Assembly: GCA_036479435.1 (NCBI GenBank)
Contig: JAZGFI010000103.1
Coordinates: forward strand, 33,955 to 97,954
Length of the DNA: 64,000 bases
From: Planctomycetota bacterium
GTDB taxonomy: Bacteria > Planctomycetota > GCA-002687715 > DRQF01
Direction of reading: 5' to 3'
Made by a program: the position numbers and the translations under genes
In this document: in pieces, positions 1 through 64,000 of the stretch
Numbering within the stretch: the stretch's first letter is position 1
Layout: every line of letters begins with the position of its first letter
Notes under the pieces: model-generated
What the model was told of the DNA's origin: nothing
Seen by the model: only the letters and a program-made list of their open reading frames with translations
The model's database searches: none

Positions 1-437
1 AGCGCGTGATCGACCTATTTTGCGGCGCAGGCACTCTTTCTTTGCCCTTGGCGAGCCAAGCGCGTGAGTTGCGCGGCTATGAAGTTGTCGAGAGCTCGGT
101 GGCTGCGGCGCGCAAGAATGCCGATCGGAACGGTGTCAGCGGCACGCACTTTGAAGTTTTCGATCTCAACGCCGGCTATCCCACTGGCCTTAGCGATGTT
201 GATGTTGTGGTCACCGATCCGCCGCGCTCTGGGATGCACCGCCGACTGTTAGCGGGGCTTATCGAAGCGTCGCCGCCCGTCATCATTTCGGTGGGGTGTA
301 ACCCGAAGACGCAGGCCGAAAATTTGGCCGTCATTTTGGCATCCGGAAAATACCGTCTCGAAGGCATGGTGGGGGTCGATCAGTTTCCCCAAACCCCGCA
401 CGTTGAAAACCTCGCCCGGCTCACAAAGATTGATTGA
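1..437 (+). CDS. C-terminal fragment of 23S rRNA (uracil-5)-methyltransferase, RlmD/RumA family (5' end outside window)
   Basis: Translation carries the class-I SAM methyltransferase motif DPPRSG and the C-terminal FPQTPHVE signature typical of RumA/TrmA-family enzymes. The ORF runs to the window edge. Confidence 0.65.
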   Translation, partial: RVIDLFCGAGTLSLPLASQARELRGYEVVESSVAAARKNADRNGVSGTHFEVFDLNAGYPTGLSDVDVVVTDPPRSGMHRRLLAGLIEASPPVIISVGCNPKTQAENLAVILASGKYRLEGMVGVDQFPQTPHVENLARLTKID

Positions 438-1269
438 AATGGGCGAGGGTTAGGCCCACCGCCGCATCAAACTCAAGGGTCGCAGCCAAAAAGGGGTGTC
501 GGCAATTCATGACATGGTCCGCCCCAGAGATGATGGATGTTGTCGGCAGCGCTTGCCAGGAGGCAGCATAAAGAGATTCCAAGGACTCAAGAGCTACCGC
601 TCGATCCTCGCGGCCATGGAGGCCAGCGAATCGTGCGCCCAGAATCTTTAGCGCGGGGTCGACGTCCAGTTCGGCTGGCAGTGGATTCAAGTCATCGAAG
701 GCGCTGCGGTCGAGCGTCATGATTTGGCCGGTACGGGCGTTGGGGATCTCCAGCTTCCCCTCCGATCGAAAAACTTCAGCCTGCTGCTCACTCCAGGCCA
801 ACCGTCGTACCGAAGCCCAAGTCATGACGGGAGTATCCGCACGCCGGGCGGCGGCCAGTATCGCGATGGGCCCGCCTCGGCTGTGCCCCAAGAATCCGAG
901 GCGTTGACGGTCCAGGTTGGGGCTTGCTGACGGAAACAGCGTTCCTTCTTCGAGGGCTTCGACGACCGTCTGCAAGTCGCGAAGCTCATAGCTCGCGCGA
1001 TTTTTTCGAAACAGGTCCAGTCGGGTGAAGCCTTGAGACTCATTGCCGAGGCCAACACCGTTGTGAGAGAAGTTGATGCGGACGGCGGCCAAACCATCGG
1101 CGGCCAAGCGCGCTGCGAGCTCGGGGAAGAATCCCCAGTCCTTGAAACCCTTAAAACCGTGCAGGATGACGACGATGGGGCAAGGCTTGCGACCTAAAGC
1201 GAGGGGAAGGTCGAGGTCGCAGGCAATCTCGCAGCCATCGACTCCGATCAGGTTCTCGTTCAAGGCCAC
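421..1269 (-). CDS. alpha/beta-fold hydrolase (esterase/dienelactone-hydrolase-like)
   Basis: 282-aa ORF with a VVILHGF segment, a GHSRGG nucleophile elbow (GxSxG), and alpha/beta hydrolase spacing. Overlaps convergently with the methyltransferase 3' end by 17 nt. Confidence 0.55.
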   Translation of the reverse strand: MALNENLIGVDGCEIACDLDLPLALGRKPCPIVVILHGFKGFKDWGFFPELAARLAADGLAAVRINFSHNGVGLGNESQGFTRLDLFRKNRASYELRDLQTVVEALEEGTLFPSASPNLDRQRLGFLGHSRGGPIAILAAARRADTPVMTWASVRRLAWSEQQAEVFRSEGKLEIPNARTGQIMTLDRSAFDDLNPLPAELDVDPALKILGARFAGLHGREDRAVALESLESLYAASWQALPTTSIISGADHVMNCRHPFLAATLEFDAAVGLTLAHFNQSL

Positions 1270-1276
1270 TGGGAAG

Positions 1277-1843
1277 TCAAAGGTTGTTGTGGAAGGTCAG
1301 GTTGCGGTCCGTCGTCGAACCGCTTTTCGGATCGTAGACGCGGCAAATTTTGGCGGGATCACCGTAGGTATGAATGGTCAGGCAGGGCGTGGAACAAGAG
1401 TTCGCCATGCGGTGAATGTTGTGTTCTCGGGGCGGGACGATCTCCAAGACCTCCCCGGCTGCGGCGGTGCAACGTGAGCGTTCCGAGAGTGAACCGTCTG
1501 GCGACGGTGCATCGTAGTCGATGATGTCGATGGTCTCTTTCAAGACTCCGACGACTCCCCAGGTTTGATGATCGTGGACCGGCGACCCTTTTGCAGCTCC
1601 CCACACGATGGCGACGACGGTGAATCTTCCCTCGGGATCGGCATAGAGGAGATTGCGGGTGTAGGGGACGTCATCAAGCCCCCGATGAAAAAACTCGGGG
1701 CAGATATCGGCGTTTTCGAGCAGACGTTTTTTGAGCGGAACGATCTCGCGCACGACGTCAGCCGGGTTGTTGCAGCGGCCAATAATCTCAGTGACGCTCT
1801 TCGCGTAGTCTTCGACGCTCATACAAGCCATAGTGTCTCTCAC
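1277..1843 (-). CDS. cysteine dioxygenase type I-like cupin
   Basis: 188 aa. The SPVHDHQTWGVVGVLKE region matches the His-rich cupin metal site of CDO-I family proteins. A later IHTYG motif is present. Confidence 0.5.
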   Translation of the reverse strand: MRDTMACMSVEDYAKSVTEIIGRCNNPADVVREIVPLKKRLLENADICPEFFHRGLDDVPYTRNLLYADPEGRFTVVAIVWGAAKGSPVHDHQTWGVVGVLKETIDIIDYDAPSPDGSLSERSRCTAAAGEVLEIVPPREHNIHRMANSCSTPCLTIHTYGDPAKICRVYDPKSGSTTDRNLTFHNNL

Positions 1844-2036
1844 GGCAACTTAGGTATCAGCGCGAATTATAGACCGGCGGGGCAAAGAGGCCAAACTCTT
1901 TCGTCAGAGCCCAAAAAAGAGGGGTGACGGGGTCGCGCTACTTGCCGCTGGACTTTCGAACACCCCGTAGGAAAGTCCCGCCACGCGACCCGTCAGGAAC
2001 CCAGTCGACCGTAGTTGGGGTTCGGATCGGAGAAAG

Positions 2037-2852
2037 TCATTTTTTTTGGGATTTCCACGCTTTCGCGAAGTTTTCGAGGCGTGCCTTGGAGACCGGGTTT
2101 TCGACGTAGCCCTCTTCTTTCAGCGCTGATCCTACGATGACGCCGTCCGCAAATCGCAGCAGGTCGCCAAGGTTCTCTGAGGTCACGCCGCTGCCGACGA
2201 ACAAGGGGTGCTCTGGAATCGCAGACTTCACCTCAGCGAGGTCGGATAGATCACAAGCCGCCCCCGTCGCCGTCCCGCTGACGATCAAGCCGTCCGCGCC
2301 GCCGCGAAGGGCGGTTGAGCGCGCCAAGGTTCCGAGGTCTGGGCGATATAGGGGCGTGCCAAATTTCACGTCTAAGTCGGCGAGGATTGCGGTGTCGACG
2401 CCGACGCGCGCGCGGTAGCGCAAAAGCTCGTTGGCCTTGCCCTCGATCAATCCCTGGTCGGTGGCGGTGATACCGGTGAGTACGTTGACGCGGATGAAGG
2501 CGGCACCGGCCGCGGCCGCCGCGCCGTAGGCGCCAAGGGCATCGTTGCGAAGAAGGTTGATCCCCACTGGCAAGGAAAACTTCCGACATAGTTCGGCGGC
2601 ATAGACCGCGCTGGCCGCCACCACATGGGGCTCGACTTCATCTTTGGCGAAGGGCGCGTCGCCGTGGTTTTCGAGGATGAAGGCGTCGACACCCTGGGCG
2701 CAGTAGAGCTCAGCTTCTCTGAGCATAAAGCTCCCTACTTCGTCGAAGCCAAGCGTGCTTCGCGGTGAGCCCGGAAGGGGTGGCAAGTGGAGCACGGCAA
2801 TCCAGGTCTTGGTGTTGCGGTCGCGAAAAGGGGCTCGAAATCGGGCGGTCAT
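2037..2852 (-). CDS. BtpA/SgcQ family TIM-barrel protein
   Basis: N-terminal WIAVLHLPPLPGSP segment and Gly/Ala-rich barrel are typical of the BtpA family. Confidence 0.5.
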   Translation of the reverse strand: MTARFRAPFRDRNTKTWIAVLHLPPLPGSPRSTLGFDEVGSFMLREAELYCAQGVDAFILENHGDAPFAKDEVEPHVVAASAVYAAELCRKFSLPVGINLLRNDALGAYGAAAAAGAAFIRVNVLTGITATDQGLIEGKANELLRYRARVGVDTAILADLDVKFGTPLYRPDLGTLARSTALRGGADGLIVSGTATGAACDLSDLAEVKSAIPEHPLFVGSGVTSENLGDLLRFADGVIVGSALKEEGYVENPVSKARLENFAKAWKSQKK

Positions 2853-2940
2853 GGGGGGGGGGCTTTCGAATATTTACTCAAGCACTGAACCTAAGCTAAC
2901 CGAAAGGACGAGGTGTGGTGAAACGCAGGGAGCGCACATC

Positions 2941-3762
2941 GTGAAAGCCGTGTCGGTCGCGTTGGCAGTCTGGGTCCTATTCGGCTCACTGCTGGCGGCA
3001 CAATCTGAGCCAAGCCCCACGAAGGGTAAAACTAGGGGGCTCAGCGTCGCGGATATCGAGGCGCTGTTACAAGTTGGCGTCTCGGATCTAGACTTGATCA
3101 AGCTCGGCGACCGTCGCGGCTGGCCCTCTAAGTTGCGGCAAGCCGATCTGATGCGGCTCGACCGGGTGGGCGCCCAAAGACGACTCCGCGAACGCCTCCT
3201 GGCCCGCTTGGAACTAGGCTCCAAGCGCGGTCAACGCTTGAAGACTCTGCGGCCCTACGATGGCCGATTCACCAATGCTCGCAGGCAAGAGCAGCGCTAC
3301 GCCTTATTGGTGCCGCAGGGGTTTGAGTTCCGCTCGAGCCAAGGTGGACGGCGCTTAGAGATCATTGGGTCGGGTTCGGCGGATTGGTTTTCAAGGCGCA
3401 GCTACTTCCTTTGGATTTTGGACCGGAAGACATGGCGGCCATCCGATGCGCTAGCTCTGAGTAAAGTTGTCGCCGATTCGGCGCTGGCACGTATGAAGCG
3501 CGGCGGATTGAAGCTGAGCCCGCTCGAATTCTCCTACCTCACGGACCCCGAAACCCGAACTCGCTACCCGCACTATGATGCCCTCGGTCGCGATCCTGAG
3601 ACGGATCGTGGCGGCGTTTTCGCCCTCGCGCTGAAGATCCCAGCTGATGGCGACTATTTCGCGGTGATGGGCTACACCAGCCCCACGAAGATCGCAGGAC
3701 AAGATGAAAGCGATGACCCGGCGACTATCCTCAGCCTGATGCTCGGTTCCCTTAAGCTCTAG
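2941..3762 (+). CDS. secreted hypothetical protein
   Basis: The ORF frame is open from 2755. A GTG at 2941 is preceded by AGGGAG (2927-2932) and followed by a signal-peptide-like KAVSVALAVWVLFGSLLAAQS. Starting at 2755 would overlap the convergent btpA-like gene. No recognisable domain. Confidence 0.4.
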   Translation: MKAVSVALAVWVLFGSLLAAQSEPSPTKGKTRGLSVADIEALLQVGVSDLDLIKLGDRRGWPSKLRQADLMRLDRVGAQRRLRERLLARLELGSKRGQRLKTLRPYDGRFTNARRQEQRYALLVPQGFEFRSSQGGRRLEIIGSGSADWFSRRSYFLWILDRKTWRPSDALALSKVVADSALARMKRGGLKLSPLEFSYLTDPETRTRYPHYDALGRDPETDRGGVFALALKIPADGDYFAVMGYTSPTKIAGQDESDDPATILSLMLGSLKL

Positions 3763-4330
3763 GCAGATCGTTGGCGGAATCGCCTAACATAGCCCTGCCG
3801 GGCTCAAATCAATAAATTGTATGACTTGTGCGGGGCCAAGGATGTCTTGACTTTTGTCTCGGCGATCTTCAGGTTGGAAGCGTCCATCCGGTGGAAACGC
3901 CGGAAAAAATGAAATTGGGAAAAGGGTAGACGGCGAGGATGTGGAGGTGTGCCGTAGATGAGGTGTGTTTCAACGTACCCTTTTCTTTGCCAATGAGTGC
4001 GGTGTGCTGAGAGCCGTCCCCTTTTCCCAATTCCCAATCCCTTTGACTTTCGGACGTCAGGGGCCTCGACCTTGAGTCGAAGAAACCCCAACACTCCCAT
4101 TGCCGCGAAGATCGATGGTCACTCAGTTGTCCAAGCCCGAGTGACCTGGCGGGTGGAGTCTACGTTCTCGTCCCGCCGCTGGTATAGATAATACAAACTG
4201 GGTCTAAGTTCGGAAGGGACTTTAGGAAAGGAAAGGTTTAGACCCGCAGATTTCGGCCTCTGCTGCCGCAAGGAGGGTTTGCGACAACACTAAGGGCGGC
4301 GGTTGGAAGAGAGAAAGTCCCTAACTTCGG

Positions 4331-5326
4331 CTAGATTTTCTTACCTTCAGGCGATTTCGCCGGTTTCTTGGGGGTCTTTTTTGTGGGTGGGCGCTTTCCG
4401 ATCGTCCAGGCGGCAAGCCATTCCACTTTTCGCAGCGACAGATCGGGCATACGCTTCTTGAGGCGGCGCTCAAAATCCGCCATGTGTCCCGCGCCGTAGA
4501 GAATAGCCACTCTCCGGGTTGTTTTGAGCCCGCGAAGGCGATCGAGCTCCAAAAGAGCGTGCTCATTGCGCGCCTCGATGATGATGGCGTCGCGTTTTTC
4601 CTCTTCGCGGCGTTTGAAGCGCTGGTAGTAAGCGTTCCCGTCGCCCAAGACTTGCGCCAGGGAGCGCTTGGCGCGGTCGCGGATCAGGTTGAGGAAGGCT
4701 GGCGTCTTGCCGTCCTCCTTGGGTTCCAGTGCTTTCAGGAAGCGGCTGAGTAAAGGTCCCATCGATTGCACGATGTTGGCGGCGGGGACGAGGGTGATCT
4801 TGGCCTCTTTGAGTCGCTGTTGCACGTCTTTTGCCGAGAGGTCGGCATGGACGAAGTTCTTTCCCGTCGTCACCAAGCGATCGCGTTGGTGTTCCAAGGC
4901 CAAGTAGTCCTTCAGTTGATTTTGAAGGCGGTCCAGGAGCGTCAAGAGTGAATCCTCGTTCAGCTCTGGGTCCGGTTTGAGGCCCTCGAAAAGCACATGG
5001 GGATAGGGTTGGAGCTTTTTTTGAAGGCTGTCGTAGTAGCTGCGGTCGCCAATGTGAACGGCTGACACCAAGGTAATATCGAGGTCGGCTTCTTCACTGC
5101 GGTACTGAACGATGGCGGTTTCAAGCCGCTGGATCTTGCGGCCTTTGCTGTAACGGATAAAGCGCGTTTTTTCCTGATGCGTGTTCGGCGCTAGGGCGCC
5201 AAGTCTAGTAGCCTGTAGGCTCGGTGGCGCTGCAACGGGGCCATCGAGCTCGCCCGCTGAGATACCAAATGACAGAGTAAACAGAGTCAGCCAAAGGCTG
5301 AGTGTTGCGGGACCGAAGCTAATCAT
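4331..5326 (-). CDS. TraB/GumN family-like secreted protein with Lys-rich C-terminal tail
   Basis: N-terminal signal peptide. Segments LVSAVHIGDRSYYD and RVAILYGAGHMADFERRL resemble the two conserved GxxH blocks of the TraB/GumN (TIKI) family. Basic PPTKKTPKKPAKSPEGKK tail. Confidence 0.45.
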   Translation of the reverse strand: MISFGPATLSLWLTLFTLSFGISAGELDGPVAAPPSLQATRLGALAPNTHQEKTRFIRYSKGRKIQRLETAIVQYRSEEADLDITLVSAVHIGDRSYYDSLQKKLQPYPHVLFEGLKPDPELNEDSLLTLLDRLQNQLKDYLALEHQRDRLVTTGKNFVHADLSAKDVQQRLKEAKITLVPAANIVQSMGPLLSRFLKALEPKEDGKTPAFLNLIRDRAKRSLAQVLGDGNAYYQRFKRREEEKRDAIIIEARNEHALLELDRLRGLKTTRRVAILYGAGHMADFERRLKKRMPDLSLRKVEWLAAWTIGKRPPTKKTPKKPAKSPEGKKI

Positions 5327-5423
5327 CTATTTGTCTCCTCAGCTCCCCAATTTGGGATTAATGAAAATAGCAGTTTCGGGGCCCCGAAACATCCGCCGGG
5401 CCAAATCAGGAGGTGGCAAGTCT

Positions 5424-6380
5424 TTGACGAGCGAAGGGAATGCATCCAGCGCGATCCGAGCCGAGGGTCTTTGCGTCCGCTACGGGAAGTTTGAGGCGCT
5501 TTCAGAGCTCAATCTCGACTTCCGTGGACCCAGCTTGGGCCTTTTGGGCCCCAACGGCGCCGGGAAGAGCACTTTCATCAAGACCCTGCTGGGGCTTATT
5601 CGCCCCAACGCCGGTCGTGCATCGGTCTTGGGCCTGGACTCCCGCCGCCAACGCTTGGCGCTTAGGCGCAGCGTCGGCTACGTCCCCGAAAAAGATTGCC
5701 ATATTCCAGAGATGAGCGCGGTGGACTACGTCACCTTAGGCGGTGAGCTTGCCGGGATGCCACGCAGTGACGCGATCCAACGGGCCCACGAGATGCTCCA
5801 GTTTTGCGGAGTCGGTGAAGCCCGCTATCGCGCCGTCGATGACTATTCAGCCGGCATGCGGCAACGGACAAAGCTGGCACAAGCCTTGGTGCACGACCCC
5901 AAGTTGGTGTTCTTGGACGAACCCACGAATGGCCTGGATCCAGAGGGTCGCCTGAAGTTGCTGTCCGTTCTTCGCGACCTGCAGGAGAATAAGGGCATTC
6001 GGATCGTGCTCTCATCGCACCTTCTGCGAGACGTAGAATTCGTCTGCGAAGAGGTGATGGTTTTGCGCCGAGGTCGCCTCGTCGTACATGGCAACGTTCT
6101 CGAACTAAAACAGCTTTCCGATCGCCACTTGCTGGTGAAAGCGCGAGGCGACATCGCCGTCTTTCAGCGTGCGCTCGAAGGCAAAGGCTGCCAGTTCGAA
6201 GACGACGGTAAACAAAGCTACCGGGTGATCGTGCCGAGCGGTTGCGGGAGCGAACTCATCCTCGAGACGGCCCTCGAAAACGATATTCAAATCCGACATC
6301 TCAAACGCGAAGAGTCAAGCTTGGAGGAGGCCTTCCTCTCCGCGCTCGACGGTGAGGCCAACCGTCATGCCGGTCTATGA
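5424..6380 (+). CDS. ABC transporter ATP-binding protein (pair 1)
   Basis: Walker A GPNGAGKST, signature SAGMRQRT, Walker B LVFLDEPTNGLD, H-loop SSHLL. Start proposed at in-frame TTG 5424, 9 nt after AGGAGG (5409-5414). The longer 5181/5361 starts would abut or overlap the divergent upstream gene. Confidence 0.8.
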   Translation: MTSEGNASSAIRAEGLCVRYGKFEALSELNLDFRGPSLGLLGPNGAGKSTFIKTLLGLIRPNAGRASVLGLDSRRQRLALRRSVGYVPEKDCHIPEMSAVDYVTLGGELAGMPRSDAIQRAHEMLQFCGVGEARYRAVDDYSAGMRQRTKLAQALVHDPKLVFLDEPTNGLDPEGRLKLLSVLRDLQENKGIRIVLSSHLLRDVEFVCEEVMVLRRGRLVVHGNVLELKQLSDRHLLVKARGDIAVFQRALEGKGCQFEDDGKQSYRVIVPSGCGSELILETALENDIQIRHLKREESSLEEAFLSALDGEANRHAGL

Positions 6381-7284
6381 CCAAAGCTATCGTCACTGGA
6401 AAGGCAGTTTTCGCCGCAGCCCGCTTAGATGGGCACCCATGGTTTCCTACCACATGAAACACTTGATGCGCTCGAAGCTGGTGTGGTTTTTCCTGCTGGG
6501 GGCCTTTGCCCCGGCTCTGGGCGCGATCATCTTCGTATATGTGGGCTATCTTGAAGGTCCCGAAGTGCTCAGCCGAGCGGTTGATGTGCTGCTGATCGAT
6601 TCGCTCGGCGAAAGCGCCACCCGCGATGACGAGTACCGGATCATGGCTCGCTACGGCATGTTGAGCATGCTCGTGTTTCCGCAGTCTTTTGTGGTCTTGT
6701 CGATCACCAGCATTGTCGGTTCTGGCCTGATCGCCAAAGACATCAGAAGCAATGCCCTCGAGATCTACTTGACGAAACCCATTACCCCGACGGACTACAT
6801 CCTGGGCAAGCTCGCGGTCATCGCGATTTTCATCTTCTTGGTCACCTTCGCGCCGGCGGCCTTGGTGCTTTTGGTGGCATCATCACTTTGGGAGGGTTTC
6901 GGTGCCGCCGCCTTGTCGGTGACGCCGGCTTTGTTTTTGGCCTGCGCTATCACGGCCTTAGTGAACGGCTCGGTCATCTTAGGTCTGTCTTCGTTGACGA
7001 AGTCTTCGCGCTATGCGACGGTCATTTGGTTCGCGATCTGTTTCGTTTCGCAAGCGACGGCGAGCGCTCTGCAAGAAATCACGCGTGAACCCATGTGGCA
7101 GGTGATCAGCTATCGCCAGAATTTCGCTTTGATCATCGCAGAGATCATGGGTTCGACGGAATTGCCCAATGTCGTCGTGAGTGATCCGCCTCATATGGGT
7201 ATTCCCATCGCCCTTTTGGGGTTTGCGACATTGACGGCGATTCTCGTCCTGCGACGGACGATTCGCGCTGTGGAGAACGCTTGA
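6367..7284 (+). CDS. ABC-2 type transporter permease (pair 1)
   Basis: Multi-TM hydrophobic protein directly following the ATPase. ATG 6367 lies 11 nt before the ATPase stop (a GTG at 6352 is also possible). ABC-2 family topology. Confidence 0.6.
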   Translation: MPVYDQSYRHWKGSFRRSPLRWAPMVSYHMKHLMRSKLVWFFLLGAFAPALGAIIFVYVGYLEGPEVLSRAVDVLLIDSLGESATRDDEYRIMARYGMLSMLVFPQSFVVLSITSIVGSGLIAKDIRSNALEIYLTKPITPTDYILGKLAVIAIFIFLVTFAPAALVLLVASSLWEGFGAAALSVTPALFLACAITALVNGSVILGLSSLTKSSRYATVIWFAICFVSQATASALQEITREPMWQVISYRQNFALIIAEIMGSTELPNVVVSDPPHMGIPIALLGFATLTAILVLRRTIRAVENA

Positions 7285-8225
7285 TGTCGGCACCGTTGCT
7301 ATCCGCCCGAGGAGCTAGTAAGTGGTACGGGCAAGTGATTGCGGTCAACGACGTCACGCTCGACATTCAACCCGGTATTACGGCTCTGTTGGGACCCAAT
7401 GGAGCCGGTAAATCGACTTTGCTCGGCCTGTTCACGGGGCAACTCAGGCCAACGCGAGGCCTCGTGGAGGCCTTTGGTGAGCCGATCTGGGACAACCCGC
7501 GGCTCAACGAGCGCATCGGGCTCTGCCACCAGTACGACAATTTTTACGAAGAGATGACGGCGGTCGAGTTCTTGCGATTCATCTGCCGGCTCACCGGTTT
7601 TAGGGGCACGGCTGCCCGTCAACGCGCCGACTATGTTCTCGACCGCGTGGGCTTGGAGAAATGCGATCGAGTTCGCGCAATCCGAACCTACAGCAAGGGC
7701 ATGCGACAACGAACCAAACTCGCACAGGCTTTGGTCCACGAACCCGAGCTTTTGTTTCTCGACGAACCGATGACGGGGCTCGACCCGGTGGGGCGCTACG
7801 AAATTTCCAAGTTGCTAGAAGGCCTGGCAAAGATGGGAAAGAGCATCGTCGTATCGACACACATCCTCCATGAGGTCGAGGCCTTAACCGACCAGATCTT
7901 GCTACTTGCCGAAGGACGCATTCTTGCCGAAGGCGACATTCACCAGATTCGGGCCTCTTTGGAACAACATCCCTATCAGATTCGAGTGGTGTCCAACGCG
8001 GCCCGCGCGTTAGCGGTTCTACTCACAGCGGATGAACACGTTAGCGCCGTCAAAATCCAAGAGTTGACCGTCGATAGAGAGGCCTTGACCATAAGCACGA
8101 CGCGAGCGGATCTTGTTTTCGACTCTTTGCCTCGGCACGCGCAGACGGCCGGCGCCTATATCGAAGAGATATCCTGCCCCGACGACAACCTTGAATCGGT
8201 CTTTGACTACTTGGTGGGACAATGA
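7284..8225 (+). CDS. ABC transporter ATP-binding protein (pair 2)
   Basis: Walker A GPNGAGKST, signature SKGMRQRTKLAQALVH, Walker B LLFLDEPMTGLD. Clear paralogue of the first ATPase. The ATG overlaps the stop of the upstream permease (TGATG). Confidence 0.8.
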   Translation: MSAPLLSARGASKWYGQVIAVNDVTLDIQPGITALLGPNGAGKSTLLGLFTGQLRPTRGLVEAFGEPIWDNPRLNERIGLCHQYDNFYEEMTAVEFLRFICRLTGFRGTAARQRADYVLDRVGLEKCDRVRAIRTYSKGMRQRTKLAQALVHEPELLFLDEPMTGLDPVGRYEISKLLEGLAKMGKSIVVSTHILHEVEALTDQILLLAEGRILAEGDIHQIRASLEQHPYQIRVVSNAARALAVLLTADEHVSAVKIQELTVDREALTISTTRADLVFDSLPRHAQTAGAYIEEISCPDDNLESVFDYLVGQ

Positions 8226-9079
8226 ACGAGACCCAACAAATCGGCGCTAAACTCGCTGAAGAGACCCCGAAATTCATCCGACCCGATCCCCCTGGCTTCG
8301 TCAGAGCATCGGTCCTGATCGCGTGTCATACCGTTCAGAAACTGATCGGACCCAAACGGCTGATTTTTCTCACAGCCTTGCTGTTCATTCCCGTGTTCAT
8401 CGTTGCCATCAGCAAGCACGAAGGGCAGGCGGATGAGTTTTTGTCCTTCTTTGCTCCGGTGGCCTACTTGCTGGTCTTGGCGCCGCTCACGAGTCTATTT
8501 TTGTCGGCGACAAACTTCGCTGACGAAGTGGATAACCGGACGCTTGGCTACTTGTTGTTGCGACCGATCTCCCGCGAGACTCTGCTCTTTGGGCAGTGTC
8601 TTGGATCTGGCTTCGTTGCGACCGCGCTCATTCTCTTCTCGGCGGCCGCAGCCCACTTGGTCGCGGCCTGGCCCGGTCACATCACAGGATTGATCCCCAG
8701 TTATTGGATGGGGGAGTTCGCGGGATTCGCGGCCGTCGTCGTCTTATCGATCGCACTCTATACCGCCTTGAGCTCCGTCGCTGGCCTCGTCTTGAAGCGC
8801 CCCGTGCTGTGGGGGATCGTCTACATGGTGATCGTCGAAATCACTTTTTGCTACGCCGCGGGACCACCCTCAAAGATCGCGATATCCCACCACACCACCC
8901 GTTTGCTGCCAGAAGCTTACTTGACTCCCGAGATCCTCGTCACCGAAGCGGCCAACCGCCCCTTCGAGGCCGTCCCCATTCCGGTCACGATCATCGGTCT
9001 TGGCGTCACACTATTTTTGCTGTTGGGATTGGCGGTTGTCGCAGTGCGGCGTTCGGAGTTCACCTCCAAAGAGGACTAA
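8222..9079 (+). CDS. ABC-2 type transporter permease (pair 2)
   Basis: Six predicted TM segments. ATGA overlap with the preceding ATPase stop. Confidence 0.6.
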   Translation: MNETQQIGAKLAEETPKFIRPDPPGFVRASVLIACHTVQKLIGPKRLIFLTALLFIPVFIVAISKHEGQADEFLSFFAPVAYLLVLAPLTSLFLSATNFADEVDNRTLGYLLLRPISRETLLFGQCLGSGFVATALILFSAAAAHLVAAWPGHITGLIPSYWMGEFAGFAAVVVLSIALYTALSSVAGLVLKRPVLWGIVYMVIVEITFCYAAGPPSKIAISHHTTRLLPEAYLTPEILVTEAANRPFEAVPIPVTIIGLGVTLFLLLGLAVVAVRRSEFTSKED

Positions 9080-9305
9080 AAAACTAGATCTAAGAAATCA
9101 TAGAAACAGCGAGACAGAGGCGCACGTTTTTCGCTTTTCAGATAGGAGCCTCTTTTATTGATGAGGCTAGATTCCGTCCCTGGAGACCCTCCGATGATAC
9201 TGCGCAGCCTGCTTACCTTCCTCGCCATTGCGGCCTCTGCTTTGGCTCAACTCCAGCATTCCCCTGCCACAGTTTCCACAACCTCTGGGCGCGATCATGA
9301 ACGTT

Positions 9306-9635
9306 TCACCATCGGAACGCGGGTCCATCGCCGTGGCCTTCTAAGGTCGGCCCTCCGGCAATGGTTCGTACCCATCCATCAATCGTCATCGTTCGGATGG
9401 CGTGATTGTTGATGTCCGCAAACACGACCGTGGTTGGATTCAGCGCGGCCAAGCGAATAGGTTTGTTCATCCGGACGGCAGAACCCCTACCGTCACGAAA
9501 ACCGCTTTCGCCGTTGCTAACGATGATCATCGTCGGGTGCTCGGACCCATTTAAGGCTGCGGCATCGGCGGGATTCGCGGCACAGGCCGCAAGGCAAGCG
9601 ACGGCGGCGAAAAGAATGGTGTAGCGAATGATGAT
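9306..9635 (-). pseudogene. small lipoprotein-like ORF with a single NHL repeat; no canonical start codon (possible ATC/ATT start or gene remnant)
   Basis: The stop-to-stop frame encodes FIIIRYTILFAAVACLAAC (lipobox LAAC) followed by a textbook NHL-repeat segment (GFRDGRGSAVRMNKPIRLAALNPTTVVFADINNHAIRTMTIDGWVRTIAGG). The only ATG (9530) lies after the leader. No ATG/GTG/TTG precedes the leader in frame. Confidence 0.3.
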
Positions 9636-9674
9636 GAAGTCGAGCCTTGGGAATGAATGGAATCGGGAGTGGAG

Positions 9675-10931
9675 CTACTCGATGACGACCCGAGTGCCGT
9701 TAGTCGCGACCCAATCTTCAGCGAGGGCCGTCGGCGAACTGTAGAGCACGCCAGCCGCGTAGAAGGTCATCCCGACCAAGAACGGCGCGTTGGGGAGCAG
9801 CATTCCAAATACTGCGAGCCCATCGGCGTTTAGGTTGCCATTAAATTCCGCGAAGGCTAGTGGGCGCGGAAAAGTGATGGATAGATTGAAAAGGGCATCT
9901 GAATCGAGTGGGAGGACCTGCATGGTGCCGGGAATGAGGATTCCACTGTTTGCGGTGCTGGCGATGGCCATGGCAAATTGCCAGTTAGGTTGCGCAGGTG
10001 CGTTGAGACGCCATTCTACTCGAGCCCCGACTTCGGCCGGGGTTACTTGACGCAGAAGGCGTTCGATCGCGATGCGGTGGATCTCTCCGGTGTTGACGGT
10101 AACAAGGACGCTTTTCCCACCGACGTCGATGGCGATATCCTCGGCGCCGCTACCGTCACCGAGCGCCGACGCGATGACTTCAATTTGGCCCGTGTTCGCG
10201 TTAATTTTGGTGACGTCGCCGTTGTAGATGGTGGAAGCGAGGATGACTCCTGATTCGGTGGCGACAATATCGCTAACGAGAAAACAATTGTTGGCGACGG
10301 ATACGGCGGTATCGGCGATGGGGTCGTACTCGTAGATGGAGGTCAGTCCCAAAGCACCGATGTAGAGCTTGCCATTCATGCCGTCGGCGACGTCCGTGGC
10401 GCCGGGAATTCCCGATGCCAAGAGTAGGCGGCTGACTTCGATGCCGTTGACTAGCTCGACGCGCCAAAGATCGGTGCCACCGGTGAAGAAATTACTCGAG
10501 GTCAAATCCGCCACGTACATCGATCCACTTTGATCAAAAATGACATCGATGGGGATGAAGTAACCCAGGCTCGAGGTGGTCAGCAGCCCGGTCACAAAAT
10601 CATAGCGCACGATAGTGTGGGTAATGGAGTCGCCGATGTAGAGCGCGCCATCGGGTCCAAGTTCCATCGACAAGGCCAACAGCGGCTGTGTTGAGAGCGG
10701 GGTCCAAACGGCGGTGGTACTGTTGGGGTCGTAGATACCAACTTCTTGGATGTCCACCCGCGAGAGAATAATTTCACCGTTCGGCCCGATGACGATGTCA
10801 TCCACGGTGTCCGGCAAGACTCCGACCAAGGGCTGATAATCGGAGATGTCGAGGCTCTGGGCCAAGGCCACTGGCATACACATCGCGGCGCCTATTATCA
10901 GGGCCGCGATCAAGATGGATCGGTCAAGCAT
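9675..10931 (-). CDS. secreted NHL/beta-propeller repeat protein
   Basis: Start taken at the internal ATG giving MLDRSILIAALIIGAAMCMPVALAQS (signal peptide). Repeated YIGD/YVAD beta-propeller blade motifs. Confidence 0.5.
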   Translation of the reverse strand: MLDRSILIAALIIGAAMCMPVALAQSLDISDYQPLVGVLPDTVDDIVIGPNGEIILSRVDIQEVGIYDPNSTTAVWTPLSTQPLLALSMELGPDGALYIGDSITHTIVRYDFVTGLLTTSSLGYFIPIDVIFDQSGSMYVADLTSSNFFTGGTDLWRVELVNGIEVSRLLLASGIPGATDVADGMNGKLYIGALGLTSIYEYDPIADTAVSVANNCFLVSDIVATESGVILASTIYNGDVTKINANTGQIEVIASALGDGSGAEDIAIDVGGKSVLVTVNTGEIHRIAIERLLRQVTPAEVGARVEWRLNAPAQPNWQFAMAIASTANSGILIPGTMQVLPLDSDALFNLSITFPRPLAFAEFNGNLNADGLAVFGMLLPNAPFLVGMTFYAAGVLYSSPTALAEDWVATNGTRVVIE

Positions 10932-11058
10932 GCGGTCTACTCTGGTAACGTTGAAGGGCGAGCATAGCAGTCCCCAGCTGCCGGTTCCTATCAGAATTCG
11001 GTTTAGAGATCGCCAATAGCCCCAATCGTGGTCCGGAATCGACAGAATCATCGTTGAG

Positions 11059-13239
11059 CTAAGGACTTGGCTCGCTTTTCCATACTTGGGGTTTCAGGCC
11101 CTGTAGCCAGGATCTTAGGCATCCATGGCGGTGTGCATAATCGTTCGCCCCTACCGCCAGGGCCAAGGCCCGAGGATCACCGACAATGACCAAAAGGCGT
11201 TTCGCGCGCGTGACGGCGGTATAGAGAACGGGTCTTTTGAGCAGCAGGAAGTGCTGATTATAGACCGGCAAGATCACCGCTGGGAACTCTCCGCCCTGGG
11301 ATTTGTGCACCGTCATCGCCCAGGCGGGCGCGATGTCCGAAAGGCTCGATCGGCCGTATTCTTGGCGAGCGTTGCCGAAGCGCGCCATGAGTTGCCCCCG
11401 CGCCAGGTCAATCGACTCAACTCGCCCCAAGTCTCCATTGAACAACTCGCGGTCGTAGTCGTTTCGGCGCTGCATGATCCGGTCGCCTCGGGCAAACCTA
11501 AGATCCCCGTGTTCCAAGAATTCCGCATGAGGATCACGGGCCTGTTGCACGGAACGATTCAGTTCCAGAGTGCCGACGGGACCTTTGTGCATCGGGCTGA
11601 GAATTTGAACGTCACCAGGCCCAGATTGGTCGAGACGTCGAGGGACTTCTTCCAGCAAAAGTCGCGTGACAATCTCGGCGCCTCGCCTCGGGTCTTTCTC
11701 CTCGATGAACAACAAATCCGCGCCGTCGTCGGCAAGATCTGGTATTCGTCCGGCCAAGATCTCGTGCGCGACTCGAATGATGCGACTGCCCTGAGCTTGT
11801 CGAAACACCCGGGTGAGGCGGAGGACGGGGACGACTCCCGCGGCAATGACGTCTCTGAGGACCGTCCCCGGACCGACGGATGGAAGTTGTTCCGCGTCGC
11901 CCACCAACAACAGGCGTGCGCCCTCGGGAAGGGCCCTCAGCAGGTGTAAGAACAGTGGAAGATCTAGCATCGATGTTTCGTCGATGACGATGATGTCCGC
12001 AGCGAGCGGATAGTCCGTACCGTGAGCAAAACGACCGTGGCCACCGTCAAACTTCAACAGACGATGAATGGTGGTCGCCTCCAAGCCGGATACCTGTTCC
12101 AGTCTCTTGGCGGCGCGACCGGTGGGGCAGGCCAAGGCGATGCGGAGGCCGCGGTCGCGCCAGATGCGTACGAGACTGCGAAGGACCGTCGTCTTGCCGA
12201 CGCCAGGACCACCGGTCAACACGGCGACCTTAGATTGCAAGATTCCTCGAATGGCCTCTGATTGCTCGCTCGACAGTTCGGCCTGGATCGCCTTCGACGC
12301 TTGCGTTGGCAGCCTTGGGCCTAGGGGGTCGCTCGAATTGAGGTGGGTTGAGAGTCTTTGCGCCGCCTCGGTCTCGGCATCAAAAGCGAAGGCGTCATAG
12401 ACATTGTAGTCGCGTTCCGGAGAGTCTCGCGCGATGACGATTTTTCGCGTTGCGACCAGTTCTTTGAGCTGCTGGCGCAGCGGAGCTTGATCGACCTCGA
12501 GTAAGTCTGCCGCTCGCTCGAGCAAGACCGGTCCCGGCAGACAGATGTGACCTTGCACCAAAGCTTCGTCGAGAGCGTGGCTGAGGCCGGCATTGAGCCG
12601 CGAGGGGGCATCCGCGGCGGTGCCCTGAGCCCTGGCGACGCGATCTGCCAATCGAAATCCGACACCCGATACTTTCTCGGCGAGGAGGTAGGGATTGTGC
12701 TGCACCCGTCCCAGGCCGTCGTCGCCGAGGGCATCGGCGGCCCGCAAGGCCAAAGCGGGCCCCAGGCCGTGTCCCTGGAGAAAGATCAAAAGTTCGCGGC
12801 GTTCGCGCTCGCTACGCCAAGTGGTGGCGATGGTGTCGGCGCGCCTTTTTCCAATTCCCTCGACTTCGGTCAGCCGCACGGGTTCGTCGTCCAAAACTTC
12901 GAGGGTCTTGTCGCCGAAGGCTTTGACGAGTCGCCGCGCGAGCTCGGGTCCGATGCCCTCAACGCGAGGCCCCGCCAAGTACTTTTCAATACCGATGAGA
13001 GTTTGCGGGGTCAGGCGTAGGGCGCTTTGGGCTTTGAAACGGGAGCCAAACTTGGGATGCTCCTCGAAGATTCCGTGGAGCCGAAGCTCGTCGTTTTCAA
13101 ACAGATCTCCGGTAATGCCGACAACGGTAAGCTCGCCACCGCGGGCAGGCCGAAACGAAAACACGGAGAATCCCGTGTCTTCGTTGGCAAAGATGACGCG
13201 CTTGACGCGCCCTTCAATGAGTTGGAGATCATCGTTCAC
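11059..13239 (-). CDS. recD2: RecD2-like ATP-dependent DNA helicase (RecD/TraA superfamily 1)
   Basis: 726 aa. N-terminal RecD2-type region (VIFANEDTGFSVF), helix-hairpin-helix segment, Walker A LTGGPGVGKTT, Walker B/DEAD-like region, C-terminal SH3-like region. Typical length for RecD2. Confidence 0.85.
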   Translation of the reverse strand: MNDDLQLIEGRVKRVIFANEDTGFSVFSFRPARGGELTVVGITGDLFENDELRLHGIFEEHPKFGSRFKAQSALRLTPQTLIGIEKYLAGPRVEGIGPELARRLVKAFGDKTLEVLDDEPVRLTEVEGIGKRRADTIATTWRSERERRELLIFLQGHGLGPALALRAADALGDDGLGRVQHNPYLLAEKVSGVGFRLADRVARAQGTAADAPSRLNAGLSHALDEALVQGHICLPGPVLLERAADLLEVDQAPLRQQLKELVATRKIVIARDSPERDYNVYDAFAFDAETEAAQRLSTHLNSSDPLGPRLPTQASKAIQAELSSEQSEAIRGILQSKVAVLTGGPGVGKTTVLRSLVRIWRDRGLRIALACPTGRAAKRLEQVSGLEATTIHRLLKFDGGHGRFAHGTDYPLAADIIVIDETSMLDLPLFLHLLRALPEGARLLLVGDAEQLPSVGPGTVLRDVIAAGVVPVLRLTRVFRQAQGSRIIRVAHEILAGRIPDLADDGADLLFIEEKDPRRGAEIVTRLLLEEVPRRLDQSGPGDVQILSPMHKGPVGTLELNRSVQQARDPHAEFLEHGDLRFARGDRIMQRRNDYDRELFNGDLGRVESIDLARGQLMARFGNARQEYGRSSLSDIAPAWAMTVHKSQGGEFPAVILPVYNQHFLLLKRPVLYTAVTRAKRLLVIVGDPRALALAVGANDYAHRHGCLRSWLQGLKPQVWKSEPSP

Positions 13240-13259
13240 GGGCCCAGGATACTCGATCC

Positions 13260-13402
13260 GGTGCCAGGCACCACGCCGTCACTCTGTGGTGCCTGGCACG
13301 GAAAAGTGACGGCGGGGTGCCTGGCACGGAAAAGTGACGGCGGGGTGCCTGGCACCGCCTAGGGTGCCTGGCACCGCCTAGTCACTCTGGGGTGCCGGGC
13401 AT
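13260..13402. repeat. tandem array of palindromic GGTGCC(T/A)GGCACC units (28-bp unit x2, 19-bp unit x2, flanking degenerate copies)
   Basis: Seen directly: ggtgccaggcacc (13260-13272); ggtgcctggcacggaaaagtgacggcgg x2 (13288-13315 and 13316-13343); ggtgcctggcaccgcctag x2 (13344-13362 and 13363-13381); ggtgccgggcat (13391-13402). Lies in the divergent intergenic region between recD2 and the GT1 gene. Confidence 0.85.
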
Positions 13403-13424
13403 AGACAGGAGAGGGGAGCTTCCG

Positions 13425-14582
13425 TTGTCAGATTCGCTTCGAATTCTTCGGGTCATCACGCGTCTTAATGTCGGCGGGCCTTCGCGTCATGTGGTGCAGC
13501 TCATGCAGGGGCTGGAGTCGAATCGTTTCGAGCAGACTCTGGTTGCGGGTGAACTCAGCGAAGGCGAGGCGGAACTGCCTGACGCTAGGGCTTTGAAGCC
13601 GAGGTATTGCCGGGAACTTGCGCGCCGCGTGAGCCCTCAAAAAGACCGCCGCGCCTACCTTGAACTGAGGGGCATCATTGCCGAGCTGAAGCCGCACATC
13701 GTGCACACCCATCAAGCCAAGGCCGGATTGTTGGCGCGTTTGGCGGCGAAGCACGAGGCGGGGCCTAAGCTGGTCCATACCTACCACGGTCATACTTTTC
13801 AGGGTTACTGGAATCCGATTTTCGGGCGCCTCGTGCGAGGCCTTGAACGGCGGCTCGGCATGATGTCAGATGCCCTGATCGCGCAGTCAGAGTCTCAACG
13901 CGAAGAGCTTCGTCAACACTTGGGGGCTCGAGTCGCGGATCGGATTCGGATCATCAAGCCCGGAGTGAACTTCGACTTGTTCGAGGGAACAAGAGTTGGA
14001 ACACGGTCCTCAGAGACGATCTCAATTGGATTCGTCGGACGGCTTGCCACCGTCAAGAATGTGCCGGACTTCTTGGCAACGCTAAAGCAGCTCCAAGACC
14101 ATCATTCACTTTCCTTCAAAGCGAAGATCATCGGCGACGGTGCGGCATCGCTTCGAGAGCGACTTGAAGAACAAGCGCGAGCGCTGGGGGTGGCGGAAAA
14201 GATCGAATGGAAGGGTAATTGCAAGGACATGGCAAAAACCTATCGGGAGCTCGACGTCGTGGTCATGACCAGCCGCAATGAGGGGACCCCATTGGCCGCG
14301 ATTGAGGCGCTTTATTGCGGTTGCCGTTTCCTGTCCTACGACGTTGGGGGGATTCGTGACACGGTGGGAGATTTAAGCGGCGTGACATTGGTGCCGCCGC
14401 GAGACTTCAAACAACTGGCGGAAGCTCTGGTCAAGGTCGTTGCAAAGGGAGGACCCTGCGTTGATCTCGAATTGGAAAATCTGCAGCGGGAACTGAGTCA
14501 GCGATTTGGAAGCGCACGCCTAACGGCCGAGATTGCCGAGCTCTACGAAGACATCACCCGCGCGTCGCCGACGCGCTCTTAG
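13425..14582 (+). CDS. glycosyltransferase family 1 (GT-B, GT4-like)
   Basis: Begins LRILRVITRLNVGGP, typical of GT4 enzymes. C-terminal EGTPLAAIEALYCG(C) E-x7-E region. Start chosen at in-frame TTG 13425, 5 nt after GGAGAGGGGAG. ATG 13392 is possible but lacks an RBS. Confidence 0.75.
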   Translation: MSDSLRILRVITRLNVGGPSRHVVQLMQGLESNRFEQTLVAGELSEGEAELPDARALKPRYCRELARRVSPQKDRRAYLELRGIIAELKPHIVHTHQAKAGLLARLAAKHEAGPKLVHTYHGHTFQGYWNPIFGRLVRGLERRLGMMSDALIAQSESQREELRQHLGARVADRIRIIKPGVNFDLFEGTRVGTRSSETISIGFVGRLATVKNVPDFLATLKQLQDHHSLSFKAKIIGDGAASLRERLEEQARALGVAEKIEWKGNCKDMAKTYRELDVVVMTSRNEGTPLAAIEALYCGCRFLSYDVGGIRDTVGDLSGVTLVPPRDFKQLAEALVKVVAKGGPCVDLELENLQRELSQRFGSARLTAEIAELYEDITRASPTRS

Positions 14583-14977
14583 TCGTCGCAGCGAAGGCGA
14601 TCCGCGATGAAATTGCGGATGCTGTTCTGAGCTTCTTCGTCTTTCCAGCCAATCCACCAAAACTCGACGCCTATCTCGTAGCCGCCTTTTTCTTGGGCGT
14701 CGCACCAGGAGACTTTGCCCATTGAAATGACCTCCATCGGGAAGCCCGGAAGCTGCAATTCCAATGCCAGCATTTGGCCTTCTGCGACGGCCGCTGGAGC
14801 TTCAAAACTGATACCACCGCCGGAGATGTTGTTGAGGGCCGCGGCATGCTTGGTCTTGAGATCGTCAAATCGCCCGTCGGCGTCCTCGACGGGCCGGAAG
14901 GTCATTTCACAGTTGGCGCTCACTCGCGGAAACCCGCGGTTTTCCATGAGGGCGGGTTTTTGCTTGTCGTTCTTCAT
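14579..14977 (-). CDS. PilZ-domain protein (putative c-di-GMP receptor)
   Basis: RGFPRV (RxxxR) plus NNISGGGISF (D/NxSxxG) PilZ signature motifs. 132 aa. End overlaps the GT1 stop by 4 nt. Confidence 0.7.
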   Translation of the reverse strand: MKNDKQKPALMENRGFPRVSANCEMTFRPVEDADGRFDDLKTKHAAALNNISGGGISFEAPAAVAEGQMLALELQLPGFPMEVISMGKVSWCDAQEKGGYEIGVEFWWIGWKDEEAQNSIRNFIADRLRCDD

Positions 14978-15106
14978 GACGCGCCGATCTCCCTGGTCCA
15001 GCTCGGGCTTTATCGACTCATTTGAGGTCGATCTTGACTGTAATCGCTAACAGCCCCAGCGCGGATGAATCAGACATTGCGACACAAGTTGTTTCAGATC
15101 AATGTC

Positions 15107-16303
15107 TTAGGGGATGGGAAGGCCGAAGCAAGAACTCCTTGGGTCCCAACACAAGATGCGGCGGTGTTTTTTGTAGACCTTGCCCAGTTCGGCCAAGGTG
15201 TTCGCGGCCGCGAAGTCTCGCCTGACCACCCCGTGGAAAAAGCGTCCGAGAGCTTTTGTCGCCGCTCCCTTGTCGCCCTCCTCCTTTGAGCCGTAAAGCC
15301 TCAGGCAGGCGAAGAACAAAGTGGGATGACCAAACTTTGGCAGCTCTTTGACGAGGACGCGGCGGTCCCCTTCGAGCAGCAACTTCATGACATCTCTAAT
15401 CTCGCGAAGGTGGCGCGGCCGCAGCGGCGTGCCTGGTGCCGTCGACTTCAGTTGCGAATCCAAAATCGCCCGCATGCCTTGCATCGCCAACTTGAGGGCT
15501 CGGGCCTCGACTTTACGTTTATCGCTGGGACTGAAGACGCCCAGTAGCGGGCCGCGTCTGCGTTTTCCTGAGAATCGAGCCGCAGTCGCTTCGATTTCCG
15601 AGCTGGGGCAAAGGCTAAAACTCACCGCGTCGACACCCGCCGACCAAAAAGCTCGGTGGTCGCCCGGAGGTGCAAAACCCATGATTCTCGATTCCGCCGG
15701 GCCCAAGCATCTTGCGAACTCGGCGCTGATCGAATTCGATCCGCGGCCCAGTAAGAAGACGTCGCCAACCCCGCAAAAGTCGGCGTGGAGGACCGAGCGT
15801 ATGACGCGCGCCTTGTTAGCGGCAATCCAAGCCTTCGAACCACTCAAGCTGCGAGCGCCGCGGTCAAAAAAGCAGATCTTCAGCGCGGCCTTGGGGGGCT
15901 GGGTTTGATAGTGGTGAGCCAGTTGAATCGCCAAGATGCAGCTTGAAATCGCTCCGTTGGCGTTTTTTTGGCGCGCCGCGGCGTCATGGTGGACGCTGAG
16001 GACGGTCAAAGCCCCGGTTTCGGGCCCAAAAGACAACTCGAGGTTGCGGCCTCTTTTTCCGCCCTCGCTGAAATCGTGGCGCTCAAAGGGGATCTTGAGG
16101 CGGTCGAGTTCGGATTCAATCCAACTGCGGCGCGCAGTGGCCGGTTGCCGGTGAAGAGCGGCGGTGAGGGCCAACAGGTCCGTTTTCGCTTTCTGCTGGA
16201 CTTGGTCATCGACCGGCGACGGGAGCGGACCGGCCTCAAAAGCACGCATGATGGCGATGAGAGTGAGGATGGCCACAATCTGAGGAGATTCGAGCTTGAG
16301 CAT
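15107..16303 (-). CDS. hypothetical secreted protein, weak M28-peptidase-like features
   Basis: Signal-peptide-like start MLKLESPQIVAILTLIAIMRAFEA. HHDAA...NANGAISS and GDHRAFWSAGVDAV segments loosely resemble M28 metal-ligand blocks. Low confidence. Confidence 0.35.
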   Translation of the reverse strand: MLKLESPQIVAILTLIAIMRAFEAGPLPSPVDDQVQQKAKTDLLALTAALHRQPATARRSWIESELDRLKIPFERHDFSEGGKRGRNLELSFGPETGALTVLSVHHDAAARQKNANGAISSCILAIQLAHHYQTQPPKAALKICFFDRGARSLSGSKAWIAANKARVIRSVLHADFCGVGDVFLLGRGSNSISAEFARCLGPAESRIMGFAPPGDHRAFWSAGVDAVSFSLCPSSEIEATAARFSGKRRRGPLLGVFSPSDKRKVEARALKLAMQGMRAILDSQLKSTAPGTPLRPRHLREIRDVMKLLLEGDRRVLVKELPKFGHPTLFFACLRLYGSKEEGDKGAATKALGRFFHGVVRRDFAAANTLAELGKVYKKHRRILCWDPRSSCFGLPIP

Positions 16304-16485
16304 GCGGCGACTATAACAGCTCGGTCTGGGCTGAAGCGATTCTCGATCACAGCGCATGGTCACCGGGCGGCGGTTGACCGATTCAGCTCGCGCGGGTCAG
16401 ATAGGGCTACGCGAAAGCGTTGTTCTTGACGCGCAGGCCGTGTCTTGAGTCTTGAACGAACTGGGAGAAAAGGGACTTGCTTAAA

Positions 16486-18627
16486 ATGAAGCTCCTCGGA
16501 GGCCGGCGACTCGCCATGATCGTGGCTTGTATGGTTTTGACGACCATGACGGCTTGGTCTGCCTTCAGTCCCGATCCCTCCCCACAAGAAAATGGGAGTT
16601 TTCGCGCGAGCGTGCAAGACGAGAAAGTCGCGATTCGCAACGCGCCCTTAGACGTCAAGATTGAGCACGTCGACTTGCGAGGCGACACGATCCCCGGTTT
16701 TGACTGGAACGGCGCGAACCTGGACATCAAGGGCATTGATGACCTCGACGGTAAAGCTATCGAGAGCGCAGCTCTGCGACCCGAGCCAAAAGACGGACGC
16801 CGCACGACAATCATCGAAATCGACGACGGAGCGCTCCTACTTCGAAACGTCGTCTTGGTTGATGACGTTTCGGTGACTTACCGAGCAAAGAAGTACGACG
16901 TGATTCCGGACACCGTGCCGGGGATCGTTGCGATCTTGCCGGCGCTCATTGCGATCTTGTTGGCGATCATGTTTCGCCAAGTGTTGCCCGCCTTGTTTGC
17001 TGGCGTTTGGGTCGGCGGTATCTTCATTGCCGGAGGCCCCTGGGCTGGTTTCCGCTACGTCGTTACTGAGCTAATTCCGACCACGCTGTCCGATTCGAGT
17101 CGGCTCAGCATTCTCGTGTTTTCTTGTCTACTCGGAAGCGTCGTCGCCTTGATCGCACGCATGGGGGGCACGCGAGGACTCGTCGACTCCATGTCGAAAG
17201 TTGGCGATAGCCGGCGAGGGGCTCAACTGACGACTTGGTTTTCCGGGATGTTGATCTTCTTCGACGACTACGCCAACGCGCTTCTCGTCGGCAATACGAT
17301 GCGACCTATTACCGACCGTTTTCGGGTGAGCCGCGAAAAGCTGGCTTTCCTCGTCGACAGTACGTCAGCGCCGGTTGCCTGCGTGGTGGTTATCTCGACC
17401 TGGATCGCGGCCGAAATCGGCTACATCCAAGGCAAGCTCGAATTGGAAGCGGTGCAGATTGCGACGGGGTGGACCCCGGACAAGGCCTACCAGATTTTCT
17501 TGGAGACCATCCCCTACAACTTCTACCCGATCTACTGCATCGCCTTTTGCTTTTTCATTTGCCTCTTCCAACGCGACTTCGGTCCGATGCTAAAAGCGGA
17601 GCGCCGCGCCTTTCACGACGGCAAAGTCCTCGCCGATGGGGCGGTGCCGCTCAGCTCCCGAGAGATGGATCAGCTCGAACCCGCCGACCCCAACCGCCAG
17701 TACTGGTGGAACGCGATGATCCCCATTGGGACGGTCATTATCTCGGTCTTGGGGTTCCTCTATATCACCGGGGCCGAAGTTATTGAGGAGAGCCACCAAT
17801 CCGCTCTCCAAGAGATTCGCGCGCTCGAATTTACCCGAAACTCTGCGGACACCGCGGTGTCCGAGAAGTTAAGACTCGTGTCCCAAATTGCCGTGGAGGA
17901 AAACCGGGCCGAAGCCTTGGCATCGCCGCCGCTTCGAGACATTTTTGGTGCCGCAAAGAGTTACCACGCCTTGCTCTTGGCCGCCTTCCTTGGCGTCATC
18001 GCCGCTTTGATCTGTGGGATGGGGCAAGGCCTGTTGCGCCTCGGCGAGTCATTCGAGGTCGTGACGGCGGGCATCAAGGCGATGATCCCCGCCGTCCTGG
18101 TGTTGACCCTGGCATGGGCGCTGCAAGACGTCTGTGAACGCTCCAATACCTCACAATGGCTCATCCACCACATCACGCTGAAGTCCACGATCTTGCCGAT
18201 GTTGATCTTCCTCTTGGCCGCGGTCATCGGATTTTCGACCGGGACGAGCTGGGGAACGATGGGGATCTTGGTGCCTTTGACCATGGATTATGTCGTCAGC
18301 CTGAGCGTGGAGGAGTCCTTCATGGTGGCCGAGACCCAAGTGCTCTTGGTCAGCTCGGTGGGGGCGGTGCTCGCCGGGGCCGTTTTCGGCGATCATTGTT
18401 CGCCGATCTCAGATACGACGATCATGTCCTCGATGTCCTGTGGCGCCGATCACGTCGATCACGTGAAAACCCAGCTGCCCTACGCCTTTTCGGTGGCCTG
18501 CATTGCCATCTTAGTGGGCTATCTACCCGCAGGTTTTGGAATCTCGCCCTGGATCCTACTTCCTCTCGGAATCCTGCTTTGTGCGGTGGTTATCCGGGTC
18601 TTGGGGCGCCGAGCGACGGACAGCTAA
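16486..18627 (+). CDS. NhaC-family-like membrane transporter with ~150-aa N-terminal extracytoplasmic domain
   Basis: ATG 16486 (9 nt after AAGGGA). Signal/TM region, then a soluble domain, then ~11 TM helices. LVGNTMRPITDRFRVSREKLAFLVDSTSAPVA resembles the NhaC Na+/H+ antiporter family. Confidence 0.5.
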   Translation: MKLLGGRRLAMIVACMVLTTMTAWSAFSPDPSPQENGSFRASVQDEKVAIRNAPLDVKIEHVDLRGDTIPGFDWNGANLDIKGIDDLDGKAIESAALRPEPKDGRRTTIIEIDDGALLLRNVVLVDDVSVTYRAKKYDVIPDTVPGIVAILPALIAILLAIMFRQVLPALFAGVWVGGIFIAGGPWAGFRYVVTELIPTTLSDSSRLSILVFSCLLGSVVALIARMGGTRGLVDSMSKVGDSRRGAQLTTWFSGMLIFFDDYANALLVGNTMRPITDRFRVSREKLAFLVDSTSAPVACVVVISTWIAAEIGYIQGKLELEAVQIATGWTPDKAYQIFLETIPYNFYPIYCIAFCFFICLFQRDFGPMLKAERRAFHDGKVLADGAVPLSSREMDQLEPADPNRQYWWNAMIPIGTVIISVLGFLYITGAEVIEESHQSALQEIRALEFTRNSADTAVSEKLRLVSQIAVEENRAEALASPPLRDIFGAAKSYHALLLAAFLGVIAALICGMGQGLLRLGESFEVVTAGIKAMIPAVLVLTLAWALQDVCERSNTSQWLIHHITLKSTILPMLIFLLAAVIGFSTGTSWGTMGILVPLTMDYVVSLSVEESFMVAETQVLLVSSVGAVLAGAVFGDHCSPISDTTIMSSMSCGADHVDHVKTQLPYAFSVACIAILVGYLPAGFGISPWILLPLGILLCAVVIRVLGRRATDS

Positions 18628-18877
18628 GCGAGTATTCAGCCGCAAACGAGCCGCCATTTTGGCAAAATTGCCGCTTTTGGAAGAATGCCCCGGTGCAAGA
18701 GAGCCAGCATGGCGCTTCTTTTTCGACAAATCGTCGATTTGAAGCAGTTGCTATCACTCTGCTGCGCGCGGTCCGACGACGCATGGGCGTGAGGGACCGT
18801 TTTCAATACAAGATTTGCCGAACAACCTATCTCGAAGAATGCGGCCTTAGGGCCCCGAGTGGAAGCGAAACGGAACC

Positions 18878-21715
18878 ATGGACAAGATTGCAATTCCTTT
18901 CCTATTGCTACTGGCTCTGATCGGCGCTGGTGCCGCGGTCTGGTTTTATGTTGCAGAGGACTCGATTGAGCCCGATGACACCAAGCAACCCGAAGTCGTT
19001 GACGTCGATGAAGAAATGGCAACAGTCGACAAGAAGCCGGACCCCAGCGCGGTCGTTGGTGAACGCATCGAGATTGCGAAGGGCTCTGGCGAAAAAGCGG
19101 TGGCGGAGATCGGCCCCGAGGGAATCCTCCAGGGCACGGTTTACGATCTCAACGGAAAACCTCTCGCGGGAACGAAGATCAAGCTCTTCAAGTTCAAGCA
19201 GGTTCCGATGCCCAAGACCGGACGCACCCGCATCGACTTCGCTCAAAAAGAGGTGAAGATGGCGACGACGGACGCTACGGGTCACTACGAATTCAAAGAG
19301 TGCCTCGCCAAATATCCCGGCAAACAGCTCTCGATGAAAAGTCTCAACCGCGAGTACGTTGCGGTGCTGAAGGACCATGTCGGAGCCGGCATGGTCGTTG
19401 ACTTCAAATTGCAACGTGGCGCTCGCGTTATGGGCGTCATTACGGATCGCGATACCGGTAAACCCATCGAAGGCGTTCGCGTCAAAGGTGACGTCAAGAA
19501 CGTTACCTCTTCGATGCACAGCTATGAGCGCTTCACGGAAGTCACCAAGACCGACTCTCAAGGACGCTACGAACTCAATGGAGCGCCAGCGGGTCGGCTG
19601 CAAATGCTCTTAGAGCACGAAGACTATGAGATGTCCTACATTGCGCCTTCGCAGGGCCTCGACACCACCTTAGGTAATGATCTCAAGTTTAGCTTCAAAA
19701 TGAAGCGTGGCATCGTCTTGAATGGTTTGGTTATTGACGCGACGACGCGGAAGCCGATTGCCGGTGCGGTCTTCACTTACAAAGAAATGCCCTTCATCTC
19801 GCATGCAAAAGAGAAGACGGGAATCCTCGGAAAATTCAGGGTCAAGGGAATCTCACGTGGGTTCCGCTCGATCGAGATCATGGCCAAGGACTACACACAC
19901 CTGAGACAAAACGTCGACTTTAATGACGACGATATGGCGAAGGAAATCATTTTCGAGTTGAAACCCGCGGGTCGCGCCCGTGGGCTCGTGCTCGACGACA
20001 ACGGCGATCCGGTTGAGAACGCCGACATCTACGTCGCGATCCAAATCGGTGTCTTCTTCAAGATTCGGGATTATCCCGAAACAAGAACCGATGCACAGGG
20101 CCAATTCGAGGTGAGAAATCTCGGCGATGGCGTCGAGTACAAGATCTGTGCCGCTCGGGAAGGATGGACCGTAGGGGTCGGCGAAGTTCTGCGCGGGGCC
20201 ACCGGCGAGGTCGTCGAAGACGTCATCGTCACCGTTGATCGAGGCTCGGTGGTTCAGGGCCAGATTTTGGATCAATCCGGCGTGGCTATCGCCGGCGCCG
20301 AAGTTGCCCTCTACAAGCCGCCCGTGCAGGGCGTCTGGTTCCCGCCGGGATTCAAGGTGGGGCAGAAATCCGACGAGAGCGTCGTCGCCGACGAGACCGG
20401 TACTTACAAGTTCAAAGGGCTCCATGCCGGTCGCTATCGGCTCTCGGTCGACCACGTCGAGTACATCGCCGTGGCCTCCAAACAGGTCGATATCAGCGCT
20501 GGGAATGAGAGCCTCAACTACGACTTCAATCTCGAACGCGGCCGCACAATTTCGGGTCGCGTTGTTGACGATGTCGGCAACGTGGTCGCCGGTGCTCGCG
20601 TCGACGCCACTCAGGGGCGGAACATCCGGCAAAGAGTCTCGGCTACGACCGACGAGAGTGGCGAGTACGTCATTCGACGCCTTCACGATCGTCCCTACCG
20701 AATCTTCGCCAGCAGCCGCAGCAAGGTTGGCACCGCGCTGGACGATGTGCCGGCCGATAGCTCGAACATCGACTTTGTGCTGCAAAACTACGGGTCGTTG
20801 AGAGCCCACTTGGCGTCCCGGTCTGGCGAAACTCCGGAGAAAATGAAGATCACCCTCTTCCCCTTGGCAGATGTCGAGCGCAAGGGTGCAAAGTATGCAA
20901 AGGACCGAATGGCACAAAAGATGATGCGAACGAGTGAGGCGTTCATCGAGAAGGATATCTACCCTGAGAACGGTTACATCGATGTGCAGAAGATCGTGCC
21001 TGGCGACTACCGTATCGAACTCAGTTCAGATGAATTCCGAGAGTACAAACTCGAGCTCATTACGATCGCTTCCGGTTCCCTTACTAACGGCCCCGAGATT
21101 GTGCTCCTCAGCGGCGGGCGGCTTGAAGGCTACATCTTAGACTCAGAAGGAAATCCAGTTGGCGGCAAGGAAATTCAGATCTTCCTTCGTGCCGGTCGCG
21201 GTACGCTGAAAAAGACCTCCATTGGCAAGGGCGGCAAGAGAGTGACGACTTCTAGCCGAGCCGATTGGCCAGGCAAACAAGTCGTACCGGATAGCGAGGG
21301 CTTCTACAGCATTGGCGGGTTGCCCCCGGGCAAGATTGAGATGGTCATTCGATCGCGCTTGTACTGCGTTCCGCAGATTGAGGAACTTCAAGTTCCGGGC
21401 GAGAGCATCCTAAAGAAGAACGTGACGATGGTCCGCGGTGGAACGGTGCTGTTCCACGTCAAGGACGAAAACGCGGCTCCGGTGCCTCACGCGCAAGTTT
21501 CAGTGGTCACGATGGACGGAAACCCGGCGAAAGTCGATGGTCGGCGGGTCGCCGCCCGAGGTTCCGTGCGGGGTGAATTGAGAGTTCCGAAATTGATGCC
21601 TGGCAAATACAAGTTCTATATTCGACGTCGTGGACACGACACCGTCGAACTTGAGATTGAAGTCGGTCCCGGCGAACAAGCCATTCGGGATGTGACTTTG
21701 CCGGTCATCCGTTAA
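18878..21715 (+). CDS. large membrane-anchored protein of tandem carboxypeptidase-regulatory-like (prealbumin-fold) domains
   Basis: N-terminal TM anchor (IPFLLLLALIGAGAAVWFYV). At least eight repeats of G(x)V/I xD xxG xP (I/V)xGA x(V/I), e.g. GTVYDLNGKPLAGTKIKLF, GVITDRDTGKPIEGVRVKG, GQILDQSGVAIAGAEVALY, typical of the CarbopepD_reg fold. Confidence 0.6.
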   Translation: MDKIAIPFLLLLALIGAGAAVWFYVAEDSIEPDDTKQPEVVDVDEEMATVDKKPDPSAVVGERIEIAKGSGEKAVAEIGPEGILQGTVYDLNGKPLAGTKIKLFKFKQVPMPKTGRTRIDFAQKEVKMATTDATGHYEFKECLAKYPGKQLSMKSLNREYVAVLKDHVGAGMVVDFKLQRGARVMGVITDRDTGKPIEGVRVKGDVKNVTSSMHSYERFTEVTKTDSQGRYELNGAPAGRLQMLLEHEDYEMSYIAPSQGLDTTLGNDLKFSFKMKRGIVLNGLVIDATTRKPIAGAVFTYKEMPFISHAKEKTGILGKFRVKGISRGFRSIEIMAKDYTHLRQNVDFNDDDMAKEIIFELKPAGRARGLVLDDNGDPVENADIYVAIQIGVFFKIRDYPETRTDAQGQFEVRNLGDGVEYKICAAREGWTVGVGEVLRGATGEVVEDVIVTVDRGSVVQGQILDQSGVAIAGAEVALYKPPVQGVWFPPGFKVGQKSDESVVADETGTYKFKGLHAGRYRLSVDHVEYIAVASKQVDISAGNESLNYDFNLERGRTISGRVVDDVGNVVAGARVDATQGRNIRQRVSATTDESGEYVIRRLHDRPYRIFASSRSKVGTALDDVPADSSNIDFVLQNYGSLRAHLASRSGETPEKMKITLFPLADVERKGAKYAKDRMAQKMMRTSEAFIEKDIYPENGYIDVQKIVPGDYRIELSSDEFREYKLELITIASGSLTNGPEIVLLSGGRLEGYILDSEGNPVGGKEIQIFLRAGRGTLKKTSIGKGGKRVTTSSRADWPGKQVVPDSEGFYSIGGLPPGKIEMVIRSRLYCVPQIEELQVPGESILKKNVTMVRGGTVLFHVKDENAAPVPHAQVSVVTMDGNPAKVDGRRVAARGSVRGELRVPKLMPGKYKFYIRRRGHDTVELEIEVGPGEQAIRDVTLPVIR

Positions 21716-21751
21716 TTCAACCAAGGCCGAGGCCAACTCAGCGAGCCAAAT

Positions 21752-21795
21752 CAGAGCCTGAAGTCACTTGTTGGCTTCAGGCTCTCTTCGTGTCG
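21752..21795 (+). terminator. hairpin, candidate intrinsic terminator after the repeat-protein gene
   Basis: cagagcctgaag/cttcaggctct 11-bp stem with an 11-nt loop, followed by a weak U-tract (cttcgtgtcg). Confidence 0.35.
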
Positions 21796-22176
21796 AAACC
21801 GGGTTGAACCATCCCGCTGGCGTTGAAAAAGTTAAACATGAGCCCTCAAGGCTCCAAAAAACAGAACATGACACTTAAGTTCAAGGGCTTAAGTAATTTA
21901 GCGCATAATGAATGCGCGATGGCGGGTTCGGCCGTGGTAAATGGTGAACATAGCGCTTCACCAGCTTGCGGCATTCCGCCGCCGCACCGTAATGGAAGTC
22001 CTAAATGCCAAAGGACTTGCGAAAGTTCTGAGATTTTCTATTGCCGGGCACGCCGTTTGTTTGGGTTTTCAGCCACACGAGGACAGTGTTCTCGCGGTAA
22101 AGCGCTGAAAAAAAGAGCTTTGGGTCTCAGAGAACTTTCCCTCCCCAACCGCCCTCTCTAGCTCAAAGTTCTTTTT

Positions 22177-22623
22177 TCAGCGCTTTTCTTTTTCCAGGGC
22201 CGTCATCTTGTCAACCCGCCTTCGGTGCCTTCCTCCCGCGAACTCGGTCGCCAAAAACGTCTCCATTGCGGACTCTAGTTGGGCTGATCCCAAGACGCGA
22301 GCTCCGAGGCAAAGCACGTTCGCATCGTTGTGTTCTCTCGCGAGGCGAGCGCTTAAGTCGGAGTGGCAAAGAGCGGCGCGGACGCCGTTGATCTTGTTGG
22401 CTGCGATCGAAATCCCGATGCCGCTGCCGCAGAGCAGGACCCCGAAATCGGCCTCTTTGTTGGCCACCAATCGGCCGACCTTCGCGGCCACATCTGGGTA
22501 GTCCACCGAGTTGCTGTCATCAGTTCCGACATTGGCCACTTCATGTCCCATGGATTGTAATTTCTCCATCAAGCTGGCCTTCTCCGCGAAAGCGGCGTGG
22601 TCGTTTCCGATGGCGATCTTCAT
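22177..22623 (-). CDS. rpiB: ribose-5-phosphate isomerase B (RpiB/LacA family)
   Basis: MKIAIGNDHAAF start, CGSGIGISIAANK active-site region, 148 aa. Confidence 0.85.
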   Translation of the reverse strand: MKIAIGNDHAAFAEKASLMEKLQSMGHEVANVGTDDSNSVDYPDVAAKVGRLVANKEADFGVLLCGSGIGISIAANKINGVRAALCHSDLSARLAREHNDANVLCLGARVLGSAQLESAMETFLATEFAGGRHRRRVDKMTALEKEKR

Positions 22624-23693
22624 GGTGCCTCCCTCAGTTTCTTCAAGGCCAAGCTGATCTGCTCGGCGGTGCTTCGGTAAAGATCAACGTCGCCGCCAAA
22701 GGGATCGATGATGTCGGCCCTAGGGTCAAGGGGGCGGATGCGGTCGGCGAAATCCGGGAATTCATGCGCGAGGATTTCTGCGTGGTGTGCGGTCATCGTC
22801 AAGATGCGATCCATGCGCCGGAGAAGGTCACCGCTGATCGGTCGCGAGCGGTGTCCCCTCAAAGACAGACCGCGCTCTTCCGCCACGATCTGTGCGGCCT
22901 CAGACGCGGGTGTTCCCGCCCAAGCTGAAATGCCCGCCGAAAAGATTCGAATGGCGGGCGCTTCGTCGCCCTCAGTGCCGCCTTCCTGCTCGATCTGCTG
23001 CCTCAAAATGGCCTCAGCCATCGGGCTGCGGCAGGTGTTTCCGGTACAAACCAAGAGGATGCGCTCGGCCAGTTCTTCGGCGACCGTTGTGGCCTCGATG
23101 GCACCTTCTCGCAACACCTCGAAACTGCCATTTTCGAACACGCGGACTACGGTGGAGGGAACGCCTCCGAGCGGTCGGTCGTACTCGACAATAAGATTGA
23201 CGCGGTCGCCGAAAGCCTCGTTGATTGCCTGTGCCGTCGTGAAGTCGGGGCGACCGCTCACGTTGGCACTGGTACCGACGATGGAAAAAGGGGCGCGGCG
23301 AGCGAGCGCCGGCGTGAAAGCGTCAGAGGGGCAACGGAGACCAACGGTCCCTCCGCCGCGGTTGTCGACGACGAGCGTTATGGCACCCGGCCATAGGGCT
23401 CGCGCAAGCCGTTCGGCCGCAGGGGCTAACTCGCCACCAGCGGCGGCGCGGGCCTGGACCAGGTTGCACACGTAGCGGGCCAAGGGCTTGCGCTCGCTGC
23501 GTTGCTTCAGGGCGTAGAGAGCTTTTGTCGCTTCGGGATCGTCGCCGCGGATTCCCAATCCATAGACCGTTTCGGTGGGGAAGGCCAAAATCCCGCCGTC
23601 TTGAAGGCACTCGATGGCCCGTGCCAGAATCGGCTCCAAATTGGCCGCATCAAATTTCAGAATCTCGGTCATGATTTTTGAGGTTATCAGCAT
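22620..23693 (-). CDS. tsaC: fusion protein: YrdC/TsaC-type threonylcarbamoyl-AMP synthase domain plus low-molecular-weight protein (Tyr/Arg) phosphatase domain
   Basis: N-terminal half carries PTETVYGLG and TSANVSGRP (YrdC/Sua5 fold). C-terminal half carries ILLVCTGNTCRSPMAEAI (CX5R P-loop) and a DP loop (IIDPFGG), as in LMW-PTP/YwlE. The stop overlaps the rpiB start (ATGA). Confidence 0.75.
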   Translation of the reverse strand: MLITSKIMTEILKFDAANLEPILARAIECLQDGGILAFPTETVYGLGIRGDDPEATKALYALKQRSERKPLARYVCNLVQARAAAGGELAPAAERLARALWPGAITLVVDNRGGGTVGLRCPSDAFTPALARRAPFSIVGTSANVSGRPDFTTAQAINEAFGDRVNLIVEYDRPLGGVPSTVVRVFENGSFEVLREGAIEATTVAEELAERILLVCTGNTCRSPMAEAILRQQIEQEGGTEGDEAPAIRIFSAGISAWAGTPASEAAQIVAEERGLSLRGHRSRPISGDLLRRMDRILTMTAHHAEILAHEFPDFADRIRPLDPRADIIDPFGGDVDLYRSTAEQISLALKKLREAP

Positions 23694-23794
23694 CCGAGGA
23701 CCGGTGCGGACTTTTGACCAAATCCACGGAGCGTGTTAACAGGCGGGTAGGATCATGGCCCCGCAAGGGCCACCGCCTCTTGAGAGCGCAGGGA

Positions 23795-24541
23795 ATGTCC
23801 GAGCACCAATCCAAAGAACGATTGCAACAACTTAGCGCACTTGTGGGCGGGCTCGCCCACGAGATCAAAAACCCCTTGTCGACGATTAACATCAACCTTG
23901 AGCTGTTGCGCGAGGACTGGCATCACGACGGCGGGCCGCTGGCTAGTCGTTCGATTCGTAAAATCGACGTCTTACTGCAAGAATCGAGGCGCTTGGAGGG
24001 GATGCTGACAGAATTCATCAGACTAACTTCGACCGCCGAGCTCGACCCGAGCATCGTGGATATCAATGTCCTCTTGGAGGACGTCCTCGATTTTACGGCG
24101 GCCGAATGTCGGAATCGCAATATCCAGATCACCAGCCAGCTGGACCGCTCGCTCCCGCGCGTTGAGTTGGACCCCAACTTGATCCGCCAGGTGGTCTTGA
24201 ATCTCCTCAAAAACTCCTTCGAGGCCATGGAAGAGCGTGGCGGCACGATCACCGTCAACACCAGGCGCAAGGCGGCGGGGAGTGACTCGGAACTTAGGGT
24301 TGTGATCGAGGTTATTGACAACGGCTCCGGCATCACCCCGGAATCCCAAAAGCGGGTCTTTCAGGCTTACTTTTCTACCAAAGCCGAGGGAACTGGATTG
24401 GGTCTTCCCTCGGTACAAAAGATCGTCGAACGGCACGGCGGTCGCATTAGCTGTGAGAGCGCTCCCGGTTTGGGAACTCGCTTCGTGGTCGAGCTCCCAG
24501 CCAGGCAACCGTCAGCACCAGCACCTGACGAGGGACCCTGA
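23795..24541 (+). CDS. soluble sensor histidine kinase (HisKA + HATPase_c)
   Basis: H-box LVGGLAHEIKNPLSTI. N, G1 (DNGSGI) and G2 (GTGLGL) boxes. No TM segment. Start at ATG 23795; the longer frame would run into the divergent gene. Confidence 0.8.
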   Translation: MSEHQSKERLQQLSALVGGLAHEIKNPLSTININLELLREDWHHDGGPLASRSIRKIDVLLQESRRLEGMLTEFIRLTSTAELDPSIVDINVLLEDVLDFTAAECRNRNIQITSQLDRSLPRVELDPNLIRQVVLNLLKNSFEAMEERGGTITVNTRRKAAGSDSELRVVIEVIDNGSGITPESQKRVFQAYFSTKAEGTGLGLPSVQKIVERHGGRISCESAPGLGTRFVVELPARQPSAPAPDEGP

Positions 24542-24546
24542 ACGTC

Positions 24547-25932
24547 ATGGAACGTGATATCAAGGTTCTGGTCATCGATGACGAGGCTAACCACGCCCAA
24601 GCCACCGCCGAGATTCTTGAACGCATGGGCTACGACGTCGCGGTGGCGACCTCGGGCAAAAACGGTCTCAAAACGATCGCGGCGGATGTCTTTGATCTCA
24701 TCGTCACTGATGTCGTCATGGGCGAAATTGGCGGCTTGGACATCCTCCAGGCGGCTAAGGCCAAGAACGCTGCAACCGAGGTCATCTTGGTGTCGGGTCA
24801 AGGTAGCGTTGGCATGGCGCTAGAGTCCATTCAGCTCGGTGCGGCGAACTACCTCACAAAGCCGCTGAAAGTCGACGAGGTCCGCACTGAAGTTAGAGAA
24901 GTCGTTCGCCGGATTAGGGACCGGCGGCGAGGGAATGTGCCGAAGGCCATTCCCGTCGCGGTCGAACGTATTCCGTCCGAAGAGTACGGCGATTTTCACG
25001 AGTTCATCGGCCGTTCCGCCGCTCAGCTGCAAGTCTTCGAGATGATCCGCAAGGTCGCTCCCACGTCGGCGACGGTCTTGGTTACAGGACCGAACGGGTC
25101 CGGCAAGGAGCTCGTCGCCCGGGCGATTCACCGCCTGAGTCCACGCCACGCCAATCCCTTCGTCGCCTTGAATTGCGGCGCCATGGCCGAAAACATTCTC
25201 GAGAGCGAACTGTTCGGTCACGTTCGGGGCGCTTTCACCGGGGCCACCGCGAACCGTGAAGGTCGTTTTCAGTACGCCGACAAGGGCACCCTGTTTCTCG
25301 ATGAGATTGGCGACACCTCGCTTTCGTTCCAAGTCAAACTATTACGGGTCATCCAAGAGCGAGAAGTGACGCCGGTTGGTTCCAATGCCACGCGTCAGGT
25401 CGATGTCCGAATTATCACGGCAACTAACCGTGACTTGGCGGAAGAAGTCCGCCGGGGCAACTTTCGCGAGGATCTCTACTACCGCTTGAAAGTCGTGCAT
25501 ATCCAAACCCCTCCGCTCAAACATCGCCGAGAAGATATCCCCGCCTTAGTTCAGCATTTCATCACAGAAGCCAACGCGAGCTTCGGCAAGCAGGTAAGCG
25601 GAATCCAAAAAGTCGCGCTCCAACAACTCATCAACTACGACTGGCCCGGCAACGTCAGACAACTGAAAAACACCGTCGAAACAATGGTGGTATTGGGCTC
25701 AACGACGGAGCTAGGAACGGAAGACATCCCCTCGGACGTCGTGGGGACCGCGACCCCCGGTCAGGCGCTCGCACCGCTGGAGATCTTTGAGCAGTTGACG
25801 CTTTCGGGCATCGAAGAGTTCATGATCCGTCACCACCTAAAAAAGTTCGACGGGAGCCGCGCCAAGGTCGCCGAAGCCCTGGGGATCTCAGAGCGGACCC
25901 TCTACCGCAAGCTCAAAGAGTACGGCGTCTAG
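24547..25932 (+). CDS. sigma-54-dependent response regulator (NtrC family: REC + AAA+ + Fis-type HTH)
   Basis: REC domain with the phospho-acceptor Asp in LIVTDVVM. Walker [15 protein letters not shown] motif, Walker B LFLDEIGD, Arg-finger region. C-terminal HTH ([25 protein letters not shown]). Confidence 0.9.
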
Positions 25933-26162
25933 GCAGGCGCCGCAGGGCGTCAAGGTCAAACTCAACCTGTCAGATTGGCACTGCACACCTAAAGCCTTTC
26001 CCTCCGCTGTCAAAAAGACAGGGTGCCCGCAGCCCCCTCGATTCACCTAAAACACGCCTATCAAGGGAGTTGGGCGCATGCCTTGCGGCGCCACGTTCGG
26101 CCTCATATTTGCGCCCTGGAGCCCGTAAACACTCAACCGGAATAACCAAAAAGGAGTCCGGC

Positions 26163-28088
26163 ATGTCCAAGATCATCGGAATCGATCTCGGTACCACCAA
26201 CTCAGTCGTCGCCGTCGTAGAGGCGGGCAAACCCACGGTCATCACCAATGCCGTCGGCAATCGGACGACACCCTCAGTGGTCGCTATCACCGAGTCAGGC
26301 GAAGAACTCGTCGGCATGAGCGCCAAACGGCAAGCCGTCACGAATCCTCTCAACACCATTTTCTCGATTAAGCGTTTCATGGGACGCCGCCACTCGGAAG
26401 TCCTCGACGAAGAAAAGCGCTTACCCTACAAGCTGGTGGGTGCCAGCGATGAAATCGTCAAGGTGGAAGTGCAAGGCCGCACCTACGCCGCACCCGAGAT
26501 CAGCGCCAAGATTCTCAAGTCGCTGAAAGAAACCGCGGAAAACTACCTCGGCGAGCCGGTCGAGAAGGCCGTGATTACCGTGCCCGCTTACTTCAACGAC
26601 AGCCAACGCCAGGCAACGAAAGACGCGGGTCGGATTGCTGGCCTCGAAGTGGTGCGCATCATCAACGAGCCCACCGCGGCGGCGCTCGCCTACGGCATCG
26701 AGAAAGACTTCACCGGCAAGATCGCCGTGTACGACCTCGGTGGCGGCACATTCGACATCTCAATCTTGGACGTTGACGCCGGTGACGGCGACGAATTGGG
26801 CAAGACCTTCGAAGTGCTCAGCACCAACGGCGACACTCAGTTGGGCGGCGATGACTTCGATGAAGCGGTTCTCGATTGGATCGCCCAAGAATTCTTGCGC
26901 TCGAATGCCGTCGACCTTCGCGACGACAAAATGGCGCTCCAACGCTTGAAGGAAGCGGCAGAGAAAGCCAAGTGCGAGTTGTCGACAACGGTTCAAACCG
27001 AAATCAACCTTCCCTTCATTACGGCGAACGCAAGCGGCCCGCTTCACTTGCAGATGACCTTGACGCGTTCGCGCTTCGAACAGATCGTGGCACCGCTCAT
27101 CGAACGCACCAAGCTGCCCTGCCTGAACGCTTTGAAGGACGCAGGTCTCCAGCCCTCGGATGTTCACAACATCATCTTGGTTGGTGGTTCGACCCGAATT
27201 CCCGCCGTGGAGGCGATGGTCAAAGAACTCTTCGGCAAGGACGTCGATGGCGGGGTGAACCCCGACGAAGTCGTTGCGCTTGGAGCCGCCCTACAAGGTG
27301 GGATCTTGGCTGGCGAGCGCGACGATGTTGTGCTCATGGATGTGACGCCCTTGTCCTTGGGCATCGAGACCCTCGGGGGCGTGATGACCAAAGTCATTGA
27401 GCGTAACACGACCATTCCCTCGCAGAAGACGATGCCGTTCTCGACCGCAGACGACAACCAAACCACGGTCAGTATTCACGTCTTGCAGGGCGAACGCGAG
27501 ATGGCTGGCGACAACCGCACCTTGGGTCGCTTTGATCTGACCGGAATCCCATCGGCGCCACGCGGCCGACCGAAAATTGAAGTCAGTTTCGATATCGATG
27601 CGAACGGCATCTTGAAGGTCGCGGCGAAAGATTCCGAGACCGGCAAGCAGCAGGACATCAAGATCACTTCGTCCTCGGGTATCTCCGAAGAGGAAATCGA
27701 GCGCATGAAGCGCGACGCCGAAGAGCACGCCGCCGAAGACAAAACCAAGCGCGAACTCATCGAGTTGCGCAACCGTGCCGACATGGTGGTTCACGACACC
27801 GAAAAGAACCTCAAAGAGCACGGTGACAAGATTTCGGAAGAGGACCGCGCCAAAGTCGAAGCGGCGCGCGAAAAACTCAAAACCGACCTCGAAGGCGGCG
27901 ACAAGGAGAGCATCGAGAAATCTGTCGAAGCTCTTATGGAAGCGTCGCAGTCTTTAGCCAAGGCGCTTTACGAAGCCGAAAACCCCCAAGCGGGCGGTCC
28001 CGAGGCGAGCGGCCCGGGTCAACCCGAAAGTGAGCAAAAAGACGACGACGACAACGTGATCGACGCCGATTTCACCGTCAAGAACTGA
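26163..28088 (+). CDS. dnaK: molecular chaperone DnaK (Hsp70)
   Basis: [26 protein letters not shown] and [11 protein letters not shown] Hsp70 signatures. 641 aa with a charged C-terminal tail. ATG at 26163. Confidence 0.95.
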
Positions 28089-28113
28089 GCTTTCGCATCT
28101 CATTCACTTGAGA

Positions 28114-28152
28114 GGCCCCAGTCGTCAGACGCGATTGGGGCCTTTTCTTTTG
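28114..28152 (+). terminator. candidate intrinsic terminator downstream of dnaK
   Basis: ggcccca (28114-28120) / tggggcc (28136-28142) stem with a 15-nt loop, followed by ttttctttt. Confidence 0.45.
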
Positions 28153-28268
28153 GCGCCGACCCCGCGAGAATCTGATCGCTTTCGCACAACAGGGCCATCG
28201 CATTTTCTATGCTGCGTCTGCAAATGCTCTCTGGACGCTCGGATTGGCAATCGGCCGGCGCGCTGGCA

Positions 28269-28284
28269 TTGGCTCGACGCTTGC
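28269..28284 (+). promoter_or_regulatory. candidate sigma-54 (-24/-12) promoter upstream of the Gld-like ABC operon
   Basis: TGGCTC-gacgc-TTGCT matches TGGCAC-N5-TTGCW, with GG (28270-28271) and GC (28282-28283) at the canonical spacing. Lies ~175 nt upstream of the ATPase start. Two sigma-54 activators are encoded in the window. Confidence 0.3.
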
Positions 28285-28459
28285 TTGTCTTCCTTGCCTT
28301 CACTGGTCTGGCGCGGCAATCGTGTCAAAGCGCTCACTGTGTCGACTCGGCTCGGGGACCTTGTTATGTCTGGTCTGCTGGGGCAGAACTGAGGGGCGCC
28401 GACGCCACCACTATCGCCTTTGACAATTACGGAGATGGCAGTTTGGATTCTCTTCTTCG

Positions 28460-29404
28460 ATGATCGAAGTTCACAACTTATTCAAACGTTTCGGGGCCTT
28501 TGAGGCTTTGAATTTCGTCAGCTTTGAAGTGGAAAAAGGAGAGTCGGTCGGTCTTTTGGGCGTCAACGGCGCGGGCAAGACCACGACGATGCGGATCTTG
28601 TCCTGTTTTTTGCCGCCAAGCTCTGGCACCGTAAAGGTGGGCGGGCATGACGTCGTTTTTGGCTCCGGCTCCGTCCGCAAGATCATCGGTTACCTCCCCG
28701 AAAACGTCCCACTTTACGGTGCGATGCGAGTCGATGAGTTTTTGCGTTATCGCGCAAAACTCAAGGGAATACGCGGACGCGAGGTCAAAGAGAGCGTCGA
28801 TCGAGTTCTCGGCATGGTTCACCTTGATGGCCGCCGGCGCAGCCTGATTCAGACCCTGTCGAAGGGTTTGCGCCAACGTGCTGGGCTCGCTGACGCCTTG
28901 GTGCACAATCCGGATCTGCTCATCCTCGATGAGCCGACTTCCGGTCTCGATCCCACCCAAAGGATTGAGGTGAGAGAAATGGTGAAGTCTTTGAAAGAGG
29001 ACCACACGATTCTGATCTCGAGCCACATTCTTCCTGAAATCGAAGCTTCCTGTGATCGCGTCGTGGTCATTAACGACGGCACCGTGGTCGCCGAGAAAAA
29101 GATCGACGAGTTGCGACGCTTCGGCGATTCGGACCGTTTCCAAATATTGGTGCGCGGTGACAAAGAGACGATCTTGAAAGTGCTCGAGGAGCAAATTGAC
29201 CTCAGGGTTGAGGACAGCGAAGAGCGCGCCACATCGGAGTTCCTTTTCTCCCTTTCGACCCCTGATCGCGAAAATGGCCGGGCGGACGTGAACCGGCGGC
29301 TAGTACGGGCGGACTTTGCCGTGCTCGGACTCATGAGCCGTGACCTGAGCCTCGAAGAGGCCTTCGTTCGTCTGATCAAAGCGGGGGAGGGTGCTTCAAA
29401 GTGA
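28460..29404 (+). CDS. ABC transporter ATP-binding protein (GldA-like, ABC-2 subfamily)
   Basis: Walker A GVNGAGKTT, signature SKGLRQRAGLADAL, Walker B LLILDEPTSGLD, H-loop SSHIL. C-terminal extra domain. Confidence 0.8.
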   Translation: MIEVHNLFKRFGAFEALNFVSFEVEKGESVGLLGVNGAGKTTTMRILSCFLPPSSGTVKVGGHDVVFGSGSVRKIIGYLPENVPLYGAMRVDEFLRYRAKLKGIRGREVKESVDRVLGMVHLDGRRRSLIQTLSKGLRQRAGLADALVHNPDLLILDEPTSGLDPTQRIEVREMVKSLKEDHTILISSHILPEIEASCDRVVVINDGTVVAEKKIDELRRFGDSDRFQILVRGDKETILKVLEEQIDLRVEDSEERATSEFLFSLSTPDRENGRADVNRRLVRADFAVLGLMSRDLSLEEAFVRLIKAGEGASK

Positions 29405-30132
29405 GACGCTTCTTCGTTCTGTTTGGTCGCGAACTCAAGGCGACTTTCGATTCTTTCGGGTTCTTTTTGCTCCTAGCCATCGTGATGGGCATCACCGGCT
29501 TCACTTTCCAAAACCTCTTGCAGGGAACCGGGGGTGAAATGGACTTCGCTCTGCGAGGCCTGCAGTCCTGGTTGTTTTGGCTAACCATCGTCTTGACGCC
29601 GCTGTTGACGATGCGCCTGTTTGCGGAAGAAAAGCGCTCAGGGTCTTTTGAACTGTTGATGACCGCACCGGTGTCAGACGCCCAGGTCGTCTTGGCGAAG
29701 TATTTCTCGAGCGCATTGATCTTCGCCACTTTCATGCTGCCCTTGTGGGTGCTGCATGCCTTGCTTGCTCTTTTTTTTGACGCCGAACCGGATTGGGGCC
29801 AACTCTGCGCGACGAGTATCGGCCTGTTGGGGCTCGCTATTGTCTTCCTTGCGGTGGGGCTGTTCGCATCAGCGGTGAGCAGTCAGCAGCTATGGGCCGG
29901 CATCTTGGCCCTCATCGGCAACATGGTCTTGATGGCCTTGGGGACCCTGCAGAGTTTCTTTGACGCGGGTAGTACCTTCAGTCGATTCTTCCGGTACATC
30001 AATCTCAGCGAACACCTTGGCACCGCGCTCGGTGGGGTGATTGACTTTCGCCAAACGTTGGTACAAGTCTCGCTAACTTGCCTCATCTTGTTTTGGACCA
30101 TTCGCTCGGTGGAGGTCCGCAAATGGCGTTAA
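29401..30132 (+). CDS. ABC-2 type permease (GldF-like)
   Basis: Six TM segments. GTG start overlaps the ATPase stop (GTGA). Confidence 0.6.
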   Translation: MRRFFVLFGRELKATFDSFGFFLLLAIVMGITGFTFQNLLQGTGGEMDFALRGLQSWLFWLTIVLTPLLTMRLFAEEKRSGSFELLMTAPVSDAQVVLAKYFSSALIFATFMLPLWVLHALLALFFDAEPDWGQLCATSIGLLGLAIVFLAVGLFASAVSSQQLWAGILALIGNMVLMALGTLQSFFDAGSTFSRFFRYINLSEHLGTALGGVIDFRQTLVQVSLTCLILFWTIRSVEVRKWR

Positions 30133-31754
30133 GAAAGGCCGACCCGGAAGCGCCCAGCTTCGACCGTCGCGTGCAGTCAAAGATTGCGGCCAACGTGGTC
30201 TTGGTTTCGATTCTTGCCGTCTTAGTGGTGGTGTTCGCGAACTACGGATTCATGTTGTGGGGCAAAAAGCACGATTTGCGCTACGACCTCACCGCGTCTG
30301 GCCGCCGTGAGCTGGATTCCAGCACCAAACAACTGGCGCGTCAGATCAACCACCCGGTCGACCTTTATCTCGTTACCGGCATCGACCAGGTCTTGCGTGA
30401 AGCCAGTCGTGCGAATCTCCAGGCCAATACGCCCGACGGCGGCATCTTGCGCGACATCTACCTGCCGCTTTTGCAACGATTCACCGCCGACATTGGTGCT
30501 TTGGCGCAGGAACTCAGTGCGGTCAACGACAAGATTCGTTTTCACAACTGCGAGGTGCAACGAGATCCTGAACTCGCGAATAAGTGGCGTCGCAAATTGG
30601 GCCTTGGTCCAGATCAGTTGCTGAACCACCTCGTCATTCGAAACTCAGCAAACGGCGAGCAGAAGAGCTTCAGCCTCTACCGAATCTTTGATGTCGATCT
30701 CGGCGGACCCGATCCCACGGTGGGGCACCGGCGCCCGGTCATTCGCGGCGATTTCATCGAAACGTCGCTGCGATTTGGTCTGAAGCGAGTCCTCGATGCG
30801 ACCGAACGCAAGGTCTACTTCAGTGTCGGCCACGGGGAAGAAGAGCTGTTGATGGCGCGGCAGTTCATGAGCGGCGATGGCTTTGTGTTTTCGCCTCTCG
30901 ACTTTGATCAAATTGAGAATGTCCCGACCGACGCTGACTTGGTGATCGTCGCGTCTCCTTCGCGCTCCTTTGCCGAGGCTGGCCGCAAGATTTTGGAAGA
31001 CTACTTGGAAACTGGCGGCCGCATTTTGCTGTTGCAAGGAAGGAACAACCGCGAGGACTTTCGGGGCCTTTTAGAGAAGTTCGGCTTGGCCTTATCCAGT
31101 GTCCAAGTGGGGCACCCAATTTGGAATGTCCGCGGTACGAGTCCCTACAAGTTGTCCGGCTTTGGATTTTTAGAGCCCGCTCGAACGCAACCGGCTCACC
31201 TCGTCACGGCTTCTTCGGTCGTGGAGCGCATTCCGATCTACCTTGGGTTCTCACGGGCTTACGTCGAGAACAAAGACTACGACGAACAGAAATTTCAGCG
31301 CACGCGGCTGCTATCAAGCGGCATCGATGCTGAACTCATGCCATTTGTATTCGATGGCAAAAACTGGCGACAAGCTCCTGAGAATGGCGTCACGACGGGT
31401 AATCGCGGCCTCGGCTACGCATTGACACTAGGCACAAGTGTCGCCGCCGCCAAGGAGAGTGAAGCCACGGCGGAAAAAGGGCGCGCCGTGCTTATGGCGA
31501 GCGACGAGTGGCTGAGCGGCAAACAGCTCATGGGCGGGTACAGCCTCGCCAACGCCGACGTCTTGACCAACGCAGTCTACTGGCTAACCGACAAAGAGAA
31601 GCTCATCACCGGAACGCCGCGGCGTTTTCGCGGCCGCTTTGTGACCATGGAACCGGAAGACCACACCACCTTTCGCATTCTTGGGGCGGGTCTGGTCCCG
31701 GGTTTCATCTTGCTCTTGGGCATCTTGGTCTTCTACATGAGACGGCGAACATGA
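30123..31754 (+). CDS. GldG-like ABC-type auxiliary protein (ABC-type uncharacterized transport system family)
   Basis: N-terminal TM anchor after ATG 30123, a large periplasmic domain, and a C-terminal TM segment (GLVPGFILLLGILVFYM). This architecture and its position after the ABC-2 permease are typical of GldG. Confidence 0.6.
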   Translation: MALRKADPEAPSFDRRVQSKIAANVVLVSILAVLVVVFANYGFMLWGKKHDLRYDLTASGRRELDSSTKQLARQINHPVDLYLVTGIDQVLREASRANLQANTPDGGILRDIYLPLLQRFTADIGALAQELSAVNDKIRFHNCEVQRDPELANKWRRKLGLGPDQLLNHLVIRNSANGEQKSFSLYRIFDVDLGGPDPTVGHRRPVIRGDFIETSLRFGLKRVLDATERKVYFSVGHGEEELLMARQFMSGDGFVFSPLDFDQIENVPTDADLVIVASPSRSFAEAGRKILEDYLETGGRILLLQGRNNREDFRGLLEKFGLALSSVQVGHPIWNVRGTSPYKLSGFGFLEPARTQPAHLVTASSVVERIPIYLGFSRAYVENKDYDEQKFQRTRLLSSGIDAELMPFVFDGKNWRQAPENGVTTGNRGLGYALTLGTSVAAAKESEATAEKGRAVLMASDEWLSGKQLMGGYSLANADVLTNAVYWLTDKEKLITGTPRRFRGRFVTMEPEDHTTFRILGAGLVPGFILLLGILVFYMRRRT

Positions 31755-33517
31755 AACAAAGCGGCCTCGTCGTAATGTTCTTGCTGCTAATGGCGGCATT
31801 TGCAGCGGTTTTCTACTTGCGCGGCCAAGAGGATGAAGCGCCCCCGGTCGACCCTTTGCGCAACGTCGATTTTAGCACCTTGAAGGCCGTGGTTTGTCGC
31901 GACGGCAAAGGCAGCGAATGGCGTCTGGAAATAGAGGCCGACAAGTACTTTCTGCGTTCGTCGCAGATCGCGGATGGCCTACGCGTCAGCGCCGATCAAG
32001 AACTCGCGCGACGTGTGATTTCATTGCTTAAAGAATCACGCCCGGTTCGCGACCTCGACCTCGAGTCCATCGACCCCAAAGCCTGGGGTTTGCAGCCTCC
32101 CTCACTGATCCTCGCCCTCGAGGACGGCAGCAAAGAGCACCTCATTCACGTTAGCCGCCCCGACTTGGACAACGGGGTCTTGTACTACCGGCCCGGTGAG
32201 AAAGACCTCTTTCGTGTCAACCGCCGAATTTTCGACGAGTTCCGCCGCGCGCCCTATGCCTTTCGAAATCCGCGGCTCTCATCTTTGTCTTACGCCGAGG
32301 TCCAAGGGCTTCAGATCAAGCGCCCCCATGAGTCCGTGTCGATGAGGAGATTGGGAGGGCGGTGGTTTCTCAGTCAAAAGGACCGGTTTGATCGCGCCAA
32401 TCCACTGAAGGTCGACCAGTTGGTCGCCTTTTTCGCCAATCAAAAAGGTGGCCCGCTGTCCAAAGAACGCCAGGCTCTCGACTGGCAAGAGCTAGCCGAA
32501 GTCTCGCTCAACGACGGCCTCGGCAAGATCGCACGCTACTTCGTCTACAAAACGTCCAGCAATGCCCGGATACTGGCGGCGCGGCGCGCCGACGAAACGG
32601 AATTGCGGCAGTTGCCCCTGACGGTCTTGAATCACATCACCATCACCGCAGAGCAGCTTCGCGACCCGTCGCTGATTGGCCTCGCCGAGAGCGAACTGGC
32701 CTCCATCATCATCGAAGGCCCCGGCCGTAAGCTCCCTTTGTTGCTGCGCCAAAGAGAGGGGAAGTATTGGTATGTGGGGCAAGGCCGCGTCGTGCCCCGC
32801 GTCGATCGCTCGCGATTCGAAGCCTTTCGCGACCGCGTCCTCAATCTTCGGATCGTCGAGCGCCTCGAAACGACTCCGGACTTCGATGCCTTCCTCACCA
32901 TTCGACTGAAATATGCCGGTGACCGCGATCGCCCCGACTTAGTCGTCAAACTGAGCCGCCCTCGAGACGATGGTCTGGTGTTGGCCCAACGTTCCGACGA
33001 GAAAAACGGGGTCTTAGTCGCTAAGAGCGAACTCGAGGCTCTCCAAACTCCCTACTGGAAACTCATGCAGCTCCATGTGTTTTCCGCCAGCGACGCCGCC
33101 ATCAACCATTTCACGATCGACGATCAAAAGGGTCGAGCCTTCAAACTCGAGCGCAGCGATGACGGCGTCGCCTGGCAGCGCAGCCAAGGCGAACCCCTTG
33201 GCGCAAGCCTCATGACGCCAGTCCTAAGCCGCCTCGCCTACCTCGGAGTTGCTGATTTCCTCGGCGTACTCCCCGCCGACCAAGTCAAAAAACTCTTCGC
33301 CAAGCCAAGCTGGAAAGTCAGCTGGCACTCACCCGAACAAAAAAACGAAAAGGGTATCCCCTACCGCCCTGAAACCAAAATCTGGGAAATAGGCGGCCTC
33401 GTCGACGACATCCACCACGCCTGCCGCATCAACCTTTTCCCCGGCCTCATCTTCAGCATCAAGGGCGAAGACCTCCTCTTTCTCAACGTCCTCTTCAACG
33501 CTCTCCGCGGCGCCTAA
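31751..33517 (+). CDS. DUF4340-type protein that habitually follows GldG-like genes
   Basis: ATG 31751 overlaps the upstream stop (ATGA). N-terminal TM anchor (LVVMFLLLMAAFAAVFYL), then a ~560-aa soluble region with no catalytic motifs. The gene order ATPase-permease-GldG-like-this gene matches the widespread 4-gene arrangement. Confidence 0.5.
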   Translation: MKQSGLVVMFLLLMAAFAAVFYLRGQEDEAPPVDPLRNVDFSTLKAVVCRDGKGSEWRLEIEADKYFLRSSQIADGLRVSADQELARRVISLLKESRPVRDLDLESIDPKAWGLQPPSLILALEDGSKEHLIHVSRPDLDNGVLYYRPGEKDLFRVNRRIFDEFRRAPYAFRNPRLSSLSYAEVQGLQIKRPHESVSMRRLGGRWFLSQKDRFDRANPLKVDQLVAFFANQKGGPLSKERQALDWQELAEVSLNDGLGKIARYFVYKTSSNARILAARRADETELRQLPLTVLNHITITAEQLRDPSLIGLAESELASIIIEGPGRKLPLLLRQREGKYWYVGQGRVVPRVDRSRFEAFRDRVLNLRIVERLETTPDFDAFLTIRLKYAGDRDRPDLVVKLSRPRDDGLVLAQRSDEKNGVLVAKSELEALQTPYWKLMQLHVFSASDAAINHFTIDDQKGRAFKLERSDDGVAWQRSQGEPLGASLMTPVLSRLAYLGVADFLGVLPADQVKKLFAKPSWKVSWHSPEQKNEKGIPYRPETKIWEIGGLVDDIHHACRINLFPGLIFSIKGEDLLFLNVLFNALRGA

Positions 33518-33614
33518 CTGGTGGTGCAGTGTCGCATCAGGGCCACCAAAAAGGGTGACCCTCATCTGACACTGTTACGGCGAGATGCGAAGGCCTCTAC
33601 TTTGGTGTCTTGAA

Positions 33615-35075
33615 CTATAGTTCGGCTTCGAATTCGTCGTCTTGGCGGAGCTCGCTAGCCATGGCGGTGCGGTTGGCGCCGCGCTTTTTGGCGAGGTGGA
33701 GGGCTTCGTTGGCCCGACGGAAGAGGTCGTCGGAGTCGTGGGCGTCGACGGGGAAGGTGGCCGCGCCTACGGAGGCGGTGATTTGGCTGGCGATTTCGGG
33801 GACGGAGGAGCGGAAGTCGTAGGAGGCTAAGGTCGAACGGACGCGGTCGACGTAACTTTTTCGCTCACCGACAGCCGCGACGGAGGCGCCAGTTTCGGGG
33901 AGGAGGACGGCGAACTCGTCACCACCCCAGCGGGTCACGACGTCGACCTCGCGGAAGCAGCGGCGGATGAGGCGCGCCACTTCTCTGAGAATGGTGTCGC
34001 CAGTGACGTAGCCGTTGACGTCGTTGAAGGCTTTGAAGTTGTCGATGTCGATGAGAGCGAGAGTTAGCTGTCGGCCGTAACGGCGGGCGCGCGCGAGCTC
34101 TTGACGCAACTGCCGGTCGAAGTGACGGCGATTGTAGAGCTGAGTGAGCGGGTCGATGACCGTGAGCGCGTGGAGTTCTTCGATGTTTTTGGCGTTGCGG
34201 AGGGCGACGGCAAAGTGCCCCGCGAGGAGTCTTAGCGTTTCGGCATCATCGGGTGAAAAAGCGGCGCCATCGGCGCGGTCGGCGACATTAAAAACTCCGA
34301 GGCTTAGCTGGCGATCGCGGAGCGGGACCACGAGGCATGAATTGGTGGCGTAGCCGCGTGACGGTCGATCGGGGAACTCTCGAGCGATGTCTTTGACCAG
34401 GAGTGCTTGGCCGCTTTCGGCGACGGAGCCGGCAATGGGGGCTCCGAGTTGGACCACGACTTGGGTCGGTATGTCGTCGGGGAATCCGATTCTTCTGACC
34501 ATCTCCAGGGGCTTGCCAGCTCCCGACTGCAACATGAGGGAACCACGACGAGCGCGGGAGATCTCCATCACGACTTCAAGTCCTCGGGTGAGGAGCTTGT
34601 CGCGGTCGTGCTCAAGTTCAGAGAATTCGAGCATCGCTTGGATGACTTTGCTGAGGCGGCTTTCGCGGGGTGGCAACCGCTCTTCGTCACTGACGAGGGA
34701 GCTGGTCAGATCTGTGACGGACTCGCCATCAGGGTTGCCGAGAGCGTGCAACAACGCTCCATAACCAAAGGGTTCGGCCAGCCTTTCGTCGACACTCTCG
34801 ATGTCGTCGAGGATGGCTTCTTCGGATTCGCTGATGATGAGGCGGTAGGGCGCGGCGACGTCTCGAAGCTCTCGAAGATAGTCGGCCGAATTTGCGGGAA
34901 GCAGAGCGGCTCGGGCTAAGAACGCGCCCGGTGAGTACCGCGCTGAGAGCATCGCGGCTTCTAGGTAGCTATGGGTGGGAAGGACTTCCCAACCATCGCT
35001 GCGCAGCATCGCGACAAAGTGCTCGAGGTTCGGCTCGTCGTCGGTCAGGATGACCACCGATCTGCGTGCACTCAT
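33615..35075 (-). CDS. diguanylate cyclase with N-terminal receiver-like and GAF domains (REC-GAF-GGDEF)
   Basis: C-terminal GGDEF domain with an intact GGDEF motif (RWGGDEFAVLL) and an RYGRQLTLALIDIDNFKAFND segment. A central GAF-like region. An N-terminal CheY-like fold. Confidence 0.8.
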   Translation of the reverse strand: MSARRSVVILTDDEPNLEHFVAMLRSDGWEVLPTHSYLEAAMLSARYSPGAFLARAALLPANSADYLRELRDVAAPYRLIISESEEAILDDIESVDERLAEPFGYGALLHALGNPDGESVTDLTSSLVSDEERLPPRESRLSKVIQAMLEFSELEHDRDKLLTRGLEVVMEISRARRGSLMLQSGAGKPLEMVRRIGFPDDIPTQVVVQLGAPIAGSVAESGQALLVKDIAREFPDRPSRGYATNSCLVVPLRDRQLSLGVFNVADRADGAAFSPDDAETLRLLAGHFAVALRNAKNIEELHALTVIDPLTQLYNRRHFDRQLRQELARARRYGRQLTLALIDIDNFKAFNDVNGYVTGDTILREVARLIRRCFREVDVVTRWGGDEFAVLLPETGASVAAVGERKSYVDRVRSTLASYDFRSSVPEIASQITASVGAATFPVDAHDSDDLFRRANEALHLAKKRGANRTAMASELRQDDEFEAEL

Positions 35076-35113
35076 GTCCTCAACACTCCGTCGATCTAAT
35101 ACTTCTTGGCGCT

Positions 35114-36256
35114 TCAGCTCTCAAAGTCGGCGTCAGCAGCAACGTCGGCTTCGAGGGAACCGTGGCCTACGCACTCAAATTTGAGTTCGATCCGAAGGCG
35201 CCGTCCCGGCTCCGCAGACACATCGCAGCCAATGCCACAGCGTTCGAGATTTCTTACTGCGATAGGGTAGCCAAGGCCACGTTCTACGGGATTATACAGC
35301 AAGGACAAGCCAGGTGCCGCAAGTGCTTCCAACTGACTTGAAGTAAGGCGATGGCCCTCTTCAACAAATTCTAGGATAACTTGTCCTTCATGGGCGCGCG
35401 TGGACCAAGAAAGCGAGCGAGAGCGACTGGCGGGCTCCAAGGCGGCTCGCAACAGGTAAGTGAGGGCTGACCGCAGAAGACGCGTGTCGGCCCGCACTTC
35501 GGGAAGGTCTTTGGCGAGGTTCAGGCTCAAAGGTATTGCGGATGTGCCCTGCGCTCCGATGATCTCGCGCAAAAGAGCATTGAGACGCACCGGGCCGATA
35601 TAGACGCGCCGATCTAGACGGTGACTTCGCAATAGCCGCACGATGCGGTCGATCTCGCGCAACTCCCGAAGGGTGTGTGAAATATGGCGATGGGCGGGAT
35701 CGTCGGTGGCAATATCTTGTAAGAGCAATTGCAGCCATCCTTCGGCCGCGGCCACGCGCGGTGAAAAAGCCGCGCCCAAAGCGCCCATGATGGCGGACTG
35801 GCGATCAGGATCTAAGGGCAAGGCCAATGGCGCCGCGATGGGCGGTTCACACGCCGTAGCGGCAGCCGAAACGCTTAGCTGTCGGCGAGGCCGTTTTGCC
35901 AATTGTGCAAGTTGCGCGCTGAGTTCATGGAATTGATAGGGCTCTGGCCAGGTCAATCCGACGGCCCAATTTTTGGCCCTGTTCTCGTCCTCTTTAGTAG
36001 GGCACAAAACGCAGAGGCGATCGAGGTCTGGGGCATCCGCGGGAGGAGAGGGGGCGCGCAAAAAACTGGCATGAATCACGATGCTGGGACCGATGTCAGA
36101 ATCTGAGTCTATTCCCGCAGCTCGGCACGATTCGTAGATAGAATCGAGCGAAGTGAGGTTTTTGACCTCTAATCCTTCACGAACCAAGAAGGCTACAAGA
36201 GCCCTGGCATCCGGTCCATCGGGATGAAGGAGATAGCATTGGCGCGTCATAGTCAT
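35114..36256 (-). CDS. receiver-domain protein with C-terminal histidine-kinase-like (HisKA/HATPase) region
   Basis: N-terminal REC-like fold. H-box-like HISHTLRELREIDRIV. C-terminal G-box-like GLGYPIAVRNLERCG. Sits immediately upstream of, and in the same orientation as, the GGDEF gene. Confidence 0.45.
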   Translation of the reverse strand: MTMTRQCYLLHPDGPDARALVAFLVREGLEVKNLTSLDSIYESCRAAGIDSDSDIGPSIVIHASFLRAPSPPADAPDLDRLCVLCPTKEDENRAKNWAVGLTWPEPYQFHELSAQLAQLAKRPRRQLSVSAAATACEPPIAAPLALPLDPDRQSAIMGALGAAFSPRVAAAEGWLQLLLQDIATDDPAHRHISHTLRELREIDRIVRLLRSHRLDRRVYIGPVRLNALLREIIGAQGTSAIPLSLNLAKDLPEVRADTRLLRSALTYLLRAALEPASRSRSLSWSTRAHEGQVILEFVEEGHRLTSSQLEALAAPGLSLLYNPVERGLGYPIAVRNLERCGIGCDVSAEPGRRLRIELKFECVGHGSLEADVAADADFES

Positions 36257-36512
36257 TTTTGGGGAACCGGATTTTTGGCCCCAACTAGGTCAGTTATCGG
36301 ATTCGTCGAAAAGGGTCTTTCAACGCCGACTATAGCCCTTATGGGGCCCACGGGTGCTTTTCAGCGAGTGTTTCGCAGCAAGCGCCTGGGGTCGGCGCCG
36401 CTTGCTTCGGCCCAAGATTCGTCAGATTCTGAGTTTACGTTAGGTGGGAAATCTCGATAAGACCTGTCTGGGCGCAACCGTTACCCGGCCCGTCGAGTGG
36501 ATAAGAGGAGCC

Positions 36513-37451
36513 ATGGACGTCGATCTTTCAGTGATCATCCCGGTCTTCAACGAAGAAGACAACATCGAACCGCTAGAAGCGGAGCTCCAGGCGGTGCTTG
36601 AAACACTGCCCGGACGCTCCGAAGTGATCTTTGTAGATGATGGGTCTAGCGACCGCTCCTTCGAGCGTCTTCGCGAGGTCGTTTCGCGTCGAGATTGGGC
36701 GCGCGTCGTGAAGATGAAGCGCAATTTTGGGCAGACCCAAGCCATGGCGGCCGGTTTCGACTACGCCCGAGGTAGCGTCCTCATTTGTATGGATGCCGAC
36801 CTGCAAAACGACCCCCGAGACATCCCGCGCTTGCTCGAACGCATGGATCAAGGCTTCGACATTGTGAGTGGTTGGCGCAAGGACCGAAAAGACAAGTTCC
36901 TTACGCGGCGCTTCCCCTCGATCTGCGCCAACTGGTTGATTGGGCGCATCGTCGGGGTTCGCATCCACGACTACGGCTGTTCGCTGAAGGCCTACGATGC
37001 CCGCGTGGTGAAATCCTTGAATCTCTACAGCGACATGCACCGTTTTCTCCCCGCGCTCGCATCGAAATGTGGTGCGCGCGTCACCGAGATCACCGTCAAT
37101 CACCGGGCCCGACTGCACGGTGAGAGCAAATACGGATTGTCGCGCGTTTTCAAAGTCGTGATCGATATCGCCGTCATCAAGCTCATTGTTGATTTCGCCG
37201 CGCGGCCGATCCACGCCTTTGGTCCGATCGCGGCGATCTACATGTTGGCGGTCCTGTTTACCCTCCCGTTTTTCGTGATCAATCTCGCCGTGGGATATCG
37301 CGTCAATGTTGTGATCCCAACCATCATGGTTTTGTTCGCGATGGGTGCGCTTTACTTTTTCGGTATCGGAATGCTGGCGGACCTGGTCGTCCGCGTCGGC
37401 CGCGATGACACCGCGCGCTATGCCCGCGCCACCGCGATGGAGTTGAGCTGA
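36513..37451 (+). CDS. glycosyltransferase family 2 (polyprenyl-phosphate sugar transferase-like, DPM1/ArnC type)
   Basis: LSVIIPVFNEEDNIE, DDGSSD and DADLQND (DxD) motifs. Two C-terminal TM helices. ATG 36513 is preceded by AAGAGGAG. Confidence 0.75.
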   Translation: MDVDLSVIIPVFNEEDNIEPLEAELQAVLETLPGRSEVIFVDDGSSDRSFERLREVVSRRDWARVVKMKRNFGQTQAMAAGFDYARGSVLICMDADLQNDPRDIPRLLERMDQGFDIVSGWRKDRKDKFLTRRFPSICANWLIGRIVGVRIHDYGCSLKAYDARVVKSLNLYSDMHRFLPALASKCGARVTEITVNHRARLHGESKYGLSRVFKVVIDIAVIKLIVDFAARPIHAFGPIAAIYMLAVLFTLPFFVINLAVGYRVNVVIPTIMVLFAMGALYFFGIGMLADLVVRVGRDDTARYARATAMELS

Positions 37452-37452
37452 T

Positions 37453-38499
37453 ATGAGTCGAGTTCCCGGTCTTCAGGCCGCTGAGGCAGCTGAATCCACT
37501 GATGTCATCGAGCGCTATGAGTTCGATGTCACTTTGGTCGTGGTGGCATCCGACGTGGATGTTCATCTCGACAGTTTCGTCGAGATGATCGACGCCTTTC
37601 GCCGCGTCTTCCACGAATCAAATCTGAAAGCCGAGTACATCGTCGTCGACGATGGCAACACGGGTTCGTTTTACGACCTCCTCGTTCGCTTGAATCGCGA
37701 GATCCCCAACTTCAAGGTCATCCGTTTTCGGCGCACCTTCGGCGATTCGGTGGCCCTGCAAATAGCGACGGAGCGGGCCCGTGGAGAATTCGTCATCACG
37801 AACACCTGGTACTTGCAAGTCAAGGCCGAAAGCGCACTCGACGCCATTCGCCAACTTCGCAATGGGGCGGACGTCGTCGCGGGAGTTCGCTGCCCGCGTG
37901 TCGATTCCTTCGTAGCTCGAATTCAGAGCTGGGGATTCAATGTTCTGACGCGGTTTTTGACCAACGTCGGGTTTGAAGACTTGAATTGCTCTTTCCGAGC
38001 TTTCAAGCGTCAGGTTCTCAGCGAGATCCACTTTCACGGCGACCTTTTCCGATTTGTACCCGTCTTGGCCGTCGGGCAAGGATTTCGAGTCGAAGAAATG
38101 GAAGTCACCCACGTCGCAGAGAAGGGTCCAGGGACCTTTTTGAACTTCAGCCTGTATGTTCGAAGATTTCTTGATGTCTTCAGCCTTTTCTTTCTTTTGA
38201 AATTCACGAAGAAACCACTACGTTTCTTCGGACTGACGGGATTCGCATTGGCATTCGCCGGCTTTATCGTTGCTTGCTTCTTGTTGTGGGACAAGTTTTT
38301 TGCCGCCGAAGAGATCGGAATGGTCGACAGGCCTCAAACCGTGCTAGCGGTTTTGTTGATGGTCTTGGGTCCCATCTTGCTTTCGATTGGTCTTATTGGG
38401 GAAATCATCATCTATACGCAGGGCAAGGGTCTCTCCGATTATCACATCGACACGATCCTAGGGGCAAAAGATGAGGACAAAGCACGCCGTGACGATTGA
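37453..38499 (+). CDS. glycosyltransferase family 2-like protein with C-terminal TM helices (second copy)
   Basis: GT-A fold region (VVDDGNTGS) followed by two TM helices. Paralogous in architecture to the preceding GT2 gene. Confidence 0.55.
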   Translation: MSRVPGLQAAEAAESTDVIERYEFDVTLVVVASDVDVHLDSFVEMIDAFRRVFHESNLKAEYIVVDDGNTGSFYDLLVRLNREIPNFKVIRFRRTFGDSVALQIATERARGEFVITNTWYLQVKAESALDAIRQLRNGADVVAGVRCPRVDSFVARIQSWGFNVLTRFLTNVGFEDLNCSFRAFKRQVLSEIHFHGDLFRFVPVLAVGQGFRVEEMEVTHVAEKGPGTFLNFSLYVRRFLDVFSLFFLLKFTKKPLRFFGLTGFALAFAGFIVACFLLWDKFFAAEEIGMVDRPQTVLAVLLMVLGPILLSIGLIGEIIIYTQGKGLSDYHIDTILGAKDEDKARRDD

Positions 38500-39571
38500 G
38501 ACTGAACCCCGAATTCCCCTAGAGGAAGCACCTCCGGTGGAAGTAAGGCCCTATGCCGCTAGCGACCGCGAGGCCTGGAGCCAGTATCTAGGCAAACACC
38601 CTCAAGCGACTTTTTTTCACACGCTCGATTGGGATGAGATCATCCGGCGGACTTTCTCCCACGAGAGCCGTTTTTTGATCGCGCATCGCGACGGTCAGAT
38701 CAGCGGGATCTTGCCGCTCACTAGGGTGAGTTCGGCGTTTTTTGGCACTTCACTCATCTCCGTTCCCTTCGGCGTCTACGGCGGGTTGTTGGTCGACGAT
38801 CAAAAGAGCGCCGACGCGCTCTTGAAGGCGGCCGGCGAAGTCGTGGCGACTGAAAAAGCCAAGTACGCGGAGCTGAGGCATCTGCATCGCCCCGACATCG
38901 ACCTGCCTCGCAACGAACTCTACGCGACTTTCATCGAAGACGTTCCGGGCGACGCGGAGGGCTGTTTGGCGCGTTTACCGCGAAAGGCGCGGGCGGAGGT
39001 GCGCAAGTGCTTGAAGGATGAGCTGCTGACGGCGGAAGAGGAGGGAATTAGCCTCGAAGACTTCCATCGCCTCTTTTCATTGAACAAACGCAAACTTGGA
39101 TCGCCTTTGTTTCCGTCCAGCTTGTTTTGGCACATCCGGGACGTCTTGGGCGCCGAGAACGCGCCGATTCTCACCGTCAAACGCGACGGAAGAGTTCTCG
39201 CAACGGTGATGTCCTTTGTCTTTCAGGACACCATCATGCCCTACTACTCCGGCTCGGCGCCGGATGCTGATCGCTTTCGTGGCAACAACTTCATGTATTT
39301 CAAACTCATGGAGTGGGCCTCAGAACGCGGCCTCAAAAAGTTCGATTTTGGACGCAGCCGCGTTGAGACGGGATCATTCTCTTTCAAAAAGCACCAGGGT
39401 TTCGAGCCCATCCCGCTGTCTTATGACTATCTGCTTGCAGAGGGAGAGGAGATCCCCTCCCTGAATCCCAGCAACCCCAAGTTTCGAATGGCAAAGCGCG
39501 TTTTTCGTCGTATGCCACTGTGGATGGCACAAAAAGTCGGCAGTTGGCTGGTGAAACGCGCACCCTTCTAA
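38471..39571 (+). CDS. FemAB-family / GNAT-fold acyltransferase-like protein (Acetyltransf_6 type)
   Basis: FMYFKLMEWASERGLKKFDFGRS is the characteristic C-terminal block of FemAB-like proteins found in polysaccharide loci. 366 aa. Confidence 0.55.
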   Translation: MRTKHAVTIETEPRIPLEEAPPVEVRPYAASDREAWSQYLGKHPQATFFHTLDWDEIIRRTFSHESRFLIAHRDGQISGILPLTRVSSAFFGTSLISVPFGVYGGLLVDDQKSADALLKAAGEVVATEKAKYAELRHLHRPDIDLPRNELYATFIEDVPGDAEGCLARLPRKARAEVRKCLKDELLTAEEEGISLEDFHRLFSLNKRKLGSPLFPSSLFWHIRDVLGAENAPILTVKRDGRVLATVMSFVFQDTIMPYYSGSAPDADRFRGNNFMYFKLMEWASERGLKKFDFGRSRVETGSFSFKKHQGFEPIPLSYDYLLAEGEEIPSLNPSNPKFRMAKRVFRRMPLWMAQKVGSWLVKRAPF

Positions 39572-39683
39572 GGGGCAGGGTAAGCCCATCGGAGTCAGGA
39601 CTGCTTCGACAAGGGCTCGACTCTTAGACACCTCGACTGTTAGACTCACAAACATAGTCCTAAAACAGCCGGAGTCCTAGGAT

Positions 39684-41033
39684 TTGAAAGTCCTCATCGC
39701 AGACGACGAGAAGAGCATCGTGATGACCCTCGAGGATGACCTCGAGGAGGCGGGTTACGAAGTTTTATCCTGCCCCGATGGTTTACGTGCGCTCGACCTG
39801 ATCAAGCGCGAGTCGGTGGACTGTCTCATCTCCGACCTCAACATGCCGGGCCTAAACGGCATGGACTTGCTCGCCGAAGCCAAAAAGATCTCGCCGAACC
39901 TTCAAGTGATTGTCATCACGGGGTACGCCACGATCGAAAGCGCGGTCAAGGCCATCAAGTTGGGCGCGGCGGACTACATCCAAAAGCCCTTTTTGAACGA
40001 ACAGATCCTCGCGATGCTCGCGAAGATGAAAAAGATCGTCCGTCTTGAACGCGAGAACGCCGTTTTACGAGAACAGCTGGACGACGTTCATGCGGTCGGC
40101 AATATCGTCGGCAAAAGCAAGGCGATGCAAGACGTCATCCGCACGGTGAAGACCGTCGCGAAAACGGACTCCAACATCTTGATTGTCGGTGAAACGGGCA
40201 CCGGAAAGGAAGTCATCGCCCGGGCGATTCACAACCTGAGCATGCGAAAAGGGAAGCTCATGGTCGCCCTGTCCTGTGCGGCTATTCCCTCAAACCTTTT
40301 GGAAGACGAGTTGTTCGGTCACGAAAAGGGTGCGTTTACCGATGCTCGTGACCGCAAAATCGGACGATTTGAACGCGCTGACGGGGGATCATTCTTCCTC
40401 GATGATATCGATGACATGCCGCTCGAGACTCAGGTCAAGCTGCTGAGGATTCTTCAGGAACGGGAATTTGAACGCCTTGGCGGCGAGGAGACGATCAAGG
40501 TTGATGTCCGGGTTGTCGCGGCGAGCAAGGTCGATCTTCGCGAGCTCGTAAGAGCGGGCAAGTTCCGCGAGGATTTGTTCTATCGCCTCAATGTCGTGCC
40601 GGTCTTGCTACCGCCGCTTCGAGATCGCGATGGCGATGTGCCCTTGTTGGCGTCTTATTTCATGAAGAAATTCTCGACCGAACGGGAATACGAGATCAAG
40701 CCCGAAGTGATGGCGGCGATGGAAGCCTATTATTGGCCGGGCAATGTCCGCGAACTCGAGCATGCGATTGAACGCGCCATCGCTTTTGCAGGAAGCGGAC
40801 ATGTGCTCAAAAAAGAGCACCTCGTCGAATCGTCTCCGGTCCACAAAAAGGCACTCGCCGTGCCGACCCACTTAACAACCTTGCGAGAGTTCGTCGAGGA
40901 AGCCGAGATGCAGCACATTCGCAACATCCTCAAGACGACCAACGGCCACAAGGCCCAGGCGGCAGGAGTTCTCGGCATCAGCCGCAAGAACTTGTGGGAA
41001 AAGATGCGGCACTATGACATCGAGCAGGACTAA
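39684..41033 (+). CDS. sigma-54-dependent response regulator (NtrC family) with a variant GAFTDA loop
   Basis: TTG start. REC with the phospho-acceptor Asp in LISDLNMPG. Walker A GETGTGKE. GAFTDA in place of the canonical GAFTGA. C-terminal HTH (AQAAGVLGISRKNLWEKM). Confidence 0.88.
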   Translation: MKVLIADDEKSIVMTLEDDLEEAGYEVLSCPDGLRALDLIKRESVDCLISDLNMPGLNGMDLLAEAKKISPNLQVIVITGYATIESAVKAIKLGAADYIQKPFLNEQILAMLAKMKKIVRLERENAVLREQLDDVHAVGNIVGKSKAMQDVIRTVKTVAKTDSNILIVGETGTGKEVIARAIHNLSMRKGKLMVALSCAAIPSNLLEDELFGHEKGAFTDARDRKIGRFERADGGSFFLDDIDDMPLETQVKLLRILQEREFERLGGEETIKVDVRVVAASKVDLRELVRAGKFREDLFYRLNVVPVLLPPLRDRDGDVPLLASYFMKKFSTEREYEIKPEVMAAMEAYYWPGNVRELEHAIERAIAFAGSGHVLKKEHLVESSPVHKKALAVPTHLTTLREFVEEAEMQHIRNILKTTNGHKAQAAGVLGISRKNLWEKMRHYDIEQD

Positions 41034-41051
41034 GCGACGTCCACGGTCAAG

Positions 41052-41819
41052 ATGACGATGACGCGGGCTCATGATGCCAAGACCACCGTTTGGTTTGTGT
41101 CCGATGTGCACCTGGCTCTGGGCGATCAAGCCTATTTGGAACAGTTCTTGGCATTCCTCGCCGCAGCTCAGCAACAAGCCCAGCAACTCTACATTGTCGG
41201 CGATCTATTTGAGTTTTGGATTGGCGATCGCCAGGCCGACATCGAGTTCTACACGCCCTTGTTCGAGCGCTTTCGCGAACTTGTAGAGAAGGGCACCCAC
41301 ATCGGCGTCATTCACGGTAATCGCGACTTTTTGATGGGCTCTGCCTTCACCGACGTGGGCTGCGAGTTGCTCCCGGACGAAATCACTTTGCAGCTGGAAG
41401 GGCTGGGCGTGCACCTGTCTCACGGCGACCAATTTTGTATTCACGATCACTCTTACTTGCGGGCTCGCGTCATCATGCGATCAAAGCCGATCCGTTGGCT
41501 GGCGGCGCTCTTGCCGGGAGCGGTGGGGCACGGCTTGGCTCGCTGCTATCGCGGCATCAGCGAACGGAAGAAGCAAAAGAAACTGCAAGCCACAGGCAAC
41601 CGCTTCCACACCGTCAAAGACGGAATCGAGGCCGAGCTGGCTCGCTCGGATCACGACCTAATTTTGTGCGGACACATCCACTACTACGCCGACCAAACCC
41701 TCAGGGTCGGCGGCCGGGATCGCCGAGTTCTGACGACCGGGGCCTGGGAAGAGAGCCCCAACTACGTCGCCTGGACCGACGGAAAAATTGGCTTGCATCG
41801 TTTCGTGGCGGGGAGCTGA
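41052..41819 (+). CDS. lpxH: UDP-2,3-diacylglucosamine pyrophosphatase LpxH (calcineurin-like phosphoesterase)
   Basis: Metallophosphoesterase blocks DVHL, GDLFEFW, HGNRD, HGD and GHIH, with LpxH-like spacing. 255 aa. Confidence 0.7.
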   Translation: MTMTRAHDAKTTVWFVSDVHLALGDQAYLEQFLAFLAAAQQQAQQLYIVGDLFEFWIGDRQADIEFYTPLFERFRELVEKGTHIGVIHGNRDFLMGSAFTDVGCELLPDEITLQLEGLGVHLSHGDQFCIHDHSYLRARVIMRSKPIRWLAALLPGAVGHGLARCYRGISERKKQKKLQATGNRFHTVKDGIEAELARSDHDLILCGHIHYYADQTLRVGGRDRRVLTTGAWEESPNYVAWTDGKIGLHRFVAGS

Positions 41820-41995
41820 TCGGCTTGGCGTCGCAACTCGCTGAAACCATGGATTGCAGGCGACTCGAGAATTTCGACCCCCTAACTTGCCTAAATGCTT
41901 GCTTTTCCTAACTTTCCCTTCGTTTTTCCTTCGTCTCACCTCCGTATCGCGTTGTGTCACGAAACGACTCAAGTCCATGGTGGGCCAAGTTTTAG

Positions 41996-42661
41996 ATGCT
42001 CTCCATCGTGACCATCGACGGACCGGCCGGAGCGGGCAAGAGCAGCGTTGCGAGGCAATTGGCCGAACGATTGGGCTTTCGCTTTCTCGATACGGGTGCG
42101 ATGTACCGCGCCGTGACCTGGGCGGCACTGGATTCCGGGGCCGACTTGGACGACGAAAAGGCCCTCGCGCGCCTGGCTGAAGGGCTTAAGCTCGACTTTG
42201 GGCCGGAAGGCGAAGTGTTGGTCGCAGACCGAGATCTCGCCCGCGAGATTCGGAGCGCTGAGGTGACGGCCTCGGTGTCAAAAGTGGCCGCCGCGGGCGG
42301 GGTACGGAAGGCCATGAGTTCGGCCCAGCGCGAGATCGGCGAGCGGGGTGAATTGGTTTGTGAAGGGCGCGACATGGGGACTTTTGTGTTTCCCGACGCG
42401 GCCGTTCGTTTTTATCTCGACGCGAGCGCAGAGGTTCGCGCCGAACGACGTTACAAAGAGTTCCTTGAAGCTGGCCGTGGTGTCGAATTCAAAGAGCTGC
42501 TCGAAGAGATCCGCGAGCGCGACCGGGCGGATTCAGAGCGCAAAGTTGCCCCGCTGATGCGGATCGACGAACAGATCTACGTCGATTCGAGCGCGATGTC
42601 GCGCGACGACGTGATCGACACCTTGGAGCGATTGGCCCGAACGGGACTTTTGCTCGACTAA
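41996..42661 (+). CDS. cmk: cytidylate kinase
   Basis: IVTIDGPAGAGKSSVAR P-loop and DTGAMYRAVT motif. 221 aa. Immediately upstream of rpsA, as in many bacteria. Confidence 0.85.
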   Translation: MLSIVTIDGPAGAGKSSVARQLAERLGFRFLDTGAMYRAVTWAALDSGADLDDEKALARLAEGLKLDFGPEGEVLVADRDLAREIRSAEVTASVSKVAAAGGVRKAMSSAQREIGERGELVCEGRDMGTFVFPDAAVRFYLDASAEVRAERRYKEFLEAGRGVEFKELLEEIRERDRADSERKVAPLMRIDEQIYVDSSAMSRDDVIDTLERLARTGLLLD

Positions 42662-42834
42662 GAAGATGAAGCTGGCTATAGGTGGCCAGTTCGAAGAAAA
42701 CAAAGCTGGGCTCGGTCAATGAGACAGCTCGAAAAATGAAACCAGGAGGCGCGGCAGGCCTCCAACTCGGTCAGCCATCGAAAAGACGGCGCGGGTCAGC
42801 AAAACCCTGATGAATCGGGGTCGCCCTTCGTCCG

Positions 42835-44781
42835 ATGCCGGGACTGAGGCGACACCAACTGGACACTATGCAACCACCTTCTGACCTCAAAAAATACGCC
42901 CCTTCCGCCGAAGAACTCGAGAAACTGCTCAACGAGTACACGGCAGGTGAGCCGATCGAGTACGAATCGACAGTCAGCGAATTCAAACCTGAAACGGTTT
43001 TGAAAGGCAAAGTCGTCGGCCATATGAGCGACGACATCATCATTGACATCGGTTACAAGTGCGAAGGCGTTATTGACATCTCGGAATTCGGAGACACGGC
43101 TCCTGCCATCGGGGATGTCGTGGAAGTCTTCCTCGAAGAAGTCGAAGACTCCGAAGGCAACGTTGTCCTCTCGAAGAAAAAAGCCGACCGTATTCGCGGT
43201 TGGGAACGCGTCATTGCCGAACACTCCGAAGGCGATGTCGTTCGCGGCACCGTGACGCGCAAGATCAAGGGTGGACTCTTGGTCGATATTGGCTTTCTGG
43301 TCTTTTTGCCCGCGTCGCAGGTCAGCATTCGCCGCACGGCGGATGTCTCCAGCTACATCGGCAAGGATGTCGACGCTCGCATCATCAAGATCGACGAAAG
43401 TCGCATGAACATCGTGATTTCGCGGCGTAAGCTCCTCGAAGAGGGACGCGACGCGCAGAAGGCCGATCTGCTTTCCACGCTCACCGAAACGCAGTTGCGA
43501 ATCGGCGTGGTCAAGAACATTGCCGACTTTGGTGCCTTCGTGGACCTTGGCGGTATCGACGGTCTGCTTCACATCACGGATATGAGTTGGGGTCGCATCA
43601 CGCACCCCTCCGAGATGCTTCAGATCGACGACGAAGTCGAAGTCAAAATCCTCAAGTTCGACCAGGTCTCCGAACGCATTGCCTTGGGTCTTAAGCAAAA
43701 GACCGAGAGCCCCTGGAAGAAGATCGAAGAACGCTACCAGCCGAGCATGAAGACTCGCGGCGAAGTCGTGAACGTCATGTCCTATGGTGCCTTCGTGAAA
43801 CTCGAAGAGGGTGTCGAAGGTTTGGTTCACATCTCGGAAATGAGTTGGACGCGTCGTGTCAACCATCCGAGCGAGATCGTCAACATTGGCGATATCGTCG
43901 ATGTGGTCGTCCTCAACGTGAACGCTTCGAAGAACGAGATCAGCCTCGGAATGAAGCAGATCGAGGCCAACCCTTGGACCCAGGTCCAAGAGAAATACCC
44001 GGTCGGTACCATCATTCGTGGTCGTGTTCGCAACCTCACCAACTACGGTGCCTTCGTCGAAATCGAAGAAGGAATCGACGGCCTGTTGCATATCAGCGAC
44101 ATGAGCTGGACCAAAAAGATCAGTCACCCCTCCGAAATGGTGAAAAAGGGTGACGAAGTCGAAGCCATCGTCTTGTCTGTGGACCAGGAAAAGAAGCGAG
44201 TTGCTCTCGGCTTGAAGCAACTCAACGAAGATCCCTGGGAAGCCGACATTCCGAGCCGCTTCCGCGTCGGCGAAGAGCTCGACGGCGAAGTTACGAAGAT
44301 CACCAACTTCGGCGTCTTCGTTCAGATCGGTTCTAACCTCGAAGGCCTGATGCATATCTCCGAGCTCAGCGAAGCTAAAGTTGATGATCCCGAAGAGATC
44401 GTCGGCGTCGGTGACAAAGTCAAGGTGCGCATCATTAAGGTGAACACCGAAGAACGAAAAATCGGGCTCAGCCTGATGGAAGTCACCGAAAAGGGCACCG
44501 GAACTGCCAGCACGGAATCCAGCAGCTCCGACGAGGGAGAGGCGGCTGCCGCAGCTCCGACCGAAGCTGCTTCTGAACCGGCGGCCGAGGCATCGACCGA
44601 AGCTGCTTCTGACACGGCGACCGAAGTTTCTTCTGAGGCTCCGGCTGATGAGGCTGCGACCGAGGTAGCAGCACCAGCGGCAGAGGCTGAAGCGGCACCT
44701 GCCGCCGAGGAAGCTCCGGCTGAGGCTGCGGCTCCTGAGGCAGCGGCCGACGAAGAGCCCAAAAAGGGCGACGAGGGCTAA
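42835..44781 (+). CDS. rpsA: 30S ribosomal protein S1 with a C-terminal Ala/Glu/Pro-rich acidic extension
   Basis: Six S1 (OB-fold) repeats carrying the recurring GLLHISE/DMSW motifs. The last ~90 residues are low complexity (EAAAAAPTEAASEPAAEAST...). The start could be ATG 42868 instead of 42835. Confidence 0.9.
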   Translation: MPGLRRHQLDTMQPPSDLKKYAPSAEELEKLLNEYTAGEPIEYESTVSEFKPETVLKGKVVGHMSDDIIIDIGYKCEGVIDISEFGDTAPAIGDVVEVFLEEVEDSEGNVVLSKKKADRIRGWERVIAEHSEGDVVRGTVTRKIKGGLLVDIGFLVFLPASQVSIRRTADVSSYIGKDVDARIIKIDESRMNIVISRRKLLEEGRDAQKADLLSTLTETQLRIGVVKNIADFGAFVDLGGIDGLLHITDMSWGRITHPSEMLQIDDEVEVKILKFDQVSERIALGLKQKTESPWKKIEERYQPSMKTRGEVVNVMSYGAFVKLEEGVEGLVHISEMSWTRRVNHPSEIVNIGDIVDVVVLNVNASKNEISLGMKQIEANPWTQVQEKYPVGTIIRGRVRNLTNYGAFVEIEEGIDGLLHISDMSWTKKISHPSEMVKKGDEVEAIVLSVDQEKKRVALGLKQLNEDPWEADIPSRFRVGEELDGEVTKITNFGVFVQIGSNLEGLMHISELSEAKVDDPEEIVGVGDKVKVRIIKVNTEERKIGLSLMEVTEKGTGTASTESSSSDEGEAAAAAPTEAASEPAAEASTEAASDTATEVSSEAPADEAATEVAAPAAEAEAAPAAEEAPAEAAAPEAAADEEPKKGDEG

Positions 44782-44858
44782 GCCTTCCTCGCAGGCTAAG
44801 GGCTCTGCGCCAAGACGGTTTGATCCGGTCGAGCGCGAAGCACGATGATTGTGTTGAA

Positions 44859-44897
44859 CGAGGGGCCACCATGGCCCCTCGTTTATTGGTGGTTTGT
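44859..44897 (+). terminator. candidate intrinsic terminator after rpsA
   Basis: gaggggcca-cca-tggcccctc is a perfect 9-bp stem, followed by gtttattggtggtttgt. Confidence 0.5.
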
Positions 44898-44915
44898 GAC
44901 TCCGTTTGAGGCGCT

Positions 44916-45983
44916 ATGATCCAGCCCATGCTCGTCCCTCTAAACAGACTTCTTCGTGGCCTTTCGCTGGCCATGCTGGCCCTATCATTGATGGCTTGTG
45001 GCACCGTGGAAGCCGAAGTCGAAGGTGCCGGTGAGAACCCCGAAGAAGTACTCAGCGACGAAGAGCTGCAAGCGGCGGTTGAAGAGAGTGACCGCATCAA
45101 TCGGCGTCGCTACGAGGAAATCGAAGCGATCATCGCGGAGGGCGACCTCAAAGGGGCGATCGCCATGATTGACGAAATGTCGGTGGAAGAGGGGCTCGAC
45201 CCCAAATGGCGCAGTCGCTTTCAGGTCCTAAAGATTCGCGCGAAGCGTGACCTGGCCCAAACGAAACTCCTGAGAGGCATCATTCGCCTGAATCGTTACC
45301 GTTTTGCGATCGGCGACATTATTAAGGGAGAAGTGGTGCTGGAGAACATTTCCGGCCGTGAAGTGTTCATCCCCGCGACGTCGGAGGTCCAATCCGGTGA
45401 CGGACGCGGGGCCTTAGCCACGGGGACGTTCTTCCACCGCAAAGTCACTTATCACGAGTTTGTGCCCTCGAATACCGTCATCATGGAGACGGATACCGCC
45501 AATATCCGGGTTGACGAAGATATCCGTTTAGCCCCTGGCGAAAGTTTTCGGATACCGATTGAACTCGACACGGGCATGCGCAACAAGGGTGGCCGGATGC
45601 TCCGCAGCTATGTTTTTGACTGCACCCTCCATCCGGCCGAGATCATGGTCGGTGATGAGATGTTTAACGTCAGTCTTCCGTTTCGAAGCGCTGAAGCTCG
45701 CGTCTATCCCCTGAACGCCGAGCACTTGGCGATCGAGCCGCTCGACAAGGTCAAGGAGTCGTTTCGAAGACGAACGCCGACCCACCTTCACTTGGCCGCG
45801 TCTTTGGTGGGTGTCGACGAGATGGAAAACCTCTATGGGTTTTTCTACCTGAAGCTTCGTGACCCCAAAACCCCTGACTACATGGAACTCGCCATCATGA
45901 CTTGCCTGAGAATTTGCTCGGGCGATTCGGGCCCTGAGAACAAGGAAAGTTGGCTTGCGTGGCTGAGGAAAAGAGGACTTTAG
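44916..45983 (+). CDS. hypothetical lipoprotein
   Basis: Signal peptide with lipobox LSLMAC. Acidic N-terminal linker. No recognisable catalytic motifs. Confidence 0.4.
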   Translation: MIQPMLVPLNRLLRGLSLAMLALSLMACGTVEAEVEGAGENPEEVLSDEELQAAVEESDRINRRRYEEIEAIIAEGDLKGAIAMIDEMSVEEGLDPKWRSRFQVLKIRAKRDLAQTKLLRGIIRLNRYRFAIGDIIKGEVVLENISGREVFIPATSEVQSGDGRGALATGTFFHRKVTYHEFVPSNTVIMETDTANIRVDEDIRLAPGESFRIPIELDTGMRNKGGRMLRSYVFDCTLHPAEIMVGDEMFNVSLPFRSAEARVYPLNAEHLAIEPLDKVKESFRRRTPTHLHLAASLVGVDEMENLYGFFYLKLRDPKTPDYMELAIMTCLRICSGDSGPENKESWLAWLRKRGL

Positions 45984-47218
45984 AAGAAGAATTCAAGCCG
46001 GACATCCTCAAAGAGGTTGATCGGCAGGTTCTTGAGCTATCTCGGGCCACCGCGCAGGTCGTCCCGGAGAACGCGCTCAGAAGACGGCTTGCCGTCTCTC
46101 TGCGCGATAACCTGCCGCTGCGAGTGAAGCTCGGCGTCGATCCGACGGCCCACGACCTGCACTTAGGTTTCACGGTTCCGCTGAACAAACTCAGGTTGTT
46201 CTCGGATTTCGGCCACACTCCCGTATTGATCATCGGCGACGCCACCGCGATGGTGGGCGACCCTTCGGGACGCAACAAAGCGCGGCCGACTTTGACGCGC
46301 GAACTCGTAGATGACTTTGCGAGTTCCTACCTCGATCAGGCTGCCAAAGTACTGGACATGAGCCGGGTCGAAGTGCGCCGCAATAGCGAGTGGTTACACA
46401 AGCTCGGATTCGTCGGGTTCATTCAGCTTGCGGCCCAAGCTACCGTTGCCCAGATCCTCGTCCGCGAGGATTTCGACAAACGCTTCAAGGAGAACGCCCC
46501 CATCTACTTGCACGAGCTGATTTACCCTTTGATGCAAGGCCACGACTCCGTCGTCGTGAAGGCAGACGTTGAGTTGGGCGGACAGGATCAGCTTTTCAAC
46601 TTGCTCGTCGGAAGAGACCTTCAGCAAGCCGATGGCCAAGAGCCGCAGATCTGCATGATGGGGCACTTGCTCGTGGGTCTCGACGGCAGCCGAAAGATGT
46701 CGAAGTCATTCGACAACTACATTGGTGTCACGGATGAAGCGAAAGACATGTTCGGCAAGATCATGAGTCTCCCGGACGAAGTGATGCGCGAGTGGTTTGA
46801 GTACGCCACCAAGATGCCGTTGCCGGAAATTACAAGTCTGTTCGCATCCAATCCGCATCCTCGAGAGTTGAAGGACCGGCTGGCTCGGAGGATCGTCGAG
46901 CGCTACCACGACGCGGCTGCCGCGGATGCCGGAGCTGAGCACTTTCGTCGGGTCTTCAGCAACAAGGAACTGCCCGAAGACTTGCCGGCCATCGAGATTG
47001 CGAAATCCGAGCTGGACGACGGTAAAATCTGGATCGCCAAGCTGTTAGTTCTGGCGGGATTCGCCAAGAGCAACGGTGAGGCCTCACGCTTAGTAAAGCA
47101 GGGCGGCGTCAAGATTAACCGTGAGTCTGCGACTGACCCTAAAGCGGCCATAGGAATCTCCGGTGGGGAAATCCTGCAAGTAGGCAAAAAGCGCTTCGGG
47201 CAGATATCCCTGCTATGA
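45959..47218 (+). CDS. tyrS: tyrosyl-tRNA synthetase with C-terminal S4 domain
   Basis: HIGH-class motif PTAHDLHLGF, KMSKS motif, C-terminal S4-like RLVKQGGVKINRE. Start proposed at GTG 45959, 9 nt after AAGGAAAG. The TTG at 45950 has no spacer. Confidence 0.85.
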   Translation: MAEEKRTLEEEFKPDILKEVDRQVLELSRATAQVVPENALRRRLAVSLRDNLPLRVKLGVDPTAHDLHLGFTVPLNKLRLFSDFGHTPVLIIGDATAMVGDPSGRNKARPTLTRELVDDFASSYLDQAAKVLDMSRVEVRRNSEWLHKLGFVGFIQLAAQATVAQILVREDFDKRFKENAPIYLHELIYPLMQGHDSVVVKADVELGGQDQLFNLLVGRDLQQADGQEPQICMMGHLLVGLDGSRKMSKSFDNYIGVTDEAKDMFGKIMSLPDEVMREWFEYATKMPLPEITSLFASNPHPRELKDRLARRIVERYHDAAAADAGAEHFRRVFSNKELPEDLPAIEIAKSELDDGKIWIAKLLVLAGFAKSNGEASRLVKQGGVKINRESATDPKAAIGISGGEILQVGKKRFGQISLL

Positions 47219-47273
47219 TGCGTTTAGCCGTAACATTCATCAATCGATGCCATTTTGACGCGAAGGAATCGCA

Positions 47274-48794
47274 ATGATCGCGAACACCCTGAAAATTCTG
47301 CAAGGTTCTTTGACGCTCTCGTTGACGATTGGGTTTTTGCTGGGGGCGATGGGCGCGCCATCGTTGCTTGCCGACGAGATAAAGCTCAAATCCGGTGAGA
47401 CCTTTTCGAATGTGAAGATTCTGAAGCAAACGGAAACGACGCTGCGCGTTCGCTTTTCGAGTGGGAAAAAGCGAACGCTCAAACTCGTCGATGTCGAATC
47501 GCAGGTCGTGAAACCGACAACCGCGGATCAGTTTGCCATCAAGGCCAAGGCTCTCGGCCGAAAAGATAAGGCGGGGATGATTGCGCTGGCCAAATGGGGT
47601 CTTGAGAACGATGCAAGGCCTGAAGCTCGTAAGTTGCTGAGCAAGCTGCTCAAAAAGAACAAAAAGGATGCGGAGATTCGCACCTTGTTGGGGCATGAGC
47701 AGGGTGAAGACGGCAAATGGCGCTACGGCAAAGCGCTCAAAAAGTACCAGACGAATCTCAAAGGCGAACAGCTGAAGGCTCAGGGCTGGGTGAAGATCAA
47801 AGGCGAATGGGTAACGCCCTTCATCGCACGGCGCCTGAAAGCGAAGCTCGTCGAACACGAGGGTCGATGGATCAAGCGCGAGACCCTTAAGAAACTCGAA
47901 GCCGGCAAGATCTTCGTCGAGGGTACTTGGTACGAAAAAACCGACCGGGCGCAGCTCGACGAGGGAATGCGCCGTGAGGACGGCAAGTGGTTAGCGATTA
48001 GCGAACTGAATGCCAGCCATCGCGTCGAAGGCAATCCCTGGGAACTCGAGATGGATCACTACTTCGTGAGTGGCCGCATCAGTCATAAAAATCTCACGAG
48101 GGTTGCCAAGCATCTCGAGGCGAGTTGGCAGCCGTTGATGGACTTGTTCGGTGACGGACCCTTGGCCGCCGACCGCGGATCAAAAATCAACGTTTTCATT
48201 GCTAAGAGCCAAGACGAGGCCGCCAGCATTTGCAACGACAAAAACCCAGACAAACGCCAGGACGTTTACAACGAACGCACCGGCGGGGTGGCCTTTGCGG
48301 ACGGCGGCGCGATCACCTATTGGCACAGCTTGGCCTATGCCGTCCGTTGGTCGCAACACGCCGCGGCTCAGGACTATCTGAACCGAGTCTTTGGCTATGC
48401 CCGGCTCAAATCACCGGCCTACGAAATGGTGGGCGCCTACTTTGAGTCCTTCGTCAATGGCAAGTACCGGCCGGATGGTGACGTTGGCACGCGAATTGGT
48501 GAGTGGAAAAAGGCCTCTTTGAAGTCTGCGCTCTACGACTTTGACATCTTAGTGGCACCGGCCAGCGTCACCGCAGGCGAAGATGCTTGGGCGAAACTTG
48601 GTTTTGCCATGCACTATTTGGTCGAGAAGCATCCAGAAATCACGAAGGCCTGGTTGCGCAGCTGGGCCCACGGAAACGCCGAAGTTCGCGACTTGTTGGC
48701 TCAGATCAACGAGAAGATGAAGGACGAAGCCGATAGGGATTTGCAGCGCTTTGCGAAAGGCTTCTCCAAGAATTGGAAAGCGCCTCGTTTTTGA
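47274..48794 (+). CDS. secreted hypothetical protein (Lys-rich N-terminal region)
   Basis: Signal peptide (LTLSLTIGFLLGAMGAPSLLA). 506 aa. No confident domain assignment. Confidence 0.4.
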   Translation: MIANTLKILQGSLTLSLTIGFLLGAMGAPSLLADEIKLKSGETFSNVKILKQTETTLRVRFSSGKKRTLKLVDVESQVVKPTTADQFAIKAKALGRKDKAGMIALAKWGLENDARPEARKLLSKLLKKNKKDAEIRTLLGHEQGEDGKWRYGKALKKYQTNLKGEQLKAQGWVKIKGEWVTPFIARRLKAKLVEHEGRWIKRETLKKLEAGKIFVEGTWYEKTDRAQLDEGMRREDGKWLAISELNASHRVEGNPWELEMDHYFVSGRISHKNLTRVAKHLEASWQPLMDLFGDGPLAADRGSKINVFIAKSQDEAASICNDKNPDKRQDVYNERTGGVAFADGGAITYWHSLAYAVRWSQHAAAQDYLNRVFGYARLKSPAYEMVGAYFESFVNGKYRPDGDVGTRIGEWKKASLKSALYDFDILVAPASVTAGEDAWAKLGFAMHYLVEKHPEITKAWLRSWAHGNAEVRDLLAQINEKMKDEADRDLQRFAKGFSKNWKAPRF

Positions 48795-49006
48795 TTTCAG
48801 CGAAAATTGACATCCACTGAGCGCGTAAAAGGCCATTCTAAAAAGAGTGCCTTGACGACCAATCCGTCCCTTGTCACAAGGATGCGTCCGCGAGTGCCGA
48901 TAAGTTCGGCGGAAGTCGTCAGAAGCCTCGCGATACTCGTTCTGCTTTGGTTTTGCGCTGCTTTTTACACATAACAAACATTATCGGACCCTAAGAGTTC
49001 CGCTCC

Positions 49007-50317
49007 GTGTCCCAAAACGACCACCACACCACCGATCTCACCAAAGCTTTTGAAGTTGAGGAAAAAGCCCTCTACGGGCTCAGCCCCTTCGAAGCTGCTT
49101 CTTACTTCTTTGACCTTGCCGCGGCGCACCTGGGGCTTTCGGAATCTTCCGCGAGCATCCTGCGGACGCCGTATCGCGAGATCAACGTCCAGCTTCCCCT
49201 GCTGCGCGACGACGGCCGCACGATGCTCAACTTCGTGGGATACCGCGTGCACCACAATGGCGCTCGCGGGCCCTACAAGGGCGGCATCCGCTATCACCCC
49301 GATGCCAATGCCGACGAAGTTCGCGCTCTCGCGGCGCTGATGACCTGGAAAACGGCTTTGGTCGATATTCCCTTCGGCGGCGCCAAGGGCGGCATCGACT
49401 GCGATCCAAGTGACCTCTCGACGAGTGAGATGCGTCGTCTGACCCGAGACTTCACGCGCAAAATCCGCATGATTATCGGGCCTTACCGCGACATCCCGGC
49501 CCCTGACGTCGGCACCAACGCCCAAGTCATGGCTTGGATGATGGATGAGTACGGCCGCAGCGCCGGTCACTCCCCCGCCGTCGTCACCGGAAAACCGATC
49601 GAACTCGGCGGCTCCTTGGGTCGCAACGAGGCGACCGGGCGCGGCGTCGCCATCATCACCCGTCTGGCTTGCCGCGACGCGGGCGTCGAACTCAAAGACG
49701 CGCGCATCGTTATTCAGGGCTACGGAAACGTGGGGACTTTTGCCGCCTTTTTCCTCGATGAGATGGGCGCGAAGATTACCTGTGTATCGGACGTCAACGG
49801 CGGTATCTGCAACGATGATGGCATCGATCTTAAGGCCCTCAACCGGCACGTTGACAACAAGGGCACGGTCGTGGGCTACACCGGTTCGGAGCCAATCTCC
49901 AACACTGAGCTCTTGGCGCACCCTTGCGACATCCTCATTCCCGCTGCTCTCGGTGAGGTCATCCGCAAACGCAACTGTGACCAAGTCGACTGTAAAGTCG
50001 TCATCGAGGCTGCCAACCACCCCATCACCCCGTTCGCCGACAAGGCCCTCAACGATCGCGGCATCTTGGTCGTCCCGGACATCCTCGCGAATGCCGGCGG
50101 CGTCACCTGCTCCTACTTTGAATGGACTCAAAACATCCAGCAGTTCCGTTGGGATTTGGGCACCATCAATACCGAACTCGAAAAGACCTTGACTCGTGCC
50201 TACGAGGAAGTGAAATCCACCTCCGACCGCGAACAGATCAGTCAGCGCTTGGCCGCCTTCATCGTGGCTGTCGAACGCGTCAGCCGAGCCTCTCGCTTGC
50301 GCAGTTACGGCGAATAA
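49007..50317 (+). CDS. gdh: Glu/Leu/Phe/Val dehydrogenase (glutamate dehydrogenase)
   Basis: GTG start. Catalytic-lysine motif PFGGAKGGIDCDP. NAD(P) Rossmann GYGNVG. ~435 aa. Confidence 0.9.
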   Translation: MSQNDHHTTDLTKAFEVEEKALYGLSPFEAASYFFDLAAAHLGLSESSASILRTPYREINVQLPLLRDDGRTMLNFVGYRVHHNGARGPYKGGIRYHPDANADEVRALAALMTWKTALVDIPFGGAKGGIDCDPSDLSTSEMRRLTRDFTRKIRMIIGPYRDIPAPDVGTNAQVMAWMMDEYGRSAGHSPAVVTGKPIELGGSLGRNEATGRGVAIITRLACRDAGVELKDARIVIQGYGNVGTFAAFFLDEMGAKITCVSDVNGGICNDDGIDLKALNRHVDNKGTVVGYTGSEPISNTELLAHPCDILIPAALGEVIRKRNCDQVDCKVVIEAANHPITPFADKALNDRGILVVPDILANAGGVTCSYFEWTQNIQQFRWDLGTINTELEKTLTRAYEEVKSTSDREQISQRLAAFIVAVERVSRASRLRSYGE

Positions 50318-50692
50318 CCGCCCCTAAGGACCGAATAATTATTTCCCAGCTCAAGAACTAGACTAGGGGGCCGATCATCAAGGATCGGCCTCCAGTTCAT
50401 GCGCGAGCGTGGCTTGGCGAACGATGAGAAACCGGTCTCTTGTTCGGAGTTTTGAGCCTTGCCTATTTCCGGCGTCAACGCGGCTGAAAATCCTCTCAGC
50501 AATTTTCGAATTCGATCGAATACGATTTCATTACGCCGGCCCCCCGTTCCCAACCCGCGACGTGAGGCTTCACTTGAAAATGCCGCCTTGCGTTCGTTCT
50601 TGCGCCGGATCGACCGTCTTCGGGGTAACGTGGACGAGCTCGGAGATTCCGTAAAGCGACCCCGCCCTACTGACACGGGGGAAGGAGCTTCT

Positions 50693-52165
50693 GTGACCAG
50701 CGGAAGTAACGTCAACCTCGTATCTTTGACGACCCATGCCACGCTGACCTCAGATCGAGAGATCAACGATGTGCCGACTTCGTTCACCCCTTTCACCCCG
50801 GAGTTTTCCGCCCCTTTGAGCACGGCGACGGTCACGGTTGGCGGCGAGTACGGCGGACAGCAAGGCGATGACGTCCTGACGGTCGTCGCGACAGTTGCGG
50901 GTGATGTTGGCGTGGGGACCGGGCCCAAGTTCGGTGTTCTTGACGGGCTCGGCAATCAGGTCGACGTCTTCTCCTTGGGATCGAGCTATGTCCCGGGTGA
51001 GGCGATCACCCTTTCGAATGGATTGGAACTGAGTTTTGAAGCTGGCTTCGTCCAACAAGACGACAGTTTTGACATCGAGGTGTCCACCGCTGTACCCTCG
51101 GCGGTCGATTCGTCTGCAGCATTCAATGGTACCGGCGCCAACAACCCTAACTTTGAACCCGGGGTGACAGTGACGGCCGGGTCGATCGAGATCAACGGCA
51201 CCACGATCAACGTCGCGGCCAACGACTCAATCGACACCCTGCTGCAAAAGATCTCGACTTCAAACGCGAAGGTCAATGCCAGCTACAACGCGCAAACTGA
51301 ACGCATCGAGTTGATCAGCCAAATCGCTGGGTCGGCGGGCGATATCGTTCTGGGCACCGACACGACCGGGTTTTTTGCCGCAACAAAACTCGACACGGGG
51401 ATCTCCACCGCCGGGAACGACGGGTTTCAAGGCGACGTCGACAGTAGGATTGCAGACATCTCTAGCCTTAACGGTATTTCGAGCGGCACCTTTGAGGTCA
51501 ATGGCGTTACGCTCAACGTGGATGTCGACAACGACAGCCTGCAGGATGTCATCGATACCATTAATGCGAGCGGCGCTGGAGTGACGGCGAGTTACGACGC
51601 TGAGAATGCGGACATCTCCATCGTTTCGAACTCCGGCGGCAGTATCGTTCTCGGCGACGGCACCAGTGATCTTTTTAGCGTCTTGGATGTCTCTACTGGA
51701 GTCAGCATCTCGCCTCGAAGAAATGGCGGCAACGCTGGCAACCCTCAGGTGATCTCCGACGCTTTCGAGAATATTACCCGGGAGTTCAACCGATTGTTTT
51801 CTGACCTCGGCGGCGTCTCTCCCCTTCAGCGCAATCTCGCGAATATCGACTTCAAGGGGGCTATTCGCGGTGCCTTTCAGCAGGCTTTCGGCGAGTTTTT
51901 AGGCGGCGACGAACTCGACACCGGGATTGGCATCGTCTTTGACTTCAGCGATGACGCAGATGAGTTGCTGCGTTTTGACGAGAGTGAGTTTCGCTCCTCG
52001 TTGCGTTCGAAGTCCGTTCGTGCCTCGCAGTTTTTAGGCGATGAGAAAGTTACCGGTGGCCGCGGTGGGCTTGCCACGCGGTTTGCCGACGCCATCAAGA
52101 GAATCGAGGATCGGGTTCAAGATCGGCTTGGAATTCTGGGCGGCGTGCTCGACATCTTGGCCTAA
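50693..52165 (+). CDS. protein with two flagellin/hook-associated 'IN'-motif repeats (FliD-like middle region), orphan
   Basis: Two ~60-aa repeats, GSIEINGTTINVAANDSIDTLLQKISTSNAKVNASYNAQTERIELIS and GTFEVNGVTLNVDVDNDSLQDVIDTINASGAGVTASYDAENADISIVS, match the flagellin_IN pattern (F.INGxxIxV...Lxd.IN...AGV.ASyd). GTG 50693 lies 5 nt after AAGGAG. The upstream in-frame TTG at 50459 is an alternative start. Confidence 0.45.
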   Translation: MTSGSNVNLVSLTTHATLTSDREINDVPTSFTPFTPEFSAPLSTATVTVGGEYGGQQGDDVLTVVATVAGDVGVGTGPKFGVLDGLGNQVDVFSLGSSYVPGEAITLSNGLELSFEAGFVQQDDSFDIEVSTAVPSAVDSSAAFNGTGANNPNFEPGVTVTAGSIEINGTTINVAANDSIDTLLQKISTSNAKVNASYNAQTERIELISQIAGSAGDIVLGTDTTGFFAATKLDTGISTAGNDGFQGDVDSRIADISSLNGISSGTFEVNGVTLNVDVDNDSLQDVIDTINASGAGVTASYDAENADISIVSNSGGSIVLGDGTSDLFSVLDVSTGVSISPRRNGGNAGNPQVISDAFENITREFNRLFSDLGGVSPLQRNLANIDFKGAIRGAFQQAFGEFLGGDELDTGIGIVFDFSDDADELLRFDESEFRSSLRSKSVRASQFLGDEKVTGGRGGLATRFADAIKRIEDRVQDRLGILGGVLDILA

Positions 52166-52241
52166 ACCACCGAGATCACTTTTCAATAAACTAACCATAC
52201 GGTGTTAGTCGCAATTCTCCCAGCAAATCGCGCGATCGCCT

Positions 52242-53486
52242 TTATCGCCGTTGATCCAAATACTCCGCGAGCTTGTCGTACTGCCGGTGCAGGTCGTGCT
52301 CATCGACGCCGAGAGGGTTTTTGAAATAGCAGGCCAGCTGCGGCATGAGGCCAGCTTCGCCTCTGCCCTTGGCAAAGTCCGCAAGCCGGACCATGTCGAG
52401 AACCAAGGGTGCGGCGAGGATGGCGTCGCAGCCCTGCCAAGTGAACTGCAGGCTCATCTTGTAGTTCAAAAAACCAGAGAAATGGATGAAGTCCCAGGCC
52501 GTCTTGAGGTCGTTTAGGGATGGCACGTAGTCGATCGCAACATGGGTGTGTAAGGGGTAGCCGAGGATTTGCTCCAACAGCCCGTCCTTAGTCGAGATCT
52601 TGGCTTTTTTGTTGGCGTCGTCGGCAAGCACTTCGCCGTCGCGATCCCCAAGGATGTTGTAGCCCTGCCAGGTTTCAACTTTAAGGTTGCGGTGTTTAAA
52701 CATCGGCGCGAGCGCGCTCTTAACCAAAGTCTCGCCGGTCTTGCCATCGTTGCCCATGACGGGCACGCCCTTTTTCAGCGCCAATTTTAGATGCGCCGGG
52801 GTAAGACCAGCATTGCTCGGGGCAAAGTTGAGATAGGCGTATCCGGACTCAATCGCGGCCCAAGCGTAAAGGCTACTGGCGCGAAGCGCTTTGCGATCGT
52901 CTGCCGCAATCAAACGTTTGAGCCCCGCCGGCGTTGCGTGCCGTTTGTCGAGTTCCAAGGGAGGCTCGGTCGACGCGACGTTGACGACGATGACGTCGCG
53001 TAGCCCTTCGCGGGATTGAAAGTCCTTCAGGTCCGCTTTGATGGCCTTCAGCTGCTCGGCGAGAGTCAGTTGCTTGCTGTGAGTCTTGGCTTTGCGGCTC
53101 GCGATTTTCGAGATGGCATCGCCACAATTGACGACCGTGCCGAGCCGTAGATTGGCTTGGAAGACTTCGAGTTCGGAGCGGATCTCTTGCAGCGGTTCCA
53201 AGGGAATCGTGCTGGTTTCGCGGTAGATCTCGTAGGCGCTCTCATAAAGATCAACCGGGCGAACGTCGTGCCCGCCAAACACTAGGTCGTCGAGAGCCGC
53301 AAAGCCAAAGCCACTGAGCGCCTCAGTTTCCGTCATGATCCCGGTTGCGGGTACCAAGCCTTTGGCGACCAGCTGAGTACCAGCGATAACCGTTGTGGCC
53401 AGTCCCCCACCCATTCCGATGATCCAGACCCCGAGCTTGCCTCGAGCGGAAGGCTTTGTCTTCGACTTGCGTTTTTTGGCCGGCAT
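52242..53486 (-). CDS. ino1: myo-inositol-1-phosphate synthase (inositol-3-phosphate synthase)
   Basis: KLGVWIIGMGGGLATTVIAG Rossmann start. GNDGKTGETLVKSALAPMF, YNILGD and AWDFIHFSGFL blocks match archaeal/bacterial MIPS closely. Confidence 0.8.
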   Translation of the reverse strand: MPAKKRKSKTKPSARGKLGVWIIGMGGGLATTVIAGTQLVAKGLVPATGIMTETEALSGFGFAALDDLVFGGHDVRPVDLYESAYEIYRETSTIPLEPLQEIRSELEVFQANLRLGTVVNCGDAISKIASRKAKTHSKQLTLAEQLKAIKADLKDFQSREGLRDVIVVNVASTEPPLELDKRHATPAGLKRLIAADDRKALRASSLYAWAAIESGYAYLNFAPSNAGLTPAHLKLALKKGVPVMGNDGKTGETLVKSALAPMFKHRNLKVETWQGYNILGDRDGEVLADDANKKAKISTKDGLLEQILGYPLHTHVAIDYVPSLNDLKTAWDFIHFSGFLNYKMSLQFTWQGCDAILAAPLVLDMVRLADFAKGRGEAGLMPQLACYFKNPLGVDEHDLHRQYDKLAEYLDQRR

Positions 53487-53494
53487 TCTTGCCC

Positions 53495-55255
53495 CTACTC
53501 CTTTGTTGCCCCACGGTCTTCGCTAAGACGGCCATCATTTGCTGACAGCTCCGTCCAAGGATCTCCCGCGGCAAGGGGAAATCGTCGACCGCGCCCGAAG
53601 GCTTTCTTCGTGACCCGAAGACCGGGCGGCATTTGACGTCGTTTGTATTCGTTGTGGCGCACTAAACGAAGAACGTCTCTTACGCAGTTAGGTTCATGTC
53701 CGCGTGCGACGATCTCTGCTGGGCTAAGTCCGTCTTCGATAGCCGCCTCGAGGATGTCGTCAAGCACATCATAGGGCGGCAAGCTGTCGGTGTCGGCTTG
53801 TTCAGCGCGCAGCTCTGCGCTAGGTGGTCGCTCAATGCTGCGCCGGGGGATGGGCCCGCCCGAGGTTTCGTTCCAGCGCCGGGACAAAGCGAAAACACTG
53901 GTCTTCGACAAGTCCGCGATCGGAGCCAAGGCCCCACACATGTCGCCATACAAAGTGCAGTATCCGGTCGCCAACTCAGACTTGTTGCCGGTGGCTAACA
54001 GTAAGGCCTGAGTTTCGTTGGCGAGGGCCATCAAGAACAAGCCGCGGATGCGCGGTTGGATGTTCTCGTCGGTTAAAGGCGAAAGTTCGGCGCCAAGTAC
54101 GGACCGCATCGAGTCGCCAGTCGCCAGGTGAACGGCTTCGATCGGCATGATTTTGAAATCGATGCCCAGGTTGCGGGCGAGTTCGGCGGCGTCGTCTTCG
54201 CTCATGTCAGCGGAGAATCGGGAAGGCATCGCAACGCCGGTGACGTTTTTTGCTCCCAAGGCTTTGGTGGCCAAAACCGCGACAAGGGCGGAGTCGATCC
54301 CGCCCGATAGTCCCAGAATGACTCGCTCGAATCCCGTCTTGTGCACGTAGCCCCGGATGCCGCAAACCAAAGCGGCTGCGATTTCGTCTAGCTCCGCGGC
54401 GCCCTGAGTTTGATGGCTTTCTAAAGGCGACAATTCACCGTTCGCTTCGTCGTCGAAGTAGACGATGTCCGCGTTGAATCCGGCCGCACGAACGAGGACG
54501 CGCCCTTTAGCATCAACTGCCGTCGAGTGGCCGTCAAAGATCAGGTCGTCGTTTCCGCCGACCAAGTTACATAGAGCCAAGGGGCGATTGAATCGTTGAG
54601 CGAGGCGACGCAAGAGTCTCTCGCGATAGGCTGGTCGCCCTTTTGCGTAAGGAGATGCCGACAAGTTGCAAATGAAATCGGCGCCCGCGGTGACCAAACT
54701 CAGTGGCGGATCGCCTTCGTAGCGCGGGCGAGCGAGTCCGTGTTCTTGCTCGCCCCAAATGTCTTCGCAGATCGTCGCCCCGATGCTTTTGCCTTCGAAG
54801 GTCCACAAGGATGGCGGCGCTTCTGTTGAGAAATAGCGCGCCTCGTCAAAGACGTCGTACTCTGGCAGCCAAGACTTGGCGACCCGGCCGAGCAGGCGAC
54901 CGCGTTCGGCAAAAACGGCATCGTTGGAAAGTGCTTTGCCGGCGGCCGTGTTCGCTCGTCTGCTGGTGCTGCCGAAGATGATCCGTACGCCTTGGGGCAA
55001 CTCGGAGATGAGTTGTTGTTCCTCAGCGTGAATCAAGCGCAGAAAACCGGCGTCGCCGAGCCAGTCTCCCGGCGAGTAGCCGGGAAGGGCGAGCTCAGGA
55101 AAGATCAGCAGCCGCGCCCCCGCCCCGGCGGCCTCACTTGCGGCATCCCGCAAGAGGACCCGGTTTCGCGCGGGGTCGGCCTGCACGGAGTCGATTTGGC
55201 AAAGTGCCGTTTTCAAGCTGATCTTTCGGATACCAAGGGTCTGTGGTCGCACCAT
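53495..55255 (-). CDS. nadE: glutamine-dependent NAD+ synthetase (nitrilase domain + NAD synthase domain)
   Basis: N-terminal CN-hydrolase domain. C-terminal PP-loop GLSGGIDSALVAVLA. The start is uncertain: ATG 55255 fits the conserved N-terminus, and the frame is open up to 55360. Confidence 0.85.
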   Translation of the reverse strand: MVRPQTLGIRKISLKTALCQIDSVQADPARNRVLLRDAASEAAGAGARLLIFPELALPGYSPGDWLGDAGFLRLIHAEEQQLISELPQGVRIIFGSTSRRANTAAGKALSNDAVFAERGRLLGRVAKSWLPEYDVFDEARYFSTEAPPSLWTFEGKSIGATICEDIWGEQEHGLARPRYEGDPPLSLVTAGADFICNLSASPYAKGRPAYRERLLRRLAQRFNRPLALCNLVGGNDDLIFDGHSTAVDAKGRVLVRAAGFNADIVYFDDEANGELSPLESHQTQGAAELDEIAAALVCGIRGYVHKTGFERVILGLSGGIDSALVAVLATKALGAKNVTGVAMPSRFSADMSEDDAAELARNLGIDFKIMPIEAVHLATGDSMRSVLGAELSPLTDENIQPRIRGLFLMALANETQALLLATGNKSELATGYCTLYGDMCGALAPIADLSKTSVFALSRRWNETSGGPIPRRSIERPPSAELRAEQADTDSLPPYDVLDDILEAAIEDGLSPAEIVARGHEPNCVRDVLRLVRHNEYKRRQMPPGLRVTKKAFGRGRRFPLAAGDPWTELSANDGRLSEDRGATKE

Positions 55256-55658
55256 CGGGGTTGGAGCCACGAAGAAGCCCCCTGTTGTACGGCCTGGCTC
55301 GGCCGCGATAAAGGCCCTGAGCTTTCGGGGTTCGGGCCCGTGCGGGGATTTCCGGCCCACTCGCTTGCCCCCCTGTCGTTACCTGGAGGGAACGTGTTTC
55401 GGTTTCGTAACAGGTTTGAATCCATGATTGGGGCCTATCATCGAGTCCTCGGCCTTGGCATTAAAGGTTGATGTGCCTTAACCAACGCCATTTCAACAGG
55501 TTAGGATGATGTAATTCGAATTCAGTCATTTGGCCCTATCCATCATTCTGGCATCTCCTTTGCTTTAGTTAACCGGAAAGACGCTCGATCCCCGGCTGGT
55601 TTGCCATGCCGATCGCGACGTTTTGCCAAGCAGTCCATAGAGACACAGGAGACAGGCA

Positions 55659-57608
55659 ATGAAGAAACTAGTATACCTTTCCTCCTTCATGGGGACTTTT
55701 CTGCTAGTGGCGAGCCTCGCGTTCGCTCACGGCGGTAATTACACCGGACCTGGCGGTACGGGATCCGGCGGCGGATTCTCACCTTCAGGTGGTGGTACTC
55801 CCGGCCCGGGTCCTGGACCCGGCGGTGGTGGTACGACCGGTGGCGGTTCTAACGGCGGCGGCGCGACCGGCCCTGGCGGCGGTCTTCCCGGTGGTCCGAC
55901 CGGACCTGGCGGCGGTGGCGGCGGCGGAAATGCTGGCGGACCTGGCGGCGGACTCGGTGGTGGCGGCGGTTCGACGCCCGGCGCTCGCAAGGCCGCCAGT
56001 GACGCGAACGTCACTTGGGCCGCTTGGTGGTTCTTCAACGATGATCGCTTCTTGAACCTCAAGGCGAAAGTTCGCGCCGACGAAGCGCAAACCGAAAACG
56101 CCGACTTGTTCCTGGGTGAAGACACCTCCGATGCCGGTAGCAACCGAATGCCCGCGAAGAAAATTCGCGAAGGTGTGTTGCCGGTTCTGCGCCTCGCGTT
56201 GAAGGACTCCTTCTACGACACGCGCGCTGCGGCCGTGATTGCCCTCGGCAAATGTGGCATGGGCGATGACCTCGCTGAAATCAAGTCTGTCCTCAACGAC
56301 CGTGACAAACGTGTCCGCGAATCGGCAGCGTTGGCGATGGGGATCCTTGGCGACAAGGAAGCCATCCCGACCCTCATCGAGATCATGAACAACACCAAGT
56401 CTGCGCGGAAATTGCTTCGCAAGGGCGGTGAAATTCTTCCCCGTACTCGTTCGTTCGCGGCTATCGCCATTGGTTTGATCGGTCGTCGTACCGACATCTC
56501 CGATACCGAAGGAACGCGCGCCCTCATCAAGCTCATGAACGACAAGAGAGCCACCAAGGCGCAAGTCGACCTCGCGGTCGGACCGATCGCCGCTCTCGGA
56601 ATCATGAAGTCGAAGGAAGCCATTCCCGAGCTCGTCAAGTACTTGAAGAACTCCAACAACCGCACCGTGGCCCGCTCGTTTGCAGCGACCTCGCTCGGCA
56701 AGATTGGTGATCGTTCGGCTCTTGAGCCGCTGTTGAAGTGCTTGAAGGACAAGCAGAACGCGATCGTTCAGTCCTCGACCATGGCTTTGGGTCAAATCCT
56801 TGAGCCCTCTGACACCAAAGAAGTGAAGCGCGTGAAGAAGCTCGTCTCGACGAGTGCTGACCTTTCGGTCAAGAACTTCGCGATCATGTCACTCGCTCAA
56901 ATCGGTGGCGACGAAAACCGTCAGTTCATCACGAGACTCGTGACCAAGGGTAAGGCTTTGCAAAAGCCCTTCGCTTCGCTCGCGGTCGGCGTGTTCTACT
57001 ACAACAACCCCGATTTCCTTCACCGGGAATCTGCGGCCAAGATCATCCACAAGGAGTTCAAGAGCACCAAGAACCCCTCGGATCTCGGCGCGCATGCGAT
57101 CGCTTTGGGTCTCATGAAGTACGACGCCGCTGGCGCCGACATTCTGAAGATCCTCAACAAGGGTGGCCAGGCTTCGCTTCGTCAGCACCTTGCGATCTCA
57201 CTCGGCCTCATGGACTACCGCGATTCCATCAAGGACATCCGGGAGATCGTGAAGGAAAAGGGTGATGTTGACTTGCGACGGAACTCCGCCATTGCTCTCG
57301 GTCTCCTCGGCGACCGTGGTGCCATGAAGTTCCTCAGCGAAGAAATCGCGAAGTCCTCGAACACGCAGCCGGTTCTCGGCGCCGTGACTCGTGGCCTCGG
57401 ATTCATCGGTGATGCGAGTGCGGTTCCGTTGTTGACGAAGATGGTCAAGGATTCGAAGAAGTTCAAGGACAACACGCGCGCCTTCTCGGCCGTGGCCTTG
57501 GGCTTGCTGGGCGACAAAGATCCCCTGCCCTTCACCGCCTCCATCTCTGAGAACAACAACTACATCCAGCGGACCGATGCGATCCGCGAAGTCCTGACGA
57601 TTCTCTAA
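55659..57608 (+). CDS. secreted HEAT-repeat (PBS-lyase-type) protein with Gly/Pro-rich N-terminal region, paralogue 1
   Basis: Signal peptide MKKLVYLSSFMGTFLLVASLAFA with the predicted cleavage site directly before HGGNY. An ~85-aa Gly/Pro tract, a conserved WAAWWFFNDDRFLNLKAK block, then >12 repeats of DxxVRxxAAxALGxxGD. Confidence 0.7.
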   Translation: MKKLVYLSSFMGTFLLVASLAFAHGGNYTGPGGTGSGGGFSPSGGGTPGPGPGPGGGGTTGGGSNGGGATGPGGGLPGGPTGPGGGGGGGNAGGPGGGLGGGGGSTPGARKAASDANVTWAAWWFFNDDRFLNLKAKVRADEAQTENADLFLGEDTSDAGSNRMPAKKIREGVLPVLRLALKDSFYDTRAAAVIALGKCGMGDDLAEIKSVLNDRDKRVRESAALAMGILGDKEAIPTLIEIMNNTKSARKLLRKGGEILPRTRSFAAIAIGLIGRRTDISDTEGTRALIKLMNDKRATKAQVDLAVGPIAALGIMKSKEAIPELVKYLKNSNNRTVARSFAATSLGKIGDRSALEPLLKCLKDKQNAIVQSSTMALGQILEPSDTKEVKRVKKLVSTSADLSVKNFAIMSLAQIGGDENRQFITRLVTKGKALQKPFASLAVGVFYYNNPDFLHRESAAKIIHKEFKSTKNPSDLGAHAIALGLMKYDAAGADILKILNKGGQASLRQHLAISLGLMDYRDSIKDIREIVKEKGDVDLRRNSAIALGLLGDRGAMKFLSEEIAKSSNTQPVLGAVTRGLGFIGDASAVPLLTKMVKDSKKFKDNTRAFSAVALGLLGDKDPLPFTASISENNNYIQRTDAIREVLTIL

Positions 57609-57627
57609 GGACTGGATGCTCACTTTG

Positions 57628-57668
57628 ACCGGGCGAAGTCTGAATGGACTTCGCCCGGTTTTTTTGTG
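57628..57668 (+). terminator. intrinsic terminator
   Basis: accgggcgaagtc-tgaatg-gacttcgcccggt is a perfect 13-bp stem, followed by ttttttt, 20 nt after the stop codon. Confidence 0.75.
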
Positions 57669-58148
57669 CTCGCCCCAAGCCGCGGAGACGCTCAGCCTCG
57701 CGCCAATTGTGAACGCTGCGCTCGCCGTTGGCGTATCTTACGACACCGTTCCCGATTTCGATCTTGGTAAGCAAACCGCCGAGCGTCGCCTCAACGTGTT
57801 CAAAGAAACCTGTGATCCCTCAAGACGCGATGCGATCGGCGAACTCCTGAAGATTCTCTGATTCGCATCCTATCGGCGAGGGCTCTTCGCGCTGGCCTTA
57901 GTGCTAAGGGAAGGAAGCGTTACGGCGGAGTCACGCCGTTACCAACAAATCCCATTGCCGATGAACGGGGCTTTGCGCAGCTGGACGTTCAACGGCCTCC
58001 AAAGGCCTCTGCTTGCCGATAGGGCGCTCCGTGCGCCTTCTGGCACCCTCTTTGCATTTGCTTGGTAGACACGCTCGATCCCCCAGCCGGATTGCTCCGC
58101 CGATCGTGACCTTCTGCCATGTGGTCCCAGTGACCCCGGAGAAACGCC

Positions 58149-60083
58149 ATGAAACATCTCATCTATCTAACTTCGTTCTTGGGAGCCTTGCTCCTAGCCA
58201 CCAGCCTGGTCTTTGCGCACGGCGGGAATTACACCGGTCCCGGCGGCACCGGCAGCAGCGGTGGCTTTTCACCATCGGGCGGCGGTACGCCCGGACCTGG
58301 GCCGGCTCCGGGAGGAGGCTCCACTCCTGGCGGCGGAGGAAACGGTGGTGGAGCCACTCCCCGCGGCAGCGGGTTGCCTGGAGGCCCCCCGGGTCCTGGA
58401 GGCGGCCTACCCGGTGGCGGGGGCTTTGGCGGTGGCCCTGGAAACGCCACGGGCGGCGGCAAGAAAAAGCCCTCTGACTCCAACACCACCTGGGCCGCTT
58501 GGTGGTTCTTCAACGACGATCGTTTCTTGAACCTCAAGGCCAAGATCCGGGCCGAGCGCGCCACGACCGATATCGACGATGCCTTCATGGGATCGGACAC
58601 GTCTGATTTGGGTCACAACAAACTCTCCGCTCGCAAGATTCGCGACGGTGTTCTTCCCGTGCTGCGCTTAGCGCTCAAAGACGGCCACTACGATACTCGT
58701 GCAGCCGCCGTCATCGCCTTAGGTAAGGCCGGAATGCCCGACGATCTGGCGGAGATTAAGACGCTCCTCGGCGACCGCGACAAGCGCGTGCGCGAGTCAT
58801 CGGCCTTGGCACTCGGCATCTTGGGCAACAAAAAAGCCCTACCCGAACTCATCGCCATCATGAACAACACAGCGTGGGCCCGAAAAGAACTGCGTCAAGG
58901 AGGCGAAGTTCTGCCGCGCACGCGCGCCTTCGCCGCCATGGCCTTGGGACTGATCGGTGGTCGTACGGACATTTCTGACACCGCCGCTTTCACCGCCCTC
59001 GTTCAACTCATGAACGACAAGCACACCACAAAGGCCCAGATCGATCTCACTGTGGGGCCCATCGTTGCGCTCGGGATCATGAACGACAAAGCCGCCGTAC
59101 CTGAGCTCGTACGCTACCTTGAAAATCGTGAAAACCGCACCACCGCCCGCGCCTACGCTGCCATTTCGCTCGGGAAACTCGGCGACCGTTCCGCGACGGC
59201 TTCCTTGCTCCGCGCTCTCAAGGCCAAGCACGGCGCCATCGTCGAATCCGCCGCGATCGCTTTGGGACAGATCCTTGAACCTAGCGACAAAAAGGCGGTC
59301 AAGCGCCTGCGTCGACTGGTTGCAAGCTCTCCCATTCAGTCGGTGCGCAACTTCGCCATCATGTCCTTGGGTCAAATCGGCGGTGAAGAGAACCGTCAAT
59401 TCCTCACCACTACCGTCACTCGCGGCAAAGCCCTCCAACGTCCTTTCGCCTCGATGGCACTCGGCGTCTTTTACTACAACCACCCGCACTACGATCATCG
59501 CAAGGCAACCGGCATTCTGCTTCATGGCGAATTCAAAGCCACCAAGAACCCCTCTGAACTCGGCGCACATGCGATTGCCCTGGGGCTGATGCAGTTTGAC
59601 ACCGCTGGTGCCGACATTCTGAAGACCCTAAACAAGGGCGGCCAGGCCTCGATGCGCCAACACCTAGCGATCTCTTTGGGGCTCATGAGCTACCAAGACG
59701 CCATCCCGGACATCCGTACCCTCGTGGAGGAAAAGGGCGATGTTGACTTGCGACGCAATGCTGCGATCGCCCTCGGTCTGCTCGGCGACCGCGGTGCGAT
59801 GAGTTTCCTAAGTGAGCAAATCGCCGACTCTGCGAATTCGCAGGCGGTCCTCGGGGCCGTGACGCGAGGCCTCGGCTTCATCGGCGATGCCAGTGCTGTC
59901 CCGCTTCTGACTGAAATGGTTCGCGACGCCAAAAAGTACAAGGACAACACACGCGCCTTTTCGGCCGTTGCCTTGGGGCTCTTGGGCGACAAAGACCCGC
60001 TGCCTTTCACGACAGCCATCGCCGAGAACAACAACTACATCCAGCGCACGGACGCCATCCGCGAGCTCCTCACTATCCTTTAA
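58149..60083 (+). CDS. secreted HEAT-repeat (PBS-lyase-type) protein with Gly/Pro-rich N-terminal region, paralogue 2
   Basis: Collinear with paralogue 1 over the whole length (same signal peptide, HGGNYTGPGGTG start, WAAWWFFNDDRFLNLKAK block, identical C-terminal IQRTDAIRExLTIL). ~85 bp of upstream DNA is also conserved. Confidence 0.7.
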   Translation: MKHLIYLTSFLGALLLATSLVFAHGGNYTGPGGTGSSGGFSPSGGGTPGPGPAPGGGSTPGGGGNGGGATPRGSGLPGGPPGPGGGLPGGGGFGGGPGNATGGGKKKPSDSNTTWAAWWFFNDDRFLNLKAKIRAERATTDIDDAFMGSDTSDLGHNKLSARKIRDGVLPVLRLALKDGHYDTRAAAVIALGKAGMPDDLAEIKTLLGDRDKRVRESSALALGILGNKKALPELIAIMNNTAWARKELRQGGEVLPRTRAFAAMALGLIGGRTDISDTAAFTALVQLMNDKHTTKAQIDLTVGPIVALGIMNDKAAVPELVRYLENRENRTTARAYAAISLGKLGDRSATASLLRALKAKHGAIVESAAIALGQILEPSDKKAVKRLRRLVASSPIQSVRNFAIMSLGQIGGEENRQFLTTTVTRGKALQRPFASMALGVFYYNHPHYDHRKATGILLHGEFKATKNPSELGAHAIALGLMQFDTAGADILKTLNKGGQASMRQHLAISLGLMSYQDAIPDIRTLVEEKGDVDLRRNAAIALGLLGDRGAMSFLSEQIADSANSQAVLGAVTRGLGFIGDASAVPLLTEMVRDAKKYKDNTRAFSAVALGLLGDKDPLPFTTAIAENNNYIQRTDAIRELLTIL

Positions 60084-60163
60084 ACCCAAGCGGTGCCTAG
60101 CACCGCGACCTCATCAATCGGTGTTTAGCACCGCGCGTCACTTGCCTGTACCTGGCACTCAAT

Positions 60164-60187
60164 AGTGACGGCGTGGTGCCTGGCACC
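60164..60187. repeat. 24-nt element AGTGACGGCGTGGTGCCTGGCACC, identical (inverted) to 13260-13283; part of a cluster of GGTGCCTGGCACC-like palindromes at 60098-60187
   Basis: The reverse complement of 13260-13283 (ggtgccaggcaccacgccgtcact) equals 60164-60187 exactly. Degenerate copies: cggtgcctagcaccgcg (60098-60114), cggtgtttagcaccgcg (60119-60135), cctggcact (60150-60158). Confidence 0.8.
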
Positions 60188-60193
60188 CAATAA

Positions 60194-60697
60194 TCAGATT
60201 CGTCTTAGCCAAAAGGCCAAGGAGATGGCGATGAGGAGACCGGCGGTGAGGGCGATCCAGGAACGCTTTTGAAGACCGGCTGCAGAGTCGAGGTATTGCT
60301 CGGCATTTTTCGTTTGGGTGCGGTAGTGCTGGATAACGTCTTCGCGATCATCGAGAGAGGCGGCGCGCCGAAAGGCGTCGACGGCCGCGCGGTGATGGTT
60401 TTGCGAACCGAGAATGGCACCCTTCAATCCCCAGTTAAGGGATTGTTTGGCGTCGAGTTCAATGGCGCGTTCAGCACTTTTGAGAGCGGAATCGAGGTCG
60501 CCGAGATCGCGAAAAGCGGACGACAAAAAATGGTGACCCCAGGGATCGCGCGGAAATGTTTGCGTGTGAGTTCTGAGATTTTCGATGGGCCGAGAAGAAT
60601 TGGCGAAAATTTCCTGGGCGCGTAGGTAGTCCGAAGGCGAGGCGTCGTTTTGTACGCCAGCACTGAACAGAGCACAGACTAGGGCAAGGGAAAACAT
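60194..60697 (-). CDS. small secreted TPR-like repeat protein
   Basis: Signal peptide MFSLALVCALFSAGVQ. Helical-repeat composition with an ALKSAERAIELDAKQSLNWGLKGAIL TPR-like motif. Confidence 0.45.
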   Translation of the reverse strand: MFSLALVCALFSAGVQNDASPSDYLRAQEIFANSSRPIENLRTHTQTFPRDPWGHHFLSSAFRDLGDLDSALKSAERAIELDAKQSLNWGLKGAILGSQNHHRAAVDAFRRAASLDDREDVIQHYRTQTKNAEQYLDSAAGLQKRSWIALTAGLLIAISLAFWLRRI

Positions 60698-60702
60698 GCC
60701 AG

Positions 60703-62352
60703 CTAGTCTCCTTTGAGCCAGCGGTCGGTGAGGGACTCGACGGGCGCGTGGTGGTCGCGAAGGATCGGAGCTTCGGAAGATGGGCTAAAGTCGCTGCTAA
60801 AACGCGCGGCGTAGCGACCCGTGCTTTGGAGGTTTTTTGGAAACACCTTGGCGGAAGGCCAGGCGACCGGGCCATGGGGTCGCGCCCACATCATCGTGTT
60901 GCCCCACCATTGCACCGGCGTCACGCGCAAATGCTCGTAGCCGCCGTCCTGCAGGCTGCGTCCGATGCTCTGAATCAGGCCTTGGCCGAGATCCGTACCA
61001 CTGACGTTGAGGGCGAGAATGCCACCGGGAGCCAGACGCTTTTTTGTCAGCTTAAAGAACTCGGTCGTGACGAGGTGGAAAGGGATGTCGATCTGGCGGG
61101 CGTAGGCGTCGACGATGATCAAGTCGTAGAGTTGAGTGCTCGCCGCCAAAAAAGCCCGGCCATCCAAGGCTAGGCTGCGGTCGTGGGGCCCCTTTTCGTA
61201 GCCGAAACGCTCCTCAAGTCCGATGACAGCGGGATCAATCTCAACGTTGATGATGGAGGCGACGTGCTCGTCCCAAAGGGTACGAAAAAGGCGGGCCATG
61301 GTTCCGGCTCCGCTTCCCAAGACCGCGATGCGGATCGCCTTGTCGGCGGCAAAAAGTCCGGGCAAGAGCGCGAAGGTGTCGTAGTACTTGCCGCCGGTGG
61401 TGTCGGCGTCTTTGAGTAGGAGCGAGTGAAACTCGTTAACGCCTTCATCAATACGAAGCAGCAATTCCGTCTCGCCAGCGAGAGCTGGTTCAACCGGTTC
61501 GGCCTCGACGAGACGTAGATACTGATAGGCCGTTTCGTACTCGATGAGTTTCGACTCGCCACCTAGGGCCGGTCGCAGCGGCCGCCCATTCAAGCCCAAG
61601 CCAGATAACAACAGCAAGATGCCCAAAGCTGCGGCGGTCTTTCCTTGGGTCTTGCCTCGAAGCAACAAGAACGCGGCCGGCAGGCCTAAGAACGCACCAG
61701 CGATCAACAGTGAGGCTCGGGAGCCGACCGTCGGAATAAGGAAATAGGTCGGCAGAAAGGTCCCCAGAAGGCTGCCGAAAGTGCCAACGCCGAAGACCAA
61801 GCCAGAGGCGCGTCCGGCATCGATATTCGGCATCGCGGCGAGCCGGGCCACGATCTGCGGCGTAACCGAGGCTAAAAGGAATGCCGGTGGTGCGAAAAGA
61901 AAAAGTGAGACAACCAAAGAGCCCATTTGAAGGCCGCGGCGAAGCGCGGTCGCGTCGACCGATGCCTCGGGTGCCGGCAATAGCCAGGTACTAAGCAAGG
62001 GGACGAGCCAGGGGATGAGGGCGGCGCAGCCCGCCGCCCCGATGAGGTGAAAGGCAACCCGGCGCGGAGCCCGCGGGCGATGGGCGAGCTTGCCGCCAAA
62101 CTGATAACCGAGAGCTAAGGCGAACAGAATAACGCCGATGACGTTCGTCCAGACAAAGCTGGAGCTGCCGAAATAGGGCTGCATGATGCGAGGTGCGGTG
62201 AGCTCAAAGAGCATGGTTCCCGCGCCCGCCGCGAAGGCAACAAACAGCCAGCTCGTCAGCGACGGGCTGGCTTGAGAATCGCTTGACGTTGGTTCGCTCA
62301 CGACGGCTGAGGATCGCAAGAGCCTAGCTCTTTTCCTCTTCCTTTTTCTCAT
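60703..62352 (-). CDS. fused polytopic membrane domain + spermidine-synthase-like (class I SAM MTase fold) protein
   Basis: N-terminal ~220 aa with ~7 TM helices. C-terminal region with IAVLGSGAGTMARLF (GxGxG), YDLIIVDAY and GGILALNV typical of spermine/spermidine synthase family proteins. Confidence 0.6.
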   Translation of the reverse strand: MRKRKRKRARLLRSSAVVSEPTSSDSQASPSLTSWLFVAFAAGAGTMLFELTAPRIMQPYFGSSSFVWTNVIGVILFALALGYQFGGKLAHRPRAPRRVAFHLIGAAGCAALIPWLVPLLSTWLLPAPEASVDATALRRGLQMGSLVVSLFLFAPPAFLLASVTPQIVARLAAMPNIDAGRASGLVFGVGTFGSLLGTFLPTYFLIPTVGSRASLLIAGAFLGLPAAFLLLRGKTQGKTAAALGILLLLSGLGLNGRPLRPALGGESKLIEYETAYQYLRLVEAEPVEPALAGETELLLRIDEGVNEFHSLLLKDADTTGGKYYDTFALLPGLFAADKAIRIAVLGSGAGTMARLFRTLWDEHVASIINVEIDPAVIGLEERFGYEKGPHDRSLALDGRAFLAASTQLYDLIIVDAYARQIDIPFHLVTTEFFKLTKKRLAPGGILALNVSGTDLGQGLIQSIGRSLQDGGYEHLRVTPVQWWGNTMMWARPHGPVAWPSAKVFPKNLQSTGRYAARFSSDFSPSSEAPILRDHHAPVESLTDRWLKGD

Positions 62353-63913
62353 CGCCCTCTTCGGTTTTGGCGTTCTGCTCTGCAGGTGACAGCTCGGTCA
62401 CGACGATTGTCGTCGTCTTAAAACGCACCGTATCGTAGGGGCGGCCGCGCATCGACCTGATCATTTCCGACACTGATCGCGCCGGGATTTTGGCGATTAC
62501 AGGGATTCCGTTGGCAAAGATCCGCACGGGGCGATCTAAGTCCAATATCTCATCGTTCAAGAAGAAGGAGAGGCTGTGCACGCCGTCACCGGTCACGCGA
62601 ATGGTATTCGCTTCCTTGTCGATCTCGAACAAGATGTCGATCGCACCTTCGTTTTTCTCGCGGCCAATGTCGTGCCCGTTGATGCGGACGTAAGAAGCAG
62701 ATCTGAAGATCGGGTTGTCGGTCACAATCCGCATTTTGGGCGGATAGGCTTCGAGTTTTTTGCCTTCAATGAAGGCGGCAATTTTGTCAGCCGCGTCCCA
62801 CACGGGGTCAATGATCTGCCCCCCTAAGACCTTGGTGTTGAGCTTTTCAGGCGCGTCGAGCTCGAGAATTTCGGCATTCCACTTTTGCTCCACAACGATC
62901 TTTTTGAAGGCGGCCCATTCTTCGGCGCGGGTCTTACCGTCGCGCTCCTTTTTGTGCGGCTTGCGGTGGATCAGCAGCGTGGGCAGCTGGGCTAAACCGG
63001 GAAACAACGCCTTTTTTTGCAAGACGCCCTGTCGCGCAATCACTCCAGCGAAACTGTCGATGCCAAAAAGAGCGGCCAACTCTAATGCCATCGTCGCGCC
63101 TCGGCCGCTGCCTTCGACGAAAACCCGCTCAATATCGATGTTGAAGGACTGTTGCACCGTCCGTAACGGCCTGACCATCGCTTGGGCGTGCAGCGCATCG
63201 AACCACTTAAAATCGCGTTCCGCGGCGTTCTTGCTCTTTCTACTTTTGTCGGAAATAGTCGGCGCGATGATGATGAACTTGTCAGCAACGGCCCGAGTAG
63301 CTTTGTTCGCGAGCCAGACTTTGTTGATGTAGTCTTTGCCCGTGCCGTAGACGCGTGCAGATTTTCGGTCGTGGAAGCAGAGGATGACCGGCCAGGAGAC
63401 CTTAGGGTCGTATTTTTTGGGAACCGAGACCGCATATTCAAACTCGACGGCTTCGCCCTGGACTTTGAAGCTGACGCGGCTGACCGAAACGCCCTTTTTC
63501 ATTTTCTTGGCTTTCATGCGCGCCGTGTGATGCTCGGCGTGCAGGGTATTCCAGGCTTCCGTGTCGGCGAGCGCGTCGCCTACCCCCTTTTTCTCGGACC
63601 ATTTCTCCAAGGCCTCGCGGAGTTTTCGTACGCCGCTATTGTTCCCCTTTTCCATCGCCTTTAGGTAGAGCGGACGGATCATCTTCAGGTCGCCTTTGGA
63701 GAGTTTGGCTTTCGGTTTCGATTCCGATTTTTCTTGGTCCTGAGCCCTTAGGGTCGTGGCTGCCAACATGAGACCAGCCAGCGCTAGCCCTAGTGAAAAC
63801 AAGCTGAACCATCTCGGCTGGCAAGGCGATGAGTCTGGGGTTGAGTTTGAGTCTGAGTCTGAATTCATTGGGAACGATTCGCCCTGGCGGTGTGCGGTGA
63901 AGGCGCTGGTCAT
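62324..63913 (-). CDS. secreted alpha/beta-hydrolase-like protein (esterase/PHB-depolymerase-like)
   Basis: Signal peptide. WPVILCFHD segment. GSGRGATMA is a possible nucleophile elbow. Confidence 0.4.
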   Translation of the reverse strand: MTSAFTAHRQGESFPMNSDSDSNSTPDSSPCQPRWFSLFSLGLALAGLMLAATTLRAQDQEKSESKPKAKLSKGDLKMIRPLYLKAMEKGNNSGVRKLREALEKWSEKKGVGDALADTEAWNTLHAEHHTARMKAKKMKKGVSVSRVSFKVQGEAVEFEYAVSVPKKYDPKVSWPVILCFHDRKSARVYGTGKDYINKVWLANKATRAVADKFIIIAPTISDKSRKSKNAAERDFKWFDALHAQAMVRPLRTVQQSFNIDIERVFVEGSGRGATMALELAALFGIDSFAGVIARQGVLQKKALFPGLAQLPTLLIHRKPHKKERDGKTRAEEWAAFKKIVVEQKWNAEILELDAPEKLNTKVLGGQIIDPVWDAADKIAAFIEGKKLEAYPPKMRIVTDNPIFRSASYVRINGHDIGREKNEGAIDILFEIDKEANTIRVTGDGVHSLSFFLNDEILDLDRPVRIFANGIPVIAKIPARSVSEMIRSMRGRPYDTVRFKTTTIVVTELSPAEQNAKTEEGDEKKEEEKS

Positions 63914-64000
63914 TTTTTGCTTACTCCTCGTGCGAGAGTCGAAATTCTATCGGGGGCGGTGTGAAGCCGCAAATCCCCTCAACTTCCGCGCTTTCGGTTC

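What the first reader, a model, noticed from the sequence alone, without database searches (positions are those of the whole stretch)
55562..60083. Tandem duplicated secreted HEAT-repeat proteins with N-terminal His after signal cleavage and an ~85-residue Gly/Pro tract; the duplication includes the 5' region
The two ~645-aa paralogues are collinear. Each has a signal peptide ending AFA with predicted cleavage directly before HGGNYTGPGGTGS, which would leave His as the mature N-terminus. Next comes a Gly/Pro-rich linker with only very low-complexity similarity between the copies. Then the invariant WAAWWFFNDDRFLNLKAK block and a long PBS-lyase-type HEAT solenoid. The final 14 residues are identical. 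About 85 bp upstream of each ATG are also conserved (acgctcgatcccc...gccgatcg.gac...ATGAA), so promoter and 5' UTR were duplicated with the genes. Secreted HEAT solenoids with a free N-terminal His and a flexible Gly/Pro stalk are not a described functional class. A role in envelope scaffolding or metal binding is inference only.
Basis: partly seen in the sequence, partly recalled or inferred. Interest (0 to 1): 0.6.

Follow-up and report, generated by a model that had tools for sequence, protein, structure and literature searches.

The report
Sigma-54-driven exported HEAT-repeat gene pair
Two neighbouring genes encode exported alpha-helical repeat proteins of a large, uncharacterised family found almost only in uncultured Planctomycetota; each gene has its own sigma-54 promoter and upstream activator site, and each mature protein probably starts with an invariant His-Gly-Gly-x-Tyr peptide on a long floppy Gly/Pro tether, whose function is still unknown.

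Summary
Genes A (55659-57608, 649 aa) and B (58149-60083, 644 aa) are collinear paralogues. Each has a Sec-type signal peptide, a predicted mature N-terminus HGGNYTGPGG, a Gly/Pro tract of about 85 residues, a Trp-rich cap helix and a HEAT solenoid of about 15 repeats.

What the tools added:
- The duplication is old. Synonymous sites are saturated and dN/dS is 0.125.
- The "conserved 85 bp" is a 5'UTR downstream of a consensus sigma-54 promoter (TGGCAY-N5-TTGCW at 55549 and 58041). Selection, not recency, keeps it similar.
- Sigma-54-type promoters precede 43 of 64 family genes in related loci. A conserved upstream element, CGTTACC-N5-GGRAAC(...GGTAAC), lies about 100-170 bp upstream of the -24 element.
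- The family has at least 264 clusters at 50% identity. It nearly always has this one architecture and occurs as 1-6 tandem copies in a conserved chromosomal position.
- The invariant residues are H-G-G-x-Y-x-G-P, directly after an A-x-A/G cleavage site, and W-x-x-W-W-x-x-N.

No curated family, solved structure or paper describes it.

Best reading: an inducible, exported envelope binding or scaffold protein. Its tethered N-terminal peptide is a docking or metal-binding site, but that function is inferred, not shown.

The parts
55370..55414 (+). Upstream activator-type element of gene A. It reads TGTCGTTACC-TGGAG-GGAACG...TCGTAACAGG, with GTTACC at 55378-55383 and GTAAC at 55407-55411. It lies about 135-180 bp upstream of the -24 element, in the divergent intergenic region next to the NAD synthase gene.
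   Evidence: CGTTAC occurs in 22 of 41 promoter-upstream regions (1.3 expected, P 7e-23). GGTAAC occurs in 21 of 41 (1.2 expected). The block aligns across 16 first-copy genes.
55549..55564 (+). Sigma-54 (-24/-12) promoter of gene A: TGGCATCTCCTTTGCT.
   Evidence: It is one of only 3 exact matches to TGGCAY-N5-TTGCW in 64 kb on both strands, against 0.18 expected. The same motif type precedes 43 of 64 family genes.
55575..55658 (+). Predicted 5'UTR of gene A, about 85 nt. The start is inferred from the -12 element and has not been mapped. Blocks shared with B are ACGCTCGATCCCC, GCCGATCG.GAC and the Shine-Dalgarno GGAGA.
   Evidence: Alignments of A, B and their orthologues in L043. There is no Rfam match. 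Predicted folds are no more stable than shuffles.
55659..57608 (+). Gene A, 649 aa (NCBI MEE9392208.1). Signal peptide: residues 1-23 (55659-55727). N-terminal motif HGGNYTGP: residues 24-31 (55728-55751). Disordered Gly/Pro tether: residues 32-112 (55752-55994). Trp-rich cap helix: residues 116-149 (56004-56105). HEAT solenoid: residues 166-649 (56154-57605).
57627..57668 (+). Intrinsic terminator after gene A: a 15-bp stem (9 G-C pairs), a 4-nt loop, then a T-run.
   Evidence: sequence.
57715..57858 (+). Relic of a further family copy. It encodes AALAVGVSYDTVPDFDLGKQTAERRLNVFKETCDPS (matching A residues 439-474) joined directly to RRDAIGELLKIL* (matching the last 12 residues). It lies inside the mechanical ORF 57616..57861, which also spans the terminator hairpin.
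   Evidence: DNA repeats D5 and D6. tblastn gives E 1e-4 in the spacer. A decayed middle copy is also seen in L007.
57917..57943 (+). Upstream activator-type element of gene B: GCGTTACGGCGGAGTCACGCCGTTACC, with GTTAC at 57919-57923 and GTTACC at 57938-57943.
58041..58056 (+). Sigma-54 (-24/-12) promoter of gene B: TGGCACCCTCTTTGCA, a perfect consensus.
58067..58148 (+). Predicted 5'UTR of gene B, about 82 nt.
58149..60083 (+). Gene B, 644 aa (NCBI MEE9392210.1). Signal peptide: residues 1-23 (58149-58217). HGGNYTGP: residues 24-31 (58218-58241). Gly/Pro tether: residues 32-107 (58242-58469). Trp-rich helix: about residues 111-144 (58479-58580). HEAT solenoid: about residues 161-644 (58629-60080).
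   Evidence: The domain limits are transferred from the model of A through the ungapped alignment.
60090..60106 (.). G+C-rich hairpin GCGGTGCCTAGCACCGC between the convergent genes B and the TPR gene (60194-60697, minus strand). It is a possible terminator. There is no T-run on the plus strand.

Best explanation
The locus holds two old paralogues of a lineage-specific family of Sec-exported HEAT-repeat proteins. Each paralogue is an independent sigma-54-dependent transcription unit.

Proposed sequence of events:
1. An unidentified NtrC-type enhancer-binding protein binds the CGTTACC/GGRAAC sites upstream (inferred).
2. It activates sigma-54 RNA polymerase at TGGCAY-N5-TTGCW. The motif match is shown; sigma-54 dependence is inferred.
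3. Gene A's transcript ends at its own terminator, and gene B is read from its own promoter.
4. The pre-proteins are exported, and signal peptidase I cuts after A-x-A, exposing His1 (predicted).
5. The mature protein is a solenoid of about 15 HEAT repeats, capped by a Trp-rich helix. It carries a disordered Gly/Pro tether of about 90 residues that ends in the invariant peptide H-G-G-x-Y-x-G-P.

Most likely function (inference): an inducible periplasmic or envelope binding or scaffold protein. The solenoid would hold a partner. The tethered N-terminal peptide would be either a docking peptide for a second partner or a small metal site (His imidazole, free amine and Gly amides).

Copy number changes by recurrent tandem duplication and decay.
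For: Architecture and paralogy.

Export signal:
- The n, h and c regions are present.
- In 104 homologues, -1 is A or G in 101 and -3 is small or aliphatic in 96. His is always at +1.

Motif conservation:
- The invariant columns of a 35-member alignment reaching down to 28% identity are H24, G25, G26, G30, P31, W120, W123, W124 and N127, plus repeat-consensus positions.
- The motifs occur only in family genes within 721 kb of related loci.

Sigma-54 control:
- Exact consensus sites lie 92-94 nt upstream of both ATGs. There are 3 such sites in 64 kb against 0.18 expected.
- The relaxed motif precedes 43 of 64 family genes, against 0.014 expected per 270 nt.
- A conserved upstream element has P about 1e-22.
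- Two NtrC-type activators are encoded in the window.
- A terminator follows gene A.

Age and constraint:
- A versus B gives dS about 1.7 and dN/dS 0.125.
- The promoter and 5'UTR are 77/110 identical, against 59.8 +/- 3.5 for shuffles.

Family size and architecture: 737 clusters at E <= 1e-3 and 264 at E <= 1e-10. The N-module always sits at the N-terminus of proteins of about 610-730 aa.

Arrays and synteny.

General context: sigma-54 has been linked to the cell exterior across bacteria (PMC3162934).
Against: - No dedicated signal-peptide predictor was run, and no experiment is available. An uncleaved signal anchor is not excluded.
- The sigma-54 motif was not found upstream of 21 of 64 genes, notably in L001, L041 and L032.
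- No enhancer-binding protein lies within 10 kb of family genes in any other locus. rpoN itself is not in the window.
- The N-terminal peptide and tether are modelled with pLDDT of about 30, so no docking geometry is available.
- Fold matches are generic HEAT proteins.
- The conserved neighbours are convergently transcribed and of unknown role. They give no functional anchor.
- Some late-array paralogues lack the His.
Confidence: 0.6

Rival explanations
1. A recent tandem duplication of an ordinary HEAT-repeat gene. The similar upstream sequence would be neutral hitch-hiking with no regulatory meaning.
For: The two genes are adjacent and collinear, and about 110 nt upstream are similar.
Against: - Synonymous sites are saturated (pS 0.67 in the HEAT part, 0.81 in codons 1-57).
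- The sister genome L043 already has both copies.
- Neutral DNA of that age should be at chance identity, as the 200 nt further upstream are.
- The conserved part coincides with a sigma-54 consensus that recurs across the family.
Confidence: 0.05
2. They are cytoplasmic bilin-lyase-type proteins, relatives of CpcE/CpcF/NblB/CpeY (PBS lyase HEAT proteins), with a tetrapyrrole-handling role.
Against: - Scores of 50-73 bits are far below the curated cut-offs of 300-600 bits.
- A conserved cleavable export signal is present.
- The hosts are labelled Planctomycetota, not cyanobacteria.
- The similarity is to the repeat consensus only. Designed alphaRep proteins score best.
Confidence: 0.03
3. They are periplasmic metal-binding or metal-buffering proteins. 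The mature N-terminus H-G-G-x-Y would bind Cu(II), or Ni/Zn, through the free amine, the His imidazole and the deprotonated amides of the two glycines. This is the coordination seen in the HGGGW unit of the prion protein. The tether and solenoid would deliver or sense the metal, and sigma-54 induction would respond to metal or envelope stress.
For: - H1, G2 and G3 are invariant (104/104, 104/104 and 102/104). An aromatic residue occupies +5 in 101/104.
- These are the positions that ligate Cu2+ in HGGGW (PMC2663819).
- Variants replace His by Cys (P0093: PCGGNYRGP) or add Cys (DHCNSYRGP in P0069, P0072 and P0078).
- An N-terminal His after signal cleavage is the hallmark of histidine-brace copper proteins (from my own knowledge).
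Against: - There is only one site per protein and no second His.
- No metal-homeostasis genes are in the conserved neighbourhood.
- Some paralogues lack the His.
- The recalled parallel to the ZraP N-terminus was not confirmed in the solved Salmonella protein, which reads AFA-GHHWGNNDGMW.
- A five-residue pattern match is weak evidence.
Confidence: 0.2
4. They are self-assembling envelope structure subunits. The N-terminal peptide of one molecule would dock onto the solenoid or the conserved C-terminus (...E-[VL]-L-[TSD]-I-L) of the next. This would build an elastic network or fibre, analogous to sigma-54-controlled, multi-copy pilin and flagellin genes.
For: - The genes occur in multi-copy tandem arrays, each copy with its own sigma-54 promoter.
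- Both extreme termini are conserved.
- The Gly/Pro tether has an elastomer-like composition.
Against: There is no structural or co-evolution evidence for docking. The tether is poorly conserved in length and sequence. The C-terminal conservation may simply cap the solenoid.
Confidence: 0.1

Closest known systems
PBS-lyase-type HEAT repeat proteins (Pfam HEAT_2 PF13646 / HEAT_PBS PF03130: CpcE/CpcF, NblB, E. coli YibA, designed alphaRep)
   Different: Those proteins are cytoplasmic and lack a signal peptide, the N-terminal HGGxYxGP peptide, the Gly/Pro tether and the W-x-x-W-W-x-x-N cap. The equivalog thresholds are missed by a wide margin.
Classical sigma-54 / NtrC-type regulated envelope genes (for example zraP, pspA, pilin and flagellin genes)
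   Same: A -24/-12 promoter, an upstream activator-type site about 100-170 bp away, and an exported product. Multi-copy tandem genes, each with its own promoter, resemble flagellin and pilin loci.
   Different: The product is a HEAT solenoid, which I do not know as a sigma-54 target class. The activator is not adjacent and is unidentified.
Prion protein octarepeat Cu(II) unit HGGGW
   Same: His followed by two Gly, with an aromatic residue at +4, set in a flexible Gly-rich N-terminal region. In PrP the His side chain and the amides of the next two Gly bind Cu2+ (PMC2663819).
   Different: Here there is a single copy at the very N-terminus. The aromatic residue is Tyr, not Trp. There is no homology, and metal binding is untested.
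Histidine-brace and N-terminal-His periplasmic copper proteins (LPMO, CopC, PmoB; from my own knowledge)
   Same: His becomes residue 1 after signal-peptide cleavage.
   Different: Those sites sit on a folded beta-sandwich and use a second His. Here the His lies in a disordered peptide (pLDDT about 30).
TonB-like tethered envelope proteins (from my own knowledge)
   Same: A short functional N-terminal element, a long Pro-rich spacer and a folded C-terminal domain in the periplasm.
   Different: TonB is anchored by an uncleaved transmembrane helix. Here the hydrophobic segment has a conserved A-x-A cleavage site, and the folded domain is unrelated.

Membership tests
PBS-lyase HEAT repeat superfamily (Pfam PF13646 / PF03130) | Repeat models match above the Pfam gathering score | tested here: met
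   HEAT_2 scores 153 and 159 bits against a cut-off of 27.7. HEAT_PBS scores 82 and 76 bits against a cut-off of 20.9.
Phycobilin lyases / NblB (NCBIfam CpcE NF058502, NblB NF045915, CpeY NF058505) | Score above the curated equivalog cut-off | tested here: not met
   Scores of 73, 72 and 54 bits against cut-offs of 330, 300 and 600.
Phycobilin lyases / NblB | Cytoplasmic protein without an export signal, in a phycobilisome-bearing organism | tested here: not met
   A conserved N-terminal signal peptide is present. The source records are labelled Planctomycetota.
Sigma-54-dependent transcription units | -24 GG / -12 GC promoter (TGGCAC-N5-TTGCW) at a suitable distance upstream of the gene, on the sense strand | tested here: met
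   Sites at 55549-55564 and 58041-58056. There are 3 exact sites in 64 kb against 0.18 expected. The motif is present at 43 of 64 family genes.
Sigma-54-dependent transcription units | An upstream activator sequence for an enhancer-binding protein | tested here: met
   A conserved CGTTACC...GGRAAC...GGTAAC element is enriched with P about 1e-22. That it binds an activator is inferred.
Sigma-54-dependent transcription units | The genome encodes sigma-54 and AAA+ enhancer-binding proteins | tested here: inconclusive
   Two NtrC-type activators (Sigma54_activat at E 1e-70) lie at 24547-25932 and 39684-41033. rpoN is not in this window, and the rest of the genome is not available.
Sigma-54-dependent transcription units | Transcription abolished without RpoN or the activator | not testable with these tools
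   This needs experiments.
Sec / signal peptidase I substrates | A positively charged n-region, a hydrophobic h-region and small residues at -3 and -1 | tested here: met
   Net charge is +1 or +2 in 94 of 104. The median maximum hydrophobicity is 2.5. Position -1 is A or G in 101/104, and -3 is A/V/S/T/G in 96/104.
Sec / signal peptidase I substrates | Positive call by a dedicated predictor, or a determined mature N-terminus | not testable with these tools
   No SignalP-type tool or proteomic data were available.
Histidine-brace copper proteins | N-terminal His plus a second His on a folded immunoglobulin-like or beta-sandwich domain | tested here: not met
   His1 is predicted, but the region is disordered and there is no conserved second His.
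PrP-type HGGGW Cu(II) unit (a functional analogy, not homology) | The H-G-G-x-aromatic pattern | tested here: met
   H, G and G are invariant, and Y or F occupies +5 in 101/104. The precedent is PMC2663819.
PrP-type HGGGW Cu(II) unit (a functional analogy, not homology) | Measured Cu(II) binding | not testable with these tools
   This needs spectroscopy or ITC.

The most novel reading that the evidence does not exclude
The family is a new class of sigma-54-induced envelope proteins. A single prion-octarepeat-like or histidine-brace-like N-terminal metal site (NH2-His-Gly-Gly-x-Tyr) sits on an elastomeric Gly/Pro tether attached to a large HEAT solenoid. On this reading it is a tethered metal sensor, scavenger or delivery device, or a metal-dependent docking switch, specific to uncultured Planctomycetota.
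Probability: 0.2. Interest if true: 0.65.

Novelty: new variant of a known kind. Interest (0 to 1): 0.45.

Why it matters
- It defines a large and diverse family (at least 264 clusters at 50% identity) that public annotation labels only as "HEAT repeat domain-containing protein". The family now has a precise signature: A-x-A|HGGxYxGP, a Gly/Pro tether, WxxWWxxN and a HEAT solenoid.
- It gives the family a regulatory handle: a sigma-54 promoter plus a conserved upstream element. This makes it experimentally tractable through reporter fusions and identification of the activator.
- Exported HEAT solenoids are rare. Sigma-54 regulons in Planctomycetota are essentially unmapped.
- The conserved cis-element could be used to find the rest of the regulon, and hence the inducing signal.
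- If the N-terminal peptide proves to be a metal site or a docking peptide, it would be a new design for periplasmic proteins.

Tried and rejected
- Rfam scan of 55300-60300 at E <= 1: no RNA family.
- Folding of the three 5'UTRs: z-scores of -0.65, +0.84 and -1.68, so there is no support for a structured leader. A CGAUC/GAUCG pairing recurs.
- The sigma-70 scan found nothing upstream of either gene.
- A locus search with the 35-member alignment failed because no stretch was conserved enough. A 15-member alignment worked.
- An enhancer-binding protein was sought near family genes in 42 other loci. None lies within 10 kb.
- An unbiased 9-mer comparison of the four upstream regions found nothing shared. 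The 6-mer enrichment across 41 promoters did find the upstream element.
- The recalled ZraP parallel (sigma-54-dependent periplasmic protein with an HGG N-terminus): the solved Salmonella ZraP begins GHHWGNNDGMW, so the parallel is not confirmed.
- The CcmE HxxxY haem motif (HDENY) resembles HGGxY. This is only recalled from memory and was not tested.
- The idea that the N-module is a general sorting tag on other protein types is rejected. It occurs only in family genes within 721 kb. Among the best 150 of 737 hits it always sits at the N-terminus of proteins of about 610-730 aa. Shorter hits are fragments, and the 1135-aa hit is a frameshift chimera.
- The 81-aa ORF 57616..57861 is rejected as a real gene. 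It spans the terminator hairpin and consists of two fused fragments of a family gene.

Full report
OBSERVATION

- The window holds two same-strand ORFs: A at 55659..57608 (649 aa) and B at 58149..60083 (644 aa).
- They align without gaps over the last 540 residues at 74% identity.
- Both match Pfam HEAT_2 (E 2.6e-45 and 3.5e-47) and HEAT_PBS.
- Residues 1-57 are 46/57 identical. Both read M-K-x, a hydrophobic core, F-A, then HGGNYTGPGGTGS.
- The tract between His24 and the Trp block is 89 residues in A (50 Gly, 12 Pro) and 84 in B (42 Gly, 14 Pro).
- The block WAAWWFFNDDRFLNLKAK is identical in both copies.
- NCBI lists the proteins as MEE9392208.1 and MEE9392210.1, "HEAT repeat domain-containing protein", from a Planctomycetota MAG.

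STRUCTURE

- An AlphaFold2 model of A, built with a 35-sequence alignment, has mean pLDDT 80.5 and pTM 0.78.
- Residues 14-113 are disordered (pLDDT about 30).
- A helix at 116-149, which carries the Trp motif, is confident. A short disordered acidic loop follows.
- Residues 166-649 form about 30 helices, that is about 15 HEAT pairs, with pLDDT mostly above 90.
- NCBIfam gives only far-sub-threshold CpcE, NblB and CpeY hits: 54-73 bits against cut-offs of 300-600.
- These are therefore PBS-lyase-type HEAT solenoids by fold, but they are not bilin lyases.

THE FAMILY

- A search of 5.8 billion proteins found hundreds of relatives of about 625-700 aa. Nearly all come from MAGs labelled Planctomycetota, and none of the best 120 carries a specific name.
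- In a 35-member alignment reaching down to 28% identity, the invariant columns are H24, G25, G26, G30, P31, W120, W123, W124 and N127, plus a few repeat-consensus positions. The most conserved parts of the protein are thus the two N-terminal motifs, not the solenoid.
- Among the 120 best hits, 104 have a complete N-terminus carrying the motif. In these, His sits at median position 24.
  - Position -1 is A or G in 101/104.
  - Position -3 is A/V/S/T/G in 96/104.
  - The n-region is positively charged.
  - The motif reads H1 G2 G3 x Y5 x G7 P8 x [G/D] x [G/V] [P/T/S] P.
- This is the pattern of a signal peptidase I site immediately before the His. No dedicated predictor could be run.
- A profile of the N-terminal module alone was searched against 1.84 billion cluster representatives. 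It finds 737 clusters at E <= 1e-3 and 264 at E <= 1e-10.
  - In the best 150, the module is always at the N-terminus of proteins of about 610-730 aa.
  - Shorter hits are fragments, and the single 1135-aa hit is a frameshift chimera.
- Within 721 kb of related loci, the motifs occur only in family genes. The module is therefore not a general sorting tag.

ARRAYS AND EVOLUTION

- Across 43 related loci, family genes occur as 1 to 6 tandem copies. L027 has six in a row.
- L041 has three copies, while its sister strain L042 has the third copy broken.
- A neighbour-joining tree shows both old paralogues and many lineage-specific duplications.
- For the window pair, synonymous sites are saturated (pS 0.67, dS about 1.7) with dN/dS 0.125. 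A against its orthologue in L043 gives dS 0.68 and dN/dS 0.10.
- L043 already has both copies. The duplication is therefore old, and both copies are under purifying selection.
- The 540-bp spacer between A and B contains two things:
  - a strong intrinsic terminator just after A, at 57627-57660 followed by a T-run;
  - a 144-nt relic of another family copy, matching residues 439-474 fused to the last 12 residues (57715-57858).
- A decayed middle copy is also seen in L007. The family evolves by birth and death of tandem copies.

REGULATION (THE MAIN NEW RESULT)

The sites are TGGCATCTCCTTTGCT at 55549-55564 and TGGCACCCTCTTTGCA at 58041-58056, which lie 94 and 92 nt before the respective ATG.
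- The pattern TGGCAY-N5-TTGCW occurs only three times in the 64-kb window on both strands, against 0.18 expected by chance.
- A relaxed form of the motif is present within 260 nt upstream, on the sense strand, of 43 of 64 evaluable family genes. The background rate is 0.014 per 270 nt.
- From the promoter to the ATG, A and B are 77/110 identical against 59.8 +/- 3.5 for shuffles. The 200 nt further upstream are at chance overall. Because synonymous sites are saturated, this similarity reflects constraint, not recent duplication.
- An unbiased 6-mer enrichment in the 210 nt upstream of 41 such promoters singles out two words: CGTTAC (22/41 against 1.3 expected, P 7e-23) and GGTAAC (21/41 against 1.2 expected).
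- Aligned, these give TGTCGTTACC-N5-GGAAACG-N~11-CGGTAAC, at about -170 to -135 from the -24 element for first copies. Second copies carry CGTTACC-N5-GGRAAC or paired GTTAC sites.
- In the window the elements are at 55370-55414 (A) and 57917-57943 (B).
- This is the classical layout of an enhancer-dependent sigma-54 promoter.
- The window encodes two NtrC-type activators: 24547-25932, next to a histidine kinase, and 39684-41033. No activator lies within 10 kb of family genes in the other loci, so the cognate one is unknown.
- No Rfam family matches the leaders. Their predicted folds are not better than shuffles.

GENOMIC CONTEXT

- The array sits in a conserved backbone position.
- In the near clade, NAD synthase and myo-inositol-1-phosphate synthase lie upstream.
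- Across both near and far clades (21 of 40 loci, many of them truncated), two convergently transcribed genes lie downstream:
  - a fused MFS/spermidine synthase (NF037959, 184 bits; 60703-62352);
  - a protein of about 500 aa with weak similarity to PHB-depolymerase-type esterases (62324-63913).
- Because these genes are convergent, they do not form an operon with the family genes and give no clear functional clue.

WHAT IT MOST LIKELY IS

Shown by the sequence analysis:
- a conserved architecture;
- motifs conserved beyond the solenoid;
- a sigma-54-type promoter and an upstream element;
- independent transcription units;
- old paralogy under purifying selection.

Predicted:
- Sec export and cleavage before His.

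Inferred:
- an inducible periplasmic or envelope binding or scaffold protein, in which the solenoid holds a partner;
- a tethered N-terminal peptide that is a docking site or a small metal site.

The metal idea has a concrete chemical precedent. [quoted passage not shown] Here H-G-G are invariant, with Tyr or Phe at +5 in 101/104. A few variants substitute or add Cys. This is an analogy over five residues. No metal genes are nearby, and some paralogues lack the His. I therefore give it about 0.2.

The sigma-54 link to exported envelope components fits the general theme proposed by Francke et al. (PMC3162934).

NOVELTY

- The fold and the repeat type are known, and so is the promoter class.
- New here are the definition of this exported family with its N-terminal signature, its recurrent tandem arrays, and its conserved sigma-54 promoter with an upstream element.
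- None of this is captured by Pfam, NCBIfam or the PDB, nor by the papers found.
- I rate it a new variant of a known kind, of moderate interest.

Noticed in passing
window 57715-57858 (+), within the mechanical ORF 57616..57861: A relic of a further family gene. Residues matching 439-474 are fused to the last 12 residues and the stop codon. It sits between the terminator of A and the promoter of B. NCBI accession numbering (MEE9392208.1 and MEE9392210.1) suggests that something is annotated between the two genes.
   Followed up: partly
window 14754-14769 (-): The third exact sigma-54 consensus in the window (TGGCATTGGAATTGCA). It lies inside a 132-aa minus-strand ORF (14579..14977) with a PilZ-like GGGISF motif. 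It may be a chance match or an internal or antisense promoter.
   Followed up: partly
window 23678-25932 (+) and 39684-41033 (+): A histidine kinase followed by an NtrC-type sigma-54 activator (with the GAFTGA motif), and a second NtrC-type activator that has a Walker A match but no GAFTGA match in my regex scan. The organism clearly uses sigma-54. Whether either regulator controls the HEAT genes is unknown.
   Followed up: partly
window 28270-28285 (+): A one-mismatch sigma-54 motif (TGGCTCGACGCTTGCT) lies 175 nt upstream of an ABC-transporter ATPase gene (28460..29404; best NCBIfam hit GldA-like, below its cut-off). It is a possible further sigma-54 target.
   Followed up: no
window 57054-57353 versus 59529-59828 (codons about 470-560 of A): Synonymous divergence between A and B drops here to pS 0.49-0.54, against about 0.75 elsewhere, and nucleotide identity rises to 77-80%. 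This could be an old gene-conversion tract or stronger constraint.
   Followed up: partly
L027 9698-21782; L041 and L042 7588-14159: L027 has six consecutive family paralogues, with gaps of only 3-5 bp between some of them, and only the first copies keep the HGG motif. In L041 and L042, two near-identical genomes differ in whether the third copy is intact.
   Followed up: partly
L002 3970-5523 (-) and L011 about 1262 (-): A different protein with HEAT_2 and VWA domains, conserved near the array in several loci, carries a similar W-x-x-W-W-x-x-N motif near its C-terminus (LWADWWRKN). The Trp motif may therefore be a general solenoid cap in these bacteria.
   Followed up: no
window 60703-62352 (-) and 62324-63913 (-): A fused MFS/spermidine synthase (NF037959) and a membrane-anchored protein with weak similarity to PHB-depolymerase-type esterases (its GxSxG motif is not obvious). 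Both lie convergently downstream of the HEAT array in 21 of 40 loci, across deep divergence.
   Followed up: partly
window 50459-52165 (+): A 568-aa ORF with no Pfam hit. It has only weak NCBIfam similarity, far below threshold, to flagellar hook-associated proteins.
   Followed up: no
window 55575-55658 and 58067-58148; L043 2874-2958: The leaders share the blocks ACGCTCGATCC and GCCGATCG(C/T)GA, which could pair (CGAUC with GAUCG). Other family members also show a hairpin-like inverted repeat just after the predicted start. Stability is not above shuffled controls.
   Followed up: partly

Follow-up and report, generated by a model that had tools for sequence, protein, structure and literature searches.

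We identified two intergenic arrays of a short palindromic repeat in the window, by which we mean the whole stretch of Planctomycetota DNA analyzed here (64,000 nucleotides). Both arrays are likely to be BIME-like clusters of a REP/REPIN-like family that is mobilized in trans by a Y1 transposase of the RAYT/TIRYT type. The core of the repeat, GGTGCCWGGCACC, is a 13-nt perfect palindrome of the form 6-1-6, and the same core flanks genes for REP-associated Y1 transposases in other organisms. We regard the two loci as most likely non-autonomous mobile repeats rather than a gene switch. The window is part of a metagenome-assembled genome (ENA ERZ25083849, also at NCBI).

Two distant intergenic loci share a 24-nt repeat unit

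A sequence-only reading of the window had placed four strings in the region from 60090 to 60193, and all four were found there: cggtgcctagcaccgcg (60091-60107), cggtgtttagcaccgcg (60119-60135), cctggcact (60151-60159), and the 24-mer agtgacggcgtggtgcctggcacc (60164-60187). As had also been claimed, this 24-mer (AGTGACGGCGTGGTGCCTGGCACC) is the exact reverse complement of positions 13260-13283, 47 kb apart, and both loci contain the composite TGGCAC-N5-AGTGACGGCG. We refer to the region around 13260 as locus 1 and to the region from 60090 to 60193 as locus 2. Near copies of the 24-mer occur at 13305-13328 (two mismatches) and 13333-13356 (one mismatch), and 100 dinucleotide-preserving shuffles of the window contained no match to it. 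When up to two mismatches were allowed, the 13-mer core (GGTGCCTGGCACC) had 14 strand-matches in the whole window, compared to 1.44 expected, and all of them were at the two loci. A looser core pattern gave only two extra matches in the window, both intragenic and probably due to chance.

Both clusters are extragenic and lie between open reading frames with Pfam support, which are divergent in one case and convergent in the other. Locus 1 fills the divergent region between a gene for a RecD2 helicase (11059-13239, minus strand) and a gene for a GT4 glycosyltransferase. Locus 2 is situated, as the sequence-only reading had described, between a HEAT-repeat gene (58149-60083, plus strand) and a convergent TPR gene (60194-60697, minus strand). 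The genes that flank locus 1 (RecD2 and GT4) are unrelated to those that flank locus 2 (HEAT and TPR). The similarity between the loci extends beyond the 24-mer; it includes 52 nt at 83% and comes to approximately 70 nt in all. No Rfam family matched anywhere in the window at the gathering score, and locus 1 showed neither a sigma-70-like promoter pattern nor a terminator pattern.

Several other properties of the flanking genes were observed. The GT4 gene probably starts at a TTG codon at 13425, behind a strong ribosome-binding site (GGAGAGGGGAG). This start gives a protein of 385 amino acids, and its relatives have 383 and 386. The public gene call starts at approximately 13503 (359 amino acids) and is probably too far downstream. 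The HEAT-repeat genes at 55659-57608 and 58149-60083 are tandem paralogues, with 300 nt at 79% between 57054-57353 and 59529-59828. The repeat cluster is found only after the second paralogue, and the intergenic region after the first is without the core.

We compared locus 1 with the same region in related organisms. The closest relatives of the RecD2 protein among 5.8 billion proteins are only 54-58% identical. In the two closest relatives on long contigs (RecD2 54-56% identical), the gene order GT4, RecD2, hypothetical gene, ABC transporters is kept, and no core was found in their GT4/RecD2 intergenic regions (166 and 44 nt) or in the 22 kb around them. Because the syntenic region in these relatives is without the core, the locus 1 array represents an insertion specific to this lineage, not a conserved site of control. 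A Logan contig from the same organism (SRR10729170_11059, of which L149 positions 1-46 correspond to 13240-13285 of the window) stops 2 nt past the 24-mer, and this end is probably an assembly break due to the repeat. The readable part of the source genome comes to approximately 71 kb and contains two loci. Within it, 6.7 kb added to the window (L001) contributed no new locus, and a Logan contig at the left end extends the source sequence by about 1.2 kb.

Structure of the repeat unit and the composite

The repeat unit is a 24-mer (AGTGACGGCGKGGTGCCTGGCACC) that consists of an arm (AGTGACGGCG), one base, and the core. Both loci are regular arrays of cores with a period of approximately 28 nt; the cores start at 13260, 13288, 13316, 13344, 13363, and 13391 in locus 1 and at 60092, 60120, 60147, and 60175 in locus 2. 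The spacers, approximately 15 nt long, carry GTCAC or its complement GTGAC, so that units are present in both orientations. Each locus contains once a composite of approximately 70 nt, at 13260-13328 and, inverted, at 60120-60187. The composite has the order core, arm, linker, core, linker, arm, core; that is, two inverted units are placed around a third core. The composites of the two loci align over their full length with 55 of 78 columns invariant. The features of both arrays are as follows.

Locus 1
13260-13283, minus strand: REP unit, core GGTGCCWGGCACC with arm ACGCCGTCACT, 20 nt upstream of the RecD2 start codon
13288-13300, unstranded: central core GGTGCCTGGCACG, apex of the long hairpin formed from the two flanking inverted 24-mers
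13305-13328, plus strand: REP unit (2 mismatches) that pairs in inverted orientation with 13260-13283, giving a REPIN-like doublet at 13260-13328 with 33-nt arms that are 85% complementary
13333-13356, plus strand: REP unit with 1 mismatch, from a perfect 28-nt tandem duplication (13288-13355, 2.4 copies)
13363-13375, unstranded: further exact core, within a perfect 19-nt tandem duplication (13343-13381)
13380-13402, plus strand: degenerate terminal unit AGTCACTCTGG-GGTGCCGGGCAT, an arm-like GTCAC and a decayed core

Locus 2
60091-60107, unstranded: variant unit (TAGCACC subtype) CGGTGCCTAGCACCGCG, forming a 7-bp hairpin 7 nt past the HEAT stop codon
60119-60135, unstranded: another variant unit CGGTGTTTAGCACCGCG, 28 nt beyond the preceding one and the outer left core of the composite 60120-60187
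60133-60142, plus strand: left arm GCGCGTCACT, complementary to the arm of the 24-mer (AGTGACGGCG)
60148-60158, unstranded: decayed central core GTACCTGGCAC, apex of the locus 2 hairpin
60164-60187, plus strand: REP unit, exact copy of the 24-mer, ending 6 nt before the TPR stop codon

When folded as single-stranded DNA, the composite at locus 1 (13255-13332) forms one long hairpin of -36.8 kcal/mol (z -9.8). The composite at locus 2 (60116-60190) is more decayed, and its single-stranded fold has -20.9 kcal/mol (z -4.5). The units at 13260-13283 and 13305-13328 form an inverted pair with a gap of 21 nt, which is the arrangement of a REPIN or BIME. The perfect tandem duplications at locus 1 (28 nt in 2.4 copies; 19 nt in 2.1 copies) show recent local expansion. 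Locus 2 opens with two units of the variant subtype CGGTGNNTAGCACCGCG; with its three degenerate cores and one perfect unit, it looks older than locus 1. Of the hairpins in locus 2, only that at 60091-60107 has a T-rich tail, a weak one on the minus strand.

We also considered a CRISPR array, for which the criterion was repeats of 23-50 nt and unique spacers of similar length. This candidate was rejected, because the core has only 13 nt and the spacers of approximately 15 nt are repeated or inverted copies of each other.

The core in other genomes and metagenomes

A 22-base pattern of arm plus core had 11 single matches, in unrelated taxa, in the GTDB representative genomes scanned, a set from which the source genome is absent. 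Eight of these matches had G or C at the center, which is the chance expectation. Because the matches were scattered and chance-like, we conclude that the 24-mer is lineage-specific; no other genome is known to contain this 24-mer.

JGI metagenomes, scanned for pairs of cores separated by 5-30 nt, yielded at least 120 contigs, and four viral contigs also matched this two-core pattern. Among the matches listed, the G+C content of the contigs, including the four viral ones, ranged from 35 to 79%. Two positions that were left free by the pattern were strongly biased among the same matches: the center base of the core was A or T in 320 of 383 cases, and the base after the core was C in 321 of 380. 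The periods and spacers of the listed arrays (17-42 nt) were specific to each contig, and the flanks often lengthened the palindrome, with 36-44% complementarity out to approximately 13 nt, compared to 27% in controls. No contig among the matches listed carried the arm sequence of the window beside the core, and none of them came from a close relative of the source organism. A blastn search of a plasmid collection with the array gave no significant match.

The core tended to recur on the contigs that carried it. Leaving out the cluster by which each contig was retrieved, we found 48 extra clusters in 624 kb of the metagenome contigs among the matches listed, where 2.3 cores were expected from base composition. 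On the core-bearing contigs among these matches, recurrence was approximately 20 times the prediction from base composition, with one extra cluster per 13 kb. Listed clusters were located within a spanning open frame in 42% of cases, compared to 70% of random segments, and on the listed contigs of low G+C content they occupied gaps between open reading frames of tandem, convergent, and divergent orientation. There was no significant enrichment of clusters at contig ends among the matches listed (19 observed and 14 expected, p 0.10).

Three of the viral contigs are a separate observation. In these IMG/VR contigs, two cores are 18 nt apart (L133 and L134) or 30 nt apart (L135), and a very large open reading frame common to them lies beside or over the match. 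These viral matches are possibly a coincidence within coding sequence and not a repeat element.

The core flanks genes for Y1 transposases

To describe the surroundings of the core, the open reading frames within 4 kb of it on the metagenome and viral contigs listed were clustered into families. Only one family among the matches listed was both recurrent and immediately adjacent to the core, a Y1 transposase found on six contigs at a distance of 0-54 nt. The adjacent proteins match the Pfam family Y1_Tnp (IS200-like). A second match, to NCBIfam NF047646 (REP-associated tyrosine transposase), spans all 146 positions of the profile; the scores are 80.6, 73.5, and 66.4 bits, one above and two below the curated cut-off of 80. 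The only relative with a solved structure is TnpA-REP of E. coli (4ER8). Among the matches listed, inverted cores are present on both sides of these six genes, which is the layout of a REPtron. For example, the gene on contig L053 has GTGCCTGGCAC-CAACCAACAC upstream and GTGTTGGTTG-GTGCCAGGCAC downstream.

The six core-linked transposases are only distantly related to each other, with pairwise identities of 30-39% (one pair excepted). The transposases of this analysis have approximately 270-335 amino acids and the motifs NH[FY]H, [WF][QE], and Y[IV]xxNP. Their C-terminal regions match HTH-type domains: in the L053 protein HTH_23 is matched below its Pfam cut-off, and precomputed matches include HTH_23, Sigma70_r4, and Bac_DnaA_C. 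Close members of the protein clusters carry the names Vicinamibacterales (Acidobacteriota), Methylomirabilota, and Acidobacteriota.

We then reversed the analysis, starting from five transposase homologues selected solely for their long contigs and therefore free of ascertainment by the core. An exact core was present on both flanks in three of the five (L140, L141, and L145). L140 and L141 have two to three exact cores upstream and one to two downstream, within 250 nt, and their loci are syntenic, as expected if a single-copy gene is inherited vertically. In L145, each side has a single exact core, inside a 27-nt inverted repeat. In L147 a core with one mismatch is present on both flanks, and L146 has terminal inverted repeats that begin with GTGCCAG. 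Terminal inverted repeats of 20-27 nt flank the genes in L145, L146, and L147. Among more distant homologues on plasmids (up to 38% identity), those of Legionella and Acetoanaerobium were inspected; other inverted repeats were found there, and the core was absent from both. The window itself contains no gene for a Y1 transposase.

Further observations concern these contigs. In L146 and L147, a stretch of 20 kb contains two or three Y1 genes, surrounded by toxin-antitoxin genes (HicAB, ParE, PIN, HepT/MNT), at the following positions.

L146, Y1 genes: 2749-3756, 10001-11008, 14119-15060
L147, Y1 genes: 10001-10984, 12187-13182

The flanking inverted repeats in both contigs begin with GTGCCAG without the full palindrome. 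In the Vicinamibacterales-like contigs L140 and L141, a copy of the core (at 3397 and 1159, respectively) is found at the same 570-nt offset in an orthologous open reading frame of 336 amino acids and unknown function, and is thus a conserved intragenic copy. Most homologues of the core-linked transposases are on contigs of 1-2 kb, which is expected if the flanking repeats break short-read assemblies.

Comparison with REP, TIRtron, and MITE systems

The arrays share several properties with REP, REPIN, and BIME sequences and their RAYTs (Nunvar 2010, PMC2817692; Bertels and Rainey 2011, PMC3116915; structure of E. coli TnpA-REP 4ER8, PMC3479197). Both are short extragenic palindromes that occur in clusters with alternating orientation, and their inverted doublets fold into long hairpins. 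As in RAYT systems, the same sequence flanks, in other organisms, a single-copy Y1/HUH gene in inverted orientation, and the position of this gene is conserved in the syntenic loci L140 and L141. A REP is a 20-40-nt imperfect palindrome with a stem-loop, and the 24-mer is of this kind and contains the 13-nt palindrome.

There are also clear differences. A canonical REP has a GT[AG]G foot at the base of its hairpin, whereas the core arrays have no conserved foot. The positions outside the 13-mer are not conserved among the matches listed (position -2 is A in 121, C in 115, T in 80, and G in 64; position -3 is G in 45 of 380), and GTGG is present in only some units of the window. The conserved part is instead the apical 13-nt palindrome. 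REP sequences are normally lineage-specific, whereas the core is common to transposases that are 30-39% identical and to at least three phyla. The linked transposases, with about 270-335 amino acids and an HTH-type C-terminal tail, are longer than RAYTs.

Di Nocera 2013 (PMC3733652) described TIRtrons and their transposases (TIRYTs), in which flanking inverted repeats have a common GGGGWSAS; some families occur in dimers or clusters, and some are self-complementary. Most TIRYTs correspond to subclass 2.1 of TnpA-Y1 (Quentin 2018, PMC6006769) and to the Group 1 RAYTs (Bertels 2017, PMC5581495). For subclass 2.1, the published table gives the motifs NH[VYF]H, W[EQ]/FQ, and Y[IV]xLNP and a C-terminal HTH tail (PMC6006769). 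The linked transposases match this subclass in catalytic motifs, length, and a tail like HTH_23 or Bac_DnaA_C, and, judged from their motifs, they look like members of it. Quentin et al. found no REP-like sequences for subclass 2.1 by automatic or manual search (PMC6006769), and Bertels et al. reported that the 16-mers flanking Group 1 genes exceed those flanking housekeeping genes only modestly in frequency, with approximately 12 compared to approximately 5 occurrences per replicon (PMC5581495). The GGGGWSAS motif of TIRtrons was seen in the plasmid homologues of Legionella and Acetoanaerobium but not in the core elements.

The repeats also resemble MITEs in being small, non-coding, and repeated, with an inverted-repeat structure and presumed mobilization in trans. 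They differ in that the unit is far shorter (24 nt; approximately 70 nt for the composite) and in that the linked transposase is a Y1 single-strand enzyme instead of a DDE transposase. No target-site duplication was evident at either locus: CAAT flanks 60120-60187 on each side but occurs within this segment as well, and there is nothing comparable at locus 1. Y1 transposition is not expected to give target-site duplications.

A search of a library of papers for the core GGTGCCWGGCACC as a string found only unrelated primer and eukaryotic sequences, and it was not found in the Di Nocera supplements. The element behaves like a REP without having the canonical GT[AG]G foot, and it is best filed within the world of REP or terminal inverted repeats with Y1 transposases. 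Elements of this kind are known; what may be new is the conserved core, together with its link to a transposase subclass that was supposed to have no REPs.

A model for the origin of the arrays and its alternatives

We propose that a single-copy gene in another part of the genome would encode a HUH/Y1 tyrosine transposase (RAYT/TIRYT type) that mobilizes the repeats. In single-stranded DNA, the hairpins of the repeats would be recognized, cut, and rejoined by this transposase. Copies would land in extragenic DNA, by preference beside existing copies, and clusters would enlarge by tandem slippage and decay by point mutation. Effects on neighboring genes would be secondary. We infer mobilization in trans and a high copy number in the source genome; at two loci per 64-71 kb, several Mb of genome would contain of the order of 100 loci, which is only an extrapolation.

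REPs in E. coli have documented roles in mRNA 3'-end protection, in termination, and in the binding of nucleoid- or topoisomerase-type proteins. By analogy, it is plausible that the convergent HEAT and TPR transcripts would have structured 3' ends. Similarly, a plausible effect at locus 1 would be structured DNA or RNA in the divergent promoter region of RecD2 and GT4, strongly structured 20 nt upstream of the RecD2 start.

A broader proposal concerns the core itself. We suggest, tentatively and with slightly less than even confidence, that GGTGCCWGGCACC could be a deeply conserved cognate element of a large, phylum-spanning clade of Y1 transposases with HTH tails (subclass 2.1, Group 1 RAYT, or TIRYT-like). 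The core would then have seeded dispersed REP-like arrays in Acidobacteriota (Vicinamibacterales) and Methylomirabilota, the names attached to the linked transposases, and also in Planctomycetota, although these transposases are only about 30-39% identical. If so, REPs would in some cases have an identity that is not lineage-specific, and recognition would depend on the apical palindrome, which the HTH tail perhaps reads, instead of on a GTAG foot. That a single 13-nt palindrome is conserved across deep lineages of transposases and in at least three phyla may be unreported. The core would also provide a concrete candidate DNA substrate for a large and functionally uncharacterized subclass of transposases, and a simple sequence tag for spotting elements of this subclass in metagenomes. 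For annotation, the two intergenic arrays are to be read as repeat clusters and not as regulatory sites common to the neighboring genes. Such clusters would account for the break in the Logan assembly, and they fill almost the whole RecD2/GT4 promoter region.

The sequence-only reading had offered a REP/MITE-like family and a shared regulator site as alternatives. The repeat family stood up, since the core flanks REP-associated transposase genes elsewhere, the units form hairpins, and the clusters are extragenic and recur in core-bearing contigs; the regulator site fared badly, given the convergent setting of locus 2 and the absence of the site in relatives. If the core were an operator, a dimeric regulator, perhaps the HTH tail of a domesticated transposase-like protein, would bind the 13-bp palindrome in double-stranded form, and the arrays would control the adjacent genes. 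The perfect 6-1-6 dyad does have the shape typical of double-stranded sites for dimeric proteins, and among the matches listed the core is kept, with variable flanks, on contigs of 35-79% G+C. The array at locus 1 also fills a divergent promoter region, and the linked transposases have HTH-type domains at the C-terminus. We nevertheless consider an operator quite unlikely. Locus 2 lies between two convergent 3' ends and has no promoter to control, and the syntenic promoter region in two relatives is without the site. Among the matches listed, the transposase is the only gene family that recurs beside the arrays, and arrays on contigs of low G+C content are found in tandem, convergent, and divergent contexts alike. 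Sigma-54 promoter clusters, in which TGGCAC would be the -24 element, are a very remote prospect: TGGCAC is present on one strand of every core and two sigma-54 activators are encoded in the window, but none of the six window sites that match TGGCAC-N5-TTGCW with at most one mismatch is in the arrays. The position of the -12 element in the arrays reads AGTGA, and the consensus-fitting sites upstream of both HEAT genes differ from the repeat units.

Two other explanations address how the copies arose. The repeats could be structural elements kept by the host for their own function (mRNA 3'-end protection, termination, or nucleoid- or topoisomerase-type binding) and spread by recombination or slippage without a transposase. 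Stable hairpins, evident tandem slippage, one minus-strand hairpin with a weak T-rich tail, and the tight fit of locus 2, which starts 7 nt past one stop codon and ends 6 nt before another, all speak for such a function. As a separate origin it is improbable, however, because it leaves unexplained both the identical inverted copies 47 kb apart and the inverted cores around Y1 genes in unrelated organisms, and no classical terminator was found at locus 1. The structural roles fit best as secondary effects of mobile repeats and provide no alternative origin. The paralogous HEAT genes beside locus 2 (300 nt at 79%) raise the further idea that the shared sequence is a by-product of segmental duplication, or else a chance match between two local tandem repeats; we give this hardly any credence. 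A larger duplication of the flanking genes had been named earlier as a possible cause. Because the similarity ends at the repeats, after approximately 70 nt, and the flanking genes are unrelated, it is excluded, and the region after the first HEAT paralogue has no core. Chance is opposed by the complete lack of matches in the shuffled windows. Mobilization of REP-like repeats by a Y1 transposase remains the explanation that we prefer.

Sigma-54-related sequences elsewhere in the window

Independently of the arrays, we noted sequences related to sigma-54 near the HEAT-repeat genes. A perfect match to the sigma-54 promoter consensus (TGGCACCCTCTTTGCA, 58041-58056, plus strand) is located approximately 93 nt upstream of the second HEAT paralogue, and a match with one mismatch (TGGCATCTCCTTTGCT, 55549-55564, plus strand) approximately 95 nt upstream of the first. 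Judging from these sites, both HEAT paralogues may be sigma-54 dependent. Two response regulators that combine a sigma-54 interaction domain with a Fis-type HTH are encoded at 24547-25932 and 39684-41033 (both plus strand), and a histidine kinase gene (23678-24541) is present just upstream of the former.
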